A DNA stretch of 64,000 nt from Candidatus Falkowbacteria bacterium GW2011_GWF2_43_32 (GTDB lineage Bacteria; Patescibacteriota; Patescibacteriia; Patescibacteriales; UBA12465): NCBI GenBank assembly GCA_000999715.1, contig LCGL01000003.1, positions 26,942 to 90,941 on the forward strand, in the 5' to 3' direction. Every line of letters begins with the position of its first letter. The first letter of the stretch is position 1. Below the pieces are notes generated by a model. It made no database searches and was not told where the DNA came from. It saw only the letters and a program-made list of their open reading frames with translations. The position numbers were made by a program, and so were the translations under genes. Of the stretch, positions 1 through 64,000 are shown piece by piece.

Positions 1-1
1 A

Positions 2-718
2 ATGTATTTGCATCATTCCATTTTAAAAATCTATCGCCGACACATCAATCTTTTTATCGCTCCCAGTCGCTTCATGAAAGAAACTGTGGTTAAAGCCGGT
101 TGGCCGGCCGAAAAAATTAAAGTTGTTTATAATTCCTACAGTCCGGATTTGGTCGGCCCGAAAACCACGCTTGATTCTGTCGTCACCGAGAAATCGGCCA
201 CACACGATTATTTTCTTTACTTCGGACGCCTTAATCAGGAAAAGGGAATAGAAACTTTATTGCAGGCCGCGGCTTTAAACGGCCTGACCTTAAAAATCGC
301 CGGCGACGGTCCGGAAAAAGCGGCCTTGGAGAAATCGGCCAAGCAGCTAAAAATAAAAGCCGAGTTCTTGGGCTTTAAAAACGCCGCGGAATTACTGCCG
401 CTAATCAAGAACGCCCAGGCCGTGGTTATCCCGTCCATCTGGCCGGAAAATATGCCCCTCAGCTTGCTGGAAGCGCTCAGTCTCGGCCAACCGGTGATTG
501 CGGCGCGCATCGGCGGTCTGCCGGAAATAATCAAAAACGGAAAAAACGGTTTTTTGTTTACTCCCGGCGACCCGCATGATCTCGCTCGTCAAATTAAAAA
601 TCTGACCGGCGCCGACCGGGACGAACTCAGCCGGGCGGCCGTTAAAACCGCCGCCGATTTTACGCCGGAAAAAAATCTGACGGCAATAATTAATATTTAT
701 AAACAATTTTGCAAATAA
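2..718 (+). CDS. Glycosyltransferase family 4 (GT-B fold), C-terminal part; 5' end outside window
   Basis: ORF open to window edge; GT4 C-terminal signature YFLYFGRL..EKG..GDGP..PSIWPENMPLSLLEALSLGQPVIA..GGLPE. Confidence 0.85.
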   Translation: MYLHHSILKIYRRHINLFIAPSRFMKETVVKAGWPAEKIKVVYNSYSPDLVGPKTTLDSVVTEKSATHDYFLYFGRLNQEKGIETLLQAAALNGLTLKIAGDGPEKAALEKSAKQLKIKAEFLGFKNAAELLPLIKNAQAVVIPSIWPENMPLSLLEALSLGQPVIAARIGGLPEIIKNGKNGFLFTPGDPHDLARQIKNLTGADRDELSRAAVKTAADFTPEKNLTAIINIYKQFCK

Positions 719-732
719 AACCATATACAAAA

Positions 733-762
733 ACACCTCAATTACAATTGAGGTGTTTTTTA
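733..762. terminator. Rho-independent terminator, bidirectional hairpin
   Basis: Perfect inverted repeat ACACCTCAATT/AATTGAGGTGT (733-743/746-756) with A-run before and T-run after, between convergent genes. Confidence 0.8.
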
Positions 763-785
763 TTGCTAGAATCAATATTATAAGC

Positions 786-2057
786 TTACTCGGTGACGGT
801 AAAAGAAATGCTGTAAGTCAATCCGGAAATTTCGCCGTCAACTTTGATATCCACGCGATCGGCCGACAAAGAGGGAACCACTAAAGGTTGATAGAAGCGT
901 CCGCGATTGTCGCTCTTGATAATCATATTTTCGGTACCGTCAAATAAGATGTGCAAATCTTCGTTAGGAAAATATCCGCCGCCGTTCAAAACAACGGTCG
1001 CACCCGGAGCGCCAAAAGTATGATCCAAATTCAAATATAAATTTTCCAAACTGGCGGTATCCGTTTCTTCCGTCGCTTGATAGGAAGCCAATTTCTTTAA
1101 ATTACCGTCCATAACCAAGATATTAGAATTGTTAAACACTACAATCTTCTCACCGTCGGCATAAACAACCTTCAATCCCATCGCCCAACCGCTCGGTCCG
1201 CCCATTTCTACCGTGTTGGCGGAAGAAACGGCCTGCATGGTATTTTTATCCAATTTCACGACTCCCAGACCGTTGGAAAAATAAACATAATCGGTATATC
1301 CGGAGCCGGACATATCGTAACCGTTATAATCCAAATGTTGGAAACTGCCCAACAAACGACCGTCCAAATCAAATTTTTTAGCATAATAATCATCAACCAC
1401 ATAAAGCTGACTATTGCCGTCCTGATAAGCCTGACGATTGCCGGTTTCTTTATAATTTAAAGCGATCTTAGTTTTTTCCAGCCGAGTCTCGCGATCATAA
1501 ACTGTCAAATAGCCGTCTTGAACGTTAAGAATGAAGCGATCGCCGTCAGCCTTGATATTATGAGGATTGTCGGCATTGGTGAATTTATGGGCATCAATAA
1601 CTTGCAAGTCTTTATTCCAAATTTTCACGCCTTTGTCGCTGATCGTCGCCAAATTATGACCGAATTTATCAACGCGCGTATACCATTCCCAATAAGTATT
1701 TCGTTGACTGGTAATCGGGTTTAAAACATCGTTGGCTATTTCATACTTATATAAAGTAAAGCCGCTGACCGCAAAAACGAACAAATGATTGTCTTCAACA
1801 GAAAATTTCAAGTCATAAAACTTGTCATAACGGTTGAGCTTGGCATCAAAAGGCTTTATTTTGGCAATTAATTTCAATTGCCCGTCTTCCAGCTTTAAAA
1901 TTTCCAAACTGTCGGTATTGGTAGAGCCGACATAAACTTCATTATTAAAGCTGATCGCATCGCCGGAATAATAAGTCTTGATTTTACTTTGGCTGTTATT
2001 AACAATTGCAAAAACTGCCAATAAAACCGCGAGAGATAAAAAGATTACTTTTTTCAT
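786..2057 (-). CDS. Secreted hypothetical protein, propeller-like beta-rich body with C-terminal Ig/IPT-like segment
   Basis: 423-aa ORF; signal peptide MKKVIFLSLAVLLAVFAIVNN; repetitive beta-strand pattern; no catalytic motif recognised. Confidence 0.6.
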   Translation of the reverse strand: MKKVIFLSLAVLLAVFAIVNNSQSKIKTYYSGDAISFNNEVYVGSTNTDSLEILKLEDGQLKLIAKIKPFDAKLNRYDKFYDLKFSVEDNHLFVFAVSGFTLYKYEIANDVLNPITSQRNTYWEWYTRVDKFGHNLATISDKGVKIWNKDLQVIDAHKFTNADNPHNIKADGDRFILNVQDGYLTVYDRETRLEKTKIALNYKETGNRQAYQDGNSQLYVVDDYYAKKFDLDGRLLGSFQHLDYNGYDMSGSGYTDYVYFSNGLGVVKLDKNTMQAVSSANTVEMGGPSGWAMGLKVVYADGEKIVVFNNSNILVMDGNLKKLASYQATEETDTASLENLYLNLDHTFGAPGATVVLNGGGYFPNEDLHILFDGTENMIIKSDNRGRFYQPLVVPSLSADRVDIKVDGEISGLTYSISFTVTE

Positions 2058-2112
2058 ATTAATTTTTTAGCTAATATTATATAATTATTTTCTAATAAAA
2101 CAAATTCTTTTT

Positions 2113-2141
2113 AATTTACACTATTTAATAAAAAATGTCAA
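2113..2141 (-). promoter_or_regulatory. Sigma70-type promoter for 786-2057
   Basis: Minus strand TTGACA (2136-2141) - 17 nt - TAAATT (2113-2118). Confidence 0.55.
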
Positions 2142-2173
2142 GGGGATTAAAAACAAAAGTTAATAACTAGCTA

Positions 2174-2202
2174 TTGACAAATAAAACTATTTATATTAGA
2201 AT
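2174..2202 (+). promoter_or_regulatory. Sigma70-type promoter for 2237-4062 unit
   Basis: TTGACA (2174-2179) - 17 nt - TAGAAT (2197-2202); preceded by GCTA, forming the recurrent 12-mer GCTATTGACAAA. Confidence 0.65.
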
Positions 2203-2236
2203 AAATTAATAATTTAAAAATAAAAAAAACTATTAT

Positions 2237-3016
2237 ATGGAATTTTCCGATTTTCTTAAATTAATAAAGAGTAAAAAAGGCACTATTTTGACCTTGGTCT
2301 TTATAGTGGTGTTGTTTACGATTGGCTTATCTCTGACCAGCCCCTTGAAATACGGGGCTGAATCTCGTCTTTTGGTGGCGCAAGATACCGCCGGCAACGA
2401 TCCCTATACCATTTCCAAATCTAACGAATATCTGGGCAATCTGTTCGCTCAAATCGTATATTCCGCTTCTTTCTATGATTTGGTTCTGGAATCTCCTTAT
2501 AATGTCGATAAAAACTACTTTTCCGGCGCTTACAATAAACAATTGAAAGCTTGGCAAAAAACGATTGATACCAAAACTATCAGCGATACCGGCATTATTG
2601 AAATAAACATTTATCATCAAAATCCTTATCAGGCACAGCAGATTTCTTTGGCGGTGAACGATATTTTAATTAATAAAAATGCTTATTATCACGGCAATAA
2701 TCAAACGACCAAAATCAACATTATCGATCAACCGCTCGTTTCCAGTTATCCGGTCAAACCGAATTTAATACAAAATCTGATTTTGGCTTTTGTCGCCGGA
2801 CTGCTTTTATCTTTATTTTATATTTATCTTTTTCCGGAAAGACGCTACGACTTGAAATTATGGTCGATTAAGAAAAAATCTCCGGTGAAATCGCTGGGAG
2901 GAGCGATTAAATTGGAAGATTATACCGGCGATCGGAACGCGGAACAAAAAGAAAATGAAAACGCCGACGGCTCCAATTGGCCGGAAGGGGATATCAACAA
3001 TATTTTAAGACAATAA
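2237..3016 (+). CDS. Polysaccharide co-polymerase / chain-length-determinant (Wzz-like) membrane protein
   Basis: 259 aa; TM near N-terminus (ILTLVFIVVLFTIGLSL) followed by PLKYGAESRLLV, second TM near residue 180-200 (LILAFVAGLLLSLFYIYLF); classic PCP topology. Confidence 0.65.
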   Translation: MEFSDFLKLIKSKKGTILTLVFIVVLFTIGLSLTSPLKYGAESRLLVAQDTAGNDPYTISKSNEYLGNLFAQIVYSASFYDLVLESPYNVDKNYFSGAYNKQLKAWQKTIDTKTISDTGIIEINIYHQNPYQAQQISLAVNDILINKNAYYHGNNQTTKINIIDQPLVSSYPVKPNLIQNLILAFVAGLLLSLFYIYLFPERRYDLKLWSIKKKSPVKSLGGAIKLEDYTGDRNAEQKENENADGSNWPEGDINNILRQ

Positions 3017-3093
3017 AAACAATTAATAAATTTAAATAACAGTTGTAGAATTATTAACGTATCTTAAAAAACAACCCAAAGGAGGTTCATATC

Positions 3094-4062
3094 ATGACTA
3101 GAAAACTAATAGTTATTATCGTTCTGTTGGCCGCAGCGGTCAACGTTAACGCGCAGGCCCGGTATAACCGGATGAATATCGAAATTGAAGAAAACTATCA
3201 CTTCTTCAACAATCCCGCTTTCGGAAATGGCAATGTAATCGTCGTTTCCGGCGAATGGCTGCCCGGCTTTAATAAGCCAAAAGGTATTTTCGGAATCATC
3301 AACAGCGATGTTGATAAGATAAACTTAGGCGTTTATTATTCTTCGACCATTCGGTCGTGGGAAGATAAGCGTCCGACTCTAAGCACCGGATTTAACGTGA
3401 ACGATTTTCAGCAAGAAAGCTTCGGTGTAGCCGCCTTAATGAACATCACCGGATTGCAAACAATCGGCGACATTACCGTTCTGGCAAAAACCGGACCGAA
3501 TAATTTTAACGGAAATATTGTAAATAAAATGATTTATAATATTTATCTTGATTCGGTCTTGGCCGAATCGCAAACTAAAAATTATTCGGAAAATCTTAAA
3601 AATTTCGGTTGGAATTTTCAAACAAAAATCACTCGTTTCAACCGCAACACCATTTGGGCTTTCCGAAACTCTTTAGCGGTAGAATATTTAGCCGTCATTA
3701 CTTCGGAAATAAAACGTTATGAAAACTATGCTTTGATTGAAAATTCTCAAAACCGAAAAGGTCGATTTGCGATTATGGCCGAATCCAATGTCACCGATAT
3801 CAATTTGAACGATAAAATCGGTCTCGATCCGAGAGTCAAAATCGGCTTTGTAAAAGGGGAAACTTACAATTTCGGTTTGGCGGACAACGACGGACAAATG
3901 ATTTTGGGACTTGGTCTGTCTTTAATCCCCAGAACGGACAGAAGCAATGACATCATTAACGACGCCATCAATCTTTATTATGAATGGCATAGCGGCGGAG
4001 AAAGAGCCGGCGGACAATTGTCCGTCAAATGTAACCTATTTTCCCTGGGAAGATTATTATAA
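3094..4062 (+). CDS. Secreted beta-rich hypothetical protein
   Basis: 322 aa; strong SD AAAGGAGG; signal peptide ending NVNAQA; Asn/Gly/aromatic-rich alternating pattern. Confidence 0.6.
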   Translation: MTRKLIVIIVLLAAAVNVNAQARYNRMNIEIEENYHFFNNPAFGNGNVIVVSGEWLPGFNKPKGIFGIINSDVDKINLGVYYSSTIRSWEDKRPTLSTGFNVNDFQQESFGVAALMNITGLQTIGDITVLAKTGPNNFNGNIVNKMIYNIYLDSVLAESQTKNYSENLKNFGWNFQTKITRFNRNTIWAFRNSLAVEYLAVITSEIKRYENYALIENSQNRKGRFAIMAESNVTDINLNDKIGLDPRVKIGFVKGETYNFGLADNDGQMILGLGLSLIPRTDRSNDIINDAINLYYEWHSGGERAGGQLSVKCNLFSLGRLL

Positions 4063-4093
4063 GCACATTACATAATCAGCGGAAAAATAAAAA

Positions 4094-4125
4094 AGCGTCG
4101 AAATTATTCGGCGCTTGTTTTTTTT
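4094..4125. terminator. Rho-independent terminator, bidirectional
   Basis: Stem AGCGTCGAA/TTCGGCGCT (one G-U), loop ATTA, T-run 4118-4125, A-run upstream; between convergent genes. Confidence 0.75.
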
Positions 4126-4142
4126 GACTTTTAAAATTCGGT

Positions 4143-4883
4143 TTACGGAAGAAAGAACGATTGAATAACATAACAATCTAAATCTTCGTTAAAGACTCCA
4201 CCTCGCATATCCGCCAGGGAACCGTCGATATTGTGATAATCGCCGCCGTAACGAAGACATAAAAATTCCTGTTCGCCAAAATTCAACCAATAACTTAAAT
4301 CATTGAAAGACAAATAATACCAAGGCTCTCGATAAAAATTCAGTAGCTCCAGCTCTTGTCCGTTAAACAGCAATTGCCCTTGAGCATTAACGCTGTCGGC
4401 AAAAATAACGAAAGGCAAGGGGCGCGTCGGACAAAAAGCGGCATTAAAAAACAAAGTGTCAATTCCGATGCGAAAGCGAGCGCTATCGGTGTTATCGCCC
4501 CATAAGCCCGGCAGCCAAACCGTTGTCCCGGGGTAATCAATCGCGTAAATTTCCGCGGTGTCTTTAAAACCACGTCCGCCGTTAGTGGCAAACAAATCAA
4601 TCGCATACCGACCAGCCATAGGCAAAGAATAATAAAAACTCTTGTCATAAAAAGTTTCGTCATTCAAATTTATCTCATAGTAATCCACGAGATAAAAATC
4701 GGGGACATTGGCGTAAACGCTAAATAATGAATCAACATAAACGGTGTCAATTTCTTGACCGTTAATCAACACAACAAAAGATAAATCATTATTAATAAAC
4801 TTATCTATTTTTTCCGGTGGCCGCTCTTCAAAGCATGCCGTAAAAATTACGACAATTATCGCCAAAATCGCAAATTTTTTCAT
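4143..4883 (-). CDS. Lipoprotein with PKD/Ig-like segment, function unknown
   Basis: 246 aa; lipobox IVVIFTAC; segment AGRYAIDLFATNGGRGFKDTAEIYAI resembles a PKD strand pattern. Confidence 0.6.
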   Translation of the reverse strand: MKKFAILAIIVVIFTACFEERPPEKIDKFINNDLSFVVLINGQEIDTVYVDSLFSVYANVPDFYLVDYYEINLNDETFYDKSFYYSLPMAGRYAIDLFATNGGRGFKDTAEIYAIDYPGTTVWLPGLWGDNTDSARFRIGIDTLFFNAAFCPTRPLPFVIFADSVNAQGQLLFNGQELELLNFYREPWYYLSFNDLSYWLNFGEQEFLCLRYGGDYHNIDGSLADMRGGVFNEDLDCYVIQSFFLP

Positions 4884-4939
4884 GGTTTCTATCGTTTTTA
4901 AATGTAGTTGTTAAAGAATTGAAAATTTATTTTCATTTA

Positions 4940-4968
4940 ATCTTAATATAAATTCAAACTTTTGTAAA
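4940..4968 (-). promoter_or_regulatory. Sigma70-type promoter for 4143-4883
   Basis: Minus strand TTTACA (4963-4968) - 17 nt - TAAGAT (4940-4945). Confidence 0.45.
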
Positions 4969-5063
4969 GAAGCAAATAAAAAAAATAGATTATCTTTAGC
5001 GTCTATAATTAATATGTAGAAATATTTAGCTAACTTTAGCTATAATTTATCACAGCTTCACTA

Positions 5064-5092
5064 TTGACAAAAACCAAAAAAAAGTATAAAAT
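5064..5092 (+). promoter_or_regulatory. Sigma70-type promoter for 5192-7552 unit
   Basis: TTGACA (5064-5069) - 17 nt - TAAAAT (5087-5092); context ACTATTGACAAA. Confidence 0.65.
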
Positions 5093-5191
5093 AATTTGAA
5101 CTATAATTTTAGGCTAATGGCGTAATTTATAGCTCGGGAGATTAAAAACCCTATAAAAATTGTTGTTTAAAAACTAAAAATCCAGATACTC

Positions 5192-6397
5192 ATGAAAAAA
5201 CTTATGATTTTGGCGGCCGCGGTCGCTGTATTAACGGTTTCTTGCCGAGAGGAGGCGACTCCTTTTGAAGAAGAACCGCAAATTATTCCGAAAATTTATC
5301 TATCTTGGGACAGACCGGAAGAATTAAGAGCCCTTAATGTCTATTTGGGGTTTGAAAAAAGTGACCTCACCACGGAAGAAGTGGAAGAATTATATCACAA
5401 TTCCGCGCGCTTAATGATCCCTTATAAAGGAATCGTTAAAATGCTGAAATCTCCAAGTCAACCGACGGAGACGCAAATCCAAGCGCTCATAAGAAATCTG
5501 CAAATGGATTCTCTTTATTGTGATTTTACCGAGCTGAAAAATAGCCTGAACTATTTTCTCTTGAAAGGACGTCCGGTTTGCGTGGACATTCATGAATTTA
5601 TCGGTTATTTCCTGTATACCAATGAAGCAAACGACGCTCGTGATTCATCCCTTTTTATCAGCGCCTACAAACAAATTCTTTTAAAAGAATTTGAATTGCA
5701 GTTGGCGGGATTCTTGGAAAGAAATTACGCTCAGCAGGTGGAGGATGGCAATATTTGTTTGGAACTTCTTAATGAGCCTAAAAGCGACAGATGGGAAGAC
5801 ATTCAAAAAGATTTGGCGCAAGCCATCTCTGCCAAGTTTCCGAAATTGTGTTTAGCCGTCAGGCCGGACCAATCTTATTCTCCTAATTGCTTGCGGGCCA
5901 CTTGGTTCGATCCGGCTGATTACAGGAACATCAGGCATCTCACTTTCGTCAACTTTTGGTTTGCGGAAAGACCGGATATCGGCGCTTCGCCAATGGACTT
6001 CGCTATTCAGTACGACAAATTCGTACGATACCGAAACGGCGAAGATGTGGAATTTAATCTTTTTGGCGACCTAATAACCGGTTATTACTCACACCGGGAT
6101 TATGCTTTAAATCAACAATTGTTGGAAGAAGAATTCCAAATGTGCGTTGATTGGGCAAACAACCAGGGAGAAAAAATATTCTTTGCCGAACTTGGCTGTA
6201 TTCGCTACGCGGATCCGGACGGACAATATTTTCTTAATTGTCTCAAACTCGGACAAGAATATGACATCGGCATCGGCTTATTTGAAGTCGGCGCCCAATA
6301 TTTTTTCAATTACGACGGCGACGTGCCGTTTTATTTGAACGATAAAAGCTGGACGGGATTTCAATATCTGCAAATGGATCCGGCGGAACTAAACTGA
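5192..6397 (+). CDS. Lipoprotein, clan GH-A (GH5-like) glycoside hydrolase candidate
   Basis: 401 aa; lipobox VLTVSC; LELLNEP (NEP codons 5771-5779), SHRDY about 30 aa before FFAELG (Glu codon 6188-6190) = acid/base, His-x-x-Tyr and nucleophile pattern of GH5. Confidence 0.6.
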   Translation: MKKLMILAAAVAVLTVSCREEATPFEEEPQIIPKIYLSWDRPEELRALNVYLGFEKSDLTTEEVEELYHNSARLMIPYKGIVKMLKSPSQPTETQIQALIRNLQMDSLYCDFTELKNSLNYFLLKGRPVCVDIHEFIGYFLYTNEANDARDSSLFISAYKQILLKEFELQLAGFLERNYAQQVEDGNICLELLNEPKSDRWEDIQKDLAQAISAKFPKLCLAVRPDQSYSPNCLRATWFDPADYRNIRHLTFVNFWFAERPDIGASPMDFAIQYDKFVRYRNGEDVEFNLFGDLITGYYSHRDYALNQQLLEEEFQMCVDWANNQGEKIFFAELGCIRYADPDGQYFLNCLKLGQEYDIGIGLFEVGAQYFFNYDGDVPFYLNDKSWTGFQYLQMDPAELN

Positions 6398-6424
6398 AAT
6401 TGAAACTGTAAAAACTGAAAGATC

Positions 6425-7552
6425 ATGAAAAAAAACACCTTTAAAAATTGGAATCACCTGACGGGATTAATTATCCTTTTGAGTTTGTTAATCACCGGTT
6501 GTCGCGAGGCGCCGGATGATATCGGTAAAATTGAAAATCCTTGGACCGTTTCTATCGACGGCCCGACAGTGGCTTACGTCGGCGATACGATATCGCTGAC
6601 CGCCGTGTTGACCGGCAACGTTGTCGACTATAATCAAACGGCTTTTGACTGGATTATAAGCGATCCGGATGGCCTTACAAAAGCTTATACCGGTAAAAAG
6701 GCGAAGGTAGAACTGACTAAAGTCGGGGAATATTATGCCGAACTTGAAGCGACCGACTCTGACGGAGAAACAAAAACCGCCAATCTCGGTACCACCGCCA
6801 ATCGTCGCGGCGTAATTATTTCTTTAGGCCAAACGGCAGGGAACTATCTCTCCGGAGATAATCTTCAGTTTGACTCTTTGGGAATATATATCAAATTGAT
6901 TGCCGCGCCCGATGATTCGCTGGGCAGATTCACTCTGCACTTTGGAGATGATTTGGTTTTAGACACTACCATCGCGGCCACTCAAACGGTTCTAATGCAT
7001 CGTTATTCCGATTATGGAAACTATCAACTGGAATTCATAAACGACGAAACGATTGTCAAATCATTCACTATTGTCGCTCCCGATCCGGACGATGATACAA
7101 CGACAGTTTATGACGTTGACTTGGCGGAATATGACGACTTGACGGTACCTACGGATTATCCGGATGCCATGTTCGCTCAAGTGGACAGCGTTAATAACAA
7201 GTTTTATCTGCTTATTTCTGTCACGGCGACAGAAAGAGCCATCGGTCCCAATACCGAAATAACTTTAAAAGGGAACTGGGAAGGAAACAATTACAGCGAC
7301 TGGACAAGTTATTTGACCGGCACCGGCTACTCTCTGACGGTAACGACCGAAAAAGGCCGTTATCTTAAACTGGAGATAAACGATTATATCGAGGAATTCG
7401 AATATCGGGGAAACATCGTTTTGGACGACGGCAATTGGATTAACGCCCAAAACATGATGCCTTACTACGACATGGATCTGAGCATCGGAGATACCGGAAG
7501 CATTCACCTTATTATTCGTAACGGGAAAGTAATAGTCGTGATAAAAAAGTAA
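6425..7552 (+). CDS. Lipoprotein with two PKD-like Ig domains
   Basis: 375 aa; lipobox SLLITGC; FDWIISDPDG..GEYYAELEATDSDGETKTA and HRYSDYGNYQLEF match PKD-type WxxGD/HxY/GxY pattern. Confidence 0.65.
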   Translation: MKKNTFKNWNHLTGLIILLSLLITGCREAPDDIGKIENPWTVSIDGPTVAYVGDTISLTAVLTGNVVDYNQTAFDWIISDPDGLTKAYTGKKAKVELTKVGEYYAELEATDSDGETKTANLGTTANRRGVIISLGQTAGNYLSGDNLQFDSLGIYIKLIAAPDDSLGRFTLHFGDDLVLDTTIAATQTVLMHRYSDYGNYQLEFINDETIVKSFTIVAPDPDDDTTTVYDVDLAEYDDLTVPTDYPDAMFAQVDSVNNKFYLLISVTATERAIGPNTEITLKGNWEGNNYSDWTSYLTGTGYSLTVTTEKGRYLKLEINDYIEEFEYRGNIVLDDGNWINAQNMMPYYDMDLSIGDTGSIHLIIRNGKVIVVIKK

Positions 7553-7576
7553 TTTGTTGTAAGAAAATCAACAATC

Positions 7577-7603
7577 AAAGGCCTTTCTAAGAAAGGCCTT
7601 TTT
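7577..7603 (+). terminator. Rho-independent terminator for 6425-7552
   Basis: Stem AAAGGCCTTTC/GAAAGGCCTTT, loop TAA, followed by T-run. Confidence 0.8.
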
Positions 7604-7650
7604 CATTAACCGGACATCGCCGCTAAAATAAAATTAAATTTTATTAAATA

Positions 7651-7680
7651 TAAAAAAGGCTTTCCGTAAGGAGAGCCTTG
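7651..7680 (-). terminator. Rho-independent terminator for 7708-9000
   Basis: 10-bp stem AAGGCTTTCC/GGAGAGCCTT (one G-U), loop GTAA; on minus strand followed by T-run (complement of 7651-7657). Confidence 0.75.
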
Positions 7681-7707
7681 TTTGTTTGTTCGTATTTTGT
7701 CCGGTCG

Positions 7708-9000
7708 TTAATTATCTTGATATTTTAATTCCCAGACTAACTGCGTAATTTCTTGCGGCGAAGGTTGAAGAACCGTTGCCATTTCCTGATGATTTCCCAT
7801 TGATTTGGCACTATTCATCGGTGTCATAAACACCAAAGCGTCCAAATCTTCATTATACAAAGACCAAGCCGTGATATCTAATAATACACCGTCAACTCCC
7901 GGTCGAATCATAATCCAATTCGCGCCACCGGATTGAAAAGAAATAGAATCTTTGGCTACCATGGCGTACATGGACCCTCCATACATAGTCAAAGAAACAT
8001 CTTCAGACTGTTGAGTAGTTCCGTTAATGGCTCTAACAAACTTATTTTCACCTAAAATGCCGGAATAATCAATGTACAGATTTACTTGATCTTCCATAAT
8101 TTTTGCATCATTGTTAGCTACCGCTCCAGAAGGAATTTGAGGCGAATAAGACAAGGGAAAAGGAATACCATTAATGAAAATGAACCCAATGGCTATTGTG
8201 ATATTACCATTTAAAACTGTATCTAAATAATATCCACCCATCCTCTCTGCATTAACCGTAAACCACTGATTATTGATTGAGTGCACCTGCAACCAATAAA
8301 TATTACCCAAGGGCGTTGGAGTAATATTGCTGTTTTTGGCAATAATTTCCACTTCCATATAACCCGGATGCTCAACGCTGTTAATAACATTGGCGTCAAT
8401 CAACGTCCAATTATCACTTCCACCGATATTGCCGTGCGCCTGTATCGTTCCCACAGGATCATTATTCCAAGCCGTCAGCCACAGCCAGCGACAATAGTAA
8501 TAACCGTTGCCCATGTCATAAGCAGTATCCACCATTTGATTCAAATTGACCGGATCAAACGGATACTCATCCGAACATATCAAACCAATAGTATCTACCA
8601 ACGTAACAATTGACGAATCGGCGGAAATAATCAAATCCACGGCACCGTCCCGAATGGAATATGAATGAGCCACAATAATATCGTTTCCGGAAACTACTCC
8701 CACATTGCTGGTTTCGTCGCCCCAGGAAAAAACATAATTATCGAAAACTGCACCATCGGTAATTTTGAAGAAATTAGAGGTCTTGTAAAACATGGTATCG
8801 CCAACCTCCAAATAATCCGGAGCGTTCATTGATTTTAGTCTGCCATACTCCGTAGCAGAAATTTGTTCCACTAAAAAGTGGTAGGATCTAAATTCATGGG
8901 TTCGGAAATCATTGATAATGAATTCCTCACCTTCTTTCCTGCAAGAAAACAGGGATAAAAGCATCAGGCCACATAAGCCAAAAAACATTTTTGTCTTCAT
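7708..9000 (-). CDS. Lipoprotein with N-terminal PKD-like segment, function unknown
   Basis: 430 aa; lipobox LLSLFSC; FSWGDETSN..VAHSYSIRDGAVDLIIS is PKD-like; notably AT-rich coding sequence. Confidence 0.6.
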   Translation of the reverse strand: MKTKMFFGLCGLMLLSLFSCRKEGEEFIINDFRTHEFRSYHFLVEQISATEYGRLKSMNAPDYLEVGDTMFYKTSNFFKITDGAVFDNYVFSWGDETSNVGVVSGNDIIVAHSYSIRDGAVDLIISADSSIVTLVDTIGLICSDEYPFDPVNLNQMVDTAYDMGNGYYYCRWLWLTAWNNDPVGTIQAHGNIGGSDNWTLIDANVINSVEHPGYMEVEIIAKNSNITPTPLGNIYWLQVHSINNQWFTVNAERMGGYYLDTVLNGNITIAIGFIFINGIPFPLSYSPQIPSGAVANNDAKIMEDQVNLYIDYSGILGENKFVRAINGTTQQSEDVSLTMYGGSMYAMVAKDSISFQSGGANWIMIRPGVDGVLLDITAWSLYNEDLDALVFMTPMNSAKSMGNHQEMATVLQPSPQEITQLVWELKYQDN

Positions 9001-9057
9001 CTTTTCAGAGTTTAAATGATTGTTAAAAAACTATAGTTAATTTTCCATTAACTTATC

Positions 9058-9086
9058 AGTTTATATTAAATTTTAATTTTTGTCAA
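9058..9086 (-). promoter_or_regulatory. Sigma70-type promoter for 7708-9000
   Basis: Minus strand TTGACA (9081-9086) - 17 nt - TAAACT (9058-9063); 12-mer GCTATTGACAAA at 9079-9090 (minus). Confidence 0.6.
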
Positions 9087-9181
9087 TAGCAATAAGACGT
9101 CTTTACAAATCTTTCTATACATTACTTAAAATCATAATATATTACTTAATATTAGCTAAATAATAATTAAAGCTACAGCTA

Positions 9182-9209
9182 TTGACAAATAAACAAAATC
9201 TGTTATAAT
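9182..9209 (+). promoter_or_regulatory. Sigma70-type promoter for 9309-10957 unit
   Basis: TTGACA (9182-9187) - 16 nt - TATAAT (9204-9209); 12-mer GCTATTGACAAA at 9178-9189. Confidence 0.65.
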
Positions 9210-9250
9210 AAAGGGTTAAATTTTCTTTAACAATTTAGCGGAACACCGCC

Positions 9251-9297
9251 AATCAGTATAAGCTAAATAAACAAAAATCAGTATAAACTAATAAAAC
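9251..9297 (+). repeat. Direct repeat (2 x 22 nt, 25-nt period) in the 5' leader of 9309-10244
   Basis: AATCAGTATAAGCTAAATAAAC (9251-9272) / AATCAGTATAAACTAATAAAAC (9276-9297), 19/22 identical, ends 11 nt before the start codon and abuts the SD AAGGAGG. Confidence 0.8.
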
Positions 9298-9308
9298 AAG
9301 GAGGACTA

Positions 9309-10244
9309 ATGAAAAAAGTTATTATGTTTGCGCTTCTTATTTGGGGTATAGGCCTGAAAGCGCAAGACCTGGATGTATTCCAAGCTGACCTCTTATGGAA
9401 TTACCAGGGAAGCGATTACCAGCCTAACCGTTTAGGAAATGGCTGGCAGATTCAACCGGAAATACGTTATTATTTCCTGGAAGCTCACGGTAGCGGACTC
9501 ATTCCGTATTACCAGAATACTTTGACTTACGAGAAAAACTTTCTGGTCGGCATTTACTTTTGCGCCGCCTGGCAAGAAGAATGGAAGCGCGCCAGCGTAA
9601 CCGAATATCCTAAGATCATTGAAGGCATCTCAAAAAATGCCGGAATTCAAAAATTTGACTTCGGCCTGAGCTTGCAATATATTCCCGATCCGACGGTATT
9701 TCTTACTCTGGAAGCAGGAATGAGCATTAAAAGTCTTTACATCAAAAACGGTGTACACGACTCCGTACCCGAATATCCGTACTATCAGGGTGTGCCAATC
9801 AAATTCGGCATCCGATATCTGGATGACAGTTTTGATTTTTTCAACAAAATTAATTTATTGTTGGAAACCAATAATTCATTCCATGAATATCAATCCATTC
9901 AAAGCGGTGAAAAATTTTTTATTGACACCGCCGCAATGGCCGACGAACATTTTTTCGCCGTCAACTTGGAATGTAACATTTTGTCTCCATGGTTCAATCG
10001 CAACGCCCTATTAGACGTTTCCTTAATCAACCAATATCAATGGTATCAAGGAAAAGATTATTTCGGCCTGATGATGGACACGGGTAAAAACGAAGACTAT
10101 AAAGTCGGAATCGGCCTGGCGATACGTGAATTCCAGAAACTTGACGAGGCAATAAAAATTTCCGCCTTATTCGGACAATCCGGGTTTTCTCTGGGACTGA
10201 CGATAAAGCTCGGTCCTTTGTATGATTTATCTCCTAACCACTAA
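9309..10244 (+). CDS. Secreted beta-rich hypothetical protein
   Basis: 311 aa; strong SD; signal peptide MKKVIMFALLIWGIGLKAQD; Tyr/Gly/Asn-rich alternating pattern similar in style to 3094-4062. Confidence 0.6.
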   Translation: MKKVIMFALLIWGIGLKAQDLDVFQADLLWNYQGSDYQPNRLGNGWQIQPEIRYYFLEAHGSGLIPYYQNTLTYEKNFLVGIYFCAAWQEEWKRASVTEYPKIIEGISKNAGIQKFDFGLSLQYIPDPTVFLTLEAGMSIKSLYIKNGVHDSVPEYPYYQGVPIKFGIRYLDDSFDFFNKINLLLETNNSFHEYQSIQSGEKFFIDTAAMADEHFFAVNLECNILSPWFNRNALLDVSLINQYQWYQGKDYFGLMMDTGKNEDYKVGIGLAIREFQKLDEAIKISALFGQSGFSLGLTIKLGPLYDLSPNH

Positions 10245-10255
10245 AAATTTACGAA

Positions 10256-10957
10256 ATGGACACATCGGACAACAAAGAAAAAACTGCCAAGACCGGAACG
10301 AAAAAACCGGAAACAGAAGAAGAAAAAAAAGCTAAAGAAGAAAGATTAAAGCTTTGGCGCGAAAATGAGGCTAAGAGAAAAGCTGAGAAAAAACGTAAGC
10401 TGATGCTATTGATCATGAGTTTGGCGCTAGCAATAATTACATTTTTTCTTTTCCTGGGATACGTTCTGGGATATGTGAACATGAAAACTGCCAAAAAAAA
10501 TAATGACGACAGCTTTCAAAACGTTAACACACAAATATCCAATTTAGATTCGACGTTGATTAAAACTCAAAATCGGCTGATTGCAGTACAGCAAGAAACC
10601 ACCAATTTGGACTCAGCATTGGTTCAAACTCAAAACCAGCTGATTACAGCGCAACAAGAAATCACTAATAAATTGGAATCTAATTACCGGGCCGTCAAAA
10701 AACAAGTCAATAATGTGGACTGGAAATTAAAAACCGTTCAAAAAAAAGTGACGGAGATGGAGAAAAAAACTCAGGACAGCTTGGATAACGCAAAAGAGCG
10801 AGAAAAAACCATTCTTTTGCTATTGCTCAGTCAGAAAAAAACCATGGCCAAACAGGACAGCGTAATTACCGAATTAACGACAAAAACCGTTAAATTAGAC
10901 AGCGCTACCACGATAGCTAATGAAGCCCTGGTTAAAAAACACTGGCGATTACGATAA
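10256..10957 (+). CDS. Membrane-anchored coiled-coil protein with Lys/Glu-rich cytoplasmic head
   Basis: 233 aa; KE-rich N-terminus, one TM (LMLLIMSLALAIITFFLFLGYVLGYV), Q/N/T-rich heptad region with internal 21-aa repeat. Confidence 0.6.
   Translation: MDTSDNKEKTAKTGTKKPETEEEKKAKEERLKLWRENEAKRKAEKKRKLMLLIMSLALAIITFFLFLGYVLGYVNMKTAKKNNDDSFQNVNTQISNLDSTLIKTQNRLIAVQQETTNLDSALVQTQNQLITAQQEITNKLESNYRAVKKQVNNVDWKLKTVQKKVTEMEKKTQDSLDNAKEREKTILLLLLSQKKTMAKQDSVITELTTKTVKLDSATTIANEALVKKHWRLR
10541..10666 (+). repeat. Tandem 63-bp (21-aa) coding repeat, 2 copies
   Basis: 10541-10603 vs 10604-10666, 48/63 nt identical; NLDSTLIKTQNRLIAVQQETT / NLDSALVQTQNQLITAQQEIT. Confidence 0.85.
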
Positions 10958-11040
10958 TTGCCTACAATAAGCCAAAAATAAGGACGTTTTTCAAAAACGT
11001 CCTTTTTCATTTTTAATGATAGGTTTAATGATTAAACCTC

Positions 11041-11068
11041 TTGACAAAATCGTCATTTATGTTAAAAT
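11041..11068 (+). promoter_or_regulatory. Sigma70-type promoter (extended -10) for 11134-12549
   Basis: TTGACA (11041-11046) - 16 nt - TAAAAT (11063-11068) with TGT immediately upstream. Confidence 0.6.
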
Positions 11069-11133
11069 GATAAGATTTCTTAAAACATAAGAAATTTGAA
11101 AAATTGTAAATTAACAATCTAAATACCGAAATA

Positions 11134-12549
11134 ATGAAAAAAATCCTGTTTTTATTCGTAACGGCTGTATTCTTAATGATAGGATCGGCAGGAACCAACG
11201 CTCAAGGAAGCGTTAAGAGAATCAACGGAGTAATAAAGAACTCCGCTGACCGCGCCGTAGTATTCGGCTCTATCGCCAACGACCCGACACCGCCGGGAGG
11301 AACAATCACTCTAAAAGTAAACCAGGGAGAAAATATGATTCCCATATTATTCGCAAATCAAGCCGGAAACGCTCTGGACACCGTCACGGTAAAAGTTAAT
11401 TTTCACAGAGACGGCGACGTCTTTGAACTCACTACCGGACATTTAGGGAGATTTAATAATTCCAAACCCGACCTCACGGTTACTGCCGACAGAAATACCG
11501 GCAAAACGGTAAGCAATCAGTTGGACGGAATATTATTTTTTCTGGACCGGGGTATTTGCTTATCGCCGGGAACAAGCTCGCAAGAACTGATCGACCTTTC
11601 GCCTAACGAAAGAATAGTGATTGAAAAAAACTATCGCCTATTCTTTTTAGAAATTAGTGATTTCTTCGCCAAGAACGATAAGACGTATGCGGTCAGCCAA
11701 GAAACTTTGCTTCAAGGAAGCGGTCGCGACAGCATTATGGTGTCTTTAATCGCCGACGGAAGCGATTACGTTTTCATAGATGATCAAACCCGGGAAGTGA
11801 AAGGCATAAAATCGTCAAAAGGACGAGGCGGATATCAAAAGAATTTTGTTGAAGGCGCCAACACCATTTTAATGCAAACTCTGATGAATGGTGTCGCTCA
11901 AACAAGATACTACACTTTCATGGCTTCTAAAGGAAACACTACGGTTAGCCCGCCCGCCAGCGCTTTTGACAATCCGCCGCTATATTACGGCAGAAGAATC
12001 AAATTACCGCTTGCTGGTTTTGACAAGAGTTGCAGTTTCGAAATATTCGATCCTGTCAGCAAAACCTGGCTCAATGAAGTAATTATTGACGAAAACGGTT
12101 CTGTTAACGCTCAAACTTGCTTTCTCGGCATGAATCGCGTTCGGGTAAGCTATTTTGAAAAAACTCCTCAGGGCAGAATAAGGTATTCGTTTGAATATTT
12201 TAAACTGATTTCTGAAACAGACTCCGTTTTCAAAATAGATCCCAATTATTTCTGGTTACTGGCCGGAAAACCCGTGCCGGTTATTTTGAAAAATTCCGCT
12301 AAGAATGTTCTATTTCAACAAATAGAACTATGGAGTTTAAATCAACAGCTTAATCCCAGAAACATAGTGATTAAGAAGGACTATCCGACTGAAAAAACCT
12401 ATGTCAGAGAGGGAATCGCTCGCTTGCCGGGAAGATACACCGAAGGCTTAACCATCAGGAACCTGACCGTATCTTTCATTGTTTCTTCTCAAGACAAGAA
12501 CAAGCCGATAGAAATCAGAGATGAAAATATTGATCGAACGCAACGATGA
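11134..12549 (+). CDS. Secreted hypothetical protein
   Basis: 471 aa; signal peptide MKKILFLFVTAVFLMIGSAGTNAQG; no recognisable domain. Confidence 0.55.
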   Translation: MKKILFLFVTAVFLMIGSAGTNAQGSVKRINGVIKNSADRAVVFGSIANDPTPPGGTITLKVNQGENMIPILFANQAGNALDTVTVKVNFHRDGDVFELTTGHLGRFNNSKPDLTVTADRNTGKTVSNQLDGILFFLDRGICLSPGTSSQELIDLSPNERIVIEKNYRLFFLEISDFFAKNDKTYAVSQETLLQGSGRDSIMVSLIADGSDYVFIDDQTREVKGIKSSKGRGGYQKNFVEGANTILMQTLMNGVAQTRYYTFMASKGNTTVSPPASAFDNPPLYYGRRIKLPLAGFDKSCSFEIFDPVSKTWLNEVIIDENGSVNAQTCFLGMNRVRVSYFEKTPQGRIRYSFEYFKLISETDSVFKIDPNYFWLLAGKPVPVILKNSAKNVLFQQIELWSLNQQLNPRNIVIKKDYPTEKTYVREGIARLPGRYTEGLTIRNLTVSFIVSSQDKNKPIEIRDENIDRTQR

Positions 12550-12576
12550 TATTTTCTCAATGTCTATCAAAAATTC

Positions 12577-12615
12577 AACGCTCGCGATCTAATCATTTAG
12601 ATCCGAGCGTTTTTT
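12577..12615 (+). terminator. Rho-independent terminator for 11134-12549
   Basis: 13-bp stem with one bulge (12577-12590 / 12599-12611), 8-nt loop, T-run 12610-12615. Confidence 0.8.
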
Positions 12616-12620
12616 ATACT

Positions 12621-12654
12621 AAAATACCCCTTTCAATGAAAGGGGTATTTTTTA
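12621..12654 (-). terminator. Rho-independent terminator for 12679-13782 (hairpin usable on both strands)
   Basis: Stem AAATACCCCTTTC/GAAAGGGGTATTT, loop AAT, flanked by A-run and T-run. Confidence 0.8.
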
Positions 12655-12678
12655 TTTGATATTTTATCAATCCGATTA

Positions 12679-13782
12679 TTATTTCACCTCTTCGTAAACC
12701 CGGGCGACATCTTTGGCAATATCCTCCCAATTAAATTCCTGTTTCACCCGTTGACGACCGTCAGCGGCCTTCGCCGCCACCGCCTCCGGACTGTCCAAAG
12801 CGGCCTGTAGTTTTATCTTTAAATCATCCACATTTTTATTGGCAAAAACAAATCCGGCCTCACCTAAGGCCTCCAAATTAGCCCGAATATCGCTCACCAA
12901 GCAAGCGGTTTGATAGCCCATCGCTTCCAACAAAGAAATAGACAGGCCTTCGCTTTCCGACGGCTGAACGAATAAATAAGCGTTGGAATAAAGCTCGCCT
13001 AAAGTCCGTCCGGTCTGATTGCCGGTAAAAATAATATTTTCATGACCGGCCGCGGAAGCGTGCAATTCGGCCACATAATCATCGGTATAAGCGCCGTCAC
13101 CGACGATAACCAACTTCTTATCGGTTTGCAAACGTTTATAAGCGTCAATCAAATATTGGATGCCTTTATGACGCACCAGACGGCCGATATAAACAAAATA
13201 ATCGTTTCCTTCCAGTCCCCAGCGTCTGATTTCCCGTACCGGAGTTTTTTCCATGATGGCGGCGCCGTTAGGAATATATAAGGAATTCTTATGAAATTCG
13301 CGCGGTACGTATTCCGTCAATTCTTTGGAAATAGTAATAATCCGGTCGGCCAAAGCACAGCCGATTCTTTCGCCGCAACGCAAATATAAGCGCGCAAACC
13401 ATCCCCATTTCTGGTGATAATAATCCTGGCAGTGAAAAGTAAAGACAATCGGCGTTTTCGGTTTGAATAATTTAACAATCCACATCAAAGACGCCGGACC
13501 GATAGATTGAAAATGAATAACGTCTACCCGACGAAAAATAAGGTCCAGACAAGCCAAAAAAGTATGAGAGATCGCTTCAAAATGTTTGCCGCGCAAACCG
13601 GGCAAATTAATGATTTTCACTCCCTTATATTCTTTCAGGCGTTCCGGCAAATAACCGTTACGGCTATATACAAAAACTTCCTGGCCGGCAGCCGCCAAGT
13701 TAACAGCCAAACTTTCCACGTATCTTTCTACGCCGCCAGTTTTAGCCGGTATACCTTTTTGTCCAATAAACGCAATTTTCAT
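12679..13782 (-). CDS. Glycosyltransferase family 4
   Basis: 367 aa; N-terminal MKIAFIGQKGIPAKTGGVERYV and C-terminal PSESEGLSISLLEAMGY motifs typical of GT4. Confidence 0.85.
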   Translation of the reverse strand: MKIAFIGQKGIPAKTGGVERYVESLAVNLAAAGQEVFVYSRNGYLPERLKEYKGVKIINLPGLRGKHFEAISHTFLACLDLIFRRVDVIHFQSIGPASLMWIVKLFKPKTPIVFTFHCQDYYHQKWGWFARLYLRCGERIGCALADRIITISKELTEYVPREFHKNSLYIPNGAAIMEKTPVREIRRWGLEGNDYFVYIGRLVRHKGIQYLIDAYKRLQTDKKLVIVGDGAYTDDYVAELHASAAGHENIIFTGNQTGRTLGELYSNAYLFVQPSESEGLSISLLEAMGYQTACLVSDIRANLEALGEAGFVFANKNVDDLKIKLQAALDSPEAVAAKAADGRQRVKQEFNWEDIAKDVARVYEEVK

Positions 13783-13803
13783 ACATCTATAATATAACGT
13801 TTT

Positions 13804-13832
13804 ATTGTACTACATAACAAATATTTTGTCAA
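13804..13832 (-). promoter_or_regulatory. Sigma70-type promoter for 12679-13782
   Basis: Minus strand TTGACA (13827-13832) - 17 nt - TACAAT (13804-13809). Confidence 0.6.
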
Positions 13833-13934
13833 GGAAAAGGGAACAACCAAAACCCGGTAAACATAAGGTCAAAAAGATGAACTAATATGAATAAAAATCA
13901 TTTAATATTAGCTAAATATGCCCCTATAAAACCC

Positions 13935-13960
13935 AAAAACTCATTATATAATGAGTTTTT
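13935..13960 (-). terminator. Rho-independent terminator for corA
   Basis: Inverted repeat AAAAACTCATTA/TAATGAGTTTTT just downstream (minus sense) of the corA stop. Confidence 0.7.
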
Positions 13961-14002
13961 GGCCATTCACAAATATTCAATTAAAAATGACGCGGGGAAA
14001 AA

Positions 14003-14965
14003 CTACAACCATTTCTTCTGCCTGAAAAACAAGAGCATGCCGACACAACCGATTAACATAATACCGATAATTATCCAAAATCCCCAGGGCTGATCTACAA
14101 AGGGCATATATTTGGCGTTCATGCCGAAAATGGCGGCCAAAAGAGTAAGCGGAAAAACAATCACGGAAAAAATAGTCAAAGTTTTCATGATATCGGTCAT
14201 CTGGTTATTCAACAAAGATTCGTTCGTATTGTTCAACACTTCCACCATTTCTTTCTGATTATCCAAAATTTCCCAAATCCGTTTGGAATGTTCCACTAAA
14301 TCGGCATAATATTTTTTGATGGCCCCTTTCTCCACGATACTGCTTTCTATCTCCAAGAGTTTCTGAAAAATATTTTTATGATTCTGAATAATTTTACGGA
14401 CATTGATAATATTGCGCCGCAAGTTCAAAATCTGTTCTACCGCTTCTTTTTGTTTACGGTCAAAAATCAAATCTTCAATCTCCGCCAGACTGATACTGTT
14501 CTCGTCCAAAAGCGGATAACAACTGTTAATCAAAACATTTAAAATTTCATACAATAAAATAGCCGACGATTCCAAGGAATAAGCCAAAAGGGAAGCGGGG
14601 TTTTTACGGCCCAAATTGAAAAAATCGGCCAAAACTTTTAAGGAATTGTTGTGGGCCGTAATCAAAAAACCGTGTCCGATGAAAAAATCGACTTCGCTGG
14701 CCACGATCCGACCTCCTTTAAACGTGGGGAAGTGCAGAATCAAAAAAAGATATTTGCCGCCGCGAAAAATTTGCGGCCGCTGAAAAGAAACCGCCGCCGA
14801 AGCCGATCGCAGATGCGCCAAATCAAAAGCATAATTACGGCGCAAATAATCAATTTCGGTTTTGCCGGCATTCACGATATTGAGCCATTTCAAACGCGAG
14901 GCCGATCGGGGATTATCAACCATCAGCTCTTCAATGCGATCGCTGATTTTTCTATAATTGGACAT
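14003..14965 (-). CDS. corA: CorA-family magnesium/cobalt transporter
   Basis: 320 aa; two C-terminal TMs with the GMN signature (AAIFGMNAKYMPF). Confidence 0.9.
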   Translation of the reverse strand: MSNYRKISDRIEELMVDNPRSASRLKWLNIVNAGKTEIDYLRRNYAFDLAHLRSASAAVSFQRPQIFRGGKYLFLILHFPTFKGGRIVASEVDFFIGHGFLITAHNNSLKVLADFFNLGRKNPASLLAYSLESSAILLYEILNVLINSCYPLLDENSISLAEIEDLIFDRKQKEAVEQILNLRRNIINVRKIIQNHKNIFQKLLEIESSIVEKGAIKKYYADLVEHSKRIWEILDNQKEMVEVLNNTNESLLNNQMTDIMKTLTIFSVIVFPLTLLAAIFGMNAKYMPFVDQPWGFWIIIGIMLIGCVGMLLFFRQKKWL

Positions 14966-15060
14966 AAAAATGAAGCTGGGCCGTCAATCGCCGTTCACTT
15001 TGACGAAAGACTGTATTTATAATAAAATAAGAGTATTAATTCTGTAATTGATTATAGCAT

Positions 15061-16314
15061 ATGGCCAATATTTTGGGAATAAATCTGAGCGAATTGAAGC
15101 GCGGGGAACTGGACAAAAAAATTGCAGAATTCCTGAGCGGCGGCCATCACTACCTGGTCACTCCCAATCCGGAAATAATTCTGGCGGCGCATCGCGATGA
15201 AGAATTATTCTATATTTTAAACAGGGCCGATTTGGTTTTGGCCGACGGTTTCGGCTTAAAAGTGGCCGGTTGGTTAAACGCTTGCAAAATATCACGTTTC
15301 ACCGGCGCCGATTTGACCTTGAAATTACTGCAAACAGCCGCCGTTCACGCTCAAAAGGTCATGATTCTCAATTGGCAAGACGGTTTAAGCCGAGCAACCG
15401 ATATCGAGGCCGCACTGCGACGTCGCTGGCCGGCATTGAATTGCCGCGCGCTGGACATAGAGCGTTCGCCGATTTTAAATGAGACGACCAGGGCAACTAT
15501 CAATGCTTTCGCGCCGACAATTTTATTTTGCACTTTCGGATCGCCGTTCCAGGAAAAAACCGTCTACCATAATTTGTCGTCCTGGCCGAGCGTCAGATTG
15601 GCCCTGGGAGTCGGCGGCGCTTTCGATTTCATTACCGAAAAAATAAAACGGGCACCGAAATTTTTCAGAATAATCGGCTTGGAATGGTTATGGCGCCTCA
15701 TTAAACAACCGAAAAGAATCAGACGAATCTATAACGCCACTTTAGTTTTTATGATGAAGGCTCTGCGCGCTCGCTTCGTCAATATCTGGTTGTACCGTCC
15801 CAACGTGGCTTGTCTGCTTTATAAAAAAACGACCGGAACCGTTAAAATATTATTGGTAGAAAGGGAAGACGAACCCGGCCACTGGCAATTGCCTCAGGGA
15901 GGTTTGGACGGCGAATCTCTGACCCAGGCCGGCACTCGGGAACTCCGGGAAGAAGTCGGCGCAACCGCCGCCGAGGTCCGGGCAACTTTCAAAAATTTAT
16001 ACCGGTATAAATTTACCGGCAATCGTAAATTCGGCCATGATAAAACTCGCACAGAGAAAATTAAAACTGAAAAAAATAAATCGAACAAATTGGACGAGCT
16101 GGAACAGAAACGCTATAAATACGATTACAAAGGCCAGAAGCAAGGCTTATGCGTCGCGGAATTTTTGGGCAACGACCGCGATTTGCAAGTAAACTTCTGG
16201 GATCATCGCGCCTGGAAATGGGTAGAGGCCGACCGGTTGACAGAAGAAGTTCATCCGGTGCGACGACCGGCCGCTGAAATATTTTTAGAAAAATTTAAAT
16301 CTTTAAATTTATAA
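15061..16314 (+). CDS. Fusion protein: WecG/TagA-type glycosyltransferase (GT26) + RppH-like Nudix hydrolase
   Basis: 417 aa single ORF; N-terminal LVTPNPEII..ADLVLADGFGLKVA (GT26); from residue ~245 YRPNV..HWQLPQGGLDGESLTQAGTRELREEVG (Nudix box) and RppH-like C-terminus. Confidence 0.8.
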   Translation: MANILGINLSELKRGELDKKIAEFLSGGHHYLVTPNPEIILAAHRDEELFYILNRADLVLADGFGLKVAGWLNACKISRFTGADLTLKLLQTAAVHAQKVMILNWQDGLSRATDIEAALRRRWPALNCRALDIERSPILNETTRATINAFAPTILFCTFGSPFQEKTVYHNLSSWPSVRLALGVGGAFDFITEKIKRAPKFFRIIGLEWLWRLIKQPKRIRRIYNATLVFMMKALRARFVNIWLYRPNVACLLYKKTTGTVKILLVEREDEPGHWQLPQGGLDGESLTQAGTRELREEVGATAAEVRATFKNLYRYKFTGNRKFGHDKTRTEKIKTEKNKSNKLDELEQKRYKYDYKGQKQGLCVAEFLGNDRDLQVNFWDHRAWKWVEADRLTEEVHPVRRPAAEIFLEKFKSLNL

Positions 16315-16340
16315 TATCAAGAAATAAATTTACGTCATTA

Positions 16341-16451
16341 GCTGTCTGGCAACATATTTCTCCGCTTAGATGATTTCTGTGGTAAAAATTAATTAACATT
16401 AATTTTTACTTTACGAAATCATATGCGCTCCAAAATATATTGCCAGTCAGC
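16341..16451 (+). other. 111-nt three-tier imperfect hairpin (long inverted repeat) between the GT26-Nudix gene and gltX
   Basis: Outer 19-bp pairing 16341-16359/16433-16451 (17/19), middle 8 bp 16370-16377/16415-16422, inner perfect 12 bp GTAAAAATTAAT/ATTAATTTTTAC 16382-16393/16398-16409. Confidence 0.8.
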
Positions 16452-16464
16452 ATATAATTCATAT

Positions 16465-17922
16465 ATGCTATTTTTCAAAAATAAAATTCGCTTGCGCTTC
16501 GCGCCGTCACCGACCGGCTTTCTTCATCTGGGCAGTCTACGCGCCGCTTTATTCACCTATCTTTTGGCCAAAAGCCGGAAGGGACGATTTATTCTGCGCA
16601 TTGAAGACACCGATCAAAAAAGGGAAGTGTCGGGAGCGACCGATAATTTAATCAAAGTTCTGCGCACGGTCGGCCTGGAATTTGACGAAGGTCCGCACTG
16701 CGGCGGAAAATATGGACCCTACATACAAACGGGAAGACTGGGTATTTATAAACAACAAGCCGATCGGCTCTTGCAAACAGGCCAAGCCTATCGCTGTTTC
16801 TGTTCGCCCGAGCGTTTGACGAAAATGCGGGCGGCGCAAGAAGCCGACAAACAACCGCCACGTTATGATCGACTGTGCCGCGAGCTCAGCGTAGCCGAAT
16901 CCGATCGACGCGCGGCCGCCGGAGACTCTTTTGTGATTCGTCAAAAAATGCCGACGAACGGCGAAGTGACCGTATTTGACGAACTGCGCGGCAACATTAA
17001 ATTTTCGGCCGCCGACTTGGACGATCAGGTCCTGATGAAATCCGACGGCATCCCCACATATCAACTGGCCAATGTCATTGACGACCATCTGATGAAAATT
17101 TCTCACGTTACTCGCGGCGACGAATGGTTGCCCTCTTTTCCAAAAAATATTTTGCTCTACCGAGCTTTCGCTTGGACAGCGCCGAAATTCATCCACTTGC
17201 CCTTGATTCTGAACAAGGAGGGCGGAAAACTCAGCAAACGCCAAGGCGATGTCTTCGTGGAAGATTATTTGGCCAAAGGATATTTACCGGAAGCTTTAAT
17301 CAATTTTAGCGCGCTCCTCGGCTGGCATCCCAAAAACGATAAAGAAATTTGGTCGCTCAAAGAATTGAAAAAAGAATTTTCCTTATCCGGCCTCGGCGCC
17401 AGTCCGGCGATTTTTGACGCGGAGAAATTGGATTATTATAACGGCTATTATATCCGACAAAAATCATTATCGGCCTTGGCCGATTTATGCCGACCGTATC
17501 TGGAGGCCGCCGGTCGACCGGTAAAGGAAAAAGACAAATTGGAAAAATATGTCTCCCTGGCCCAGGACCGCATGAAAAAATTAATCGATATCGTGGAATT
17601 GACCGATTTTATATTTGCTCTCCCCGATTATAATTCCGAACTCCTCGGTTGGAAAACTTTAACTCCGGAAAGCGCCAAAAACAATTTACAAATTCTCAAA
17701 ACCGAACTGGAAAAAATCACGGCAGAAAAATGGAATAAAGACTATCTGGAAAAAACCGTTCTCGCTTGGATTAAAAATCGTCAGGAAAAAAACGGCGACC
17801 ATCTCTGGCCGATGCGCGTCGCCTTGACCGGTCTTAAAAACAGTCCCGGACCTTTTGAAACGGCCGCCGCCTTAGGCAGGGAAGAGAGTCTAAAAAGGAT
17901 AGCCAAAGCTATAAAAATCTAA
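16465..17922 (+). CDS. gltX: Glutamate--tRNA ligase
   Basis: RFAPSPTGFLHLGSLRAALF and KLSKR class-I motifs; start placed at Met15 of the track ORF (MLFFKNKIRLRF), alternative start 16423. Confidence 0.92.
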   Translation: MLFFKNKIRLRFAPSPTGFLHLGSLRAALFTYLLAKSRKGRFILRIEDTDQKREVSGATDNLIKVLRTVGLEFDEGPHCGGKYGPYIQTGRLGIYKQQADRLLQTGQAYRCFCSPERLTKMRAAQEADKQPPRYDRLCRELSVAESDRRAAAGDSFVIRQKMPTNGEVTVFDELRGNIKFSAADLDDQVLMKSDGIPTYQLANVIDDHLMKISHVTRGDEWLPSFPKNILLYRAFAWTAPKFIHLPLILNKEGGKLSKRQGDVFVEDYLAKGYLPEALINFSALLGWHPKNDKEIWSLKELKKEFSLSGLGASPAIFDAEKLDYYNGYYIRQKSLSALADLCRPYLEAAGRPVKEKDKLEKYVSLAQDRMKKLIDIVELTDFIFALPDYNSELLGWKTLTPESAKNNLQILKTELEKITAEKWNKDYLEKTVLAWIKNRQEKNGDHLWPMRVALTGLKNSPGPFETAAALGREESLKRIAKAIKI

Positions 17923-18009
17923 AATTTACTCAATTCTTGCCATTTATATATTTACAGCTTCTTTAAATTATGTTATAATTAAGAAATTACAGTTAAGCTC
18001 TCGTCAATT

Positions 18010-19287
18010 ATGAATACTTTCGATAACCAAGTCGATTTTGCCGCTAAAACTAAACGAACTTTCTTCCGCTATTGCAAAATAAGCTTGTTTTTGATTATTT
18101 TGATCGGCTTAATCGGCGCGGCGCCGGAGACTTTCAGCCAAAGTGGCAGTATCAACGATGAAATCAACAGTCTTAATTTAAAAATTCAAAATCAAAAAAA
18201 ACAATTGGAGCAATTAGCCACCAAACAAAAGGAGTATGAAGCGCAAATTGCGGCCAAGCAACGAGATAAGGCGAATTTGAACAACCAGTTGGCTATTTTG
18301 GAGAATCGCATTGCCAAAGCGCAATTGGATATTGAAGGCGCCAACTTGGAAATGGATAAAACCAGTCTAGAAATCAAAAAGGCGGAAATAGACAGTCTGA
18401 ATCTGGATCAAGAAATCGAGGAACAAAAAAATCACATTACCAATCTGCTGCGCTTAATGTACAAACAAGAACAAGTTTCCACCTTGGAAATATTGTTGAT
18501 GAACGATTCGCTGGCCGATTTTATGAATCAGATCAAATATCTGGAAAACGCCAACACGGAAATCGGCAAAAATGTGGCCGTTCTAAAACGCAACAAAGAC
18601 CAGTTGGAACATAATAAGGAAACTTTAATCCAAAAAAATCTGGAATTGGCGTCTTTAAAAAACCAACTGAAAGAACGGGAGGGAAATCTGATTTACGATC
18701 AGGAAAATAAAAGCTATCTGCTGGAGGAAACACGTTCCTCGGAACGGGAATATCAGGCTCTCTTGCAAAAAGCCAAACAAGAACAGCAACAGGCGCAAGC
18801 GGAAATAGCCAGCGCCGAACAGCTTATCCGGCAAAAGATGTCGCAACAGGACAAGAATCGCCTGGACAGCGGCAGCAGCGATATGGTCTGGCCGATTTCC
18901 AGCCACATGGTCACCGCCAGTTTTCATGATGCGGATTATCCTTATCGCAACATCATCGGCGAACATACCGGCATCGATATTCGCGCCAAACAGGGAACGA
19001 CTTTATCCGCCGCGGCCGACGGTTACGTCGCCAAGGTTAAATTTGACGGCAGTCGCAACTATGCTTATATCATGATTATCCACAGCAACGGCCTGGCGAC
19101 GGTCTACGGCCACGTTTCGGCCGTTTATGTCGCCACCGACCAATATGTCGTCCGGGGACAAGCCATCGGTCGTACCGGAGGCACGCCGGGCGGCGCCGGT
19201 TCCGGCAGTTTTTCCACCGGTCCGCATCTGCACTTTGAAGTCCGCCTGAACGGCTTACCGGTCAATCCGCTGAAATATCTGCCCTAA
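18010..19287 (+). CDS. M23 family metallopeptidase with N-terminal coiled coil (EnvC-like)
   Basis: 425 aa; TM/signal, long coiled coil, C-terminal HTGIDI..D..HLHFEV LytM motifs. Confidence 0.85.
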   Translation: MNTFDNQVDFAAKTKRTFFRYCKISLFLIILIGLIGAAPETFSQSGSINDEINSLNLKIQNQKKQLEQLATKQKEYEAQIAAKQRDKANLNNQLAILENRIAKAQLDIEGANLEMDKTSLEIKKAEIDSLNLDQEIEEQKNHITNLLRLMYKQEQVSTLEILLMNDSLADFMNQIKYLENANTEIGKNVAVLKRNKDQLEHNKETLIQKNLELASLKNQLKEREGNLIYDQENKSYLLEETRSSEREYQALLQKAKQEQQQAQAEIASAEQLIRQKMSQQDKNRLDSGSSDMVWPISSHMVTASFHDADYPYRNIIGEHTGIDIRAKQGTTLSAAADGYVAKVKFDGSRNYAYIMIIHSNGLATVYGHVSAVYVATDQYVVRGQAIGRTGGTPGGAGSGSFSTGPHLHFEVRLNGLPVNPLKYLP

Positions 19288-19321
19288 ATTTCCGCCGCAA
19301 CAAACATAAATAAATTACTGC

Positions 19322-19349
19322 AAAAAAACGAGTTTAAAACTCGTTTTTT
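19322..19349. terminator. Bidirectional Rho-independent terminator
   Basis: AAAACGAGTTT A AAACTCGTTTT palindrome flanked by A-run/T-run between convergent M23 and xer genes. Confidence 0.75.
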
Positions 19350-19375
19350 AGACGGCTATTTTATATTCGCGATGA

Positions 19376-20332
19376 TCAAAAATTTCGTCCCTCATGCACT
19401 TTACGATGAATATCTCTTAGCTGTTTGTTGGTCACATGGGTGTAGATTTGCGTCGTGGCGATATTGCTGTGACCCAAGAATTCTTGCACCGTCCGCAGGT
19501 CGACGCCTTGATTGAGCAAATCGGTGGCGAAAGAATGACGTAAAGTATGCGGAGTCGCCATCACCGGCAAACCGGTTATTTTAACATATTTTTTAACTAT
19601 ATCCTCGATACTTTTGACCGACAAACGACGCGATTGTTCGGACTGATGATTACCGCGGCGATAATTGATAAATAAAGCTTCGTCCATATCCCGACGTTCC
19701 CGTAAATAAGCGCGCAAGGCTCTAACGGCTCGCTCGGAAAAATAAACTGTCCGAATTTTTCCGCCCTTACCGATAATGGCCGTCTCAATATCAACCGTTT
19801 CATCTTTGACACGCAATTGATCGCTATTCAAAGCCGCCAATTCGGCGACACGCAAACCGGTGGAAAATAAAGTTTCCAATAGCGCCCGATCGCGCAAACC
19901 GATGACGGTATCGGCGCTGGGCGCGCTTAATAATCGCGATAACTGTTCCAATTTTAAAAACTTAACTTCTTTGTCCGCCTTGTCTTTGGCCAATTTTACT
20001 TTTGATGACGGCAGGGAAGCGATGTCTTTCTCCGCAAAAAACTCCAAGAGAGAGCGCAGAGCGATCAAATAATAATTCTGAGTCGTCTTTTTTAAAGTTT
20101 TTTTTGTTTTAGGATTGGCGTGTCGCGACAAATAAACTTTATATTGCCAAATCAATTCCGGGGTCAGGGAAGCCGGCGTTAAATTTTCCCGCTTAATTTC
20201 TTTCAACCAATAAAAAAATTTGCGCAAAAAACGAGTGTAATTTTCTTGCGTTTTAGACGACAGACCTTTCTCGATTTCGCAATAATCTAAAAAATCTATC
20301 AAATATTTAATTAACGGTTTATTTTTATCCAT
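19376..20332 (-). CDS. Tyrosine site-specific recombinase, XerC/XerD-like
   Basis: 318 aa; SAM-like N-domain; catalytic pattern GLRVAEL..HTLRHSFAT..LGHSNIATTQIYTHV (R, HxxR, H, Y). Confidence 0.9.
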   Translation of the reverse strand: MDKNKPLIKYLIDFLDYCEIEKGLSSKTQENYTRFLRKFFYWLKEIKRENLTPASLTPELIWQYKVYLSRHANPKTKKTLKKTTQNYYLIALRSLLEFFAEKDIASLPSSKVKLAKDKADKEVKFLKLEQLSRLLSAPSADTVIGLRDRALLETLFSTGLRVAELAALNSDQLRVKDETVDIETAIIGKGGKIRTVYFSERAVRALRAYLRERRDMDEALFINYRRGNHQSEQSRRLSVKSIEDIVKKYVKITGLPVMATPHTLRHSFATDLLNQGVDLRTVQEFLGHSNIATTQIYTHVTNKQLRDIHRKVHEGRNF

Positions 20333-20413
20333 AAGACGATTGATGTTTCATTTTATCAACCCGGGGCAGGAAACAAACAACTTTGTTAACTGCCTCTTTT
20401 CTTGCTCAACAAT

Positions 20414-20441
20414 ACTTCGCATAATGTATATTAATATACCT
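20414..20441. other. Candidate dif / Xer recombination core site
   Basis: ACTTCGCATAATGTATATTAATATACCT; 16 consecutive nt identical to E. coli dif including central TGTATA; about 80 bp upstream of the xer-like gene. Confidence 0.55.
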
Positions 20442-20588
20442 TATAGCTAAGTTAAATATATCATAACGGCGGCCATATAAGCAAACTTCGCCAATAAGCC
20501 CTCGGATGGCGGAATTAACGACAAATTGATATAATGGCATTATAATTATCCCAACAAAATATCTGCGCAATCATTAATCAAAAATACT

Positions 20589-21152
20589 ATGGAAAAAGAA
20601 ATAAAAAAAGCTAATTTGGGATCGGGCGGTAACTATTTGACGGGATATGTTAACGTTGATAATAACGCGCTTGAAAAAGCCGATGTAGTTCATGATCTTA
20701 ACCGCTACCCCTACCCTTTCCAAAATAATGAATTTGACGAGATTCTGGCCAGCCACGTGATAGAGCACCTTGGCGACCCCTTGGATTTTTTGCAAGAACT
20801 ATGGCGCATAGCTAAACCCGGCGCTCAAATAACGATAAAATGCCCGCATTTTTCTTGTAATTGGTTGCATCCGCGCCATAAATCGGCAATATCTATCAAT
20901 TTATTCACTTTTTTAGATCACAACAACTCGGAAAAATATCTTAATGCGGATTTTCAAGTCAACAGCGTAAAGATGAGATGGCTATTGGGGCGTCAAGGAA
21001 AAAGAGGTCGCCTCAGCGCACGTTTTTTCAACGGAATTATCAGCGGTTTGGCCAACCTTAACCCGGCGCTGGCCGAAAGAATTTGGTGCTATTGGGTCGG
21101 CGGGTTTGAAGAATTAATATTTCTGGTGACAGCCAATAAGCATAGCGATTAA
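20589..21152 (+). CDS. Class I SAM-dependent methyltransferase
   Basis: 187 aa; LGSGGNYLTGYVNVD and ILASHVIEHLGDP..LQELWRIAKPGAQITI (Methyltransf_11-like motifs). Confidence 0.75.
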   Translation: MEKEIKKANLGSGGNYLTGYVNVDNNALEKADVVHDLNRYPYPFQNNEFDEILASHVIEHLGDPLDFLQELWRIAKPGAQITIKCPHFSCNWLHPRHKSAISINLFTFLDHNNSEKYLNADFQVNSVKMRWLLGRQGKRGRLSARFFNGIISGLANLNPALAERIWCYWVGGFEELIFLVTANKHSD

Positions 21153-21223
21153 GTGTCGCCAAAATTTCTTTAAAATTTTTTTTAAAAATTAATAACCGAT
21201 CGGAGCAATTTCCTAATCGGCGC

Positions 21224-21364
21224 TTACCGTATAATCAAGCCCATCAACTGCACTTGCGGTTGAAACAGCAAAACTATTTTCATGATCAACAGAAAAAAAC
21301 CCACAACCGTGATACAAAACACCACTACCGCCAAGCCGAACAAAAATTTAAAAGCTCCTTCCAT
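21224..21364 (-). CDS. Possible 46-aa single-TM small protein (below ORF-track cutoff)
   Basis: Manual translation MEGAFKFLFGLAVVVFCITVVGFFLLIMKIVLLFQPQVQLMGLIIR; starts 24 nt after ftsQ stop, no clear SD. Confidence 0.35.
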   Translation of the reverse strand: MEGAFKFLFGLAVVVFCITVVGFFLLIMKIVLLFQPQVQLMGLIIR

Positions 21365-21387
21365 ATGATTGATATTAAAATAAAAAA

Positions 21388-22242
21388 TTAATTAAGATCG
21401 GGATTGATAAAAATCCGATCGCCATAGCGCAAATCAATATAATTCATCTTACTGAAATTATCCTTTATTTTTTCTTTTTTGACAAGCAAAAGGCGTTCCA
21501 ATTGTTCGCCGGCATCGTTTTTAACGTTAAAATAAACCGCCGGACCGTCAAAAAATTTAACCGTAATCATATTCAACTCTTGATCTATAATAAACTTATC
21601 CGCCCGCACTTCAGTTTGTCCGGCCAATTGTTCGCTCAGTTTCAAGAAAAAATTCAAATAATCCTCTTTGATAACGATGCGGTCCCGATCGTCCAATAAA
21701 CTGTTCTCGTTTTTATTTTCCAAAATCGGATATTTGTTCAGCTCTTCATCGACTACAGTCGGCTCTTTAATCACATACCCGTCGGCGGAAGTGTGAAAAA
21801 ACCCGCTTCCCTCTTGAAAAATAAAAGCGTAAGGACGTTCTTGAGCTTGTATTCGTAAGGCGCGCGGCCAACTTCTTTCCACGACGGCGCCGGCCAAATT
21901 ATATTCCGAGGCGATAGTCTGCGCGGCCGCTTCCCTGTCAAATAAAAAAATATTACTTTGCTTAAATATCAAGTAACGACTTTGATCCGCTTGGCTCCAA
22001 ATAATTTGTTCTATTTCCGCCGTTGATATCCGAGTCAAGCCGATAACGGTTACCGCTTGCAAACGCCAAAAAGAAGAAGCCAGAAAAAACCAGCCGGCCA
22101 GAATCAACAACAAAGCGAAAAAAATCAGCCAACGCAAAGAATGACCGCTCTTCCCTTTCTTTTTTCTCGGAAAAAAAGGATTGGCCAAATTTTTACGATG
22201 GTAATCTTGACGAATCTTTTTGGGTCGATGATTTTTAAACAT
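21388..22242 (-). CDS. ftsQ: Cell division protein FtsQ/DivIB-like
   Basis: 284 aa; basic N-terminus, one TM, POTRA-like LQAVTVIGLTRISTAEIEQII. Confidence 0.75.
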   Translation of the reverse strand: MFKNHRPKKIRQDYHRKNLANPFFPRKKKGKSGHSLRWLIFFALLLILAGWFFLASSFWRLQAVTVIGLTRISTAEIEQIIWSQADQSRYLIFKQSNIFLFDREAAAQTIASEYNLAGAVVERSWPRALRIQAQERPYAFIFQEGSGFFHTSADGYVIKEPTVVDEELNKYPILENKNENSLLDDRDRIVIKEDYLNFFLKLSEQLAGQTEVRADKFIIDQELNMITVKFFDGPAVYFNVKNDAGEQLERLLLVKKEKIKDNFSKMNYIDLRYGDRIFINPDLN

Positions 22243-22264
22243 TTTTTATTTAATATTAGCCAAT

Positions 22265-23425
22265 TTATACTACTTTTCTTCTAATATTAGCCTGTAATTT
22301 AACTAAAATCTCGTAAGGAATGGCCTCGCTTAATTTGGCCAAATTAAGCAAAGAATTATCGGCCTCCGGATTGGCGGCGATAATTTGCACTTTAGCGCCG
22401 ATTTCAACTGCTTGCCGGCCGATATCCAAACAAGCGAGATTCATGCAAATTCGTCCGACAATCGGCGCCCAACAATTGCCGGCACTGCCGGCAACCAAAA
22501 ATTTTGCCCGACCGGACCAACGACGCTCCAGGCCCTCGGAATAACCGAAAGGAATAATCGCGATAGTCGTCGGATTTTTGACATGATAAGTTTCGTTATA
22601 GGAAACACTTTCGCCCGGTTCCAAGGGCTGTAAAGAAACGACCTGAGAAAAAACTTGCAAAGCCGGTCGCAAAACGGAGTTTCTATTTTTCTCCGGCAAA
22701 GGATGATAGCCGTAAAAAGCCAAGCCGGGACGATAAGCGGTCAACAATTTATTATTTAATGTAAACACTCCGGCGGAATTGCCCAAATGAACCCAGCGCG
22801 GGAAAAATCCGGCGGCACGCAGACTGTTCAAAGAAGCGAGAAAATTTTCTTCTTGACGACGATTTAAATCGGAGTCTTCATCGGCCGAAGCCAGGTGCGA
22901 ACATAAACCAACGACGGACACTTTTTCCAAATATTTTTTGTTGCGCGCGATAAAAGCGTCCAAATCCTTGATTCCCTCCCGATTCATGCCGGAATTGACA
23001 AACAAATGAACACGGACACGTTGACCGAAGCGCGCCAAATAACGCAAAGTATTTTCGTTATAAACCACCACCTCCGTTCGTTTCCAACGGCAATAAGTAT
23101 AGGCCTTAAGAGGCATTTCTCCCAAAATCAAAACATTCTTACGGAAATAACGATAAACGATTTGCGCTTCCGGATAAGAATCGACCGCCACCATCAAAGC
23201 GTCGGTGGCGTTTAAAATTTGGCAAACTTCTTTCAAGCCGTGGCCGTACGCGTTGGCTTTCAAAACCGGAAAAATCTCCGCCGTCAGCTGACAACTCTTC
23301 AAATAATTATAATTGGCGATCAAATTGGCGGCCTTGATTTCCACCAAATTCAAAGTTTCATATTTCGGTTTGAATATCTGTCTGAAAAAATTTAACATAA
23401 TTAATTGATGACTATGGATCAACAA
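22265..23425 (-). CDS. alr: Alanine racemase
   Basis: PLP-lysine motif VLKANAYGHGL; full-length alignment style; true start may be Met10 (23398). Confidence 0.9.
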   Translation of the reverse strand: MLIHSHQLIMLNFFRQIFKPKYETLNLVEIKAANLIANYNYLKSCQLTAEIFPVLKANAYGHGLKEVCQILNATDALMVAVDSYPEAQIVYRYFRKNVLILGEMPLKAYTYCRWKRTEVVVYNENTLRYLARFGQRVRVHLFVNSGMNREGIKDLDAFIARNKKYLEKVSVVGLCSHLASADEDSDLNRRQEENFLASLNSLRAAGFFPRWVHLGNSAGVFTLNNKLLTAYRPGLAFYGYHPLPEKNRNSVLRPALQVFSQVVSLQPLEPGESVSYNETYHVKNPTTIAIIPFGYSEGLERRWSGRAKFLVAGSAGNCWAPIVGRICMNLACLDIGRQAVEIGAKVQIIAANPEADNSLLNLAKLSEAIPYEILVKLQANIRRKVV

Positions 23426-23450
23426 TCGGCGAACGACCTGAACGAAAGTT

Positions 23451-24500
23451 TTATTGACTGATTACCCGGCCCTGATCGTTGTTAAAATGATCGTCAAGCA
23501 AATCGGTGGTCGGCTGTCCGAAAGAACCGGTTTTTTCCTCGCCGGTCAGCGCATCTTTGGCATAATAACGCGTCATCATCAGCAAGGGCCAAGATTGTCC
23601 GACATGTTTTTCTTCGGGAATAAACCGCACTTCAAAACCAAAACGATAACTGTCGCTGGCCGGCGTTAATTCCGCTATTTTCCAAATTATCTGACGAGTG
23701 TCGGCGTTATAATCAAACTCTCCGGCCAGAAGCGAACGATCGCCGGCCAATTCTATATTTTCCGGCAAGCGCGCACTGAAGACCAAATTTTTGAATTCCC
23801 CGTCACTGGCCGCTTCCCAAAAAATCCAATAACTGGTCGGAATGCCCACGATCGGCGGCAAAGGACCGATACCCAACTGATCTCCTTGCGGGCTGGTATA
23901 ATAAGCGACACTCTTGACCGTCAAAGCCGCCACCCGAGTGAATGACGGCAAATCAAAATTATGTTTCAATAATTTGCCGCTAAAAATATATTCGCTATGC
24001 GCCTGCCAAGCGACTTGTCGCTGAGTGGTGGCGGTCGTAAAATAAGCTTTCAAATTCACTTCCCCGCCCTGACCGACGGGAATTGCCGTCCAAGTCAATT
24101 CTCGGCCGTTAATTTTAACCGCGGTATTTTCTTCCGCCAATTCCAAACGAGTTAAAACAAAAGCCTTATCGACGGGTGCTAAATTTATTTTCAGATTGCT
24201 AATCGCCGCCGCGCCGTTATTCTGAAAACTTATTTTCAAAGGCACACCCTCTTCCATTTTAACCGCACCGGAGACGGAAGAAAAATACATATCCAAAGGA
24301 GGATTATTCAAATCCAATGTCGGTCCGCTAAAGCCGTCCAGCCAGGAAATGTTCGGTCGATAGGAATACAAAGAAATTACGCCGATCGTCAAACAGATGA
24401 CGATAATGATCAAAGACAAATCCAAAACTAAGTGCCAACGATTTTTAAAATAAAAACGCTCAAAACGTCCGCGAAAATAGCGATGGATGATTTTAATCAT
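23451..24500 (-). CDS. Membrane-anchored surface protein with Ig/DUF11-like repeat region (paralogue of 62967-64000)
   Basis: 349 aa; N-terminal TM (LVLDLSLIIIVICLTIGVISLY); shares D..RQ[IV]IW[KE]I motif region with the last ORF of the window. Confidence 0.6.
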   Translation of the reverse strand: MIKIIHRYFRGRFERFYFKNRWHLVLDLSLIIIVICLTIGVISLYSYRPNISWLDGFSGPTLDLNNPPLDMYFSSVSGAVKMEEGVPLKISFQNNGAAAISNLKINLAPVDKAFVLTRLELAEENTAVKINGRELTWTAIPVGQGGEVNLKAYFTTATTQRQVAWQAHSEYIFSGKLLKHNFDLPSFTRVAALTVKSVAYYTSPQGDQLGIGPLPPIVGIPTSYWIFWEAASDGEFKNLVFSARLPENIELAGDRSLLAGEFDYNADTRQIIWKIAELTPASDSYRFGFEVRFIPEEKHVGQSWPLLMMTRYYAKDALTGEEKTGSFGQPTTDLLDDHFNNDQGRVISQ

Positions 24501-24567
24501 ATGATTATATCTTTTAGAACGTCATTTGCCGACGTCGCTGGACGGGCAAAATAACGAATAAAAAGAT

Positions 24568-26583
24568 TTAATAAAAATTCTTTAAGCCGACCAGTATCTC
24601 CGGATAATCGGCGCCATCCACTTTTCCGACCGTCACTTTGATACCGCCGTGATAATCGGCGTTATAGGCAAAAAAGCTGGACAAAGCGCGACCGGACGCC
24701 GTAAAAACGCGTACTTGCGGACCACCGCCGGATAAAGGACCGGTGACGATTTCCGCGTAACCGTCGCCGTTAAGATCGCCGACCGCCACGCTCACTCCGC
24801 CGCGAAACTTGTCATCGTAAGCCAGAAAACTATTTTCCAGGGCACCCGATAAAGAAAAAACTTTAATCAAAGCCTGTTCACCTTTGCCCGGAGCGGTGAC
24901 GATTTCGTCTTGTCCGTCTCCGTCCACGTCGCCCAAAGCGACATTGACGCCGCAACGCAAGCTTTTGTCATAGGCGAAAAAACTGCCTTCCAACTTGCCG
25001 TCAAAACTGAAAATCATCACTTGCGGACCGCCACCGACGCCGGCGCCGACAATAATTTTACGGAAATAACCGTCTTCAATCCGCGCCGCCAAACTTAATT
25101 GTTTTTTGTATAATTGGTTGTAAGGATTAAAACTGGAAAGTTGAGCGCCATTTTGATATAAACTGACTCGGCCGGCGGCGGCACTAAGATCAACCGATCG
25201 TTCGCCATTTTCGCCGGAAGTCGTGATTACTTCGGCTTCACCGGGATAATTGTTTAAATAGGAAAAGAAACCGTTACGCGTTTGCTGACCGCGGGAATTA
25301 AAGACTCGATAAAAATAGCCGTTGGAAAAAGGCGCATTTTTGATAGTATCGCCGGTTTTCAATAAAACCAAACCGTCTTCGGGCGCCAATTGAATGTAAT
25401 TTATTTTTTGTCCGTTATTGACGATTTTATCTTGCGTGCCTTTTATTTTTTCAAATTCTTCTTTGTCAAAAACGTAGGTTTGTTTTTTGCTGGTGGAGTT
25501 GACGATGGCAACGCCATTTTTAAAATCGCGACGCCAGAGTCCCGGCTGAGCCGTCCGATTGGACACGGCCAAGAGATTATAGGCCAAAGATTGCGGCGCA
25601 CCCAAATCAACATCATATTCGTCATACCACCAAGTTTGTCCGTGATCGGTGACGTCATAATCAAACCCGTAAAAACCGTCGCCCAAAAGGGCGCTGGTCA
25701 AGCCAAACCGGAAATGACGATAATCTTGCCGATTCTTATCGGAAACATTGATAACCGAAACCGACGGGGTGGCCGATAAAGACGGCAGACGCCAATAAGT
25801 ATCGATAGAGCCCGCCCATTGACCGTTACTTTCCCAGGAAGAAGGAAAACTTTCCAACATCATACCGTTCCAAAGCAAACGATAACCCTCATAAACCGTA
25901 CCGTTACCGACAATGATAAAATCGTTGCCGGCCAGGGCGCGAGTTTTGGCCAACATTTTTTTAACGCCTTCGGACCAGAGACGATCCGCTTCGGCCGCAG
26001 TCTCCCGGCGTCCGTCGTTATTAAAATCAAAATCGCCGTTGTTTAGCCAAGAAATGTTGCCCCAAATGTTGTCATAAAATACCCCATCCCACAAACCGCT
26101 GGCCTGAAGATGATTGACGACAAATTCCGGCAAATAATCGTTAAAGCGATAACCGCGATAGTCGGTTTCGGCCGCATCGGAAAGATTAAGCATGGTCGTA
26201 TTCGGCCAAACGGAAACTCCCCGTCCGCTCGTATCTTTCAGCCACCAACCGTCAATAATATTTTTCTTCAACTCCTGACGCAAATAACCGTTATCATAAT
26301 ATTCCACGCCGTTCAACATTTCTTGAGAAGAAACATAGGCCAGAATAATAATTTGCGGATTTAAAGCGCGAATTTTGGCTAATTGGGGACGACTGTTCTC
26401 CTGAACATCCATGTCCAAAATCAATAGATTCCACTTGGCCAATTCTCGCGCTTCGGCGTCGCTAATTTCCCATTTCAAAAAATAATTGGCCAAACGCGGA
26501 TAAACTGTCGGCAAATTCGCCGCCCGCGCCGTCGCGGGCCAAGATATGATGATGATAAAAAATAAAAGTAATAGCTTTTTCAT
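24568..26583 (-). CDS. Secreted protein: glycoside-hydrolase-like TIM-barrel-type N-domain + C-terminal FG-GAP/VCBS repeats
   Basis: 671 aa; signal peptide ..WPATARAAN; repeats GDVDGDGQDEIVTAPG / GDLNGDGYAEIVTGP / GKVDGADYPEILVG are FG-GAP-like; N-domain call is tentative. Confidence 0.6.
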   Translation of the reverse strand: MKKLLLLFFIIIISWPATARAANLPTVYPRLANYFLKWEISDAEARELAKWNLLILDMDVQENSRPQLAKIRALNPQIIILAYVSSQEMLNGVEYYDNGYLRQELKKNIIDGWWLKDTSGRGVSVWPNTTMLNLSDAAETDYRGYRFNDYLPEFVVNHLQASGLWDGVFYDNIWGNISWLNNGDFDFNNDGRRETAAEADRLWSEGVKKMLAKTRALAGNDFIIVGNGTVYEGYRLLWNGMMLESFPSSWESNGQWAGSIDTYWRLPSLSATPSVSVINVSDKNRQDYRHFRFGLTSALLGDGFYGFDYDVTDHGQTWWYDEYDVDLGAPQSLAYNLLAVSNRTAQPGLWRRDFKNGVAIVNSTSKKQTYVFDKEEFEKIKGTQDKIVNNGQKINYIQLAPEDGLVLLKTGDTIKNAPFSNGYFYRVFNSRGQQTRNGFFSYLNNYPGEAEVITTSGENGERSVDLSAAAGRVSLYQNGAQLSSFNPYNQLYKKQLSLAARIEDGYFRKIIVGAGVGGGPQVMIFSFDGKLEGSFFAYDKSLRCGVNVALGDVDGDGQDEIVTAPGKGEQALIKVFSLSGALENSFLAYDDKFRGGVSVAVGDLNGDGYAEIVTGPLSGGGPQVRVFTASGRALSSFFAYNADYHGGIKVTVGKVDGADYPEILVGLKNFY

Positions 26584-26633
26584 GACATTTTCGGGTTAAC
26601 TCTAATCTGAATGTTTAATCCTTATTATTATCA

Positions 26634-27902
26634 TTATTTTTGCTCTTTGTCAATTGGTTTCAAAACTTTCATGCCGCGCGGCAAATAAGGACGGAGGATT
26701 TTGGGAATAACCACCGAACCGTCCGCTTGCTGATTTTGTTCCAAAATGGCCGGTAATAAACGACTGGTAGCCAGACCGGAGCCGTTGAGAGTGCACACCA
26801 AGCCATTCTGACCGGTTTCTTTGTTTTTATAACGAATATTGCCGCGTCGCGCCTGATATTCCAAAGCGTTGGAAACACTGCTCACTTCTTTATAAATACC
26901 CATGCTCGGAATATAAACTTCCAAATCATAAGTTTTGGCCATCGCGGCACTGCAGTCGCCGGCCGCCAATTTTGACACCTGAAAATGCAAATCCAGACTT
27001 TCCATCAATTTTTTGGTATTGGCCACCATTTCCGCAAACATTTCCCAGGATTTTTCCGGATGAGACAAAATGAACATTTCAATTTTGTTGAATTGATGTC
27101 CCCTGATCATTCCCCGCTCTTCTTGGCGATAACTGCCGGCCTCCCGTCGGAAACAAGGCGAATAAGCAAAATACTTCAAAGGCAATTGTTGTTCGTCCAA
27201 GATTTCTCCGCGATGATAATTGCCGAGCATCATTTCGCTGGTGGCGTTCAAACAAAGCTTATCCTGCGTCCAAAATAAATCATCGCGAAATTTCGGCAGA
27301 TGTCCGGAAATATAAGCCGATTGTTCCGTCAACATAAACGGCGGAATTAAAAATTGATAACCGTTTCTGTTGTGAAAATTGATAAAATGAGACAACAGCG
27401 CCCACTCCATCAAAGCGCCGATATTTTTATAACACCAAAAACCGTTGCCGGACATCTTAACGCCTCGTTCATAGTCCACCACTCCGAGAGCAGTCGCCAA
27501 TTCAACGTGATTTCGGGGAGTAAAATCAAATTTCGGTTTCTTGCCGTAAGTGTAGATAACTTCGTTATTTTCTTTATCGCCGGCGACAACGTCGGGAGCG
27601 GGAATATTCGGCAACTCGGACAGACGCGCCTGCAATTCTGCTTCTGTCTCCGCCAAAGCGCCATCCAACTTCGTTATTTCCGCGCCGACCGCTTTCATCG
27701 TCGTGATTACTTCCGCCGTCGGTTTGGTTTTGGAATACTTATTGCGCTCGGCTTTCAATTCTTCCGTCGCTTTGGTAAGACGACGACGTTCATCGTCCAA
27801 AGCGATAATTTTCTCCAAATCCAATTTTTCCGGCGCCAGTCTTTTTAACAAGCCCTCTTTGACTTCTGCCAAATTGTCTCGGATGAACTTAATGTCCAAC
27901 AT
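26634..27902 (-). CDS. serS: Serine--tRNA ligase
   Basis: 422 aa; N-terminal coiled-coil arm and class II core (FRREAGS.., GSGLATSRLL). Confidence 0.93.
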   Translation of the reverse strand: MLDIKFIRDNLAEVKEGLLKRLAPEKLDLEKIIALDDERRRLTKATEELKAERNKYSKTKPTAEVITTMKAVGAEITKLDGALAETEAELQARLSELPNIPAPDVVAGDKENNEVIYTYGKKPKFDFTPRNHVELATALGVVDYERGVKMSGNGFWCYKNIGALMEWALLSHFINFHNRNGYQFLIPPFMLTEQSAYISGHLPKFRDDLFWTQDKLCLNATSEMMLGNYHRGEILDEQQLPLKYFAYSPCFRREAGSYRQEERGMIRGHQFNKIEMFILSHPEKSWEMFAEMVANTKKLMESLDLHFQVSKLAAGDCSAAMAKTYDLEVYIPSMGIYKEVSSVSNALEYQARRGNIRYKNKETGQNGLVCTLNGSGLATSRLLPAILEQNQQADGSVVIPKILRPYLPRGMKVLKPIDKEQK

Positions 27903-27919
27903 ATTATTATGCTTAACGA

Positions 27920-29596
27920 TTAATTAACTAATTCGCCGCCGAAAGCTTTCAACAGATTATTGACCAAACCGGGAGTCGCCTGACTGTCATTCTTGACGAC
28001 CGCAGCCTCCGTCTCCTCTTTTTCCGTTATCGCAATCTTTTCCTCTTTTTTAATTTCTAAATTCTCATCAATCTCCGAATGAAACATCAAACCGTCGCCA
28101 TAGACTTCCGCCAAAGTATTTTCCACAATACTTTTGATGCCGGCATCGTTAATCCGATCCTGATGAAATTTATATTTGAAGACCAAACAGATTTGCCCGC
28201 CGTTAACGGAACGCGGTTCGCAGTTTTGCATGATAAAAGACAAAGAATGATTGTGTTTTTTGATTTTGACCAGAAATTCCGGCCACTTGGAAGCCAATTC
28301 TTCCGCCGACAAATTAACGACCGTGGCATTTTTTTTGACCGCGCCGACCTTGACGACGTCCGGCCGGGCATTTTGTGCGGCCAAAGGAGCGGGCGCGGGC
28401 CGATCTTTAATTAAAGGACTATTGGGCGCCACTTCTTTCAATCGATTGACGACGGACGAACCAGCAGTCGGTGCAGACGGACCGGACAAACCGGTCGCCG
28501 GCAAACCGAAACATAATTCCACAACTGCCAATTCCAACGGCAATTGCGGAATCAAAGGATTTTTATTGTCCGAGGACGCTTCCAAAAATCGACGAGTAAA
28601 AAGAGTCAGCTGTTCCCATTTCAAAGTGTCGGCCGCTTGACTCAAGCGTTTTTCCAGACTTTCTCCGAAATCCAAACCCAAATTATCGGCCAATTCCGGG
28701 CTGAGCTTATTTAACATCACCTTGCGCAATATACTGATAATTTCTCCGGTAAAAACTTTAACGTTGACGCCGCTATCGGTCAAATTGTTTATCAAAGCAA
28801 TCGCCTTAGCCGCGTCTTTCCGACTCAAATGATCCAACAGATCCACCGCTTCGTTGCTGTTATAATGCGGAATGACCAATTCGGCTTGTTCGGTGGTAAT
28901 TTTTTTGTCGCCGAGAGAAAAAATTTGCCCCAACAAACTTTCGGCGTCGCGCAAATGCCCGCCGGAACGACGAGCGACCGCTTCCAAAACTTCCTGATCA
29001 ATTTCCATTTTTTCCTGAACGGAAATGTAAGATAATTTTTTGACGATTTCATTTATGCTGATGCGCTTGAAGTCAAAACGTTCACAACGGGAAATAATGG
29101 TCCCCGGCACCTTCTGCACTTCCGTGGTACATAAAACAAATATTACATAAGACGGCGGTTCTTCTATGATCTTCAGCAAGGCGTTAAACGCCGACAAAGA
29201 TAACATGTGCACTTCATCAATGATAAAAACTTTAAATTTCGCTCCGGACGGCGTCAAGCGGGAAAAAGCGATGATATTTTCCCGCACGTTGTCTACGCCG
29301 GTATTGGACGCGGCGTCAATTTCCACGATATCCATATGTCGTCCCGCGGTAATGCTCCGACAACTGGCGCATTTATTGCACGGCTCATACTCGCCGTCTT
29401 TCTTGTTTTCGCAATTGACAGCTTTGGCGAGCACCCGAGCCAAAGTGGTTTTACCGACCGCCCGCGGACCGCAAAACAAATAAGCGTTGGCCAGGCGGCC
29501 GGCGCTGATTTCATTTTGTACGGTTATTTTAATGTGATTCTGTCCGAGGACTTCGGAAAAATTCTGAGGACGATAATCACGATATAAAGTGGACAT
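27920..29596 (-). CDS. dnaX: DNA polymerase III subunit gamma/tau
   Basis: 558 aa; GPRAVGKTTLARVLAKAVNC Walker A, zinc module CNKCASC, IIDEVHML. Confidence 0.93.
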   Translation of the reverse strand: MSTLYRDYRPQNFSEVLGQNHIKITVQNEISAGRLANAYLFCGPRAVGKTTLARVLAKAVNCENKKDGEYEPCNKCASCRSITAGRHMDIVEIDAASNTGVDNVRENIIAFSRLTPSGAKFKVFIIDEVHMLSLSAFNALLKIIEEPPSYVIFVLCTTEVQKVPGTIISRCERFDFKRISINEIVKKLSYISVQEKMEIDQEVLEAVARRSGGHLRDAESLLGQIFSLGDKKITTEQAELVIPHYNSNEAVDLLDHLSRKDAAKAIALINNLTDSGVNVKVFTGEIISILRKVMLNKLSPELADNLGLDFGESLEKRLSQAADTLKWEQLTLFTRRFLEASSDNKNPLIPQLPLELAVVELCFGLPATGLSGPSAPTAGSSVVNRLKEVAPNSPLIKDRPAPAPLAAQNARPDVVKVGAVKKNATVVNLSAEELASKWPEFLVKIKKHNHSLSFIMQNCEPRSVNGGQICLVFKYKFHQDRINDAGIKSIVENTLAEVYGDGLMFHSEIDENLEIKKEEKIAITEKEETEAAVVKNDSQATPGLVNNLLKAFGGELVN

Positions 29597-29635
29597 AAGA
29601 AAATAAAAAATTGAATTTATAAAATGGAGCGAAAC

Positions 29636-32125
29636 CTACTTCGTTCCCAAGCCCGACCGACGGCTGATTTCCGCTTCCACCAAGCGAACATCCTGGCCAT
29701 ATTTCAAACGACTTAAAGAGCGAACTTTTTCTGCCAAACCCGGACGCTTGACGCCTAACAATGGCCAGGCGGTCTTTAAAGAGAAAGGCCGAGTAGCGCT
29801 ATTGTCAACCAATAATTTTATATAAGCCGTGCCCTTATCGATGTTAATCAAATCGTATTCGTTGAAAACCGGCGCGAACTCTTTAACCAAAAATTCGGCG
29901 TCTTCCGAGCCGATTTTAAAAGTCACCATTGTGCCAACGTTGCCGAAAACCGCATCTTTAATCTCCGTATTTTGTCCTTTGCTCAACTGACCGATATATT
30001 GATGGGCGATTACCAAATTCAACGCATATTTTCTCGCTTCCGATAATATCTGACAAATGGAATTGGTGGTAAAATTTTGAAACTCGTCGATATACAAATA
30101 AAAATCTTTACGCTGTTCGCTCGGCATATCCGTCCGACTCAAGGCGGCCATCAAAATTTTGCCGACCAAAATCATACCCAACAAATAAGCGTTCATTTCG
30201 CCGACCAGGCCTTTGGGCAAATCGATCAACAATATTTTCTGACGATCCATCACTTCGCGCAAATTAAAAGCGCTTTTCTGTTGACCGATGATCGACCGCA
30301 TCATATCGTTGGAAATAAAGGACGTCAACTTGGAAGTGATGTAAGGCACAATATTCGCCAAGGCCGCTTCGCCGCCGGCTTTTTCCGCTTCCTTTCTCCA
30401 AAAATCCACGACGGTTTGATTTTTACAACGACTTAATTTCAAGCGACGAAAATTTTCATCCGCCAAAACTTTGGGAATTTCCATTAAGGTGGAGCCTGAT
30501 TCCGGATCATCCATAATCAAAAGCATCGCGTTTCTCATATACTGCTCAAACATCGGTCCGCCGGTGGCTTTCAAGTCATATAATTTATCAAAGATGCCGA
30601 TCATTTCATTGATGACAAAACTTTTCTGTTCCGGATAGCGCGGATCATAATCCAATAAATTAAGCGACAAGGGGCGCTCCAGGTCTCCGGGAGAAAAAAT
30701 GATCACGTCTTCGGCGCGTTCCGGCGGCAAACGATCTAAAATATCGGCGATCAAATCGCCATGCGGATCAAGCACGCAAACACCTTCCCCGTTTTGAATA
30801 TCCTGAATGGCCATATTGGCCAACAAAACCGATTTACCCGTACCGGATTTACCGATGATATAAGTGTGCCGGCGTCGATCCGGTCGCTTCATGCGAATAT
30901 CTTGCTTGACGCCGCGATAAACATTTTCGCCGAGCGTAATGCCTTCATTCGGAATATTGTTGGGCGCCGGAGCAATCTTGGCCGTTAACCAAACGATATT
31001 CGGAGTCTCCGTGGTTTTTAAAGGAAAATGAAAAACACTGGCCAGCTCTTCGCTGTTTAACAAAAATCCGTATCGACCGCGAAAATAACGATAAATGAAA
31101 TCTTTAACCGTTCTGTCCGAATGTTTCTTGTCCGGACGGGAAAAAACATTGCCGTAACTGAAATTACTGTACTCGCTGAAAGCGCTGCCCAAATTTTCCA
31201 GATAAACATTGGCCTGTTCCCTGTTTTTGGCGCAAGCGATAATCCGTAAATTGACATCCAGTCCCGCCTTCAAATTTTTCTCTTCAATCGCCTTGACCAT
31301 TTCCTCCTCCACCGCCGACAATTTTTTCGGTGCCGAAGCGACTTCTTGATTGGCGGCAGTTTGCTCTTTTTTGGGACTGACCCAGAAATCACCGGCAAAA
31401 CTCAGCAAACTCCCCAAAGAACTGGCGGCTCTCAAACCGTCTTTAACGGAATTCTTCTGATGGATTTTGGCCACCGTTCGGCGCACTTTGGCGTGCCAAG
31501 CGGCTCGAGCGCTCCGCACGGTATACTGAATGGCCACACTTTCATCCTTGCCTAATTTTGACAAAATATTCACCAAAGAATTCATCGGATCAACCTCCAT
31601 TTTCTGATAAGTTTTGATGGGAAACAAAAAATCTTTACTGGTGCGCAAATAAGCGGCCGCAATCTGCCCCTGCAAACTGAAAGAATTGTAATCTTCCACT
31701 TCTTCGATCACCGCCTCCGGATAATGCGCATGAATCTGTTGTTCCAAATAACGAGCCTCGTCTTTGGGCGCCACGACATAAAAAGAGATGCGATTATGAC
31801 TGGCCACCACTTCAAAAGAAAATTGATCGTTGCGGCCATATAGCCAAGACTCGAAACCGCGTTGTGCCTTTAAACCGCCGACAGCGGCAAAAATTGTTTC
31901 TCCCTTGGCAATTTCTTCTTTAAGTTGTTGGCTGGAGCTCTCTTTCTTGTCGTCGGCCGGCTTTTCTTTGGGCAAGCGCACCAAAAAAACTTGATGACGA
32001 TAATAACGACGGCCGGAAAAAACCCAACGAATAATTTGTAAAATCAACACCACTAAAAACGCCAGGCCGATTGCGCCTAAAAAATACTGTAAAAATTCTT
32101 CAAAATTAAACGAAAAAAAATCCAT
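29636..32125 (-). CDS. Membrane-anchored FtsK/HerA-superfamily ATPase, VirD4/TraD (type IV coupling protein)-like
   Basis: 829 aa; N-terminal TM; Walker A IIGKSGTGKS, Walker B FYLYIDEFQNF, HQY..L motif; long N-terminal domain of unknown function. Confidence 0.7.
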   Translation of the reverse strand: MDFFSFNFEEFLQYFLGAIGLAFLVVLILQIIRWVFSGRRYYRHQVFLVRLPKEKPADDKKESSSQQLKEEIAKGETIFAAVGGLKAQRGFESWLYGRNDQFSFEVVASHNRISFYVVAPKDEARYLEQQIHAHYPEAVIEEVEDYNSFSLQGQIAAAYLRTSKDFLFPIKTYQKMEVDPMNSLVNILSKLGKDESVAIQYTVRSARAAWHAKVRRTVAKIHQKNSVKDGLRAASSLGSLLSFAGDFWVSPKKEQTAANQEVASAPKKLSAVEEEMVKAIEEKNLKAGLDVNLRIIACAKNREQANVYLENLGSAFSEYSNFSYGNVFSRPDKKHSDRTVKDFIYRYFRGRYGFLLNSEELASVFHFPLKTTETPNIVWLTAKIAPAPNNIPNEGITLGENVYRGVKQDIRMKRPDRRRHTYIIGKSGTGKSVLLANMAIQDIQNGEGVCVLDPHGDLIADILDRLPPERAEDVIIFSPGDLERPLSLNLLDYDPRYPEQKSFVINEMIGIFDKLYDLKATGGPMFEQYMRNAMLLIMDDPESGSTLMEIPKVLADENFRRLKLSRCKNQTVVDFWRKEAEKAGGEAALANIVPYITSKLTSFISNDMMRSIIGQQKSAFNLREVMDRQKILLIDLPKGLVGEMNAYLLGMILVGKILMAALSRTDMPSEQRKDFYLYIDEFQNFTTNSICQILSEARKYALNLVIAHQYIGQLSKGQNTEIKDAVFGNVGTMVTFKIGSEDAEFLVKEFAPVFNEYDLINIDKGTAYIKLLVDNSATRPFSLKTAWPLLGVKRPGLAEKVRSLSRLKYGQDVRLVEAEISRRSGLGTK

Positions 32126-32142
32126 GATATTAATTTTAACGC

Positions 32143-32628
32143 TTAAAATTTATCTTTTATCTTAATAATTTTATCGGTTTTAATTTTGGCCTCTTGTTCC
32201 AAGAAAAATTTATTGATACCCGGAATAATGCTCAACCAGCGCTTGATCAGTTCGATAATTTTGTTGACTTTTATTTTGGTCTGACTCAAAAGCAAATTTA
32301 TTTTTGCGGCGGTCTCTTCGCCCTGCTTTTTAAATTTCTGTTGTTCCGCCGGCTTCATTTTTAAAAAAACTTCGCTCAAACCTTCGGCCAAAATATTATC
32401 AATCGCCAATTCTCGCCGTTTTTGAAAACTCGGCATAACCGAAGCGCTCACAATCCCGCCGTCTCCGTTCGGATGGCTCTTTTCGCTAAAGGTAACTTTA
32501 TCCGGCGTCTGACGCCAAGACGGTAAAGCGCGTTCTGCTAAAGTTTCGGCGGTCGTCGACTTGTTTTCGACCGAAACCGGGGCGATTTTCTCAATCTGCG
32601 GTTGTTCAATTGTCTTTTCCTGAGCCAT
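32143..32628 (-). CDS. Hypothetical protein upstream of the T4CP-like ATPase
   Basis: 161 aa; no motif recognised; 17 nt before the ATPase start, 8 nt after the ferredoxin stop. Confidence 0.55.
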   Translation of the reverse strand: MAQEKTIEQPQIEKIAPVSVENKSTTAETLAERALPSWRQTPDKVTFSEKSHPNGDGGIVSASVMPSFQKRRELAIDNILAEGLSEVFLKMKPAEQQKFKKQGEETAAKINLLLSQTKIKVNKIIELIKRWLSIIPGINKFFLEQEAKIKTDKIIKIKDKF

Positions 32629-32636
32629 AATATGAA

Positions 32637-32810
32637 TTATTTAACGCTAATCGCTCCCACCGGACAACTGCCGGCCGCATCTTTAACGCAAGGTAAGGAC
32701 TTGTTTTTAATCACTTCGGCTTTGCCGTCGGCGCCAATTTTAAAAACTTCCGGACATAATCCGGCGCACATTCCGCAACCGATACACTTATTTTTATTCA
32801 CTTTTATCAT
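32637..32810 (-). CDS. Small single-cluster [4Fe-4S] ferredoxin (57 aa; missed by the ORF track)
   Basis: Manual translation MIKVNKNKCIGCGMCAGLCPEVFKIGADGKAEVIKNKSLPCVKDAAGSCPVGAISVK; CxxCxxC..CP pattern as in Thermotoga/Pyrococcus-type ferredoxins. Confidence 0.85.
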   Translation of the reverse strand: MIKVNKNKCIGCGMCAGLCPEVFKIGADGKAEVIKNKSLPCVKDAAGSCPVGAISVK

Positions 32811-32903
32811 AAAATATACCTTAATTTTTTAAAGTTTTTTCTGCCTTCATTATATCACATTTTTAAAAAAATAAAACCATTATTTTTCGCTTATTTTCCC
32901 ATA

Positions 32904-32932
32904 TTGACAACTCCCGGTCCTTTTGTTATATT
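32904..32932 (+). promoter_or_regulatory. Sigma70-type promoter (extended -10) for rpmA
   Basis: TTGACA (32904-32909) - 17 nt - TATATT (32927-32932), TGT upstream of -10. Confidence 0.6.
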
Positions 32933-33002
32933 AGAACAATAAAACTTTAAATAACCTCCAAAATACTGGCCTTTCGGTTAGCATTTTAGGTTGAATAAAA
33001 AT

Positions 33003-33305
33003 ATGGCACATAAGAAAGCCGCCGGGTCAACCTCCCTGGGCCGCGAATCAGAGAGCAAACGATTGGGCGTTAAATTGGCCGACGGTCAGTGGGCTAAAGC
33101 CGGCGCAATTATTATCAGACAACGCGGCACCAAATATCATCCTGGTTTGAACGTCAAAAAAGGTAAAGACGATACTTTATTCGCTTTACGCGGCGGTTTT
33201 GTAAAATTCACCAGTAAAAAATTAAGAAAATATGACGGTTCGCTGAAGGATTCTAAAATCGTCAATATTATTTTAAAGCCGATCGCGACTAAAACCGCAA
33301 AATAA
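33003..33305 (+). CDS. rpmA: 50S ribosomal protein L27
   Basis: [37 protein letters not shown]; start moved to MAHKK (track ORF starts 32991). Confidence 0.92.
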
Positions 33306-33317
33306 ATCAACCTGATC

Positions 33318-33349
33318 AAAACAGCCTTCCCTGCGGAAGGCTGTTTTTT
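33318..33349 (+). terminator. Rho-independent terminator for rpmA
   Basis: Stem AACAGCCTTCC/GGAAGGCTGTT, loop CTGC, T-run 33344-33349. Confidence 0.85.
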
Positions 33350-33372
33350 GATGTGTTAAAAAAAATCTGACT

Positions 33373-35037
33373 TTATTTTTTCTTACCCTTATTCTTGCAA
33401 GCGTTAACGAATTCCACGAACAAAGGGTGCGGTGCCAGCGGTCGAGAAATATATTCGGGATGAAATTGAACGCCGATAAAAAAAGGATGATCAGCCAACT
33501 CCACCGCCTCCACTATCTTGCCGTCCGGCGAAGTGCCGGCGATTTTCAAACCCAATTGTTCAAACATGCTCCGATAATCATTATTGAATTCGTAACGATG
33601 GCGATGACGTTCGGAAACGGTTTTACTGTCGGTAAATTTGGCATACGCCTGCGCCAAATGAGTTCCGGCCGCCAGTTTGCAAGGCCAGCCGCCTAAACGA
33701 ATCGTACCGCCATAACCTTTTTCCCTGATTAATTTCTCTTGACCGGGCATAATATGGATAACCGGATTTTTGGTCTTCGGATCGACTTCGGCCGAATTGG
33801 CATCTTTGAGTTTCGCGACATGACGAGCGAATTCAATCACCGCCATTTGCATGCCGTAACATAAGCCGAAATAAGGCACGCCTTTTTCACGACAATACCG
33901 AATGGTTTTAATCTTTCCTTCCGCTCCGCGCCCGCCCCAACCTTGCGGGACGATAATGCCGTCCAAGCCTTTGAGGATATTAATATTTTTATCCGCTTCT
34001 TCGGCGCTCAACCAATGAATATTAACCCGGCATTTCACGGCGGCGGCGGCATGTTTAATCGCTTCAATCACGGAAATATAAGAATCACCCAAAGAAAAAT
34101 CGCCGCTGGCAAAATATTTTCCTACAATGCCGATATTAACCGCCGGTTTTTTTATTTTGGAGGCCGCCACCATCTTTTCCCAAGCTATGTCGCCGTTTTT
34201 TCCGTTACGGGACGACAAGCCGAATTTTTCCAAAATCCTTCGGCCTAAATTATCTTTTTCAAAATTCAACGGAATATCGTAAATGGAATCGGCGTCCGGA
34301 GCGGAAATAACGCAGTCCAAAGGTACATTGCAATTGATGGATAACTTCTCTTTACGCGCCAGGTCAATCGGTTTTTCCGCACGGGCAACCAAAAAATCCG
34401 GTTGAATACCGGCGCTTTGCAGGCTTCTGACCGCGTGTTGCGTCGGCTTGGTTTTCATTTCGCCTATTTTGCTGGGAATCGGTAAATAAGAGACAATGAC
34501 AAACAACACGTCTTTCGGACGATAAAGTTTCATAACCCGGGCCGCTTCCAAAAACAAAAGGTTCTCATATTCGCCGACTGTGCCGCCGATTTCGATAATC
34601 ATGATTTCCGCTTTGGTCTTGGCAACCGCCTTCTCAATGCGTTCCCTAATTTCTTGCGGAATATGCGGCACGACTTGCACGCATTTTCCTTTATAACCCA
34701 AATTGCGTTCGCGTTCAATCACGGTTTGGTAAACCCGACCGGTCGTCATGTAATTCTCGCGATAAATATTTTTATTCAAAAATCTCTCGTAATTGCCGAT
34801 ATCCTGATCGGTCTCGTCGCCGTCTTCCGTAACGAAAACCTCGCCATGTTCTACCGGATTCATGGTGCCGGCATCCACGTTGATATAAGGATCCATTTTG
34901 ATGGCGCTGACATTATAACCGCGCGCCTGCAAAATGCGTCCGATGGAGGCGGTGGTCACTCCTTTTCCCACTCCGGACATCACGCCGCCCACAACAAAAA
35001 TATACTTGGTTGATTCTTTGGCTGAAGACATAAGCAT
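33373..35037 (-). CDS. pyrG: CTP synthase
   Basis: 554 aa; KYIFVVGGVMSGVGKG N-terminus, GATase domain GLCYGMQ..HRHRYEFN. Confidence 0.95.
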   Translation of the reverse strand: MLMSSAKESTKYIFVVGGVMSGVGKGVTTASIGRILQARGYNVSAIKMDPYINVDAGTMNPVEHGEVFVTEDGDETDQDIGNYERFLNKNIYRENYMTTGRVYQTVIERERNLGYKGKCVQVVPHIPQEIRERIEKAVAKTKAEIMIIEIGGTVGEYENLLFLEAARVMKLYRPKDVLFVIVSYLPIPSKIGEMKTKPTQHAVRSLQSAGIQPDFLVARAEKPIDLARKEKLSINCNVPLDCVISAPDADSIYDIPLNFEKDNLGRRILEKFGLSSRNGKNGDIAWEKMVAASKIKKPAVNIGIVGKYFASGDFSLGDSYISVIEAIKHAAAAVKCRVNIHWLSAEEADKNINILKGLDGIIVPQGWGGRGAEGKIKTIRYCREKGVPYFGLCYGMQMAVIEFARHVAKLKDANSAEVDPKTKNPVIHIMPGQEKLIREKGYGGTIRLGGWPCKLAAGTHLAQAYAKFTDSKTVSERHRHRYEFNNDYRSMFEQLGLKIAGTSPDGKIVEAVELADHPFFIGVQFHPEYISRPLAPHPLFVEFVNACKNKGKKK

Positions 35038-35062
35038 TGGCTTTAAATATTGTAAACTCGAT

Positions 35063-36304
35063 TTATTTTTTCTTTTTCAACAGTTCTACCGCTTTATCAA
35101 ATTGCGGATCCCGTTCCTGATCAAAATCTTCCGCGGTCATCTCTACCGTAACGTTCGGTTCTATCCCCTTGTCGTTAATGAAATCTCCGGCCGGCGTCAA
35201 CCATCTGGCGATGGTGATTTTTAAAACCGAACCGTCGCTCAAATCGCGCAAAGTTTGTACCGAACCCTTGCCGAAAGTGGTTTCTCCGACCAAAATCGCT
35301 TTCTTATAATCCCGTAAAGCGCCGGCTAATATTTCCGAAGCGGACGCGCTGCCGCCGTCCACCAAGACAACGGTCGGAAAATCTTTCAAACGCGCCCGAC
35401 CGTTGGCCGGATATTCATTGCGTCGATTATTGTTCAACTGTTCGGCGACGATCGGACCGACTTCAATCCATTCGCTCGCCAACTTAACGGCCGTTTCCAA
35501 ATAACCGCCGGGATTACTGCGCAAATCCAAGATAATTCCTTGAGGATTTTTCAATAAAATAGTATTAACCGCGACTTCAAACAAATCTTCCGTATCGTTA
35601 TTGAAGTTGCTGACCCGAATCACGAAAATGCCGTCTGAACGCATTTCGGTTTTTACGCTTCTAACGATAATTACCGAGCGCTTGATTTTGATATCCGTCG
35701 GCTTGTCCTGACCTCTGATGATAGTCAAAGTAACTTCGGTATCTTTGGGACCGCGAATCATTCTGACCACTTCGTTGATAGTCAAACCCAAAGTAGACGC
35801 GCCATCCACGGCATAGATTTTGTCTCCGGCGCGCAAACCGGCTTTCTGGGCCGGCGTATCGTCCAAAGGAGCGATAATGGTCGTAATATCATTGCGCAAA
35901 CCGACTTCCGCGCCGATACCTTCAAAAGTGCCGGCCAAATCGTCCGCGAACTCTTGGGATTCTTCGGGATCCATAAAAACCGTGTAAGGATCGTCCGTCG
36001 CCGCGGCCAAACCGCGCAAAGAACCGTAAAACAACTCTTGATTGCTCAACTGATTCTTGTCGATAAAATTATTTTTAACGCTATCCCAAACTTCCCAATA
36101 TAAATTAAAATCCAAAATATAATCGGCGTTGCCGTTTTGATTCAGCTCGCCCGCTTCTTCGGAATAAGCGATCGGCCGATTGAACAAAAAGCTTTTCCCT
36201 TTCGCTTTTCCCAAATAAAATCCGCCGGCGAAAATTCCCGCCACCGCCAGAATCAGCAAACTGACGCGAATAATGATTTTTAAAATATTTTTGTTGACAG
36301 TCAT
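35063..36304 (-). CDS. S41 family carboxy-terminal processing peptidase with PDZ domain
   Basis: 413 aa; N-terminal TM, PDZ (PAQKAGLRAGDKIYAVDG), catalytic GGSASASEILAGAL and TFGKGSVQ. Confidence 0.88.
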   Translation of the reverse strand: MTVNKNILKIIIRVSLLILAVAGIFAGGFYLGKAKGKSFLFNRPIAYSEEAGELNQNGNADYILDFNLYWEVWDSVKNNFIDKNQLSNQELFYGSLRGLAAATDDPYTVFMDPEESQEFADDLAGTFEGIGAEVGLRNDITTIIAPLDDTPAQKAGLRAGDKIYAVDGASTLGLTINEVVRMIRGPKDTEVTLTIIRGQDKPTDIKIKRSVIIVRSVKTEMRSDGIFVIRVSNFNNDTEDLFEVAVNTILLKNPQGIILDLRSNPGGYLETAVKLASEWIEVGPIVAEQLNNNRRNEYPANGRARLKDFPTVVLVDGGSASASEILAGALRDYKKAILVGETTFGKGSVQTLRDLSDGSVLKITIARWLTPAGDFINDKGIEPNVTVEMTAEDFDQERDPQFDKAVELLKKKK

Positions 36305-36316
36305 ATTATTATAAAA

Positions 36317-36925
36317 CTATTTTCTTAAAATAATCGGATGCGTTTCGTCCCGCAAGTCTATCAAGCGCGACGGTTTCTGACGACGACATTTGCCGGCATC
36401 GATGACCAAATCCGGACGACGTCCTTTTTGAGGAAAATAATTCAGCAAATGCCGTAAATCATGGATACTCTCTCGACCGCTGAGATTCAAACTGGTGGAC
36501 ACCAGCGGACAGTCGGCCTTCTTTATTATTTTAAGCAAAAATTCGCTTTTAGGCAAACGGACCGCCAAACCGTCGGACAAACCGCTTAATTCTTTCGGCA
36601 AACGACCGCGATGCTTGAGAATGACGGTCGTCGGTCGGGCGGACGGCGCCCACGCTTTTTTCAGAAACTCCGCTTGCACCCGAGAAACAAAAACATATTT
36701 TTTCAACTGCGCCAAACCCTTAACCAAAACAATCAAGGGTTTTTGCGGGGCGCGTTTTTTCAGTCGCTGAACCTTTTTAATCGCGCGCGAATGATTGGCC
36801 AAACAACTCAAACCATAAATGGTGTCTGTCGGCAAAACGATTGTCTGACCGACTTTCAAAGAACCGACAATTAAATTGACCAGCGCCGGTTTGATGGTTT
36901 TGAGATTAAGGCGTAGATGAGTCAT
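36317..36925 (-). CDS. tsaC: L-threonylcarbamoyladenylate synthase (TsaC/YrdC/Sua5 family)
   Basis: 202 aa; LPTDTIYGLSC.. and VSTSLNLSG motifs. Confidence 0.8.
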   Translation of the reverse strand: MTHLRLNLKTIKPALVNLIVGSLKVGQTIVLPTDTIYGLSCLANHSRAIKKVQRLKKRAPQKPLIVLVKGLAQLKKYVFVSRVQAEFLKKAWAPSARPTTVILKHRGRLPKELSGLSDGLAVRLPKSEFLLKIIKKADCPLVSTSLNLSGRESIHDLRHLLNYFPQKGRRPDLVIDAGKCRRQKPSRLIDLRDETHPIILRK

Positions 36926-36941
36926 GCAATCTGATTTAAAT

Positions 36942-37457
36942 TTAAATAATGGCCTGCAAAGTCTTCAAAGCGTCCGGTAAAAGAGGCAAAATAATTTTAA
37001 CGATGCGCAATAAAAACGGAGCAATGGCGGAGGCGGTCAATTGATCGCCGAAAAAATTGCCGATCAAGCTGTAACGGGAAATAACATAAATAATCAAACC
37101 TAAAATCAAAGCCCCTTCCAAAAATCCCAAAACCGCGCCCAACAGGTTATTGATGTATTTACTGCCCGGAATAACGGCGATAAATTTGAATAATTTTTCA
37201 ATCAGCACGAACAAAAATCGAGTCAAACGGGCGGCGACAACAAATAAAATAATGAAAGCGGCCACTTTGCCGGCATTGGCATGATCGCCGACCAAATGCT
37301 CTCCCCAAGCATACAAATTCAAATAAAAGTGACTGGCGACATAAGTGCCGACTATCAAGCCGACAAAATGCCCGAGAATTTTGATAATCCCTTTAAACAA
37401 GCCACTGACGGTAAAGCCGCCCAAAACAATCAATAAAACAAGGTCAAAGGTGGACAT
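36942..37457 (-). CDS. cvpA: CvpA family membrane protein
   Basis: 171 aa; four TMs, N-terminal FDLVLLIVLGGFTVSGLFKGIIK typical of CvpA. Confidence 0.75.
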   Translation of the reverse strand: MSTFDLVLLIVLGGFTVSGLFKGIIKILGHFVGLIVGTYVASHFYLNLYAWGEHLVGDHANAGKVAAFIILFVVAARLTRFLFVLIEKLFKFIAVIPGSKYINNLLGAVLGFLEGALILGLIIYVISRYSLIGNFFGDQLTASAIAPFLLRIVKIILPLLPDALKTLQAII

Positions 37458-37470
37458 ATATGTTGATAAA

Positions 37471-38913
37471 TTATAATCGCGGGAAAAGCGGTTGACCCTT
37501 CCGTACTTGAGCGGCCGAAAACTGGGCTTGAATCTGCCGGGCGGCTAAAGGCAAAAATGGTTCCAACAAACAGGCCAAATTAAGAATATTTTGAGCTAGA
37601 GGTTTGATAACTTTGGCGATATCCGCCCGGTCGCTCATCTTCCAAGGAGCGGTACGGCTCAAAGTTTCGTCACTATCTTTAATTTTTTCCCAAATGATTT
37701 GCAAAATATCGTTAAAACGATAATCCTTCATTTTGTCCGCGATATCGGCGACTACGGTTTTAATGCCGGCATCCGTCAAATCAACTTGCAAGTTTGTCGG
37801 AATCTCGTTCTTTTCCAACAGATTGGAAACGCGCGCCGTCAAATTTCCCAAGCCGTTGGCCAAATCGGCGTTGTAGCGCTCCCGAAATTTTTCTTCCGAA
37901 TAATCGCCATCCGCAAAGGTCGGTATTTCCGCCAAAAGATAATAACGAACCGCATCGGCGCCGTACTTATCGGCCAATTCATAAGGATCGATGGAATTAC
38001 CCAGGCTCTTGCTGATCTTCTGACCGTTGACGGTCAAAAAGCCGAAAACCAATACCTGCTGCGCCGTCGGTAAACCGGCGGACATCAGCATCGCCGGCCA
38101 CATGGCCGCTTGCGGCCGTAAATTGTCTTTACCGCAAACTTGCCGGCCCGGCCAATATTTTTGATAATTGCCGTCTTCTTCCGGCCAACCGAGAGTGGAA
38201 ATATAGTTTACCAGAGCGTCAAACCAGACATACATCACCTGACTGTCGTCGCCGGGAACGGCGACGCCGTGCGGCATTTTTTCTTTCAGTCGCGAAATGC
38301 TGAAATCTTCCAATCCGGAAGCGACAAAAGATTTGATTTCTTTCAAACGACTCGCCGGCACGACAAAATCCGGATAATCTTCATACAGCTTCAAAAGTTG
38401 CTTTTGATATTTGGAAAAACGAAAAAAGTAATTTTCTTCATCGATTATTTCCAGTTCCCGATTGGGATGCAAGGGGCAACGTCCGCCCGTCAATTCGGAA
38501 TCGGTTTTTTCCATTTCACAACCGACGCAATACTTTATTTTATACGCCTTTTTATAAATGTCCCCGCTCCGCTCGCAACGTCGCCAAAATTCCTGCGCCG
38601 CCTTTTTATGCTCGACAGCGGTGGTGCGAATGAATTTATTGTAAGAAAGATTCAATTTCTCTTTAAGCGGCAAAAATTTATCGGAATAAATATCGCAATA
38701 TTCTTGAATATCCATCCCCAACTCCTGCGCTTTCTGATAAATTTTTAAACCGTGTTCGTCCGTTCCGGTATTAAAAAATATTTCCCGGCCGTGTTGCGCT
38801 TGATAGCGGGCAATCACGTCGGCCTTAATGATTTCGGCCGCGAAACCGATATGCGGCTCGGAATTGATATAAGGCAAAGTGGTGGTGATGTAAAAATTTT
38901 TATTGGTTGACAT
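37471..38913 (-). CDS. metG: Methionine--tRNA ligase (short form)
   Basis: 480 aa; FYITTTLPYINSEPHIGF.., zinc-knuckle region, KISKSLGN; note HIGF instead of HIGH. Confidence 0.9.
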   Translation of the reverse strand: MSTNKNFYITTTLPYINSEPHIGFAAEIIKADVIARYQAQHGREIFFNTGTDEHGLKIYQKAQELGMDIQEYCDIYSDKFLPLKEKLNLSYNKFIRTTAVEHKKAAQEFWRRCERSGDIYKKAYKIKYCVGCEMEKTDSELTGGRCPLHPNRELEIIDEENYFFRFSKYQKQLLKLYEDYPDFVVPASRLKEIKSFVASGLEDFSISRLKEKMPHGVAVPGDDSQVMYVWFDALVNYISTLGWPEEDGNYQKYWPGRQVCGKDNLRPQAAMWPAMLMSAGLPTAQQVLVFGFLTVNGQKISKSLGNSIDPYELADKYGADAVRYYLLAEIPTFADGDYSEEKFRERYNADLANGLGNLTARVSNLLEKNEIPTNLQVDLTDAGIKTVVADIADKMKDYRFNDILQIIWEKIKDSDETLSRTAPWKMSDRADIAKVIKPLAQNILNLACLLEPFLPLAARQIQAQFSAAQVRKGQPLFPRL

Positions 38914-38946
38914 AATGTCCGTCGCGAGGAAACTATCCTCATTTTT

Positions 38947-39657
38947 TTATTTTTTAATTCTCAACTTTTGAATCAAAACCACAAATTCCCCTTTTAAACA
39001 GTTGGGGTCTTGCTGCAAATCCGCCAAAATTTCCGTCGGCGTACCCGTATAAAAACTTTCGTATAATTTAGTCAGTTCCCGCGCTACCATCACTTGCCGT
39101 TTTTCGCCCGATGTCTCGCTCATCTTGGCCAATTCTGCCAACAATTTAAGAATCCGATGTTTGGATTCGTATAAAATAACCGGATAATCGCTGGCCATGA
39201 TTTCTTTCAGCATCGTTTGCCGCCCCTTTTTATGCGGCAAAAATCCCAGAAATAAAAACCGATCAAAACCGGCGCCGGCGATGGAAACGGCGGCGCTCAA
39301 AGCCGACGCGCCCGGAATGCTGACGATTTTGACTTCATCGCCCAATTCCGCGCGCACCGCAGAAACCAACCTTCCTCCCGGATCGGAAATCCCCGGCGTA
39401 CCGGCATCGGTCACTAAAGCCAAGTTCTTGCCCGCTCGCAACAGTTCAATAATTTTATCGATCTTCAATTCGCCGGAATGCTGATGATAAGATATGGTCG
39501 GCGTCTTAATCTGATAATGATCCAACAATTTTTTAGTTACGCGAGTATCTTCGCAAAGAACGAAATCGGCTTCCTTCAAAATCCGTCCGGCGCGCCAACT
39601 GACGTCTTCCAGATTGCCGATCGGCGTAGCCACAATATTTAAAATTCCTGAAGTCAT
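38947..39657 (-). CDS. rsmI: 16S rRNA (cytidine1402-2'-O)-methyltransferase RsmI
   Basis: 236 aa; LNIVATPIGNLEDVS..CEDTR..DAGTPGISDPG tetrapyrrole-methylase-fold motifs. Confidence 0.88.
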   Translation of the reverse strand: MTSGILNIVATPIGNLEDVSWRAGRILKEADFVLCEDTRVTKKLLDHYQIKTPTISYHQHSGELKIDKIIELLRAGKNLALVTDAGTPGISDPGGRLVSAVRAELGDEVKIVSIPGASALSAAVSIAGAGFDRFLFLGFLPHKKGRQTMLKEIMASDYPVILYESKHRILKLLAELAKMSETSGEKRQVMVARELTKLYESFYTGTPTEILADLQQDPNCLKGEFVVLIQKLRIKK

Positions 39658-39673
39658 AAACGAAAGGCGGTGA

Positions 39674-41404
39674 TTAACCGTCTAAATTATCGCGTCTCTC
39701 CCGCACATAACGGGCCCAATCTTCCCCGATTTCCACCAAAACTTTAAAGGGGGCTTCAATGATGAAATCAAACAAAAAGATAAAAATATTGATTTTGGAA
39801 AATTCCCGAGACAACCAGCGACCGACCAGAATAATCGGCATATAAAACAAATCCAGCAAAAAGACCAGCAGATTTTCCTTGCGTTCCACGATGACCAATT
39901 CCTTGACTCCCCGGGTCGTGATTACGCTAAAGAAACTGACGAAAGCCAAGAAGAACAAAAAGATAATAATGCTCACCCAATTGAAATTGACTTTATCCAG
40001 GGCCCAAACGATGAAGTAAACGGAAACGCAGAAAGAGGCGACATAGACCAAATTAAAGATGCCGTTTTTAAACCAATTGCGCCGCGCCGGGCGACGCAAA
40101 ACAATCGGTTGTTTTTTCTCCTGTCCGGAAAAAGTAATTTCCTTCAAACCGTTGATGATTCTTTCCGTATTGTCTTTGTTCGGCTTGCGCGTCAAAGAAA
40201 CGATGAAAAACAACAAGACTGCCGGAAAAGCGATATTGATCAACAAAGAAATGGGATTCAAGGGTTCTCCGAACCATTTGATCGCCGGAATTTCAATCAA
40301 AATCACGAAAATGGATTTAGTCAAAAAAATGTAAATGATACTGCGCGTCGCCGCCCGCCAAAGCCGATTCTTGGCCGCTTGGTATTTCTGCTCGCAGACC
40401 TTGCGGACCGACGCGATGAAACCTTTTTCTCCTTTCTGCAATTCATTATAGGTCTTCGTCGGATTACCGGCGATCGTTTCCGCCAAAATGGAAGAACATA
40501 AAGAATACACCCGAACAATGCGATCCAATTGCTTGGTCAAGGGATGAGCCAATTGTTCATCTATCACATTTTTTAATTCCTCCAGACCGGCGGCGATTTT
40601 TTGAATCACGCCCCGCTCTTCTTCGGAGATCTTCCCCGCTTGGCCAATCTCCAGCCAATTCTTATTGTAATACTTGAACAAAACAAAACTTAACATCGCC
40701 GCATCAAATTTCAAAAAATTGCGATTGATGCTCAAATAAATTTGAATCTTCAAATCGGCTTCATAAGGCAGGTCGGCCGGCAATTTTATGTCTTTGGACA
40801 AGAAGGACAAAAGATTATTGACCAATACCCTTTTCACCGGATCCGGAGACAAATTTTCTTCAATCTCGCAAGCGGCCAAAGTCAACAACCAATGAACGAA
40901 TTTATTTTTGCTGTTGATCAAATCCTTGGCAGTATTGATGTCGGTTCTTAAATTCAAATCGGCGTTAATCTTGGCGACAAACTTTTCTTTCAATAAAATA
41001 TATTTCTCCAGCAAAGCGCCGATTTCTTGAATTTTACTTTCGGGAATTTTATTGTTCGGCAAATAACTGCCGCGAATCAGTTCTATCAACAATTGCTTGG
41101 CGAGAGTCAAGCCATCCGCTCCTTTAACCACGCCTTCGATCATAATCTGCCGACGCAAAATACGGTTGATGGCGTTTTTACGAAGCAGATGATCTTCCCC
41201 GTAATCTACGGCATTCCTGACTTTCTCATAAAAAAAAGACAACCGCGAAATCAAGGTTGACACTTTAAGGCGCGGAATATTGTCGTCATCCCGCTCTTCT
41301 TTATTTTGTTCGCTATAGATTATCCGAAACAGCCTTTTCGCGTCCTCATTAATTTCCACCGCCCGCTCTTCTTCGGTTCGTTTTATTAAATTCGGACTAA
41401 CCAT
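39674..41404 (-). CDS. Large polytopic membrane protein, function unknown
   Basis: 576 aa; ~330-aa soluble helical N-domain then at least five TM segments; no motif recognised. Confidence 0.55.
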   Translation of the reverse strand: MVSPNLIKRTEEERAVEINEDAKRLFRIIYSEQNKEERDDDNIPRLKVSTLISRLSFFYEKVRNAVDYGEDHLLRKNAINRILRRQIMIEGVVKGADGLTLAKQLLIELIRGSYLPNNKIPESKIQEIGALLEKYILLKEKFVAKINADLNLRTDINTAKDLINSKNKFVHWLLTLAACEIEENLSPDPVKRVLVNNLLSFLSKDIKLPADLPYEADLKIQIYLSINRNFLKFDAAMLSFVLFKYYNKNWLEIGQAGKISEEERGVIQKIAAGLEELKNVIDEQLAHPLTKQLDRIVRVYSLCSSILAETIAGNPTKTYNELQKGEKGFIASVRKVCEQKYQAAKNRLWRAATRSIIYIFLTKSIFVILIEIPAIKWFGEPLNPISLLINIAFPAVLLFFIVSLTRKPNKDNTERIINGLKEITFSGQEKKQPIVLRRPARRNWFKNGIFNLVYVASFCVSVYFIVWALDKVNFNWVSIIIFLFFLAFVSFFSVITTRGVKELVIVERKENLLVFLLDLFYMPIILVGRWLSREFSKINIFIFLFDFIIEAPFKVLVEIGEDWARYVRERRDNLDG

Positions 41405-41492
41405 ATAAAAAAATAAAACTAATTTTAGCTCATTATTATTGTATAATGTCTGATTTTAAAAAGCAACCCCATAAATACTAAGAATTATTATT

Positions 41493-41521
41493 AATACACC
41501 AGCATATCCCAATTTTGTCAA
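41493..41521 (-). promoter_or_regulatory. Candidate promoter for 39674-41404
   Basis: Minus strand TTGACA (41516-41521) - 17 nt - TGTATT (41493-41498); 12-mer GCTATTGACAAA at 41514-41525 (minus). Confidence 0.45.
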
Positions 41522-41531
41522 TAGCTAATAT

Positions 41532-41560
41532 TTGACATTCGGCCGATAATTTTATATCAT
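41532..41560 (+). promoter_or_regulatory. Sigma70-type promoter for secE-nusG-rplK-rplA
   Basis: TTGACA (41532-41537) - 17 nt - TATCAT (41555-41560); back to back with the divergent promoter 10 bp away. Confidence 0.6.
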
Positions 41561-41611
41561 TTTATCAGATAAAAAAGTGGCCTGGAAGGCTATTTTTAAA
41601 TACCTATTTTT

Positions 41612-41800
41612 ATGAACAAACTTACGAATTACATCCGAGAATCGGCCGCCGAAATGAAGAAGGTCACTTGGCCGACCAAAAAAGAAACTTATAATTATAC
41701 CCTGCTCGTCATCGGCATCAGTCTGGCCGTCGCGGTTTTTCTCGGCCTGTTGGATTATATTTTCTCCACCGGTCTGCAATTCATCGTCATTAATAAATAA
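41612..41800 (+). CDS. secE: Preprotein translocase subunit SecE
   Basis: 62 aa; ESAAEMKKVTWPTKKET then one TM; conserved position before nusG. Confidence 0.88.
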   Translation: MNKLTNYIRESAAEMKKVTWPTKKETYNYTLLVIGISLAVAVFLGLLDYIFSTGLQFIVINK

Positions 41801-41832
41801 TAAATTTATAATTCGTTCTTAACGCTAAAGAT

Positions 41833-42378
41833 ATGGCCAAACAACTTTTAAACCAGGGCCGACGTTGGTATGTCATTCATACTTATTCCGGTTACGAAGA
41901 AAACGTCACCGAAAATTTGAAACAAAGAGTGGAGTCCTTGGACATGGAAGACAAAATTTTTAACATTCTGATTCCGACCGAGAAAAAAATTAAAATCAAA
42001 AACGGCAAACGCAAAGTGGTGGAAGAAAAAATCTTTCCCGGCTATATTTTGGTCGAAATGGAAGTGACCGACGAATCCTGGTATATCGTCAGAAATACGC
42101 CCAACGTCACCGGCTTTATCGGCACCGGCACGATTCCGACGCCGATCGGAGAAGAAGAAGTCAAGTCATTGCAGAAAAGAATGGGCGTGGAAGATCCCAA
42201 ATTCCAGATTGACGTCGTTGTCGGCACGCCGGTACGCATTAACGAGGGTCCGTTCAAAAATATGGAAGGCAAAGTGACCGCCGTCGACGAGGCCAAAGGT
42301 AAAATCAAAGTGTCGGTATCCATGTTCGGTCGGGAGACGCCGGTAGAATTGGATTTTTTACAAATTAAAAAAATATAA
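41833..42378 (+). CDS. nusG: Transcription termination/antitermination factor NusG
   Basis: 181 aa; WYVIHTYSGYE NGN domain and KOW (GPFKNMEGKV). Confidence 0.93.
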   Translation: MAKQLLNQGRRWYVIHTYSGYEENVTENLKQRVESLDMEDKIFNILIPTEKKIKIKNGKRKVVEEKIFPGYILVEMEVTDESWYIVRNTPNVTGFIGTGTIPTPIGEEEVKSLQKRMGVEDPKFQIDVVVGTPVRINEGPFKNMEGKVTAVDEAKGKIKVSVSMFGRETPVELDFLQIKKI

Positions 42379-42425
42379 ATAATGATTAGAGGTCGATGCT
42401 TCTGCGATCTTCAAACCAAATTAAT

Positions 42426-42848
42426 ATGGCTAAAAAAATAAAAACTAAAATAAAATTGCAAATCGCCGGCGGCCAAGCCAATCCGGCGCCTCCCGTCGGT
42501 CCGGCCTTAGGGCAACACGGTCTGAACATCGCTGAATTTTGCAAACAATTTAACGACAAAACCAAGGATAAAATGGGCGATATCATCCCGGTGGAAATTA
42601 CCGTCTATGAGGACCGCAGTTACGATTTTATCTTGAAGACTCCGCCGGCGGCCGAACTGATCAAAAAGGCGGCCAATATCAAAAAGGGCTCCGGAAAACC
42701 TTTGACCGAAAAAGTCGGCGAAATTACGCAAGCCCAATTGGAGGAAATCGCCAAGACAAAAATGCCGGATTTGAACGCCAATAGTTTAGAGGCGGCCAAA
42801 AAAATCATTGCCGGTACGGCGCGACAAATGGGCGTACAAATTAAATAA
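42426..42848 (+). CDS. rplK: 50S ribosomal protein L11
   Basis: [32 protein letters not shown]; start moved to 42426 (track ORF 42396). Confidence 0.95.
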
Positions 42849-42859
42849 ATTAATTTTGT

Positions 42860-42890
42860 GGGAGTTCTCTTCCTTCGGGAGCCGAGAACG
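42860..42890 (+). promoter_or_regulatory. Hairpin in the rplK-rplA spacer (possible L1-binding regulatory structure)
   Basis: GGGAGTTCTCTTCCTTCGGGAGCCGAGAACG: outer stem GTTCTC/GAGAAC (42864-42869/42884-42889), inner TCC-TTCG-GGA with UUCG tetraloop. Confidence 0.4.
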
Positions 42891-42909
42891 TTTGACCACG
42901 ACCAATCTT

Positions 42910-43665
42910 ATGACTAAAGAAAAAAAAGACCAAGCCGAGAAAGTTGCGGTGAAAAAGACCGCCAAAAAATCCCTTAAACCCGCGGTTAAAATCGCCAAAA
43001 AAATTGATTACACGGCCATTTACGATCAGGCTAAAACCTATCCGATCGAAGAAGCGCTGGCCATCGTCAAAAAATTGACCAAAACTAAATTTGACGCGAC
43101 CGTGGAAATACATTTTAACCTGGGCATTAACACGAAAAAAGGCGAACAACAAGTACGCGGCGCGGTGAGCTTGCCGCATGGTACGGGAAAAACCGTCAAA
43201 GTGGCGGCCTTTGTTTCGCCGGAAAATGAAAAGGCCGTTAAAGCGGCCGGGGCCGATTTTGTCGGCGGCGAAGAATTAATCGCGGAAATCAAAAAAACGG
43301 AAAAAACCGATTTTCAAGTGGCGATTGCCGAACCGGCGCTGATGAAAAACTTGGCCCTGATCGCCAAAATTTTAGGAACGCGCGGCTTAATGCCTTCTCC
43401 GAAAAACGATACCGTTACCGCCAACCCAGCCAAAACCGTGGAAGAATTGAAAAAAGGCAAAATCAGTTTTAAAAACGACGATACCGGCAATGTCCATACC
43501 GTCATCGGCAAAATCAGTTTTGACGCCGACAAATTGGTCGCCAACTTCCAAGCGCTGTTGGAAATCGTCAAAAAAGCCAAACCGTCTTCTTCCAAGGGAA
43601 CCTTCTTGAAAAGTGTCAGTATCTGCTCGTCCATGAGCCCGGGAGTGAAAATTTCCGTCTCTTAA
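42910..43665 (+). CDS. rplA: 50S ribosomal protein L1
   Basis: Start moved to MTKEKK (42910); FDATVEIHFNLGIN..QVRGAVSLPHGTGK typical L1. Confidence 0.93.
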   Translation: MTKEKKDQAEKVAVKKTAKKSLKPAVKIAKKIDYTAIYDQAKTYPIEEALAIVKKLTKTKFDATVEIHFNLGINTKKGEQQVRGAVSLPHGTGKTVKVAAFVSPENEKAVKAAGADFVGGEELIAEIKKTEKTDFQVAIAEPALMKNLALIAKILGTRGLMPSPKNDTVTANPAKTVEELKKGKISFKNDDTGNVHTVIGKISFDADKLVANFQALLEIVKKAKPSSSKGTFLKSVSICSSMSPGVKISVS

Positions 43666-43695
43666 AACACCGCCCTAACCGCCTTAAACCCATTA

Positions 43696-43724
43696 TTGAC
43701 TTATAAACGGCGGTAATATATAAT
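43696..43724 (+). promoter_or_regulatory. Sigma70-type promoter upstream of the RRM protein gene
   Basis: TTGACT (43696-43701) - 17 nt - TATAAT (43719-43724). Confidence 0.6.
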
Positions 43725-43746
43725 CCATTCAGGTAAGCATTTAAAG

Positions 43747-43769
43747 AAGGCGGACCAACCGCCTTTTTT
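43747..43769 (+). terminator. Terminator-like hairpin + T-run (rplA terminator and/or leader attenuator of the RRM gene)
   Basis: Stem AAGGCGG/CCGCCTT, loop ACCAA, T-run 43764-43769; lies downstream of the 43696-43724 promoter. Confidence 0.65.
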
Positions 43770-43836
43770 AACAAAAGGTCGTCTTACGATTTAATAAAAA
43801 AGAAGCGGGCAACCGCTTCTAAGGCAAGCAAACAAG

Positions 43837-44094
43837 ATGAAAAAATTATTTGTCGGCGGCTTGAATTTCAAGACGACCGAAGAAATCTTGGCGGAAGCGT
43901 TCGCCAAGGCCGGTAAAGTTATCTCCGCCGTGGTTATCTCCGACCGGATGACTAACCGCTCCAAAGGCTTCGGCTTTGTGGAGATGGAAAATGACGATGA
44001 AGCGGAAGCGGCTATCGCCATGTACAACGAACAGGAATTGGACGGACGCAAAGTGGTCGTAAACGAAGCACGTCCCCTGGAAAAAAGATTTTAA
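43837..44094 (+). CDS. RRM-type RNA-binding protein
   Basis: 85 aa; RNP2 LFVGGL and RNP1 KGFGFVEM. Confidence 0.9.
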   Translation: MKKLFVGGLNFKTTEEILAEAFAKAGKVISAVVISDRMTNRSKGFGFVEMENDDEAEAAIAMYNEQELDGRKVVVNEARPLEKRF

Positions 44095-44122
44095 TCAAAA
44101 TTTAGAATCACACAGATAATCC

Positions 44123-44148
44123 AAAAAACACCCTAACGGGTGTTTTTT
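44123..44148. terminator. Bidirectional Rho-independent terminator
   Basis: AAAAAACACCC TAAC GGGTGTTTTTT between convergent genes. Confidence 0.85.
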
Positions 44149-44190
44149 ATTTTCACGATAATTAACGAAACGAAATTGACGCGATCGATT

Positions 44191-44658
44191 CTATTTTTTA
44201 AGTCGGGCCGACTTTTTGCCGGTCGATTTTTTTCCGATTGATTTTTTCTCGATTGATTTTTCACCGGTCGATTTTTTTTCGGTCGCTTGCCTGTTTTCGT
44301 AATCTTCAATCGCTTTCTTCAATCCTTGGACGGCCATAACCGAACAATGAACTTTCTGTTGCGGCAAACCGCCCAATTCGCCGACGATTTTTTGCCAATT
44401 ATATTTTTTGGCCTGAACAATGGTCATCCCTTTGACTTTTTCCGTCAGTACGGAAGCGGTGGCGATATTGGAAGCGCAACCGAAAGACAAAAATTTGACC
44501 TCCTTGATTTTTCCCTGCTCCACTTTCAAAAAGAAATCCAATTGATCGCCGCAAACCATATTGCCGATTTGAGCGTACCCGTCCGGTTTTTTGATGGAAC
44601 CGATATTCTTCGGTTTTAGAAAATTATCAATGGTCTTCTTCGTATAATTAAGTGACAT
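44191..44658 (-). CDS. NifU/IscU-type Fe-S cluster scaffold with Lys-rich repeat tail
   Basis: 155 aa; three scaffold cysteines (MVCGD, FGCASNIA, VHCS); C-terminal EKKSTGEKSIEKKSIGKKSTGKKSARLKK. Confidence 0.85.
   Translation of the reverse strand: MSLNYTKKTIDNFLKPKNIGSIKKPDGYAQIGNMVCGDQLDFFLKVEQGKIKEVKFLSFGCASNIATASVLTEKVKGMTIVQAKKYNWQKIVGELGGLPQQKVHCSVMAVQGLKKAIEDYENRQATEKKSTGEKSIEKKSIGKKSTGKKSARLKK
44218..44286 (-). repeat. Degenerate ~15-nt coding repeats (Lys-rich tail of the scaffold protein)
   Basis: Plus strand repeats of GTCGATTTTTTT / CGATTGATTTTTT x4-5. Confidence 0.7.
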
Positions 44659-44680
44659 ATATTTGAAATTAAATTATTTT

Positions 44681-45835
44681 TTATTTGATGGGACTGAAAC
44701 TGCGCAATCTTTTAACCGTATTGCGAAGATGATTAACCGTATAATCAATTTCCGCTTTGGTGTTGAAGCGTCCGAGCGAAAATCTGATATTGCTGTTCAA
44801 GAAATGATCCTTCAAGCCGATTGATCGCAGAACATAAGACGATTTCAAATCGGCGGCCGAACAAGCCGAGCCGGTGGAAACGCAAACTCCCTTGGAAGAA
44901 AGATCGATCAGAATCGCTTCCCCCTCCACATAACCGAACATCACGTTGAGATTGGCGGGCGAGCGCCGCGTCAAACTGCCGTTTACTCGCACTTCCGGCA
45001 CCTCTTTTTGAATCTTCTTCCACAGATAATCCCGCAAGCTTCTCACCTTTTTCAAATAAACTCCTCTCTCCCGATAAGCCAACTCCAGGGCCGCGGCCAA
45101 GCCGACGATGCCGGGCAAATTATAGGTTCCGGAACGATAACCGTCCTCCTGTCCGCCGCCGGCCAATAAAGGCCGGATCTTTATCTTACGATTGATATAG
45201 GCCAGACCGACGCCTTTCGGCCCATAAAACTTGTGCGCCGACAAACTCAGAAAATCAATAGCCATTTTTTGAATATCCAAATTTAAGTACGGAACGGCCT
45301 GCACGGCATCGGTGTGGAAATAAGCGCCATGACGATGAGCAATCGCGGCCAAAGCGGCAATGTCCTGGACGGTACCGATTTCGTTGTTAACGGCCATCAC
45401 GGAGACCAAAATCGTTTTTTTATCCAACAGCTTCTCCAGGGCCGCCGGCTCGACAATTCCCTCCTGATTGACCGGCACAATTTCCACTTTAAAGCCTTCA
45501 TGTTTCAATTCATCGGCCGCCTCGCGCACGCAAGGGTGTTCAATGGCGGAGATAATAATCTTATTTCTGGCGGTATCGCGATTGGCCCGCGCCACTCCTT
45601 TGATGATAAAATTATTGGACTCGGTCGCCCCGGAAGTGAAGATAACGTTATCCGGTTCTCCATGCAAAATTTTCGCCACCGTTTTTTTGGCCTGACGCAA
45701 ATCCAAAAAAGCCTGCTGTCCCGGAAAATAAATAGCCGAAGCATTGGCATATTTATCGGTTAAATATGGTTTCATTTTCGCCAAAACACGCGGGTCCAAA
45801 CGTGTGGTGGCCGCATTATCCAAATAAACTTTCAT
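44681..45835 (-). CDS. Cysteine desulfurase (NifS/IscS class)
   Basis: 384 aa; PLP lysine SAHKFYGPKG, active-site STGSACSA. Confidence 0.92.
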   Translation of the reverse strand: MKVYLDNAATTRLDPRVLAKMKPYLTDKYANASAIYFPGQQAFLDLRQAKKTVAKILHGEPDNVIFTSGATESNNFIIKGVARANRDTARNKIIISAIEHPCVREAADELKHEGFKVEIVPVNQEGIVEPAALEKLLDKKTILVSVMAVNNEIGTVQDIAALAAIAHRHGAYFHTDAVQAVPYLNLDIQKMAIDFLSLSAHKFYGPKGVGLAYINRKIKIRPLLAGGGQEDGYRSGTYNLPGIVGLAAALELAYRERGVYLKKVRSLRDYLWKKIQKEVPEVRVNGSLTRRSPANLNVMFGYVEGEAILIDLSSKGVCVSTGSACSAADLKSSYVLRSIGLKDHFLNSNIRFSLGRFNTKAEIDYTVNHLRNTVKRLRSFSPIK

Positions 45836-45928
45836 ATGATAATTAAGCTTAAATTTTAATAGAATTTTAAGTATAGCAAGTTTGCCATACTCTGTCCATT
45901 ATAGCCGTTTCGCCAATAATTTTCAAAC

Positions 45929-45964
45929 AAAAAACCGGAAACGATTCGCTCGGATCCGGTTTCT
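45929..45964 (-). terminator. Rho-independent terminator for the cyclophilin gene
   Basis: Minus strand AGAAACCGGA ..14 nt.. TCCGGTTTTTT. Confidence 0.65.
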
Positions 45965-45978
45965 CGACTTAACGATTA

Positions 45979-46731
45979 TTATTTCTGCAAAGTAATGCTC
46001 TTGATAACCACTGCGGTCAACGGCCGATCGTTGACGCCGGTCTCGACCGCTTCAATCTTTTTGACTACATCCAGGCCAGCCGTGACTTGACCGAAATTAG
46101 TGTGTTTGCCGTCCAACCAAGGAGTTTCGGCGGCGGTCACGATGAAAAATTGCGAACCGTTCGTTCCCGGACCGGCATTGGCCATGGCCAAAGAACCGGC
46201 GACTAATTTATGGGAATTGAATTCATCCGCAAACTGATAGCCCGGACCGCCCGTTCCCCAAACGGCGCTATTATCCTCCTTGCTTAAAGGATCGCCTCCC
46301 TGAATCATAAAATTTTTGATGACCCGGTGAAACTTCACCTCGTCATAGAAGCCGGCTTGCGCCAGATTCAAAAAATTATTGACGGTCACCGGCGCTTCGG
46401 CATTATAGAATTTTACCGTGATGTCGCCGTAATTGGTTTTTAAAACCGCTTGCGAATACTGTTTGGTCAAATCCGTTTGCTCGGAAGGATTTTTCATAAT
46501 TTTATCGTTAATTTTATTATCTTGATTATCAAGGGAAACAATCTCCGTAATCGTCTCCGCCGGCTCCTCCGAAACCGCTTCCGGAACCAAACCTGCCGGC
46601 GCCTCCGAATATCCGTCATTGACGACGTCGGGAACATTACCCGTTTCGATCGGATCGGCTTTTTCCAAAGAACAAGCCGAAATCCCGACCACCGCAACCA
46701 AAATCACTAAAGTAAACAAAAATCTTCTCAT
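45979..46731 (-). CDS. Cyclophilin-type peptidyl-prolyl isomerase, lipoprotein
   Basis: Start moved to [20 protein letters not shown] (lipobox); core [21 protein letters not shown]. Confidence 0.88.
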
Positions 46732-46756
46732 ATTTTTTTGTTGATTATTTTTTAAT

Positions 46757-48214
46757 TTAAACTTTATATTGTTTTCTGATGACGCTATCTTCCTCGCGTT
46801 GCTTTTCTTCAATCAATTCTTTGGCCTTGGCCCGCAGTTCTTCCAGGTTCAATTCGTCCAATTTCTTAGCTCTCATCGCCAAATCTTTAGCCACATTCAA
46901 TTCCGGATTTTCAATAACTTCACTCAATAAAACATCCAGAATCGCGCCGATTTTCGGTCCGGGAACGATTTTCAACGCCTTCATAAGGTCGTCACCGTTG
47001 ATTTTAAGCATTTTGACGGAAATAGGGTCATTCTGTACCTTTTCCAACATATACTGCAGGTGGCGCAATTTATAGGGCATGGCCTTGGGAGTGCCGGAAC
47101 CGAGCCGATCGGCGACGCGTAAATTTATCAAATCTTGCAAATTTTCCCGACCGACTTTGACAATCAAACGACGGACCGAAGCGGCGCTCACTTCTCCGAC
47201 ATTATAATAAAACATGTGATTTTTGACAAGATTGACCACGCGCTCCCGATCCTCGTTGGTAAACTTCAAACGACTCATGATTTTATCCGCCATTTTCGCT
47301 CCCAAATATTCATGATTATAAAAAGTGGCGATGCCCTTGATGATTTTACGGGTTTTCGGCTTGGCCACATCGTGTAACAGGGCGGCCAAACGCACCGGCC
47401 ATTCCCGACTCGGGCAATGTTTCAAAGTCATGACATTATGTTTGAAAACCGAATACAAATGATGGCGCGCCGGCGCTACGTTAACGCCCTGCTCCAGCTC
47501 CGGCAAAATATAATTCAATAACTTGCTTTCATAAAGTTGCATAATACCTTCCGCCGGTCGTTCCGAGGCCAAAATTTTAATCAATTCGTCGCGAATTCTC
47601 TCCGCCGCGACAAATTTCAAACTGCCGGCCAATTTAACGATTGCCCGTTGCGTTTTCGGTTCCAATTCAAAACCCAGTTGGGCGCTGAAACGCACCGCGC
47701 GCATCATCCTTAAAGCGTCTTCTTTAAAACGATCGCTCGGCTCGCCGACCGCGCGAATAATTTTCGCTTTGATATCTTTCCGGCCGCCGAACAAATCCAC
47801 TATTTTTTCCGGCTCGGCCGGATCAAGCGCCAAAGCGTTAACGGTAAAATCGCGTCGCTCCAAATCTTTATCCAAGCCGGTTTCAAAACGCACCACATCC
47901 GGATGACGCCGATCGGAATAACCTTGTTCACTGCGGTAAGTCGTAATTTCCACCACATCTTCCAAGGCGCCCTTAACGCCATCCGCACTTGATTTTGCGC
48001 GCCAAGGCAATAACACCGTACCAAAAACGTTTTCATATTTCGCCGACGGAAAAATTTTTAAAATCTCTTCCGGCCGGGCAACGGTCGTAATATCCCAGTC
48101 CTGCGGTTCCCTGTTCATCAGCAAATCGCGCACACAGCCGCCGACGATATAAGCCTCGTAACCGGCGATGCGCAGACTGGCGGTTATTTTTTTGATATGC
48201 GAAGGAATATTCAT
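46757..48214 (-). CDS. cca: CCA-adding tRNA nucleotidyltransferase with HD domain
   Basis: 485 aa; [30 protein letters not shown]-type LLHDVAKP. Confidence 0.9.
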
Positions 48215-48216
48215 AA

Positions 48217-49983
48217 TTAAAAAGCAAAAGGTAATTTTCTCTTATCGACGGACGAAGTCAAAATCGGATTCCGTTTTTTTGTAAATTTAGTATGCAATAA
48301 CCGAGCGCCGAGATTTTGTTCCTTGATTCTGGCATAATATGCCAACATCGGTTTATTCTCATGCGCGCGGCGCATCAATCGATTTTTATCAATGTTATAC
48401 AGGCTTTCCCAACGTTTCCTCCTAATGGCCGCCGTAGTCGGAATCGGTTGCCCGCCACCGCCCAAACAACCGCCCGGGCAAGCCATCACTTCTATATAAT
48501 GGTATTTTTGAAGTTTTGGCAAGATGCGGGAAAAATTGCCCAAACCGTTGACGACACCCAGGCGAATTTTGCGTCCGTTTAAAACGAGAGTAGCCTCTTT
48601 AAAGCCCGCCAAACCGCGCACTTCCTTAAATTCCAGGCGTTGATCGGGTGAATGTTCCGTCGAACCGGAAGGCTTTGTCCGACCGGTCGCGGCTAGCAAA
48701 GCCGCCACGGTGCGCAAAGCCGACTCCATCACGCCGCCGGAAGCTCCGTAAATCGCCGCCGCGCCGCTACCGCGATTGAACAATTTTTCGCCGTCGGAAT
48801 CCGGCAAATTTCTAAAATCAATGTTATGTTTTTTAATCAAATAAGCGAACTCGCGCACGGTTAATACATAATCCACGAGTTTCCGCTTTTGCCATTTCAA
48901 TTCCGGGCGCGCCGCTTCATATTTTTTGGCGGTACACGGAACAATGGAAACGACGACGATTTTTTTCGGATCAAGCTTTTTTTTCTCCGCCCAATATGTC
49001 TTGATGGCGCCGGCCAAATGGATATGAGGCGAACGTGCCGTGGTCAAATGCGGCAATAATTCCGGATGATAAAATTCGGCATAGGCAACCCAGGACGGAC
49101 AACAAGAAGTCATCAACGGCCAAACCGCTTGCGGCTGACGCCAACGATCCATAAATTCTTCCGCTTCGGTCATGGTCGTAATATCGGCGCCGAAATTTAT
49201 GTCAAAAACATGAGCGAAGCCCAATCTTTTTAAAGCCGTATAAATTTTTCCTTCGCAATTCGTGCCGACAGGCAAACCGAATTCTTCTCCCAAAGATACG
49301 CGCACCGCCGGCGCAAATTGAGCGACCACGATTTTATCTTTAGCCGACAAAATTTTTTCTACTGCCGACCAATTGCCCTGCTCTTGAGCGGCGGCCACCG
49401 GACAATGCAAAGTACACTGACCGCAATAAACGCAAGCGATACTTTTATCGCGCGTCGGCCGAATCTCTTGATTGATGCCACTACCGACCACTTCCAAATA
49501 ATTAATGCCTTGCCGGGCGCAAGCTGTCACGCAATTTCGGCAATCAAAACATTGCGTGCCGTCGACTTCCACGGCTTGATCAAAACGATAAGTGCGACGG
49601 CCTTGTTTTCGATCGGAGAAACGATTGATTGGCACTTTATATTTCCGACTCAACTTTAACAGCTCGCAATCGTAAAAATAGGAACAATGACCGCATTTCT
49701 CGACATGCGCCCCGAAAATCAACTCCAAGTTGGTGCGACGCGCCTGTCTGACCCGCGGACTGTCGGTTAACACTTCCATACCGGCGACGGCGACCGTCGA
49801 GCAAGCCGTCGCCAAATTTATCCGGCCTTTGATTTCCACCGCGCAAACGCGACAATTGGCCTGAACTTCCAGGTCGGGATGATAACACAAAGACGGAATC
49901 TCTATTCCGTTTTCGCGCGCAATTTCCAAAATCGTTTGCCCGGCGCGGCCGGTTATTTGTTTATTGTTTATTTTGAGTTTCAT
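48217..49983 (-). CDS. hydA: [FeFe]-hydrogenase catalytic subunit (2Fe-2S + 4Fe-4S domains + H-cluster domain)
   Basis: Start at MKLKINNK (49983, overlaps upstream stop as TAATG); H-cluster motifs TSCCPSW, VPCTAKKYE, MACPGGCLGGGGQP. Confidence 0.9.
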   Translation of the reverse strand: MKLKINNKQITGRAGQTILEIARENGIEIPSLCYHPDLEVQANCRVCAVEIKGRINLATACSTVAVAGMEVLTDSPRVRQARRTNLELIFGAHVEKCGHCSYFYDCELLKLSRKYKVPINRFSDRKQGRRTYRFDQAVEVDGTQCFDCRNCVTACARQGINYLEVVGSGINQEIRPTRDKSIACVYCGQCTLHCPVAAAQEQGNWSAVEKILSAKDKIVVAQFAPAVRVSLGEEFGLPVGTNCEGKIYTALKRLGFAHVFDINFGADITTMTEAEEFMDRWRQPQAVWPLMTSCCPSWVAYAEFYHPELLPHLTTARSPHIHLAGAIKTYWAEKKKLDPKKIVVVSIVPCTAKKYEAARPELKWQKRKLVDYVLTVREFAYLIKKHNIDFRNLPDSDGEKLFNRGSGAAAIYGASGGVMESALRTVAALLAATGRTKPSGSTEHSPDQRLEFKEVRGLAGFKEATLVLNGRKIRLGVVNGLGNFSRILPKLQKYHYIEVMACPGGCLGGGGQPIPTTAAIRRKRWESLYNIDKNRLMRRAHENKPMLAYYARIKEQNLGARLLHTKFTKKRNPILTSSVDKRKLPFAF

Positions 49984-50692
49984 TAGTCTTTGATCTTGAC
50001 CAAATCCCGATACAACCGATAAGCGAATACCATGACCACCGGACCGATCAGCAAGCCGATAATTTGCACCAGCGCGCCGCCCAGCCACCCCCAAATATTA
50101 TTGCCCAAATATGCGGTCGGCCAAGAAATCAAACTGATAACGGCGACCAAAACCAAGCCAATCAGCAAAAATCTGCCCAAGACCGGCCACCAATAACCTC
50201 GTACCAGGGCATAACTGCGATTGACCGCATCCATGCTTTTCTTGTCTTCAAAAAAGAAAGCATAAAGAGTAAAGGCGTAAAAAATCGAAAAAATAAGCGC
50301 CGGAATCACCAAGGCGAAAAACCACAGCAATATCAAAACGCTAGTTAAAAATTCCAACGAAATATAAGACCAAAAATAGGCGGCCGATTCCCGATATATT
50401 TTTTAATCAACAGGAACAAAGACAAATAAATTCTGATCAGAAAATAAACCGTCAACAAAACGGCCCACAAGCTCAGCCAAAACCCCAGACCTAAAAAAAA
50501 CGGACTTAAACCGAGATCGGTATTGGACCCGATCAATACGACCGCGACGATGACCGCTAAGGGCACCAACGCGAAAAGAAAACCCCAAAGATAAATTAAA
50601 ACGATTTTTTTTAAATTTTTCCACCAAATTTTGACGGCACTTTCCAACAGAGAAAAACCCGGCGTTAATTTGGCTTTTTGATTTTGTTCCAT
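49983..50692 (-). pseudogene. Polytopic membrane protein gene split into two frames at an A6/T6 homopolymer (50399-50404)
   Basis: Track ORFs 50345-50770 and 49983-50357 overlap; the downstream frame is open back to the homopolymer and reads on as KIYRESAAYFWSYISLEFLT..; one extra A would fuse them into ~235 aa. Confidence 0.5.
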
Positions 50693-50706
50693 ATGATTAT
50701 GATTAA

Positions 50707-51732
50707 TTAATTTTTGACATTCGCGAAATAACTTTTCAAGGGCGCGGCCATTGACGATCCCAGACCGCAAAAACTGGTATCTTCCAAGCTTTGGACCACT
50801 TCATCGAATAATTTGTGATTGAATTGTTTCTGATTCATCAATTCTCGCAGACGATAAGAGCCTTCGCGACAAATCGCGCATTGGCCGCAGCTTTGTTCTT
50901 GATAAAAGCTCAACCAATGTTTAAACAACTTACGCCAATCGGTTCGTTTCTTATCATAAATCATGATGGAGCCGGCTCCTTCCGCCGGAACGGATAATTG
51001 CTCGTCATTGAAAATTTCACCGCTGGCGCCGCCGCCGACTTGGACGAAAAATGCTTTAGCCGGATAATTCCCCGTTTGCCGTAAAATTTCTTCCACGGTC
51101 AAATTGGCCGGCAAATCATAAACTCCGGGGCGCCTGGCCAAACCGGAAATGGTATAAAATCTTTTCCCTTCGTAACGATTCTGCGCCGCCAAACTGACGT
51201 TGTAAAAAGTTTCCGGATTATTGATCAGCGTCGGTCGACCGTATAAGCCTTGTTCGGTAGGATAAGGCGGTTTCCGGCGCGGCTCCACTTTCTTCCCTTC
51301 GATTAAATTCAGCAAAGCGGTCTCTTCGCCGCTGATGTAGGTCAATCTGTCCGGCTTGATGAAAAATTCGGTTTTTTCGCCCAAAGCTTCATATGGCCGG
51401 TCCGCCAAAACGGTTTTTAGGGAAAAACTGTATAACTGATAATATTCGCGATTCAAAAAAATATAAATCTTTTTAATTTTGTCGGCGCCGAAAAACTGTT
51501 CGGCCAAATAAACGCCGTTGATAACGGCGGCGGCGTGATGATGAAAAATATAAGCATCCTTCTTGACGCCCGGCTCTCCTTCCGCGCCGTTGACGATAAT
51601 ATAACCCGGTTTTTTATTTTTGAGAGCCGCCTTCACCGCCGCCCATTTGGCCGCCGTCGGATACGACGCTCCGCCGCGTCCGACCAAGCCGGCCTCGGAA
51701 ATTTTTTTAAGAATATTGGCAGTTTTGGACAT
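50707..51732 (-). CDS. NuoF/HydB-like NAD(P)H-binding flavoprotein subunit (short form)
   Basis: 341 aa; GLVGRGGASYPTAAKW, YISGEETALLNLIEGK..PPYP, EQSCGQCAICREG..SFCGLG (N3-type 4Fe-4S). Confidence 0.85.
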   Translation of the reverse strand: MSKTANILKKISEAGLVGRGGASYPTAAKWAAVKAALKNKKPGYIIVNGAEGEPGVKKDAYIFHHHAAAVINGVYLAEQFFGADKIKKIYIFLNREYYQLYSFSLKTVLADRPYEALGEKTEFFIKPDRLTYISGEETALLNLIEGKKVEPRRKPPYPTEQGLYGRPTLINNPETFYNVSLAAQNRYEGKRFYTISGLARRPGVYDLPANLTVEEILRQTGNYPAKAFFVQVGGGASGEIFNDEQLSVPAEGAGSIMIYDKKRTDWRKLFKHWLSFYQEQSCGQCAICREGSYRLRELMNQKQFNHKLFDEVVQSLEDTSFCGLGSSMAAPLKSYFANVKN

Positions 51733-51810
51733 GTTATTTTTCTGCTTGATGACTCTTCCCGATTGTATAATTCCCCAAACGAAGAACCGAACCGATTTAA
51801 ACCGACCGCT

Positions 51811-52821
51811 TTAAATAAACTTCTTCAAATAATCGGCCAATTCCACAAAACGATGAGAGTATCCCCATTCGTTATCATACCAAGAAATCACTTTCAATAA
51901 GTCGCCGCCGACGACGCGCGTATTTTTCAAATCAATAATGGCACTATGGGAATTGCCGATAATGTCGGTGGACACCAACTCCTCGTTGGACGCTTCAATA
52001 ATCCCCTTCATTTTGCCGCGCGCCGCCTTGATAAAAGCGCGGTTGACCGCTTCCGGCGTAGTTTTCTTGTTCAAGACATAAACCGTGTCGCACAAAGAAC
52101 CGACCGGCGTCGGCACGCGTACCGCCAAGCCGTCAAACTTTCCTCTTAACGACGGGATTGTTTCCGCCGTGGCCAAAGCCGCGCCGGTAGTGGTAGGAAT
52201 GATATTCACCGCGGCCGCTCGCGCTCGTCGCAAATCCTTATGCGGACCGTCCACGAGATTCTGATCGGCCGTATAAGAGTGAATCGTGGTCATCAGCGCT
52301 TTTTTGACGCCAAAGTTATCCTTGATAATTTTTGTGGCCGGAGACAAGCAATTGGTCGTGCAAGAGGCGCACGACAAGATATTATCGCTCTTTTTGACTT
52401 TATCCATATTCACTCCCGGCACGATGATCTTCACCCCGCCGTTTTTAACCGGTGCGGACAAGACAACTTTCTTGGCCCCGGCTTGAAGATGCAATTTTAA
52501 ATCTTCTTTTTTCGTGAAGCGCCCGGTACATTCCAAAACAATGTCGACTTTAAGTTTTTTCCAGGGAAGTTCGGCCGGATTTTTAATCGCCAAAACCGGA
52601 ATTTTACTGCCATTAACGGTTAAGGCATCTTTAGAGCCGACGATTTTCTGCTCGGTCTGTCCGTAACAAGAATCATACTGCAAAAGATGAGCCAAAGTGG
52701 TCGCCTCCGTTAAATCGTTAATGGCCACTATATGCAAATGCGGAAAGCGCATCCAAATGACTTTGAAAGCGGCCCGACCGATGCGGCCGAAACCGTTAAT
52801 CGCGACATTGATTTTTTTCAT
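51811..52821 (-). CDS. gap: Glyceraldehyde-3-phosphate dehydrogenase
   Basis: 336 aa; INGFGRIGR, active site SCTTNCLSP. Confidence 0.95.
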   Translation of the reverse strand: MKKINVAINGFGRIGRAAFKVIWMRFPHLHIVAINDLTEATTLAHLLQYDSCYGQTEQKIVGSKDALTVNGSKIPVLAIKNPAELPWKKLKVDIVLECTGRFTKKEDLKLHLQAGAKKVVLSAPVKNGGVKIIVPGVNMDKVKKSDNILSCASCTTNCLSPATKIIKDNFGVKKALMTTIHSYTADQNLVDGPHKDLRRARAAAVNIIPTTTGAALATAETIPSLRGKFDGLAVRVPTPVGSLCDTVYVLNKKTTPEAVNRAFIKAARGKMKGIIEASNEELVSTDIIGNSHSAIIDLKNTRVVGGDLLKVISWYDNEWGYSHRFVELADYLKKFI

Positions 52822-52885
52822 ACAAAATAAAGAATTAATAAGTTATTCTTAAAAGATTATAGCATATTTCATAAAATAGATAAAA

Positions 52886-52910
52886 TAAAAACCCGGCGTA
52901 AACCGGGCTT
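52886..52910 (-). terminator. Rho-independent terminator for the PSP1 gene
   Basis: Minus strand GCCCGG TTTACG CCGGGTTTTTATTTT. Confidence 0.7.
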
Positions 52911-52925
52911 TAAAAAGTCCATTTT

Positions 52926-53759
52926 CTATTTTTTACCGTCGCCGTTTTTCTTCTTGCGATTAATATCCACCTGAATCACGACATCGCGCTCATCCGGCTT
53001 TTCGGCCGAAATTTTGACATCCACGGTCTGCTTTAAAATATGATGACCGACAATCAGGCCGCGCCGACCGTCCACATTCACTTTCGTGCCGAGCGGGGGC
53101 AATTGTCCGGCCATTTCTTTATAACCTTCATATTCGTAAGACAAGCAACACATCAAACGCCCGCACATGCCGGAAATCCTTTCCGAACCGCGATGAACGA
53201 CCTGTTGCGCCTCGGCCATTTCCGAAGTGATGGAAGAAAATTCTTCCTTAAATCCGCGGCAACACAAACCCCGTCCGCAAGAACCGCAATCGCCGGTAAC
53301 TTTCGCCTCGTCGCGCGTGCCGATTTGCGTCAAACGAATGTTGGCGTTAAAATGCGCCGACAAATCTTTAACCAATTCGCGAAAATCAACGCGACCATCG
53401 GCAATAAAAGAAAAATTCATGCGACCGCCCTCAAAAGAAAAATGAACGTCAACCAATTTCATCGGTAAATTATGTCGGTTGATCATTTCCCGGCAAAACG
53501 ACAAGGCCTCTTCCTTTCTTTCAAGACCCGGCAAACCGGCGATATCGTCATACTCCGCTTTTCTGACAATCGGCTTTATTTCGCGATTGCCGGCAACAGC
53601 CGGTTTTTCTTCCGAAAGAGAAACGATTTTTCCCAATTCTCTGCCCAACTCGGTGTCCACAATCACGCAATCTCCGGCCGACAAATTTAATTGTCCGACC
53701 GAAAAATTATAAACCTTATCCCAAGGAGTAAATTGTACCCGAGCAATCATCATAAACAT
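52926..53759 (-). CDS. PSP1 domain protein (YaaT/RicT-like)
   Basis: 277 aa; PSP1 C-terminal region with cysteine cluster CGSCGRGLCC..CGRLMCCLSYE. Confidence 0.85.
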   Translation of the reverse strand: MFMMIARVQFTPWDKVYNFSVGQLNLSAGDCVIVDTELGRELGKIVSLSEEKPAVAGNREIKPIVRKAEYDDIAGLPGLERKEEALSFCREMINRHNLPMKLVDVHFSFEGGRMNFSFIADGRVDFRELVKDLSAHFNANIRLTQIGTRDEAKVTGDCGSCGRGLCCRGFKEEFSSITSEMAEAQQVVHRGSERISGMCGRLMCCLSYEYEGYKEMAGQLPPLGTKVNVDGRRGLIVGHHILKQTVDVKISAEKPDERDVVIQVDINRKKKNGDGKK

Positions 53760-53767
53760 TTCCCGAT

Positions 53768-53795
53768 AAAAATGCCGCCTTTCGGCGGCATTTTT
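53768..53795. terminator. Bidirectional Rho-independent terminator after tsf
   Basis: AAAAATGCCGCC TTTC GGCGGCATTTTT. Confidence 0.85.
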
Positions 53796-53796
53796 A

Positions 53797-54591
53797 TTAT
53801 AAAGAGTAGCGCGCGAATTTTAAGACCTTCGCTCCGCCTAAAATATCTTTGACTTTCTTTTTATCATCCTTGATATATTCCTGTTCCGTCAAACAAACTT
53901 CGGAATAATACTTGCCCATTTTACCTTCCACAATCTTATCGACCATTTCCGCCGGCTTGCCTTCCTTAATCAACTGTTCTTTATAAATTTCTTTTTCTTT
54001 TTCCAATTCTTCGGCGTTTACTTCCGACGGTAAAATATATTTCGGATTGGCCGCGGCAATCTGCATAGCCACATCTCCGGCCACGGCCTCCTGACCGGCT
54101 TGATCCAAGGCGACCAAAACGCCGATCTTGCCGCCCAAATGCGAATAAGCCGCAACCGTCGCGCCGCTGACAATTTCCAAACGTTTAATCGCCAATTTTT
54201 CTCCGATTGTGCCGCTCAGATTATCCAAGTTTTCTTGAACGGTGCCCTCGGCCATAGGCAAAGAAGACAGCTCTTCCACGGTAGCCGGCTTTTTTGTCTT
54301 AATTAATTCTAAAATCTGATCGGCTAAAGTTTGAAATTTTTCGTTACGAGCGACAAAATCGGTTTCGGAGTTTACTTCCACGATATAAGCTTCATTTTTC
54401 GCTTCGTTAACGGCCACTTTGACCACGCCCTCGTTGGTATCGCGATCCAAGCGCTTGGCCGCTTTGGAAATACCTTTTTTACGTAAAATTTCCACCGCCT
54501 TATTGATGTCGTTACCCGCTTCTACCAACGCTTTCTGACAATCGGTCATGCCGGCGCCGGTCATCTCGCGTAATTGTTTGATTAATTCCAT
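53797..54591 (-). CDS. tsf: Elongation factor Ts
   Basis: Start moved to MELIKQLREMTGAGMTDCQKAL (54591); track ORF N-terminus overlaps rpsB and is rejected. Confidence 0.92.
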   Translation of the reverse strand: MELIKQLREMTGAGMTDCQKALVEAGNDINKAVEILRKKGISKAAKRLDRDTNEGVVKVAVNEAKNEAYIVEVNSETDFVARNEKFQTLADQILELIKTKKPATVEELSSLPMAEGTVQENLDNLSGTIGEKLAIKRLEIVSGATVAAYSHLGGKIGVLVALDQAGQEAVAGDVAMQIAAANPKYILPSEVNAEELEKEKEIYKEQLIKEGKPAEMVDKIVEGKMGKYYSEVCLTEQEYIKDDKKKVKDILGGAKVLKFARYSL

Positions 54592-54598
54592 AAAGTTA

Positions 54599-55294
54599 TT
54601 ATTTAAGATTTTTTTTTCCTTCCAATAGAGCTTCTTTGATTGCCGCCACCAACAAAGCGATCGTTTTGGTAGAATCGTCGTTGGCCGGAATCGGATAATT
54701 GACTTCTTCCGGATTAACATTGGTGTCACAGATGGCCACAATCGGGATATTTTTTTGTTGCGCCTCTTTAACGGCCGTTTCTTCTTCTTTGATATCCCAA
54801 ATAAATAAGGCGTCCGGCATTTTATTCAAATTAGTCAAACCGCCGACGCGCATTTCCAGTTTTTTAATTTCACGATCAAAATTCAACCGTTCTTTTTTGG
54901 TATATTTTTCCAATTTGCCGCTTTCTCGTTTTTCGATCAAATCCAGATATTTTTTAACCGATTTTTTGACGATGGCAAAATTCGTCAAATATCCGCCCAA
55001 CCAATTGCCGACAATATACGGTTGACCGGCTTCTTCCGCCATCTTTTTCAAGGGCGCGGACACTTGGCTTTTGGTGCCGACAAATAAAATACTTTTGCCT
55101 TCCGACACCAACTTGGCCATAAAGCTCAAAGCTTCTTGCAATTTTTCTTGAGTCTTTCTCAAATCGATGATATACAAACCGTTTTTGGAAGTAAAAATGA
55201 ATTGTTTCATTTTCGGATGCCAACGGTTGGTCCGATGGCCGAAGTGCGCACCGGCTTTCAACAAATCTTCGATTTGCGGGACAACGATGTTCAT
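54599..55294 (-). CDS. rpsB: 30S ribosomal protein S2
   Basis: 231 aa; LLKAGAHFGHRTNRWHPKM, conserved rpsB-tsf order. Confidence 0.95.
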   Translation of the reverse strand: MNIVVPQIEDLLKAGAHFGHRTNRWHPKMKQFIFTSKNGLYIIDLRKTQEKLQEALSFMAKLVSEGKSILFVGTKSQVSAPLKKMAEEAGQPYIVGNWLGGYLTNFAIVKKSVKKYLDLIEKRESGKLEKYTKKERLNFDREIKKLEMRVGGLTNLNKMPDALFIWDIKEEETAVKEAQQKNIPIVAICDTNVNPEEVNYPIPANDDSTKTIALLVAAIKEALLEGKKNLK

Positions 55295-55448
55295 ATTTTT
55301 CTTTTTAGCCGATAACCGACGTTAAAAACGAGATTCTCGGCTTATAACTTCTGCTTCCTTTTACCTCGGCCTGAACCAAGGAAGAAAATAGCTGCAGCAA
55401 TCATAAAATTGCCGACCGCGGAAGCATGATATTTATTAAACTTTTATT

Positions 55449-55480
55449 AAAAAAGAGGCCGTTTGAGAGGACGAACCTCT
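55449..55480 (-). terminator. Terminator-like hairpin + T-run downstream of 55526-57010
   Basis: Minus strand AGAGG TTCGT CCTCT CAAACGGCCTC TTTTTT. Confidence 0.55.
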
Positions 55481-55525
55481 AGATTAAATATACGGGAAAA
55501 TCGGAAAGATGTCAAGAATTATCCC

Positions 55526-57010
55526 CTATTTTTGATAAAATTCCCGGGAAGCGGCATTAAACTCGGCCACCAGAATATTATAAGCGTCAACTTGAGCGCG
55601 ATAAGTGTTTAAAACAACATTATACTCGCTCACCAAAACATTGTATTCCGACACCAAACTATTATATTGGGAAATTTGTCCGCTGTTATAATAGTCGTCC
55701 ATCTGAATTTTTAAAACATTTAACCGGTCTTCTCGCTCTTGCAAATCCGTTTTCAAAGCCTCTATTTCGCCTTGTCGGACGACCAACGCGTCGCTATCCG
55801 CGGCCAAGGCGGCGACTTTGGCTCGCAAAGCCGGCAAACCGCCATAAAGCCGTCCGGTGCTTTTTTGATATATTTCCAAACTGCCCAAGCTGGCAATATT
55901 GAACAAATCGGTAAAACTGTTCTCCGCGCTTTGCGCCTGCCCGGCGGCAATATTGCGCGGCACGACGCCCAAAGGAAAGAAATTAGTCGTTTCGCCGTAA
56001 CAATAGCCGGAATTATTTAAGGAATCGGCCACCGGACAAGCGATGCCGACCGCGGAATGATTGCTGTCCGGAAAATCCAAAATAGCGGCGCCATACCCCA
56101 ATTTTCGTAACAGCGCTACCGCCAAAAAAGTTTTATCGGAACAAACGCCGCGATTTAAATATAAAGTTTCGTAAGGATAGTAAGGATTGGTATTGCGATT
56201 ATCGCTCTCGGCTAATTTGGCCTGGTCGTAAGGGATGTATTGAATGAAGGCCAAAGCGAATTCCGCGATTTGATCATTTGTCCAAGAATTGAGCGCCGCA
56301 ATCGCTTTGATTTTTGTCGTTAACTCGTCCAAAGAAGTGTCGCCGCTCTTAACCGTCAAAAATAAACCGTAAAAAGCTTCCCGGATATTGGCCGGCGGCG
56401 AAGCGCTATTGTACGAATAAATCTTGGTTGAATTTCGATAAGCGTCATACCAAGCGAAAGACAAATTTTGAATCAGCTCATAAGAATTATTTTGATATTT
56501 AAAAACAAATTTGGCCGAAATATCACCCGTCGGGACTTCTTGATAAATTGCTATCTTGGCCAAATCGACATTCGTGATTCCCAGTCCTTTGGAGCGCATC
56601 AAATTAAAAGCATCCGTCGGACGACCCAAATAATATAACCGCAAATCCAGCGGGTCAACATAATAAGCCTGTCCTTTATCCTGAACTTGCAATAAAATCC
56701 GACCGGCCAAACGCGAGGGCGCGCCCGCGGCCAGAAAATTATTTGTGTCGTTATTGGACACTCCCAACCCCAGCGACCGCATGATGGCAAAAGCGTCATC
56801 CGGACGACCTAAGTAATAGCGCAAGCCGTTTAAAGGATTAACATACCAGGCTTGACCCAAATCCTGTACTTGCAGCAAAATCCGACCGTTTAAATTCGCG
56901 GCCGCCTGTGCGCGCGGCGCTCCCGCGAAACCGACGTCGAACAAAAAGACGCCCGCTAAAAGGATACCGAATAAAAAAGAAAAAAATAATTTTATTTTCG
57001 GACAACGCAT
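55526..57010 (-). CDS. Secreted transglutaminase-like protein with two N-terminal 61-aa repeats and C-terminal coiled coil
   Basis: 494 aa; signal peptide; GRILLQVQD.GQA.YV.PL..R.YYLGRP.DAF..MRS.GLG x2; RGVCSDKTFLAVALLRKLGY resembles the transglutaminase-core Cys region. Confidence 0.65.
   Translation of the reverse strand: MRCPKIKLFFSFLFGILLAGVFLFDVGFAGAPRAQAAANLNGRILLQVQDLGQAWYVNPLNGLRYYLGRPDDAFAIMRSLGLGVSNNDTNNFLAAGAPSRLAGRILLQVQDKGQAYYVDPLDLRLYYLGRPTDAFNLMRSKGLGITNVDLAKIAIYQEVPTGDISAKFVFKYQNNSYELIQNLSFAWYDAYRNSTKIYSYNSASPPANIREAFYGLFLTVKSGDTSLDELTTKIKAIAALNSWTNDQIAEFALAFIQYIPYDQAKLAESDNRNTNPYYPYETLYLNRGVCSDKTFLAVALLRKLGYGAAILDFPDSNHSAVGIACPVADSLNNSGYCYGETTNFFPLGVVPRNIAAGQAQSAENSFTDLFNIASLGSLEIYQKSTGRLYGGLPALRAKVAALAADSDALVVRQGEIEALKTDLQEREDRLNVLKIQMDDYYNSGQISQYNSLVSEYNVLVSEYNVVLNTYRAQVDAYNILVAEFNAASREFYQK
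56560..56925 (-). repeat. Tandem 183-bp (61-aa) coding repeat, 2 copies
   Basis: GGACGACC anchor at 56619 and 56802 gives a 183-bp period; protein copies clearly homologous. Confidence 0.8.
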
Positions 57011-57019
57011 AAAATAAAG

Positions 57020-57730
57020 CTAATCGAGCAAGGTAATAAAAGCGTCTTCGGACGGCGCCAACGGCAAATGACCGACATCGTTGATATAACTTATTTTGAT
57101 ATAACCGTTGCGGTCAATGATAAATTTGCTGATTGACGACTGAAAAATCTCCAAAGACAGAAAACCGATGATATCGGCATTCAAAATGCCGGTGATAAGT
57201 GCTTTGATAAAATTTCCGTGCGAAAAAATCATGATTCTTTTTCCGCGATTGTCGCGAAACAAATCGGCCAACGCCCGCCGGGCGACAACCTGCATCTTAT
57301 CCAATTCCCTATCCAAGAGACGATGATTTTTCAATTTATTTTTTCGAGTCTTCTCCGACATGTTAAAATATTTTATCTTATGCCAATGCGTCCAATCAAT
57401 TTCATCCAAGCGCTGATCGATCAACAACTTCTTGCCCGACCGACGAACATACTCCGCCGCGGTTTCTTGCGCTCGCCGCAAACCGCTGGCATAAATGCTG
57501 TCCAGTTTCATGGTCAATAACCTTTTGGTCAAGTGCTTCCGCTGTTCCCGCCCGAAACGGGAAAGCGGCATATTATATTCTCCCACTTTTTTTTCCACCG
57601 TATAGTCGGGGTGGCAGTGCCGCACCAGGAAAACTTCCGTATAAGGTTTCTTGATCGGCGGCTTGATTTTGACGTAAGGATTTTTATACATAAACCGATG
57701 ATTTAAAGAATAAACCGCTGGCGTCGACAA
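57020..57730 (-). CDS. Histidine phosphatase (phosphoglycerate mutase-like) family protein
   Basis: 236 aa; FLVRHCHP (RHG-type motif) and SHGNFIKAL; start may be an internal Met. Confidence 0.75.
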   Translation of the reverse strand: MSTPAVYSLNHRFMYKNPYVKIKPPIKKPYTEVFLVRHCHPDYTVEKKVGEYNMPLSRFGREQRKHLTKRLLTMKLDSIYASGLRRAQETAAEYVRRSGKKLLIDQRLDEIDWTHWHKIKYFNMSEKTRKNKLKNHRLLDRELDKMQVVARRALADLFRDNRGKRIMIFSHGNFIKALITGILNADIIGFLSLEIFQSSISKFIIDRNGYIKISYINDVGHLPLAPSEDAFITLLD

Positions 57731-57731
57731 C

Positions 57732-58343
57732 TTATAAATTCTTCTCGATAAAATTCCAATTTACCAAATTTCGCAAGATCGCGTCCGCAAAATCCGCCCG
57801 ACGATTTTGATAATCAAGATAATAAGAGTGCTCCCAAATATCCAAAGCCCATAAGGGTCGGAGGCCATGCGCCGCCGGCGTATCGGCATTAACGGTGGTT
57901 ATAATCTTGAGCGACGCTCCGGCGCCGGCCTCGCTTACGCCGTCTTGCACCAACCAGGCCCAGCCACTGCCAAAATGTCCGGCCACGGCAGTTTTAAAAG
58001 CGTCAATGAAATTATCCCGAGAACCGAAGGAAGCGTTAAGTGCCGCCGACAATTTTGACGTCGGTTCCGCCACGACATCCGCCGGGCGCAAACTCTGCCA
58101 AAAAAAATCATGATTATAAACCTGAGCGGCATTATTGAAAATTCCGCTCTGGGCGGGATTGCCAACGGTCTTTAAAATAATATCCGTCAAGGAAAGCGCC
58201 GCCAATTCGGTCCCGGCCACCAATTTATTCAAATTATCGACATAGGTTTGATGATGCTTGCCGTAATGAAAATCTAAAGTTTTGGCGGACATGTGCGGCT
58301 CCAGAGCTTCTCTGGCAAAAGGTAAAGGAGATAAAGTAAACAT
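57732..58343 (-). CDS. Fe/Mn superoxide dismutase
   Basis: 203 aa; LDFHYGKHHQTYV and DIWEHSYYLDYQNRR. Confidence 0.95.
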   Translation of the reverse strand: MFTLSPLPFAREALEPHMSAKTLDFHYGKHHQTYVDNLNKLVAGTELAALSLTDIILKTVGNPAQSGIFNNAAQVYNHDFFWQSLRPADVVAEPTSKLSAALNASFGSRDNFIDAFKTAVAGHFGSGWAWLVQDGVSEAGAGASLKIITTVNADTPAAHGLRPLWALDIWEHSYYLDYQNRRADFADAILRNLVNWNFIEKNL

Positions 58344-58458
58344 ATTATTAAAAATTAATGAATAATTGATATTATAACAAAAAAACCAAATTATTCCTAA
58401 CGAATACCGCCTCCGCCAACCGACGACCGAACGATTGAATTATGTCCGGTTATCGACA

Positions 58459-58487
58459 TTGACAATTTATTTGGAAAGTTATAAATT
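58459..58487 (+). promoter_or_regulatory. Sigma70-type promoter for 58530-59600
   Basis: TTGACA (58459-58464) - 17 nt - TAAATT (58482-58487). Confidence 0.55.
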
Positions 58488-58529
58488 AATTGAATATCTA
58501 ACCGTTCATTAACAAGAAAGGAGCTTATT

Positions 58530-59600
58530 ATGAAGATACTGCTTTATTGCCCGGAAGAGTTTGAATTACTTTTCCCTATCGCCGTCATCTCTAAAAAATT
58601 CATTAATCAGTCATTATTTGTCATCACGATTACGCCGACAGGATTGAGTCATCCGGATTTTTGGTCAAAGGTTTCGCATCGGATAATAACGGCCGTTCAG
58701 CAAGCCGCTTACAGAGACAAGTCCGACAAGAATTCGCTGAACGATCGCGCCATTAAGCAAAGAATAAACGATGCCGATCTTTATCTGCTGGGCATCGATC
58801 CCGAGAATGATCAAGAAGCCGTCGATTTGCTTGATTTTTTCGATCAAAACGAAAATCGCATCAAGCTCTGGATAGACAATCATGATTGGTGGGCCAATGA
58901 ACTGCACTACGTTCATCATAAAATTACCAAGCTGAACAAACGACAAAGCTACTTGGACATATTGAAACGGCGCGGATATCCGGTGCCGAACTCTTGGCTG
59001 GAATTGAACGCCTTAATGACCTCGCCGCACAGGTTAGTTCAGACTAAATCCGATATGAATTTTCTGAAAATTATTCGCCTGCAGAGAGCTTTCAGGGTCA
59101 GCTTGATAATCAGTCGAAATTTAGAAAACAATTATTTCAATCCGATATTTTTGCAGGCGGTGGAAGAATTGATTCACGGTCAGCCTAAGTCAGAAATTGA
59201 CACGCTTTACAATTTGTGCGCCAAAATGCAAAAAATAACCGAGGAAGCCAAAAAGAAATTTACTTGGCGACCGGTACATTTTCCCCTTGCCCTTAAAAAC
59301 GGCATTAAAATCGCTTGTTGCGATTTGGGAAGCACGGAAGACTATTTTGATGCCCCAACCTTGATCGAGTATGCCAACAAACTCTCTCCCAATTGCGTGA
59401 TTTATTTTACGATTCAAGGCAATCCCCATCTGTTCTTAAAAACGGAACATGACGATATTACGGTCCAAGAAATTGCCGAGTTTTATCCGGAATTCCAAAT
59501 CAAAGCGAATAAAATTCAAATCTTGCGTATAATAGACGGAGAATTGATTTTTCATAAAAAGCGCCGCGATCGGGAAAAAAATGAAAACAAAAACAATTAG
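58530..59600 (+). CDS. Hypothetical cytoplasmic protein (orphan, own promoter and terminator)
   Basis: 356 aa; strong SD AAAGGAG; no signal peptide, no motif recognised. Confidence 0.6.
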   Translation: MKILLYCPEEFELLFPIAVISKKFINQSLFVITITPTGLSHPDFWSKVSHRIITAVQQAAYRDKSDKNSLNDRAIKQRINDADLYLLGIDPENDQEAVDLLDFFDQNENRIKLWIDNHDWWANELHYVHHKITKLNKRQSYLDILKRRGYPVPNSWLELNALMTSPHRLVQTKSDMNFLKIIRLQRAFRVSLIISRNLENNYFNPIFLQAVEELIHGQPKSEIDTLYNLCAKMQKITEEAKKKFTWRPVHFPLALKNGIKIACCDLGSTEDYFDAPTLIEYANKLSPNCVIYFTIQGNPHLFLKTEHDDITVQEIAEFYPEFQIKANKIQILRIIDGELIFHKKRRDREKNENKNN

Positions 59601-59621
59601 AAGGACGGAAATGTCTTTCTC

Positions 59622-59653
59622 AAAAAGCTTAACCGCTTGGGTTAAGCTTTTTT
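59622..59653 (+). terminator. Rho-independent terminator for 58530-59600, overlapping the 3' end of convergent rlmN
   Basis: AAGCTTAACC GCTTG GGTTAAGCTT + T-run 59648-59653. Confidence 0.75.
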
Positions 59654-60663
59654 AATTTTCCCCGCAATTGCCCGCAGGCCGCACCGATAGCCGCGCCGAA
59701 ACTGAGACGCACGGTCGCCGGCACTCCTTGCTTGTCCAAAATTTTCTTAAAAGCGTCAATCCTGGCGCGATCAGAAGGGCGAAACTTGCCGGTCGCGTTA
59801 TAAGGAATCAAATTAACCAAATACAAAGGCTTCTTCATTAATTCCGCAAGTTCCTCGGCTTCCTGGTCGCGATCGTTCACGCCTTTAATCATCAAATATT
59901 CAAACATTACCCGACGTCCGGTTTTTCGAATATAATCGTCCACCGCTCGGAAGATTTCCCGCAAGGGATATTTTTGCGCCACCGGAATCAAATCGCGGCG
60001 CAGAGCGTCATTGGGAGCATGCAAGGATATCGCCAAATTCATTTGAATTTTTTCGCCGCTCAAGCGCTTGATGCCCTCGGTCAAGCCGACGGTAGAAACC
60101 GACAAACGACGCGCACCGATGTTCAAAGTTTCCGGATTGTTCAAAAACTTCACCGCTTTGATAAATTCGGCATAATTCAGAAAGGGCTCGCCCATGCCCA
60201 TGATTAAAAATCGCGCCCAAAAAATCACCTGTTCCACAATTTCTTCGGCCGTCAAATTACGCCGAAAACCGGCGGCGCCGGTGGCGCAAAAAGCGCAACC
60301 GAGCGGACAACCGACCTGGGAAGAAACACAGACCGTATTGCGCCCCGAAACATCCGGACTCGCTTTGCTTTGAGAACCGTGCTGACGAATCAAAACCGTT
60401 TCAATCGCCTCGCCGTCGGCTAAAGTAATCAAAGCTTTAATACTGCGCGAGTCGCCGGCAGTTTTAAAAACTTGCGCCTCAATTTCCAAAGGACAAGCGG
60501 CCGTCAATTTATCGCGTAAATTTTTGGGTAAATTGGAAGCCTCGTCCCAAGCGGAAATGTAATCTTGAAATAAAGCTTTATTGATCTGGGCATAACGAAA
60601 TTTCGGCTCCGCGGCCAAAACGCTTGATAATTCGGCAAGGTTCATATTATTGAAATTAAGCAA
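59629..60663 (-). CDS. rlmN: 23S rRNA/tRNA (adenine-C2)-methyltransferase RlmN (radical SAM)
   Basis: 344 aa; GCPLGCAFCATG radical-SAM cluster, MGMGEP, AACGQL. Confidence 0.9.
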   Translation of the reverse strand: MLNFNNMNLAELSSVLAAEPKFRYAQINKALFQDYISAWDEASNLPKNLRDKLTAACPLEIEAQVFKTAGDSRSIKALITLADGEAIETVLIRQHGSQSKASPDVSGRNTVCVSSQVGCPLGCAFCATGAAGFRRNLTAEEIVEQVIFWARFLIMGMGEPFLNYAEFIKAVKFLNNPETLNIGARRLSVSTVGLTEGIKRLSGEKIQMNLAISLHAPNDALRRDLIPVAQKYPLREIFRAVDDYIRKTGRRVMFEYLMIKGVNDRDQEAEELAELMKKPLYLVNLIPYNATGKFRPSDRARIDAFKKILDKQGVPATVRLSFGAAIGAACGQLRGKLKKLNPSG

Positions 60664-60679
60664 ACTGTTTATTTATAAA

Positions 60680-61789
60680 TCATTTTTTTCGCCAAGTGAT
60701 TTTAACGATTTCCCCTCTGGCGGCCGTGCGCATCGGCGGTCCCCAGGTACCGACGCCACCGTTGACGATCAAGGAAAAATCACCGGCCCGGAACAGACCA
60801 TAACCATAGCCCCGATGCGCCCATTTGGCAAGCAGGTTGAAAGGAAACAACTGACCGTCGTGAGTATGGCCGGAAAGCTGTAGATCTATGTCGGCTTTCC
60901 GGGCTAAAGCGATATTTTTCGGCGCATGGAATAAAAGGACGCTCGGTTTTTTCCGATCGTAACCGACTTGACGTAAAATCGTGTCCTCCAAATCAAAATC
61001 GCGATTAAAAGAATAATTGATGCCAATAATCTGCAAACCGTCTACGATCGTCAACTTATTGTCCAAAATTTTAATCGGTCCGTCTTTTAACAAAGCGGAC
61101 ACATAATCAAGGCCCAAATACAAATCATGATTGCCGAAGCTGTAATAAATGCCACGCGGCGCATGCAGATTTTGCAAAGGATGATGGAGCCAGCGAAAAT
61201 CGGCTTCCATGCCGTCAAACAAATCACCGGTAATGAAGATCGCTTCCGGGTTCAAATTATTGAGACGTTTAACCAAACGCGACAAGAAATGCTGACGATA
61301 AATCGGACCGAGATGAACATCGGAAATCTGCGCAACCGATTTCCCTTCCCAGGCGGCCGGCAAATCTTTAATCCGCACTTCATATTCCTGCACCCGCGGC
61401 GACCAAGCGCGCCAGACGCCGACCAGCGACAAGACGACGCCACCGCTCAAAAAAATAATTTTCAAATATAAAGACGGAAAAACAAAACCGTAAAAACTGC
61501 CGATTAAACGAACGCAGACAATCAGACCGGCCATCACGCCGAAATTAACCAATAAACCCACCCAGGAAAGCGCCAAAATATAATACCAGCGAGTGAATAA
61601 ATTATCGCGTTGATGTATCAAATAAGAAGACAAGACCACGCTCGCGAATAAAAAAATCGTAACACCGGCCGCGATTATCCGACCCGACGCGACGTTGAGA
61701 TAAAAAAAATTGACGATAATATACCAGAACAAAATGTGCCCGGCCAAAAGCACCAAGCCGGACAGGGCAAAGAAAAATAATTGCATCAT
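60680..61789 (-). CDS. Membrane-anchored calcineurin-like metallophosphoesterase
   Basis: 369 aa; four N-terminal TMs; ISDVHLG, GDLFDG, GNHD, GHTHDG motifs. Confidence 0.85.
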   Translation of the reverse strand: MMQLFFFALSGLVLLAGHILFWYIIVNFFYLNVASGRIIAAGVTIFLFASVVLSSYLIHQRDNLFTRWYYILALSWVGLLVNFGVMAGLIVCVRLIGSFYGFVFPSLYLKIIFLSGGVVLSLVGVWRAWSPRVQEYEVRIKDLPAAWEGKSVAQISDVHLGPIYRQHFLSRLVKRLNNLNPEAIFITGDLFDGMEADFRWLHHPLQNLHAPRGIYYSFGNHDLYLGLDYVSALLKDGPIKILDNKLTIVDGLQIIGINYSFNRDFDLEDTILRQVGYDRKKPSVLLFHAPKNIALARKADIDLQLSGHTHDGQLFPFNLLAKWAHRGYGYGLFRAGDFSLIVNGGVGTWGPPMRTAARGEIVKITWRKK

Positions 61790-61829
61790 ATATAAATTCC
61801 TTTAAATTTTTAACACTTATCACCATTCA

Positions 61830-62945
61830 TCACCGCGACCGATATATTTCCTTGAGCCAAATCTGATAAAATTCCAAATTGTTCAAACTGGCCAGTCTTT
61901 GTCCCAAGGGATCGTTCAGACGAAAAAGATGATGCAGATAAGCACGCGAAGTTTTTTTCAATTCCGGCAAACTACTGGCGGCGTTAATCGGCCGCCAATC
62001 GGCGGCAAAACGCGCATTATTGATATTGAGACTGTCATACTTCAAGCCCGCCGCGTTTTTTCCGGACGATAACAAAAACAATTTCCCGTGTCGCCCTTCC
62101 CGCGTCGGAATGACGCAATCAAACATATCCCAGCCCATACTCGCACAACGCATAATATCCCGAGGCGTGCCGATGCCAAGCGCAAATCGCCAAGCGTCCG
62201 GCGGAATAAATTCCGCCGTTCGGCGCAAAACTTGATCCAAAAACTTTCCCGCCTTATCGACCGGGCGCGCTCCGAAACCGTAACCGTCAAAACCGATTTT
62301 AACCAGTTCTCGGGTGCAATATTCCCGCAAATCTATTTCCGCTCCGCCCTGGATAACCGCGAAAAGGAGCGGACGTTTTCGGCCGCTTAATTTCCGTTTC
62401 TTTATTTGTTTCAAATATTCGATTTTACATCTTTTCGCCCAGGCGATCGTCCGCGCTACCGCTTTTTCCAAATCGCCGCGGGAAAACTCGTTCGGCGGAC
62501 AATCGTCCAAACAAACCATCATATCCGTTCCCAAAACAAACTGAATTTGAATGGATTTTTCCGGCGTCAATTCTTGCCGGGAACCGTCTAAAGGCGAACG
62601 AAAAATAACTTTGTCGTCAGTAATCTTGCCCGCTCGCGGATTGCGATGAATCAGGGAAAAAACCTGATAACCGCCGGAGTCCGACAAAAGCGGCCCGGAC
62701 CAATCCATAAATTTATGAAGGCCGCCGGCTTTTTTGATCAAATCCAAACCCGGCTGTAAATATAGATGAAAAGTATTGACCACCAAGGCCGCCGTCCCGG
62801 TCCGACGCACCGCTTCATTGTCCGTCAATTTTACAAACCCGCGCGTCGCGTCCGGCATGAAAAATGGCGTCAGTAAAGAACCGTGCGCCGTCCGCAAAAG
62901 ACCGCGACGCGATTTTGATTTATTTGTCCGAGATATTTTTGGCAT
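61830..62945 (-). CDS. tgt: tRNA-guanine transglycosylase (queuine tRNA-ribosyltransferase) homologue lacking the zinc-site ligands
   Basis: 371 aa; TPFFMPDATRG, LLSDSGGYQVFSL, AVIQGG, GWDMFDCVIPTR, SRAYLHHL; CxCxxC..H positions read S, L, L, N. Confidence 0.85.
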   Translation of the reverse strand: MPKISRTNKSKSRRGLLRTAHGSLLTPFFMPDATRGFVKLTDNEAVRRTGTAALVVNTFHLYLQPGLDLIKKAGGLHKFMDWSGPLLSDSGGYQVFSLIHRNPRAGKITDDKVIFRSPLDGSRQELTPEKSIQIQFVLGTDMMVCLDDCPPNEFSRGDLEKAVARTIAWAKRCKIEYLKQIKKRKLSGRKRPLLFAVIQGGAEIDLREYCTRELVKIGFDGYGFGARPVDKAGKFLDQVLRRTAEFIPPDAWRFALGIGTPRDIMRCASMGWDMFDCVIPTREGRHGKLFLLSSGKNAAGLKYDSLNINNARFAADWRPINAASSLPELKKTSRAYLHHLFRLNDPLGQRLASLNNLEFYQIWLKEIYRSR

Positions 62946-62966
62946 AAACTAGCTGTCTTCGGCAAC

Positions 62967-64000
62967 TTATTGCACCCGACCGGAATTATTCAAACCGGCA
63001 ATTTCGTCATCTTCCAATTTAGTCGTTTTCGGAGCGGTTTTCAACGTGATGACATCTTTGGTTTCCGTATCCGTCGCGCTCACCGTCGAGCCGGGCGATA
63101 ACACCAGAATTTTATCCCGATCCGCCTCGGTCGGCGCAATGCTGATATTAAATTCGGCGTCGGCGCGATACACCGAAACCGGCAACCTCCCTATTTCCCA
63201 AATTACCTGACGGCCGGCGGCGTCATAATACAAACTGCCGACATTGGTATTGTTTTTTTCATCCCAGGAAACATAGCTCGGCAAATTGAAAACGACGCGC
63301 GTATCGGCCAATTCATGCAAATTGTTTTCCACCACCCAATAAACGCGAACGCTGGTTTTTTCTCCGACACGAGGCGGCAACGAACCCGATCCGACCGGCA
63401 AATTGTCATCGTTGAAATAAAGAATGCGCTCGCTTAATTTCAAATCGCTGTTAATGCGGCTGATAATCGTATTGCTTTTATTGTCCTGTCCTTTGATGGC
63501 TTGGTTATTCATGCTGTACTGACCGTAAGAAATCACCTCCAGCTTTTTACCGAAATCGCTGTCCCGGAAAGGCTGTAAATCAAGCCGGAAGTTAATCGCC
63601 CCCTCTTGCCCCGGTTTTATCTCCGCCAATTCCGGAATTTCATTTTTTGTCCAAAGAATCGATTTATTCTGCACTTGTCCCTGCCCTTCATCCTGCAAAG
63701 AACTCCAATTTAAAAATTCACCGCTCAGCGCCGCCATGATCACCACGTCTTTATACGCGCTATCGCCGCGATTGGAATAAGTCAAAGAATAATTTAAGGG
63801 CTGGCCGAAAGTGACGGCGCCGTCGTTTTTAGAACCGTTCAAAAACAAAGTGAGATTCAAATCGCTGGCCACCAATTCCGGAGAAATGGTTTTTTCCCAA
63901 AATACATAGGCTTGACCGTCGTCCAATTTCTTTTCCAACCGCACTTTCACCGCCAAATTATCCGATTTTTGCTTGATACGATAAACGAGCGGCACTTGCT
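62967..64000 (-). CDS. Surface protein with Ig/DUF11-like region, paralogue of 23451-24500; 5' end probably outside window
   Basis: ORF open towards window edge; shares AAGRQVIWEIGRLP motif region with 23451-24500 product. Confidence 0.6.
   Translation of the reverse strand, partial: QVPLVYRIKQKSDNLAVKVRLEKKLDDGQAYVFWEKTISPELVASDLNLTLFLNGSKNDGAVTFGQPLNYSLTYSNRGDSAYKDVVIMAALSGEFLNWSSLQDEGQGQVQNKSILWTKNEIPELAEIKPGQEGAINFRLDLQPFRDSDFGKKLEVISYGQYSMNNQAIKGQDNKSNTIISRINSDLKLSERILYFNDDNLPVGSGSLPPRVGEKTSVRVYWVVENNLHELADTRVVFNLPSYVSWDEKNNTNVGSLYYDAAGRQVIWEIGRLPVSVYRADAEFNISIAPTEADRDKILVLSPGSTVSATDTETKDVITLKTAPKTTKLEDDEIAGLNNSGRVQ

Follow-up and report, generated by a model that had tools for sequence, protein, structure and literature searches.

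A conserved single-ORF fusion of a GT26 glycosyltransferase and an RppH-like Nudix hydrolase in Patescibacteria

Results

Gene content of the locus

We analysed a 64-kb stretch of DNA, referred to here as the window. An ORF at 15061-16314 encodes a GT26 (WecG/TagA) domain that is complete and includes the C-terminal tail (CTT); about four residues further on, a Nudix domain of the NudH/RppH type follows. The features of this ORF and its neighbours are as follows.

12679..13782, minus strand: GT4 glycosyltransferase that weakly matches DUF1972; conserved neighbour at about -2, listed as envelope-glycan context
14003..14965, minus strand: CorA-type Mg2+ transporter, divergent upstream neighbour (context only)
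14994..15028, plus strand: two sigma-70-like promoter matches that overlap, just before the fusion ORF in the region between it and the divergent corA gene (10/12 matches each; consensus match only)
15061..16314, plus strand: whole fused ORF, uninterrupted, 417 aa plus stop codon
15061..15645, plus strand: GT26 (WecG/TagA/CpsF) core domain, residues 1-195, with T34, N36, D62, R79, Q164 and E165 (Pfam, TIGR00696, PDB match, Foldseek)
15646..15780, plus strand: CTT of GT26, residues 196-240, with E208, R212, R219 and R222 and a long hydrophobic/basic helix at 217-239 (TagA alignment, AF2)
15775..15792, plus strand: junction, residues 239-244, a very short linker from the CTT helix to the first Nudix strand (alignment, AF2)
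15793..16020, plus strand: N-terminal part of the Nudix domain, residues 245-320, with YRPNV, HWQLPQGG, the Nudix box and Y316 (Pfam, RppH mapping)
15898..15963, plus strand: Nudix box GGLDGESLTQAGTRELREEVGA, G280-A301, with REUXEEXGU intact and a GX4E first loop
16021..16119, plus strand: Lys/Glu-rich insertion, residues 321-353, a predicted disordered hypervariable loop (AF2, alignment)
16120..16311, plus strand: C-terminal part of the Nudix domain, residues 354-417, with KGQKQ, WDH, WKWV, HPVRR and a C-terminal helix (RppH mapping, lupin Ap4A hydrolase alignment)
16423..17922, plus strand: gltX (glutamyl-tRNA synthetase), conserved downstream partner of the Nudix module (Pfam)
18010..19287, plus strand: M23 peptidase, third gene of the conserved cassette (Pfam PF01551)

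Together with gltX and the M23 peptidase gene, the Nudix module forms a conserved cassette, nudix-gltX-M23 peptidase. The gltX gene lies at +1 in 45 of 79 loci, with a median gap of 19.5 bp between the stop of the Nudix or fusion gene and the gltX start, and it also follows standalone and LigT-fused Nudix genes. The M23 peptidase, whose Glu/Lys/Gln-rich N-terminal half is probably a coiled-coil judging from its sequence, was found in 53 loci and also in L081, L084 and L094. A CorA-type gene occupies -1 or -2 in 43 loci, and the GT4 glycosyltransferase cluster was found in 40. No tRNA genes were found in the 64-kb window.

The fusion is a genuine and conserved protein

The first-pass annotation had described this ORF as a TagA/WecG-type GT26 domain fused to an RppH-like Nudix domain, a description borne out by the ORF call, by the homologues and by Pfam, whose PF03808 and PF00293 profiles both match the 417-aa product. 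The motifs quoted there, LVTPNPEII, ADLVLADGFGLKVA, GVGGAFDF, YRPNV (residue 245, nt 15793), the Nudix box, LYRYKF, KGQKQ and WKWV, all lie where they had been placed.

That two genes were wrongly joined, through a frameshift or a chimeric contig, has a negligible probability. Independently made assemblies from NCBI, ENA (two samples) and Logan give 11 contigs that encode an identical 417-aa product, and a single ORF is retained by hundreds of homologues at 33-62 % identity, which together effectively refute an artefact. Our check for misjoined genes found nothing in support of one for the fusion ORF, and the split pair at L083, whose halves lie in different frames, may itself result from a frameshift error. 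The best 120 database matches (52-62 % identity) are full-length and carry both domains without exception. The single-ORF architecture is present in 74 of 80 related species-level genome loci and in 68 of the 88 further loci L081-L168; the holders among the best 120 matches and the 74 loci are all Patescibacteria (CPR bacteria). Pairwise identity is alike in the GT half (56 %), the Nudix half (58 %) and the junction (61 %), and the AF2 model of the whole protein reached a pLDDT of 88.7. The fusion is thus a genuine, conserved two-enzyme protein of Patescibacteria.

Some records are labelled "uncultured Gammaproteobacteria" or "Bacillota", and a spread beyond Patescibacteria was rejected: these loci have the corA-fusion-gltX-M23 synteny, with neighbours 60-70 % identical. 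An internal translation start yielding a separate Nudix product was rejected because the candidate residues M231 and M232 are not conserved. Finally, short high-scoring "standalone" Nudix matches (P0121-P0126, P0155) proved to be fragments, frameshifted or mis-started pieces of fused genes; P0121 is identical to the C-terminal half of P0002 but for one residue, while P0155 falls into one cluster with a fused protein of 414 aa.

The first-pass annotation knew of no characterised example of this architecture. Literature searches (Nudix with WecG/TagA/undecaprenyl, Patescibacteria teichoic acid, CPR RppH) likewise returned no description of the fusion; the architecture is nevertheless common in Patescibacteria, where public databases name it automatically as "WecB/TagA/CpsF family glycosyltransferase" or "Nudix hydrolase domain-containing protein". 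It is uncharacterised, yet not rare.

The GT26 half retains the catalytic residues of TagA

The GT26 half was matched by PF03808 (residues 56-224, E 2.5e-33, 115.7 bits against a cut-off of 27.4) and TIGR00696 (101.3 bits against 69), and it matched TagA of PDB 7MPK at E 2.5e-26. Its AF2 model has the GT-E fold and was superposed by Foldseek on 5WFG, 7MPK and 5WB4 with TM 0.83-0.88 on target and rmsd 2.1-2.5 A. T34, N36, D62, R79, Q164 and E165 are invariant in 36 homologues (the 36 relatives of our alignment A1) and align to TagA T37, N39, D65, R83, Q167 and E168, Asp65 being the catalytic base of TagA. Equally invariant are E208, R212, R219 and R222 of the CTT, which align to TagA E210, R214, R221 and R224; in TagA these four residues are needed for catalysis, and the tail also binds the membrane. 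The CTT helix at 217-239, predicted by AF2 with pLDDT ~90, is rich in I, L, V, F and M, and by analogy with TagA the tail of the fusion protein probably binds the membrane as well.

The specificity of this half is less closely defined. It scored 102.7 bits with the TarA equivalog NF041710 (cut-off 350) and 91 bits with the WecG model NF002980 (cut-off 323). Since equivalog-level similarity to TarA is not reached, the match does not imply the same donor and acceptor as in TagA/TarA, the UDP-ManNAc:GlcNAc-PP-undecaprenol ManNAc transferase. Neither tagO, mnaA nor RNase genes were found within the 64-kb window.

The Nudix half retains the metal and phosphate ligands of RppH

PF00293 matched residues 245-324 (E 1.2e-12, 48.4 bits against a cut-off of 21.1), the match being cut short by the Lys-rich insertion, and Foldseek placed the fold of the C-terminal half with RppH, NudB and Ap4A hydrolases. 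RppH was the top Nudix neighbour (TM ~0.75 on target, 23-24 % identity). The earlier statement that this half tracks E. coli RppH closely thus holds for motifs and fold; it does not extend to overall identity, as BLASTP aligned the two at 40 % over the first 77 residues only (E 4e-12). The best NCBIfam matches are also RppH models, at scores below their cut-offs: with NF001938, the best of them, the window protein scored 64.1 bits and a fused homologue lacking the insertion 80.8, short of the cut-off of 116 that a cyanobacterial control protein passed at 121.

Ligand conservation was counted over 109 fused sequences, in which the counterparts of the RppH Mg2+ ligands (Q37, E53, E57, E120) and phosphate contacts (R8, N10, R27, Y77, Q95, K140) are conserved. 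RppH R8, N10, R27, Q37, E53, E56, E57 and Y77 correspond to R246, N248, R268, Q279, E294, E297, E298 and Y316, kept in 100-109 of the 109; Q95 corresponds to Q359 (109/109) and K140 to R401 (103/109). E120 is represented by D381, with Asp in 88 sequences and Glu in 21. In the Nudix box the EX7REUXEEXGU pattern is intact (R293, E294, E297, E298, G300), its first Glu, E285, being Gln in 4 of the 36 aligned relatives. All 36 share a box that is one residue short, GX4E instead of the canonical GX5E, a feature overlooked in the first-pass annotation. At the nucleobase cleft, the base-stacking R27 is kept in 104 of 109 sequences, S32 is replaced by His, V137 by His in 86 of 109, and F139 by Val/Ile. 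In distant fused members the E120 position holds Glu and the box loop is of normal length. Given the mostly Asp E120 position and the altered V137/F139 pedestal, the substrate specificity of the Nudix half may have shifted after fusion.

On these residues both active sites look catalytically competent, and the protein is in all appearance bifunctional. It is very improbable that the Nudix half is an inactive passenger, either decaying or serving merely as a structural cap for the GT26 tail. The shortened box loop, the non-invariant first Glu, the scores under the RppH cut-offs and the repeated loss of this half described below would fit such decay; against it, every metal and phosphate ligand is retained, conservation of the Nudix half matches that of the GT half, and its domain model is confident outside the loop.

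The Lys-rich insertion, noted earlier as interrupting the Nudix domain, is indeed present. It is a lineage-specific variable loop rather than a family feature: its residues have AF2 pLDDT < 50, its length ranges from 6 to 44 aa in homologues, and pairwise identity within it is 16 %. A search for a second Nudix in the window and 80 related loci, a sample of loci rather than whole genomes, found one unrelated Nudix-box ORF only, in L056.

The junction is short and conserved

The linker has a nearly fixed length, with a one-residue gap in only a few of the 36 aligned sequences. Residues 236-250 show the 61 % pairwise identity given above for the junction, which AF2 modelled with pLDDT ~89-90. The long retention of the fusion, the conserved junction and the confident predicted packing between the domains (pTM 0.79) suggest that the arrangement may be more than a neutral accident.

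Split, partnerless and alternative arrangements

The same locus also occurs in unfused states. In Ca. Uhrbacteria (L081), GT26 (251 aa) and Nudix (145 aa) are separate genes with a 76-bp gap, followed by gltX and M23. Four loci (L084, L085, L135, L137) have Nudix-gltX-M23 and no GT26, and in L094, L095, L110 and five cluster representatives LigT is fused to the same Nudix upstream of gltX-M23; the LigT half, an RNA 2',3'-cyclic phosphodiesterase, scores above its equivalog cut-off. GT26-only genes at this locus are nested at three places within the fused clade of a neighbour-joining (NJ) tree calculated without support values, and one of them has a possible relic of the Nudix C-terminus. The Nudix half was lost at least three times while GT26 was retained.

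These arrangements bear on the earlier proposal that the Nudix domain acts on the nucleotide product of the glycosyltransferase or on a pyrophosphate-linked intermediate. Such coupling could take the form of UDP hydrolysis, which would relieve product inhibition or recycle UMP, of destruction of excess UDP-sugar, or of cleavage of a polyprenyl-diphosphate(-sugar) at the cytoplasmic membrane face, which would regenerate polyprenyl-phosphate. In favour of coupling, UDP is a competitive inhibitor of TagA (PMC6493773), and E. coli RppH can bind NDPs and NTPs, hydrolyses them slowly and takes orthophosphate off diphosphorylated 5' ends (PMC7144940), chemically analogous to UDP->UMP or C55-PP->C55-P. 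The Nudix domain is moreover joined directly to a tail that is predicted to bind the membrane and form part of the active site, by a conserved linker and in a confidently predicted arrangement, and E120 and the RppH base-cleft residues are altered in the fused clade. However, these alterations track the clade and not the fusion, as the distant fused members with Glu at E120 and a normal box loop indicate, and the retained base-stacking Arg and phosphate ligands fit a nucleotide or RNA substrate rather than a lipid. Coupling is also disfavoured because the orthologous Nudix fills the slot upstream of gltX free-standing, with no GT26 gene, or fused to the RNA-end enzyme LigT, and because in at least three lineages GT26 still occupies this locus with no Nudix attached. 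We consider it unlikely.

A regulatory link, in which the GT26 half would be an allosteric partner of the Nudix half and the supply of envelope precursors would tune RNA 5'-end decapping and mRNA decay, appears still less probable. The signal would be the UDP-sugar or lipid-linked acceptor, bound or unbound. In E. coli, binding of DapF, which makes a cell-wall precursor, stimulates RppH (PDB 6D1Q, 5YGU; PMC6061855, PMC6061791), and the fusion protein likewise links an RppH-like domain, in this case covalently and in a confidently predicted arrangement, to an enzyme of envelope synthesis. The parallel is pure analogy, however: GT26 and DapF are unrelated, and sister lineages have the Nudix without GT26.

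Discussion

Probable fusion by gene adjacency with independent roles

We regard as the probable explanation that the protein is bifunctional and arose by fusion of neighbouring genes, each half keeping its own job, the GT26 half in making lipid-linked glycans and the Nudix half in pyrophosphohydrolysis of RNA 5' ends or NpnN; the most likely origin is gene adjacency and not coupled chemistries. The Nudix gene would have been the resident first gene of the Patescibacteria nudix-gltX-M23 peptidase cassette, into which an upstream GT26 gene ran in the lineage of the window, and the fusion would then have been retained with a short linker of nearly fixed length. By analogy with TagA, the GT26 half would work at the cytoplasmic membrane face, using a UDP-sugar as donor to glycosylate a sugar acceptor that is linked to polyprenyl diphosphate, with the CTT presumably binding the membrane and completing the GT26 active site. 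The Nudix half most likely keeps the activity of its family, removing terminal phosphates from 5'-tri- or diphosphorylated or Np4-capped RNA ends or acting on dinucleoside polyphosphates. The scores under the RppH cut-offs and the short Nudix box with its variable first Glu weigh against this reading. Joined to the GT26 tail by so short a linker, the Nudix half would now be held at the membrane beside that tail. The fusion itself, the conservation of both active sites, the alternative arrangements and the synteny are observed; from them we infer what substrates the halves use, that the protein sits at the membrane and that the two chemistries are independent.

A functionally integrated protein is an unlikely alternative to this independence. 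Rigid against the GT26 tail, the Nudix domain would have been re-tooled (short box loop, E120 to Asp, His/Val pedestal) for a diphosphate of the glycan pathway, either clearing inhibitory UDP or acting on the cytoplasmic face as a polyprenyl-diphosphate(-sugar) phosphatase that regenerates the lipid carrier, or it would couple envelope-precursor status to RNA decay like a covalent RppH-DapF.

Hardly any proteins of Patescibacteria, whose genomes are very small, have been characterised experimentally. An abundant, conserved fusion protein whose halves both look catalytically competent gives access to two poorly understood sides of their biology, envelope glycopolymer synthesis and RNA 5'-end metabolism. 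It also documents well how tight gene packing turns operon neighbours into multidomain proteins, since natural examples show the two domains fused, separate, reduced to one or combined with another partner. Should the Nudix half prove to be the RppH of its hosts, these bacteria would have an RNA pyrophosphohydrolase tethered to the membrane; should it serve the glycosyltransferase instead, it would add an accessory activity of a new kind to the assembly of lipid-linked glycans.

Comparison with known systems

TagA/TarA (Thermoanaerobacter italicus, S. aureus, B. subtilis; PDB 5WB4, 5WFG, 7MPK, 7N41) share with the GT26 half the fold (the TM 0.83-0.88 given above), the pocket and the catalytic base, and with the fusion protein a C-terminal tail with three essential arginines and a hydrophobic helix. 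They differ in sequence, at only ~27 % identity, and TagA stops after its tail whereas that of the fusion protein continues directly into the Nudix domain.

The nearest structural neighbour of the Nudix half is E. coli RppH (NudH/YgdP), an RNA 5' pyrophosphohydrolase and Np4 decapping enzyme (PDB 4S2X/4S2Y, 6VCK-6VCR, 7SP3), with which it has YRPNV, WQxPQGG, all Mg/phosphate ligands and R27 in common. Unlike RppH, it has a box loop one residue shorter, does not reach the equivalog cut-offs, carries Asp at E120, His at V137, Val/Ile at F139 and His at S32, has the short 80-92 loop replaced by the variable loop of 6-44 aa, and is covalently joined to an enzyme predicted to be membrane-associated. 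The top PDB sequence match of the Nudix half (E 1.1e-11) is the plant-type Ap4A hydrolase of Lupinus angustifolius (PDB 1F3Y, 1JKN), which aligns to both parts of the domain, including KGQ.Q and W.WV, but is a standalone soluble enzyme.

As regards partnerships, the E. coli RppH-DapF complex (PDB 6D13, 6D1Q, 6D1V, 5YGU) likewise ties an RppH-type Nudix physically to an envelope-precursor enzyme, although RppH and DapF bind each other non-covalently and DapF, a diaminopimelate epimerase, has no relation to GT26. NadM-Nudix (NMN adenylyltransferase/ADP-ribose pyrophosphatase; PDB 2QJT, 2R5W) shows that a Nudix hydrolase can form the C-terminal part of a bifunctional enzyme; there both activities belong to one pathway, NAD metabolism, and the Nudix subfamily, partner and arrangement differ (TM 0.24-0.28). 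Within other Patescibacteria, the LigT(ThpR)::Nudix fusions (L094; P0164, P0189, P0218, P0230, P0177) have a Nudix of the same RppH-like clade, likewise C-terminal and in the slot directly upstream of gltX-M23, but joined to an N-terminal RNA 2',3'-cyclic phosphodiesterase and ~31 % identical to that of the window protein.

The GT26::Nudix fusion is genuine and recurrent

The first-pass annotation placed a TagA/WecG-type glycosyltransferase (GT26) and an RppH-like Nudix hydrolase in one reading frame, and this was borne out: window 15061-16314 (+) is an uninterrupted single ORF of 417 aa in which every quoted motif was found. Assembly error, and with it an artefactual origin of the fused ORF, was excluded, as independent assemblies and samples yielded 11 contigs coding for an identical 417-aa protein (GCA_003489845.1 at NCBI, from Ca. 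Falkowbacteria, two assemblies in ENA and one in Logan). All of the best 120 matches among 5.8 billion proteins were full-length and carried both Pfam domains, at only 52-62% identity to the window protein. In one-genome-per-species contigs, a single-ORF fusion of 385-485 aa was present in 74 of the best 80 loci; a second set (L081-L168), made up of eight look-up loci and the 80 metagenomic relatives closest to the standalone Nudix, contained 68 fused loci out of 88. Record titles refer to Falkowbacteria, Parcubacteria, Jacksonbacteria and the Patescibacteria group. Titles reading "Gammaproteobacteria" or "Bacillota" were regarded as unreliable, because those loci show the gene order of the others, with neighbours 60-70% identical. 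When the Nudix half alone was searched exhaustively against 1.84 billion representatives, most of the proteins found were fused, with standalone Nudix proteins of 145-170 aa appearing from E about 1e-16 onward. The architecture is already in databases under automatic names, and our literature search for the fusion did not find a describing paper. In Patescibacteria it is common, annotated by automatic means and uncharacterised, and it combines known kinds of domain in a new way.

Domain organisation and conserved residues

Pfam domains of the window protein
Residues 56-224: Glyco_tran_WecG (PF03808), E 2.5e-33
Residues 245-324: NUDIX (PF00293), E 1.2e-12

The PF00293 match reaches no further than position 81 of the 134 in the profile, since the Nudix domain is split by a 33-residue Lys-rich insertion (residues 321-353), also recognised in the first pass. 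The insertion is disordered in the AF2 model of the protein (mean pLDDT 88.7, pTM 0.79), and the region is unconserved in homologues, where its length is 6-44 aa. At the junction, the tail helix (217-239) is followed by about four residues and then the first Nudix strand. Across an alignment of 36 members, junction length differs by at most one residue, and its pairwise identity (61%, versus 56-60% for the domains) indicates conservation like that of the domains. T34, N36, D62, R79, Q164 and E165 of the GT26 half are invariant in this alignment, as are E208, R212, R219 and R222 of its C-terminal tail. The Nudix box lacks one residue in its first loop (GX4E) in 36/36 aligned sequences, and its first Glu is replaced by Gln in four. 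Functional residues of E. coli RppH were taken from PMC7144940 and mapped onto 109 fused sequences, using an RppH sequence checked against PDB 6D13.

RppH residues, window equivalents and occurrence in fused sequences
R8: R246, 106/106
N10: N248, 100/109
R27: R268, 104/109
Q37: Q279, 109/109
E53, E56, E57: E294, E297, E298; 109/109, 108/109, 109/109
Y77: Y316, 108/109
Q95: Q359, 109/109
E120: D381, D in 88 and E in 21
K140: R401, 103/109

Alternative states of the locus

The gene order in the window is corA (-), fusion (+), gltX and M23 peptidase; a GT4 glycosyltransferase gene lies further upstream, and genes for a Xer recombinase, ftsQ and alr follow downstream. Among 79 loci, gltX is present in 55, in 45 of them as the next gene, and the M23 peptidase in 53. 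From the stop codon of the fusion to the start of gltX, the median distance is 19.5 bp (20 bp or less in 28/54), and no terminator-like site was found before gltX on the + strand of the window. The nudix-gltX-M23 cassette (window 16423-19287 and related loci) is conserved in several lineages of Patescibacteria, and its genes often lie no more than 20 bp apart. In the different context of L086, a Nudix gene also sits two genes upstream of an M23 peptidase.

Three other arrangements retain the Nudix gene. The Ca. Uhrbacteria locus L081 is split: its genes for GT26 (251 aa) and Nudix (145 aa) are 76 bp apart and are followed by gltX and M23; L083 is another split pair, or a frameshift. Four loci (L084, L085, L135 and L137) have no GT26 gene ahead of Nudix (168 aa), which is followed by gltX, M23 and Xer. 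In a further three, a 327-aa LigT::Nudix protein directly precedes gltX and M23:

L094:3464-4447 (also L095, L110): LigT/ThpR::Nudix fusion; proteins P0164, P0189, P0218, P0230, P0177

This architecture occurs in five separate 50%-cluster representatives, and its LigT half scores above the "RNA 2',3'-cyclic phosphodiesterase" equivalog cut-off (86 versus 65.7 bits). One such protein would be predicted to process both 3'-cyclic-phosphate and 5'-polyphosphate RNA ends. A third partner of this Nudix clade is seen in P0163 (258 aa), where an RppH-like Nudix precedes an MGMT/Ogt-type DNA_binding_1 domain (PF01035).

Conversely, L066, L070, L073, L074 and L079 retain GT26 (240-259 aa), with no fusion-type Nudix found within 10 kb in any of the five; all except L066 keep at least one window neighbour (corA, gltX or M23). 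In a rough NJ tree, these GT26-only genes nest within the fused ones at three positions. In L073, the interval from the GT26-only gene to gltX includes a 28-codon stretch (10873-10956) that resembles the Nudix C-terminal helix (EIFLEKFRSI; tblastn E 0.012) and may be what is left of a deleted Nudix domain. Within the cassette, the Nudix gene is the constant member and GT26 the variable upstream neighbour.

Other features of the window

786-12549: about 12 kb of ORFs of 230-470 aa, almost without Pfam matches; the sole ones are weak, GNVR/Wzz-like at 2237-3016 and PKD at 6425-7552. The block adjoins the GT4 gene; its products may be surface proteins or related to glycans.
23451-24500 (-) and 62967-63995 (-): two paralogous ORFs of about 345 aa that cluster together by similarity; the first copy, the one scanned, has no Pfam match and is syntenic in about 23 related loci.
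29636-32125 (-): 829-aa protein with weak matches to TrwB/VirD4-like type IV secretion coupling protein and HerA ATPase, set among housekeeping genes (dnaX, serS).
48217-51732 (-): [FeFe]-hydrogenase large subunit with ferredoxin-like domains, adjoining a NuoF-like FMN/4Fe-4S subunit and GAPDH, an arrangement suggestive of a module for fermentative H2 evolution in this small genome.

Origin and function of the fusion

Joining of two adjacent genes is the most probable origin of the fusion, ahead of an enzyme purpose-built for coupling. In the simplest history, GT26 and nudix would have been adjacent, as in Uhrbacteria, loss of the GT26 stop codon would have created the fused ORF, and this would then have been retained for long, with occasional loss. 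Since both halves are similarly constrained and keep their catalytic residues, the product is probably bifunctional. Three observations argue for a retained NudH/RppH-type role of the Nudix half, directed at nucleotides or RNA ends and independent of GT26 chemistry: Nudix occurs alone, it is also joined to an RNA-end enzyme (LigT) at the same locus, and GT26 also occurs without it. The base-stacking Arg27 equivalent is kept as well, which points in the same direction. As a consequence of fusion, the TagA-type tail could plausibly tether the Nudix to the membrane.

The coupled chemistry proposed in the first pass, in which the Nudix half would act on the nucleotide product of the glycosyltransferase or on a pyrophosphate-linked intermediate, appears unlikely beside these observations. 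It would accord with UDP being a competitive inhibitor of TagA and with RppH slowly hydrolysing NDPs and NTPs and taking orthophosphate off diphosphorylated ends. That the GT26 half instead tunes the Nudix half seems very improbable; its precedent is the cell-wall-precursor enzyme DapF, which regulates E. coli RppH. Both ideas are kept alive by the conserved linker, predicted to be rigid within a confidently modelled arrangement, and by derived changes near the catalytic site in the fused clade.

Comparison with TagA and RppH

No solved structure spanning both halves was present among the Foldseek matches. The N-terminal half matches TagA/TarA folds (TM 0.83-0.88, AF2 model) and falls in the WecB/TagA/CpsF superfamily (TIGR00696, 101 bits versus cut-off 69), far under the TarA and WecG equivalog cut-offs of NCBIfam. 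By direct alignment, its invariant residues correspond, in order, to T37, N39, D65, R83, Q167 and E168 of T. italicus TagA, and those of the tail to E210, R214, R221 and R224. According to the TagA papers, these residues are catalytic or substrate-binding, D65 is the catalytic base, and membrane association and activity both need the C-terminal tail. Profile, fold, catalytic residues and tail all identify a GT26 superfamily member; there is no demonstrable orthology to TagA/TarA, since its score is below the equivalog cut-off and neither tagO nor mnaA lies near the fusion gene.

The earlier statement that the C-terminal half tracks E. coli RppH closely holds for motifs and fold, but not for overall sequence, where BLASTP identity is 40% across only 77 residues. 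RppH models are its best NCBIfam matches (64 bits versus cut-off 116); S32 and V137 of RppH are replaced by His, and F139 by Val/Ile. With the curated equivalog thresholds not reached and the box loop non-canonical, we do not class it as RppH proper. Lupin Ap4A hydrolase is its best PDB sequence match (1.1e-11), with RppH next (about 6e-7), whereas by Foldseek E. coli RppH ranks best (TM about 0.75), ahead of NudB and Ap4A hydrolases. Among Nudix hydrolases, the C-terminal half belongs to the NudH/RppH/plant-Ap4A-hydrolase clade, and its predicted likeness to RppH lies in the ligands and the fold.

Follow-up and report, generated by a model that had tools for sequence, protein, structure and literature searches.

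A conserved 28-bp dif-type site and its neighbouring xer gene as the probable chromosomal recombination module of Candidatus Falkowbacteria

The 28-bp element ACTTCGCATAATGTATATTAATATACCT, located at positions 20414-20441 (+ strand) of a 64,000-nucleotide stretch of the genome of Candidatus Falkowbacteria bacterium GW2011_GWF2_43_32 (hereafter the window), is probably the cognate site of the adjacent Xer recombinase, and the two together probably constitute the chromosomal dif/Xer module of Ca. Falkowbacteria, a reading to which we assign a probability of roughly 0.78. That the element is a real, deeply conserved dif-type Xer recombination site is strongly supported by comparison of orthologous loci, and the resolution of chromosome dimers would be its most likely use. 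Its coordinates and letters are exactly those of a preliminary description of this DNA, in which the distance to the recombinase gene was put at about 80 bp; between the xer ATG and the site there are in fact 81 bp (20333-20413).

From a structural point of view, the site consists of two 11-bp arms separated by a 6-bp spacer. The left arm ACTTCGCATAA (20414-20424, + strand), which is proximal to xer, is identical in 73 of 75 species, always lies on the xer side and would act as the high-affinity Xer-binding arm. It is followed by the central strand-exchange region TGTATA (20425-20430, +), which is the same as the spacer of E. coli dif, and by the right arm TTAATATACCT (20431-20441, +), which varies among lineages while retaining the pattern TTAA...A..T, and which would be the weak arm. 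No second copy of the 28-mer with up to three mismatches is present in the 64-kb window, and a weight matrix for dif-type sites, built from 75 orthologous sites, finds a single match there, at 42.9 bits, with nothing else reaching 8 bits.

It is the comparison with relatives, rather than the likeness to E. coli dif, that is decisive for the reality of the site. A scan of one genome per species yielded 80 loci carrying Xer orthologues 66-88% identical to that of the window, and when the regions upstream of the orthologous xer genes were aligned, a check proposed in the preliminary description, the 28-bp element was found on the same side of xer in 75 of the 80. In the alignment of these 75 sites, which took in 40-bp flanks, each position of exactly these 28 bp carries about 2 bits of information, as against about 0-0.5 bits in the flanks, with the exception of a short AAT/AT extension that is conserved beyond the 28 bp. 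Within this block of exactly 11 + 6 + 11 bp, the spacer (TGTAKA; 44 species with TGTATA, 25 with TGTAGA) and the left arm ACTTCGCATAA are near-invariant. The right arm occurs in 25 variants among the 75 species, with positions 18-21, 25 and 28 near-invariant (TTAA, A25 and T28); it takes the form TTAATACACCT in the clade of the window (16 species) and TTAATTAACGT or TTAAGCGAAGT in other clades. In 14 of the 75 species it matches the inverted left arm at 10-11 of 11 positions, and one locus (L056) is perfectly symmetric, with ACTTCGCATAA-TGTATA-TTATGCGAAGT; such symmetry is what a tyrosine-recombinase core site occupied by a homodimer should show, and implies that a single protein would recognize both arms. 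The pattern of conservation supports the view that the 11-6-11 register proposed earlier is the functional one.

The resemblance to reference dif sites, of which Kono et al. 2011 (PMC3025954) print those of E. coli and B. subtilis, is informative to a lesser degree. The 16-nt exact run CGCATAATGTATATTA shared with E. coli dif, which occupies positions 5-20 of the site and contains the whole hexamer TGTATA, is as it had been described, and a run of this length was not reached in any of 300 first-order Markov simulations of the window (maximum 14, mean 10.6). The overall identity of 20/28 to E. coli dif had also been counted correctly, but as evidence it loses its force, since the same value arises by chance in 14% of simulations; the resemblance to B. 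subtilis dif amounts to 19/28, is equalled at two other places in the window and is not significant. Thus, the run alone is significant, and overall identity to either dif was rejected as evidence because it is non-significant on its own; taken by itself, the similarity to E. coli dif is moderate evidence, suggestive but not compelling. A near-palindrome had been noted as well, formed by ATAATGTATATT and AATATACCTTAT (20421-20432 and 20433-20444). Its pairing of 11/12 is correct, but its functional symmetry is not borne out, the median among the 75 species being 7/12, and the register 20421-20444 was discarded as an unconserved accident of the right arm in the species of the window. In the 11-6-11 register, the right arm of the window site agrees with the inverted left arm at 5 of 11 positions, and the inner complementary pairs (positions 7-12 vs 17-22) number four when counted by eye, against five in relatives of the TTAAGC type and six in L056; the inner-palindrome criterion of Kono et al. 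(PMC3025954) is more than four such pairs.

An independent view of the site is provided by a scan of metagenomes with the DNA pattern ACTTCGCATAATGTAKATTAA only, which returned 120 loci with one copy apiece. The sequence on the left-arm side extends to 2.2 kb or more in 65 of these loci, and in 63 of the 65 it includes the xer orthologue, always divergent from the left arm; across 200 loci totalling 1.7 Mb the full site is present once per locus. Two high-GC contigs (56-62%) share the first 21 bp of the site, L119 (site at 805) and L179 (site at 400), and continue into a canonical XerD-type arm, TTAAGTTAAAT and TTAAGTCAAAT, respectively. Both represent the ordinary dif of unrelated bacteria from other phyla, and their sharing of 21 bp indicates that the left arm and spacer of Falkowbacteria are true dif sequence. 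Two low-GC contigs (28-31%), L138 (site at 6225) and L191 (site at 13173), carry a palindromic version, ACTTCGCATAATGTAGATTAAGCGAAGT, at convergent gene junctions, with no xer nearby and no synteny with Falkowbacteria. These xer-less copies show that conservation of the site is not tied to the xer promoter, and the palindromic form may serve other CPR lineages in which xer is unlinked.

The neighbouring gene, xer (19376-20332, - strand), encodes a 318-aa XerC/D-like tyrosine recombinase, as judged by Pfam, NCBIfam and structure matches. Two domains are recognized, Phage_integrase (PF00589) and a SAM-like N-terminal domain (PF02899), and R161, K192, H262, R265, H288 and Y297 align with the catalytic residues of XerD, so that all six are present; with these residues and both domains the protein falls among the tyrosine recombinases of the 'simple' type. 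Its nearest solved structure is E. coli XerD (1a0p, E = 6e-37), whereas XerH (5jjv) is matched at E = 1.8e-11 and in the catalytic domain only. The protein scores below the curated cut-offs of XerC (224 bits, cut-off 335), XerD (219 bits, cut-off 330), XerA (192.6 bits, cut-off 220) and XerS (115 bits, cut-off 267), as well as of the integron integrases (TIGR02249, 105 bits over a short C-terminal stretch, cut-off 265). A protein homologue search returned close orthologues only, with at least 79% identity. There is one Xer homologue in the window and one in each of about 200 loci; together with the 9 kb beyond the window and the symmetric arms of 14 of the 75 relatives, this suggests that a single recombinase serves the site. 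Plausibly, the protein belongs to the 'Cand' subgroup of Smyshlyaev et al. 2021, which comprises Xer-related simple tyrosine recombinases from candidate phyla and for which the available text of that paper describes no recombination site (PMC8138268).

When set beside known systems, the module combines features of several. With XerCD/dif of E. coli and most bacteria it shares a 28-bp site with 11-bp arms and a 6-bp spacer, identity at positions 5-20 including TGTATA, a recombinase most similar to XerD and XerC and, in distant Falkowbacteria relatives, a skew switch at the site. It differs in that the xer gene adjoins the site, that many relatives have identical arms, which implies that a single protein takes the place of two, that the window site has no XerD-type arm (TTATGTTAAAT) and lies away from a skew switch, and that the recombinase falls below both the XerC and XerD equivalog cut-offs. 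Two paralogues above those cut-offs, the criterion for a canonical XerCD system, are not found within the window and the roughly 200 loci. Linkage of gene and site in the single-recombinase systems XerS/difSL and XerH/difH, on which the preliminary description had drawn, agrees with the literature (PMC5357621, PMC2731167). The XerS/difSL system of streptococci and lactococci resembles the present one in having the gene immediately beside the site as one module and in its single recombinase (a trait that is likely here) (PMC5357621), but difSL measures 31 bp with an 11-bp central region, in contrast with the 6-bp spacer here, and XerS, with 356 aa, is distant from XerCD, in keeping with the low score of its model (115 bits vs 267). 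In Helicobacter and Campylobacter, the site is likewise linked to the gene in most species and is served by a single recombinase, as probably here (PMC2731167), and XerH/difH has a strong and a weak arm, cooperative binding and an asymmetry that sets the order of cleavage (PMC5241119). The arms are unequal in both systems; however, XerH is only distantly related to the present Xer (E = 1.8e-11 vs 6e-37 for XerD), and difH resembles difSL, whereas the Falkowbacteria site resembles canonical dif. Another instructive example is archaeal XerA, a XerC/D-like recombinase that works alone on a site of the 11-6-11 type; the arms of this site are nearly identical, it has positions in common with bacterial dif, and in Sulfolobales it lies close to xerA (PMC2958812). 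The symmetric arms of 14 of the 75 relatives (those of the window being asymmetric) recall this system, XerA is the next-best NCBIfam match (193 bits) and, as a lead only, the protein has 'SVK' at the position of 'TRQ' in XerD, resembling the XKX motif given for XerA. On the other hand, the host is a bacterium and the score stays below the XerA cut-off of 220.

The module can be envisaged to work as follows. One Xer monomer would bind tightly to the invariant left arm ACTTCGCATAA, and a second monomer of the same protein would bind cooperatively to the weaker right arm (TTAA-N3-A-N2-T). Two sites thus occupied on a chromosome dimer would then synapse, Tyr297 would cut at the borders of the 6-bp spacer TGTATA, and two ordered pairs of strand exchanges would convert the dimer into monomers. 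The order of exchange would be set by the conserved asymmetry, as in XerH/difH; three features make up this asymmetry, namely the spacer sequence, the weak right arm and position 21, which has A in place of T.

Several other explanations of the site have to be weighed against the reading as a site for a single Xer. The closest of them is a conventional two-recombinase dif, in which the right arm of the window's clade (TTAATAYACCT) would be bound by a second Xer paralogue encoded elsewhere. This arm is unlike the left one (5/11) and yet is conserved in the clade, with TTAATACACCT in 16 species, and the search for Xer covers 73 kb of the genome. We nevertheless consider a second recombinase unlikely: the window and about 200 loci have a single Xer homologue apiece, the orthologous sites of relatives have identical arms, a weak second arm is normal in the single-recombinase XerH/difH system (PMC5241119), and the recombinase scores equally for XerC and XerD, unlike one member of a pair. 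The site might instead be mainly an operator for transcription of xer, bound by Xer itself or by another regulator, and not a recombination site. It does lie within the region upstream of xer. A putative extended -10 element of xer, TGATAAAAT, can be placed at 20350-20358 (- strand) of the window, 17 nt before the ATG, and of 50 orthologous intergenic regions, 29 have a TGnTATAAT-type element ahead of the xer ATG. In the near clade the median gap between the end of this element and the ATG is 7 nt, which suggests that the xer message may be leaderless there, and about 68 bp, with variable spacing, separate the element from the border of the site. In the 1.7 Mb of related loci, the left arm recurs 13 more times as an exact copy, always 12-195 bp upstream of xer and in one orientation, such that Xer binding near its own promoter seems to be selected; most of these copies abut an extended -10 (TGnTATAAT), for instance in ACTTCGCATAAtgTGaTATAATgcttatATG, and 11 of the 13 belong to lineages with the full site shifted by over 200 bp. 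Solitary ACTTCGCATAA copies lying against the extended -10, a few nucleotides before the xer ATG, were observed in L049, L059, L060, L064, L065, L106, L112, L139, L153, L155 and L199; this arrangement suggests that Xer may repress its own gene through a solitary half-site. As to the full site, however, an operator as its main role is quite improbable. It has the 11-6-11 architecture of a recombination site and 21 bp in common with canonical dif, it stands anywhere between 16 and about 2000 bp from the xer ATG, unrelated genes having been inserted into the gap, the near-clade -10 lies at a variable distance of about 68 bp from its edge, and the same site exists without an adjacent xer in L138 and L191. 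The window itself contains no solitary half-site, and with the -10 at 20350-20358 and the variable spacing of the site, the full site is unlikely to be the xer operator here; a regulatory side-role is possible.

Two further alternatives were considered. The site could be the attachment site of a mobile element, with 'xer' as its integrase, or an integron-like attI: a recombinase gene adjoins it, and unrelated small genes are found beside it in about 15 species, as is a methyltransferase gene in the window. Such an origin is very improbable, given that the conserved housekeeping genes on both flanks keep their order across nearly all 80 species loci, that each locus has a single site and not a pair, that no match was found in 2.9 million viral contigs, that the recombinase reaches 105 of the 265 bits required by the integron-integrase model, and that no second or degenerate site surrounds the methyltransferase gene. 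Finally, the element could be a hairpin, either a transcription terminator or a structured RNA, ending the operon of the ftsQ-like gene, from which it lies about 180-400 bp downstream; its arms are self-complementary in some species. This can hardly be credited, as the invariant left arm never compensates for changes in the right arm, many species have separate G+C-rich hairpins in the interval from the ftsQ-like gene to the site, and at the site there is neither a terminator-like call nor an Rfam match. The reading as the cognate site of a chromosomal Xer is therefore preferred to each of these.

The gene neighbourhood is itself highly conserved. Reading towards the site are serS, a gene for a GHL15-family protein, a hypothetical gene, alr and the ftsQ-like gene (POTRA), followed by xer, beyond which the conserved M23 peptidase, gltX and wecG/NUDIX genes read back towards the site; this conserved housekeeping order on both flanks argues against a mobile element carrying xer. 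In the window, the ftsQ-like gene (21388-22242, - strand; Pfam POTRA_1) lies on the right-arm side and the M23 peptidase gene (18010-19287, + strand; Pfam Peptidase_M23) beyond xer, both reading towards the site and both syntenic in nearly all loci. Between the site and the ftsQ-like gene stands a divergent, lineage-specific methyltransferase gene (20589-21152, + strand; 187 aa, Pfam Methyltransf_11), with a promoter-like ACGACA-17-TATAAT on its side at 20518-20546; no counterpart was found in the 80 syntenic loci, and the gene appears to be an insertion. Unrelated small ORFs are likewise found between the site and xer in about 15 other species, and the immediate surroundings of the site are thus a hot spot for gene insertion. 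A common element among the inserted genes was sought and rejected, as they are mostly unrelated. The weight matrix detects no second or degenerate site flanking the methyltransferase gene within the window, and an IMEX signature at that gene was discarded for this reason.

Other features of the window were recorded alongside. In canonical XerCD/dif, recombination is activated by FtsK, with polar motifs of the KOPS type directed at the site; among the 23 window proteins scanned, none has an FtsK_SpoIIIE domain. An 829-aa protein (29636-32125, - strand), whose gene adjoins dnaX and serS 9 kb from the site, has an N-terminal membrane helix, a DUF8128 domain and a VirD4/TraD/HerA-like P-loop ATPase domain; it was considered as FtsK and rejected, being VirD4/TraD-like, a member of the FtsK-HerA superfamily in the broad sense and FtsK by no model. 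A 625-aa protein (48217-50094, - strand) resembles the large subunit of [FeFe]-hydrogenases, with Fe_hyd_lg_C and ferredoxin-type domains. Several long ORFs (375-576 aa), such as 5192-6397, 7708-9000, 11134-12549 and 39674-41404, have no Pfam match, and Rfam and tRNA scans of the window found nothing.

The relation of the site to the replication terminus is less straightforward. The preliminary description took the site to mark the terminus, a claim that fails in this genome, where no skew switch is seen, and holds in distant relatives, which switch at the site. The extremum of cumulative GC skew that had been expected near 20.4 kb is absent, the curve falling monotonically through the window. 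Raw and fourfold-degenerate-site GC skew were set aside as direct tests of the terminus, since gene strand and codon usage dominate both, and were replaced by a regression in which the skew of each gene is explained by its strand and by the side of the site on which it lies, together with the coding-strand skew of orthologues. For the window genes, the estimates are +0.063 for strand, -0.059 for the constant and -0.005 +/- 0.007 for side. Strand-corrected skew can thus be followed for about 30 kb towards xer and 43 kb in the other direction without a switch; the fourfold-degenerate-site skew agrees in showing none in the window, and none appears in the 9 kb past its left edge, on the xer side. 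Consequently, the minus strand is G-rich on both sides of the site, and by this measure a replication fork passes through it. In proteobacteria, the distance from dif to the skew peak has a median of 7.3 kb and a third quartile of 21 kb (PMC2731167), and the window site falls outside this usual range.

Gene orientation and the composition of relatives present a different picture. Genes converge on the site in the window, those to its left being mostly on the + strand and 32 of the 37 to its right on the - strand. When all loci are oriented with xer as +, the side away from xer has 278 genes on the + strand and 7 on the - strand, and the xer side 286 on the - strand and 125 on the + strand, xer included. 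In the 37 most distant species, the xer-side genes that face the site (M23, gltX, wecG) have a mean coding-strand skew of +0.14 and those on the opposite strand (xer, corA, a glycosyltransferase gene) a mean of about -0.02. The strand-adjusted skew of the xer side is accordingly rD = -0.079 in these species (p = 4e-10), that is, a switch from positive to negative at the site, in the direction expected of a terminus; rD is about -0.01 in nearer clades and +0.057 in the window, and it correlates with Xer identity (Spearman 0.49, p = 9e-7), the p-values for skew being generous, as species are not independent. When window positions 1-20332 are compared with loci L044-L080 and the metagenome loci, the coding-strand skew of M23, gltX and wecG, at about +0.14 in distant Falkowbacteria, is seen to have fallen to about 0 in the window, and that of their opposite-strand neighbours xer, corA and the glycosyltransferase gene to have risen. 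It seems that the direction of replication of the segment 1-20332 changed in the lineage of the window with gene order unchanged. We infer that the site was ancestrally at the terminus and still is in some lineages, that the compositional terminus moved in the lineage of the window, and that the convergent gene orientation seen here would be a fossil of the former terminus.

A more far-reaching idea, which we put forward tentatively and regard as doubtful, is that, in the lineage of the window, the Xer/dif module and the replication terminus are no longer coupled. It is prompted by genes that still converge on the site, by a skew switch that has faded in nearer relatives and is reversed in the window, and by a right arm of a newly conserved form. 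If it were true, dimer resolution would be independent of the position of the terminus, and perhaps of FtsK, as with archaeal XerA, or else the module would have taken on another role; alongside such an uncoupling there would be autoregulation of Xer through solitary left-arm half-sites placed against the extended -10 promoter.

The Candidate Phyla Radiation (CPR, Patescibacteria) makes up a large and mostly uncultured share of bacterial diversity, and its chromosome maintenance is almost unstudied. The survey of Kono et al. 2011 covers 16 phyla (PMC3025954), and no mention of CPR or Patescibacteria was found in it or in the other literature searched, nor was any dif linked to CPR or the 28-bp sequence itself; apparently, an Xer/dif module in CPR has so far been undescribed. 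The present analysis yields a defined 28-bp site and its probable recombinase for one CPR class, as well as a natural series of variants that runs from perfectly symmetric to strongly asymmetric sites, with the orthologous Xer proteins. In the curation of metagenomic CPR genomes, the 28-bp site may be of practical value as a marker of the ancestral terminus. A canonical-looking dif that is served, as seems likely, by one gene-linked XerC/D-like recombinase would stand between XerCD and the atypical XerS and XerH systems.

What the first reader, a model, noticed from the sequence alone, without database searches (positions are those of the whole stretch)
29636..32628. VirD4/TraD-like ATPase with a novel N-terminal domain, embedded in a housekeeping operon without any other T4SS genes
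The 829-aa protein has one N-terminal TM and then a ~400-aa region I cannot assign. Within that region, the FSFEVVASHNRISFYVVAPKDEARYLEQQIHAHYPEA segment looks like a repeated alpha/beta module. A FtsK/HerA-type P-loop domain follows (Walker A IIGKSGTGKS, Walker B FYLYIDEFQNF), resembling type IV coupling proteins. No relaxase, VirB4, pilin or other conjugation genes are nearby. Instead the gene is flanked by dnaX, serS and a conserved-looking 161-aa hypothetical partner (32143-32628). That context argues for a core cellular role, for example DNA or protein translocation across the envelope or uptake from a host, rather than a mobile-element function.
Basis: partly seen in the sequence, partly recalled or inferred. 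Interest (0 to 1): 0.55.

Follow-up and report, generated by a model that had tools for sequence, protein, structure and literature searches.

The report
Core VirB4/VirD4-hybrid membrane ATPase of Patescibacteria
This gene encodes a membrane-anchored motor protein that joins a coupling-protein (VirD4-type) ATPase to a VirB4-like front domain; it is a conserved chromosomal gene of the ultrasmall Patescibacteria, not part of a mobile element, and its counterpart in the one genetically tractable species is very probably a gene scored essential.

Summary
An 829-aa ORF (29636-32125, minus strand) has one N-terminal TM helix, about 330 residues with no match in the local Pfam or NCBIfam copies, and a TrwB/VirD4-type P-loop domain. 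A 161-aa ORF lies 17 bp upstream and dnaX and serS follow downstream. No conjugation genes were detected in the 64-kb window.

The N-terminal domain is already catalogued as Pfam DUF8128. A confident AlphaFold model matches the N-terminal domain of VirB4 (TrwK), and the full-length model aligns end to end with VirB4. By sequence, the motor half matches only coupling proteins.

The family occurs in at least 588 species-level genomes. The gene order small partner, ATPase, (pX), dnaX is conserved across several candidate phyla.

Patescibacteria carry two DUF8128 paralogue lineages. The window protein belongs to lineage A. Synteny and a rough tree place SEML1_0142 of Southlakia epibionticum in lineage A; that gene is essential in published Tn-seq. 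The dispensable "T4CP" cited in the literature belongs to lineage B.

Most likely this is a core translocation ATPase that couples or energises the chromosomally fixed T4SS-like machine. A stand-alone nucleic-acid translocase is the main rival. The function itself is untested.

It is a new variant of a known kind, of moderately high interest.

The parts
29636..32125 (-). Gene for the 829-aa lineage-A DUF8128 ATPase (TM helix, VirB4-NTD-like domain, T4CP-type motor)
   Evidence: ORF. Pfam and PDB matches. Identical to a Ca. Falkowbacteria MAG protein that carries PF26449. Full-length AF2 model with pLDDT 81.
32012..32104 (-). Single N-terminal transmembrane helix (residues 8-38)
   Evidence: AF2 helix 8-38. 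Hydropathy and charge bias are conserved in 42 of 42 relatives, indicating N-out/C-in.
31031..31996 (-). DUF8128 domain (residues about 44-365), alpha/beta, VirB4-N-terminal-domain-like fold
   Evidence: AF2 model with pLDDT 81 and pTM 0.79. In Foldseek against PDB, the top 13 hits are all TrwK/VirB4, E 1e-6 to 1e-4. The full-length model aligns end to end with VirB4. Viral structural matches include phage G gp156 and gp155. No sequence-level PDB match.
30986..31051 (-). Highly conserved junction motif EELASxFHFPxxTTETPxIxWL (residues 359-380) between the N-domain and the motor
   Evidence: Invariant or near-invariant columns E360, H366, P368, T374, P375, I377 and W379 in alignments A1 and A2.
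29756..30940 (-). T4CP-type nucleotide-binding domain (residues about 396-790)
   Evidence: PF02534 covers residues 410-747; PF10412 and PF12696 also match. TrwB 4.6e-8 and DotL 9e-4 by profile. Foldseek to TrwB gives TMt 0.60-0.64.
30830..30853 (-). Walker A (G425-S432, GKSGTGKS)
   Evidence: Read from the sequence; invariant in A2.
30287..30631 (-). All-alpha insertion (residues about 499-613), the counterpart of the TrwB all-alpha domain
   Evidence: Eight helices between strands 474-477 and 631-635 in the model. The PF10412 'TrwB_AAD_bind' match.
30083..30100 (-). Walker B (Y676-E681, YLYIDE, followed by FQN)
   Evidence: Read from the sequence; D680, E681, F682, Q683 and N684 are invariant.
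32143..32628 (-). p161, the small partner gene. It has a variable N-terminal part of about 65 aa and a conserved helical C-terminal part of about 95 aa (nt 32143-32427).
   Evidence: ORF. A family of at least 1,001 proteins, all named hypothetical, with no Pfam domain. Directly upstream on the same strand in 56 of 72 loci. Alignment A3.
32637..32810 (-). 57-aa 4Fe-4S ferredoxin gene, the first gene of the apparent operon. It is found only in close relatives, so it is probably not part of the system.
   Evidence: Gene called with Fer4 Pfam families on the source contig. Sequence. Present in 16 of 81 loci.
32849..32857 (-). Candidate extended -10 promoter element (TGATATAAT) upstream of the ferredoxin-p161-ATPase-dnaX-serS gene string
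   Evidence: Read directly from the sequence. This is a consensus match only, not tested. Gaps between genes in the string are 8, 17, 39 and 17 bp.
27920..29596 (-). dnaX (clamp-loader tau/gamma subunit), the conserved downstream neighbour
   Evidence: Pfam DNA_pol3_delta2 and related families. Downstream on the same strand within 4 kb in 47 of 59 loci.

Best explanation
The gene encodes a core, vertically inherited membrane ATPase of Patescibacteria.

Shown. A single TM helix anchors the protein in the membrane. A cytoplasmic domain with the fold of the VirB4 N-terminal domain follows, then a coupling-protein (VirD4/TrwB-type) motor with intact Walker motifs and an all-alpha insertion. The gene sits in a conserved chromosomal cluster, in the order small partner, ATPase, (pX), dnaX. 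It is one of two paralogue lineages; I call this one lineage A.

Inferred.
- Like its relatives, it forms a hexameric ring at the inner face of the membrane.
- It uses ATP to feed a polymer substrate, most likely nucleic acid, into or out of the chromosomally fixed T4SS-like apparatus that most Patescibacteria encode elsewhere in the genome.
- The VirB4-like domain docks the ring onto membrane components of that apparatus.
- The small upstream protein acts as a lineage-specific adaptor or regulator.
- On this reading it is the 'missing' coupling or energising ATPase of that machine, and it does not serve conjugation.
For: Identity
- Pfam T4CP families pass their thresholds. PDB profile hits are only to the coupling proteins TrwB and DotL. 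Foldseek of the C-terminal half to TrwB gives TMt 0.60-0.64.
- The N-domain model matches TrwK/VirB4 (13 top hits, E down to 1.4e-6). The full-length model aligns with VirB4 over 905-953 columns at E 3e-14.
- The same fold occurs in a phage protein annotated VirB-like and in a viral 'component of type IV transporter system'.

Core status
- At least 588 species-level genomes carry a relative, and the N-domain search found 2,090 clusters at 50% identity.
- The synteny is conserved, and the protein is more conserved than dnaX in 62 of 63 loci.
- No mobile-element genes lie in the flanks.

Two lineages
- One contig carries a 941-aa copy downstream of a Sigma70_r4/HARE-HTH gene and an 834-aa copy. 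They are 36.7% and 48.8% identical to the window protein.
- The published count of 5,713 T4CP homologues in 2,918 genomes is about two per genome.

Essentiality
- L089 reproduces the SEML1_0138-0146 gene order of S. epibionticum. Its DUF8128 protein groups with lineage A.
- SEML1_0142 is scored ES/ES/ES and its small upstream gene GD/ES/ES. The lineage-B gene SEML1_0293 is NE.

Link to the T4SS
- The T4SS of that organism is essential and 'lacks recognizable coupling protein'.
- VirB4 is present in 80% of Patescibacteria genomes and is usually encoded apart from the T4CP homologues.
- A gene with VirB2-like pilin topology lies next to lineage A in one locus (L088), and weak relatives of it lie about 3.5 kb upstream of the ATPase in L026 and L027.
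Against: - No experiment links this ATPase to the T4SS.
- It is almost never encoded near virB4 (148 of 5,713). None of the 80 loci, nor L091 or L092, shows VirB4, VirB6 or VirB8 genes within 8-10 kb.
- T4CP homologues occur in more genomes (96%) than VirB4 (80%), so some genomes may have the ATPase without a T4SS.
- The recurring neighbours are DNA-metabolism genes: dnaX, gyrBA and uvrA in cells, and a nickase and a partition protein in the phage relatives. These would fit a T4SS-independent DNA function equally well.
- The orthology to SEML1_0142 rests on synteny and on a rough NJ tree of a proxy protein, not on the SEML1_0142 sequence itself.
- The similarity of the N-domain to VirB4 is at fold level only (TMq 0.41-0.44); there is no sequence signal.
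Confidence: 0.5

Rival explanations
1. It is a stand-alone nucleic-acid translocase that works independently of the T4SS. It would be a membrane-anchored hexameric pump acting on DNA or RNA, for example importing host nucleic acid or handling chromosomal DNA at the membrane, together with its own partners (the small upstream protein and pX).
For: - It has its own conserved gene cluster, separate from virB4.
- T4CP homologues are more widespread than VirB4 (96% against 80% of genomes).
- Its neighbours are DNA-metabolism genes in three bacterial lineages (dnaX, gyrBA, uvrA).
- Distant phage relatives sit next to a nicking replication initiator and a partition protein.
- T4CPs belong to the FtsK/HerA DNA-pump superfamily, and HerA and TdpAB appear among the structural matches.
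- A 2026 preprint reports host-RNA uptake by a Patescibacterium and states that the mechanism is unresolved.
Against: - No membrane channel partner is encoded in the cluster, and a single TM helix per subunit is unlikely to form a conduit on its own.
- Both of its domains come from T4SS ATPase families.
- comEC-dependent DNA uptake is dispensable in S. epibionticum.
- pX and p161 have no recognisable nucleic-acid-binding domain.
Confidence: 0.25
2. It is functionally a second VirB4. It would be an assembly or pilus-biogenesis ATPase rather than a substrate-coupling ATPase, and its motor would only look like a T4CP because of sequence divergence.
For: - It has the VirB4 two-domain layout at about 830 aa, and full-length VirB4 is its best structural match.
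- An N-terminal TM helix in front of a VirB4-like domain recalls VirB3-VirB4 fusions (from my own knowledge, not tested here).
- Patescibacteria T4SS clusters encode VirB2-like pilins.
Against: - The VirB4 sequence models fail: TIGR00929 scores 22.9 bits against a cutoff of 643, there is no PF03135 match, and TrwK is not found by the family profile at E <= 1.
- The motor matches T4CP families above threshold and carries the TraG-D_C and all-alpha-domain signatures.
- The VirB4 HMM of the published survey finds only about one hit per genome, so it does not pick up these proteins.
Confidence: 0.12
3. It is an FtsK/SpoIIIE-like chromosome-segregation translocase at the division septum.
For: - It belongs to the same ATPase superfamily.
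- It is membrane-anchored.
- It lies next to replication genes, and the window holds XerC-like and FtsQ-like genes.
Against: - It has no FtsK_SpoIIIE, alpha, gamma or 4TM domains.
- S. epibionticum has a canonical, essential FtsK (SEML1_0096) in addition to both DUF8128 paralogues.
- TM7x also has a gene annotated ftsK.
Confidence: 0.07
4. It is an ordinary coupling protein of a conjugative plasmid or ICE, or a phage-derived gene that has landed in the chromosome.
For: - T4CP Pfam families match.
- There is a full-length match to phrog_5156, and relatives occur in Bacillus phages.
- An integrase-family gene lies 10 kb away.
Against: - The same housekeeping synteny holds across many species and candidate phyla.
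- There is no relaxase, MPF or phage structural gene in the window or in the flanks of relatives.
- GC content and strand bias are uniform across the window.
- The phage relatives are only about 21% identical, and only one weak hit was found in IMG/VR.
- The integrase-family gene is conserved in the same position next to the FtsQ-like and alr genes, as a XerC/D-type gene would be.
Confidence: 0.03
5. It is the ATPase of an anti-phage defence system, of the HerA or MADS type.
For: - PADLOC mad8 matches at 1.3e-15, with weak HerA hits, all on the motor domain.
- The structural matches include HerA and TdpAB.
Against: - The match covers only the generic ATPase domain.
- No nuclease, Sir2 or methyltransferase partner is present, and p161 and pX have no PADLOC hit.
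- A universal, syntenic, highly conserved and probably essential gene is the opposite of how defence genes typically behave.
Confidence: 0.03

Closest known systems
Type IV coupling proteins (VirD4, TrwB, TraD, DotL, Cag-beta)
   Same: - The motor domain has the same fold and family: Pfam PF10412 and PF02534 pass their thresholds, and Foldseek to TrwB gives TMt 0.60-0.64.
- Walker A and B motifs are present.
- An all-alpha insertion is present.
- It has an N-terminal membrane anchor.
   Different: - A VirB4-like domain of about 330 residues lies between the TM helix and the motor.
- It has one TM helix, not the usual two.
- There is no linked relaxase, Dtr or MPF gene.
- It sits at a fixed chromosomal position among housekeeping genes.
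- It scores far below every NCBIfam T4CP equivalog cutoff.
VirB4 (TrwK of R388; ConE, PrgJ and TrsE in monoderms)
   Same: - It has the overall two-domain layout at about 800 aa.
- The N-domain fold matches, and the full-length model aligns end to end with TrwK.
   Different: - It has no sequence membership (PF03135 absent; TIGR00929 at 22.9 against 643 bits).
- By sequence the motor is closer to T4CPs.
- It has its own TM helix.
- It is not encoded in a T4SS cluster.
Southlakia epibionticum SEML1_0142 with its upstream gene SEML1_0141 (Wang et al. 2023, Tn-seq)
   Same: - It is the probable lineage-A orthologue.
- It has about 380 residues in front of the P-loop domain.
- It has a small, tightly coupled upstream gene.
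- Its DUF8128 proxy P0256 shows gene-for-gene synteny with that locus and groups with lineage A.
   Different: - It is longer (1,019 aa).
- It has no Pfam T4CP hits.
- Its small partner is not detectably homologous to p161.
- Its neighbours are gyrB and gyrA rather than dnaX.
- The sequence itself was not available here.
Lineage-B DUF8128 ATPases (SEML1_0293 type)
   Same: The domain architecture is the same (DUF8128 plus TrwB_AAD_bind), and both lineages occur in the same genomes.
   Different: - They are 920-1,130 aa long.
- In the three cases seen they follow a Sigma70_r4 + HARE-HTH gene.
- They are 35-40% identical to the window protein.
- SEML1_0293 is dispensable in Tn-seq.
phrog_5156: Bacillus phage G gp156, SPO1 gp27.4, phage D6E ORF23
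   Same: Both domains match over the full length (E 4.6e-82 to the PHROG profile; N-domain Foldseek 2.6e-18, TMq 0.58).
   Different: - They are only about 21% identical.
- They are phage genes.
- They lie next to a nicking replication initiator, a partition protein, or a protein holding only the VirB4-N-domain-like fold (gp155).
- Their function is unknown.

Membership tests
Type IV coupling protein (VirD4/TrwB/TraD) | FtsK/HerA-superfamily P-loop domain with Walker A and Walker B | tested here: met
   GKSGTGKS at residues 425-432 and YLYIDE at 676-681, both invariant in 42 relatives.
Type IV coupling protein (VirD4/TrwB/TraD) | Passes the curated family models | tested here: met
   PF10412 scores 35.8 against 20.5 bits and PF02534 scores 27.7 against 20.1 bits. 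The NCBIfam equivalogs (TraD, CD1115 VirD4-like) are all far below cutoff, so it is a family member but not a member of any named subfamily.
Type IV coupling protein (VirD4/TrwB/TraD) | All-alpha domain inserted in the nucleotide-binding domain | tested here: met
   The model has eight helices at residues 499-613. Foldseek to TrwB gives TMt 0.60-0.64 over about 420 columns. This rests on a model, not on an experimental structure.
Type IV coupling protein (VirD4/TrwB/TraD) | N-terminal transmembrane anchor | tested here: met
   One conserved TM helix at residues 8-38. Canonical T4CPs usually have two (my own knowledge).
Type IV coupling protein (VirD4/TrwB/TraD) | Genetic linkage to relaxase/Dtr or mating-pair-formation genes | tested here: not met
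   None was detected in the 64-kb window, in the flanks of the 80 related loci, or in the Pfam-annotated loci L091 and L092. The literature reports 148 of 5,713 near virB4.
Type IV coupling protein (VirD4/TrwB/TraD) | Hexameric ring with substrate-stimulated (DNA-stimulated) ATPase activity that couples a substrate to a T4SS | not testable with these tools
   This needs biochemistry or multimer modelling.
VirB4 | About 800 aa with an N-terminal domain followed by a C-terminal ATPase domain | tested here: met
   The N-domain model matches TrwK (E 1.4e-6, TMq 0.41-0.44). The full-length model aligns with TrwK over 905-953 columns at E 3e-14. This is fold-level evidence only.
VirB4 | Sequence membership (PF03135 CagE_TrbE_VirB; TIGR00929) | tested here: not met
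   There is no PF03135 hit. TIGR00929 scores 22.9 against 643 bits, on the P-loop only. No VirB4 chain was found by the family profile in PDB at E <= 1.
VirB4 | Encoded within a T4SS cluster alongside VirB3, VirB6 and VirB8 | tested here: not met
FtsK/SpoIIIE | FtsK_SpoIIIE motor (PF01580) with alpha and gamma domains and a multi-TM N-terminus | tested here: not met
   None of these families is hit. A canonical essential FtsK coexists with both DUF8128 paralogues in S. epibionticum.
Pfam DUF8128 (PF26449) | Match to the family model at the N-terminus | tested here: met
   The precomputed annotation of the identical protein and of all 240 listed homologues carries PF26449. The model is absent from the local Pfam copy, so I could not rescore it.
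HerA/MADS-type defence ATPases | ATPase encoded with a nuclease, Sir2 or methylase effector in a variable defence locus | tested here: not met
   There is only a motor-domain hit to mad8 (1.3e-15). The partners have no PADLOC hit, and the context is conserved housekeeping genes.

The most novel reading that the evidence does not exclude
Lineage-A DUF8128 ATPases are the phylum-wide, essential inner-membrane motor by which Patescibacteria pull host-derived nucleic acid (RNA or DNA) into the cell. On this reading the protein is a coupling protein running in the import direction, docked by its VirB4-like domain onto the T4SS-like conduit. The fast-evolving small upstream protein and pX would act as lineage-specific or host-specific adaptors. 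This would name a candidate for the uptake mechanism that the 2026 host-RNA-feeding study describes as unresolved.
Probability: 0.15. Interest if true: 0.9.

Novelty: new variant of a known kind. Interest (0 to 1): 0.6.

Why it matters
Patescibacteria make up a large share of bacterial diversity. They cannot make their own nucleotides, lipids or amino acids, and they live attached to host cells. How material crosses between host and epibiont is an open question.

Their T4SS is essential in the one species where genetics is possible. Published descriptions say it lacks a recognisable coupling protein, and the one T4CP homologue discussed was found to be dispensable.

The analysis here indicates that two paralogue lineages have been treated as one. 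The dispensable gene belongs to lineage B. Lineage A, which includes this window's gene, is near-universal, unusually conserved, has its own partner genes, and very probably corresponds to a gene already scored essential but not discussed in the main text of that study.

That gives a concrete, testable candidate for the motor of the essential host-interaction machine.

The protein is also of evolutionary interest. It combines a VirB4-type N-domain with a VirD4-type motor, a combination that bears on how the two T4SS ATPase families diverged.

Tried and rejected
- The family profile of the N-domain finds nothing in PDB by sequence.
- A test for internal sequence repeats in the N-domain was negative.
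- p161 and pX have no Pfam, NCBIfam, PHROG, PADLOC or credible PDB sequence match. The one p161 hit (7rdr, E 3.4e-4, to a repeat protein) had no matched stretch that passed on its own, and I disregarded it.
- hhalign of the p161 family against the Moranbacteria-type upstream protein found no relationship (probability 0.4%). BLAST of p161 against the Saccharimonadia-type upstream protein found nothing.
- Cluster look-ups gave no organism names for the long DUF8128 proteins.
- The IMG/VR scan gave one weak hit covering only the C-terminal domain, which I did not pursue.
- The ferredoxin at the head of the gene string occurs only in close relatives, so I dropped it from the system.
- I could not obtain the SEML1_0142 and SEML1_0293 sequences. 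I also could not scan the rest of this genome for VirB4, FtsK, ComEC or the lineage-B paralogue.
- I considered and rejected the FtsK-substitute, mobile-element and defence readings (see the rival explanations).

Full report
**What is there.** The window is chromosomal DNA of a Candidatus Falkowbacteria (Patescibacteria/CPR) genome. The 829-aa protein is 100% identical to a protein named hypothetical on contig DNKM01000004.1 of GCA_003489845.1.

- 829 aa at 29636-32125 (-);
- 161 aa ('p161') at 32143-32628 (-), 17 bp upstream;
- dnaX 39 bp downstream;
- serS a further 17 bp downstream.

A 57-aa ferredoxin gene (32637-32810) heads the string, and a TGATATAAT element lies upstream of it.

I scanned ORFs of at least 100 aa across the whole window against Pfam or NCBIfam. 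The window holds aminoacyl-tRNA synthetases, ribosomal proteins, CTP synthase, GAPDH, an FeFe-hydrogenase cluster and cell-wall genes. No relaxase, VirB4, VirB6, pilin or phage structural gene was detected. About ten ORFs match no family. Base composition and strand bias are uniform across the window.

**Anatomy of the protein.**
- Residues 8-38 form a single hydrophobic helix. It is conserved in all 42 aligned relatives and has an acidic N-flank and a basic C-flank. Everything after it is therefore cytoplasmic, and there is no second TM segment.
- Residues about 396-790 are a coupling-protein motor. PF10412 (TrwB_AAD_bind) and PF02534 (T4SS-DNA_transf) pass their gathering thresholds and PF12696 falls just below its threshold.
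- A family profile searched against PDB sequences finds only the coupling proteins TrwB (4.6e-8) and DotL (9e-4), and no VirB4.
- The model superposes on TrwB with TMt 0.60-0.64.
- Walker A (GKSGTGKS, 425-432) and Walker B (YLYIDE, 676-681) are invariant.
- An eight-helix insertion at 499-613 corresponds to the all-alpha domain.
- All NCBIfam T4CP equivalogs score far below their cutoffs. The protein belongs to the family but to none of the named subfamilies.

**The 'novel' N-terminal domain.** My local Pfam copy has no match for residues 40-400. The precomputed annotation assigns PF26449 (DUF8128) to this protein and to all 240 listed homologues. No paper in the library mentions DUF8128.

An exhaustive search with residues 36-400 finds 2,090 clusters at 50% identity. 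The domain is always at the N-terminus, and where the protein is complete it is about 800-860 aa long.

An AlphaFold model built from a 38-sequence alignment is confident (pLDDT 81, pTM 0.79). In Foldseek against PDB, its 13 best hits are all TrwK/VirB4 of the R388 T4SS (E 1.4e-6 to 1e-4, probability 1.0, TMq 0.41-0.44).

The full-length model (pLDDT 81) has full-length VirB4 chains as its best hits, aligned over 905-953 columns (E 3e-14). TrwB matches only the C-terminal 420 residues. Foldseek alignments are sequential and the motors are homologous, so the N-domain must be aligning with the VirB4 N-terminal domain. That step is an inference.

Against viral structure predictions, the N-domain matches Bacillus phage G gp156 (2.6e-18, TMq 0.58), its neighbour gp155 (annotated 'VirB-like'), and a 'component of type IV transporter system'.

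There is no sequence-level signal for VirB4.

In short, the protein has the layout of VirB4 and the motor of VirD4.

**Distribution and context.** The 80 best loci come from Falkow-, Uhr-, Magasanik-, Komeili-, Kerfeld-, Moran- and Portnoybacteria.

Among loci with enough flanking sequence:
- a p161 homologue lies directly upstream on the same strand in 56 of 72;
- dnaX lies within 4 kb downstream in 47 of 59.

serS, pyrG, L27 and the ferredoxin are neighbours only in close relatives.

In the more distant loci a fourth conserved gene, which I call pX, lies between the ATPase and dnaX. It is about 190-230 aa and carries the motif EGVFDGxxMIGxDGKxYxVPxNYASKSKLVEGDxLKLTI (41 of 80 loci). pX is absent from this window and has no family match.

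No mobility or T4SS gene family recurs in the flanks. Pfam-annotated neighbourhoods of two further members show none either.

The ATPase is more conserved than dnaX in 62 of 63 loci (median 54% against 46%). The motor is 65% identical between clades and the N-domain 33%.

**The partner.** p161 belongs to a family of at least 1,001 proteins, all named 'hypothetical' and none with a Pfam domain. It has a variable N-terminal part of about 65 residues and a strongly conserved helical C-terminal part of about 95 residues, with a W-L-x-x-I-P-G-I-N-K-F-F-L-E-Q-E motif.

A small gene occupies the upstream slot almost everywhere. In Moranbacteria-type loci and in the Saccharimonadia-type locus, however, the occupant is not detectably related to p161 (hhalign probability 0.4%). 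One MAG (L024) has p161 fused in frame to the ATPase. With an N-out helix that topology would be awkward, so the fusion may be an assembly error.

**Two paralogue lineages, and essentiality.** A 2025 survey counted 5,713 VirD4-type homologues in 2,918 of 3,035 Patescibacteria genomes. Only 148 were near virB4, and VirB4 was found in 2,417 genomes. The authors noted that 'the' homologue in Southlakia epibionticum is dispensable, so exaptation could not be excluded.

On one 428-kb contig I found two DUF8128 proteins about 8 kb apart:
- a 941-aa copy preceded by a Sigma70_r4 + HARE-HTH gene, 36.7% identical to the window protein;
- an 834-aa copy, 48.8% identical, followed two genes downstream by a pX homologue.

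The sigma-factor arrangement recurs in L090. It is also the arrangement of SEML1_0294 and SEML1_0293 in S. epibionticum, where SEML1_0293 is scored non-essential at all three time points.

The same Tn-seq table lists a second protein, SEML1_0142. It is 1,019 aa, with the P-loop domain starting near residue 381, and is scored essential at all three time points. It is preceded, 12 bp upstream, by a 139-aa hypothetical gene scored GD/ES/ES, and gyrB and gyrA follow shortly downstream.

Locus L089 reproduces that neighbourhood gene for gene:
- a YifB-like ATPase;
- a 145-aa gene 11 bp upstream of a 1,045-aa DUF8128 protein;
- two genes on the opposite strand;
- gyrB and gyrA.

The 1,045-aa protein groups with lineage A in a rough NJ tree and by bit score (551-624 against lineage A members, 406-459 against lineage B).

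I therefore infer that SEML1_0142 is the lineage-A orthologue and that lineage A is essential in that organism. I have not seen the SEML1_0142 sequence, so this remains an inference. Wang et al. do not discuss either gene in their main text, and they describe the essential T4SS as lacking a recognisable coupling protein.

**How it most likely works.**

Shown: the domain composition, intact catalytic motifs, membrane anchoring, conserved chromosomal cluster and paralogy.

Inferred from the families: the protein forms a hexameric ring at the cytoplasmic face of the membrane and translocates a polymer using ATP.

My preferred reading (0.5) is that it is the coupling or energising ATPase of the chromosomally fixed T4SS-like machine. 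The VirB4-like domain would dock it to the machine's membrane components, and the small upstream protein would serve as an adaptor or regulator. The p161-ATPase-pX cluster would then be a substrate-side module encoded apart from the channel module, as coupling proteins often are.

The main rival (0.25) is a T4SS-independent nucleic-acid translocase. It is favoured by three points:
- the protein has its own conserved cluster;
- T4CP homologues are more widespread than VirB4;
- DNA-metabolism genes recur as neighbours: dnaX, gyrBA and uvrA in cells, and a nicking initiator and a partition protein next to the distant phage relatives.

A purely VirB4-like assembly role (0.12) is disfavoured by the sequence evidence. 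An FtsK substitute (0.07) is disfavoured because a canonical essential FtsK coexists with both paralogues. Mobile-element and defence readings are close to excluded.

**Comparison with what is known, and novelty.** The family has been counted before as 'T4CP homologues', and its N-domain is catalogued as a DUF. It is therefore not a new kind of thing.

As far as the searched literature shows, the following have not been described:
- the VirB4-like fold of DUF8128;
- the split into two paralogue lineages with distinct contexts;
- the conserved partner genes;
- the link between lineage A and an essential gene.

A 2026 preprint reports that a cultivated Patescibacterium takes up host RNA, possibly through T4SS-like tubes, by a mechanism described as unresolved. 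A phylum-wide nucleic-acid motor that is very probably essential is an obvious candidate for that role. This is the most novel reading the evidence does not exclude, and I give it a probability of about 0.15.

**Verdict.**
- Observation: confirmed.
- Interpretation: partly supported. The gene is core and not mobile, but the N-domain is not new in kind and a T4SS role is not excluded.
- Novelty: a new variant of a known kind.
- Interest: 0.6.

Noticed in passing
L088 10001-12826 and 8758-9855; L090 7250-10225 and 6199-7242: Lineage-B DUF8128 ATPases (941-991 aa) are preceded by a gene with Sigma70_r4 + HARE-HTH domains. This is the same pairing as SEML1_0294 and SEML1_0293 in S. epibionticum. 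It suggests a conserved sigma-factor/ATPase pair of unknown function.
   Followed up: partly
L024 3694-6726: A single 1,010-aa ORF fuses a p161-like protein in frame to the ATPase; there is no stop codon at the junction. It could be a real gene fusion or a MAG consensus error. With an N-out TM helix the fused part would end up on the wrong side of the membrane.
   Followed up: partly
e.g. L060 10535-11101; L088 19267-19821; absent from the window: pX is a conserved gene of about 190-230 aa between the ATPase and dnaX in 41 of 80 loci. It has an N-terminal coiled-coil-like part and a strongly conserved C-terminal motif (EGVFDGxxMIGxDGKxYxVPxNYASKSKLVEGDxLKLTI). It matches no known family.
   Followed up: partly
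L077 7571-8002; L063, L068, L073, L079, L080 upstream genes; L089 7552-7989: The small gene immediately upstream of the ATPase is present almost everywhere. It belongs to at least three families with no detectable relationship to one another: p161-type, Moranbacteria-type and Saccharimonadia-type. Each has a disordered N-terminal part and a short helical C-terminal part.
   Followed up: yes
L083 (phage G) 4336-8478; L084 (SPO1) 4797-10307; L085 (D6E) 4899-9043: Distant full-architecture relatives occur in Bacillus and thermophilic phages (gp156, gp27.4, ORF23). They lie next to a 'replication initiation by nicking' gene, a 'partition protein', or (in phage G) gp155, which has only the VirB4-N-domain-like fold. 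Their function in phages is unknown.
   Followed up: partly
L088 19976-20692; L027 4169-4576; L026 4355-4798: A gene with VirB2-pilin-like topology (signal peptide plus two hydrophobic helices, with a weak T4SS_pilin Pfam hit) lies between the lineage-A ATPase and pX in L088. Weak relatives of it lie about 3.5 kb upstream of the ATPase in L026 and L027. This is the only hint of a T4SS link in the neighbourhoods.
   Followed up: partly
window 24568-26583 and 23451-24500: A 671-aa secreted protein with GHL15 glycosyl-hydrolase-like and FG-GAP repeat domains, followed by a 349-aa protein with no family. The pair is conserved downstream of serS in the close relatives.
   Followed up: no
window 786-12549 and 39674-41404: About nine ORFs of 230-580 aa match no Pfam or NCBIfam family. 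They are interspersed with genes that have only weak, sub-threshold GNVR or PKD matches and lie beside glycosyltransferase genes, so this may be a surface or envelope gene region.
   Followed up: no
window 48217-51732: A cluster holding an FeFe-hydrogenase large subunit and a NuoF-like flavoprotein, next to GAPDH. This looks like fermentative hydrogen metabolism in this Falkowbacteria genome.
   Followed up: no
window 19376-20332: A tyrosine recombinase (phage-integrase family) lies beside the FtsQ-like and alanine racemase genes. It is in the same position in relatives (L092), so it is more likely XerC/D-type than a marker of a mobile element.
   Followed up: partly
window 29636-32125 (residues 417-769): The motor domain matches the PADLOC model mad8 (a MADS defence-system component) at 1.3e-15. 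This points to a shared ATPase ancestry between some defence ATPases and coupling proteins.
   Followed up: partly
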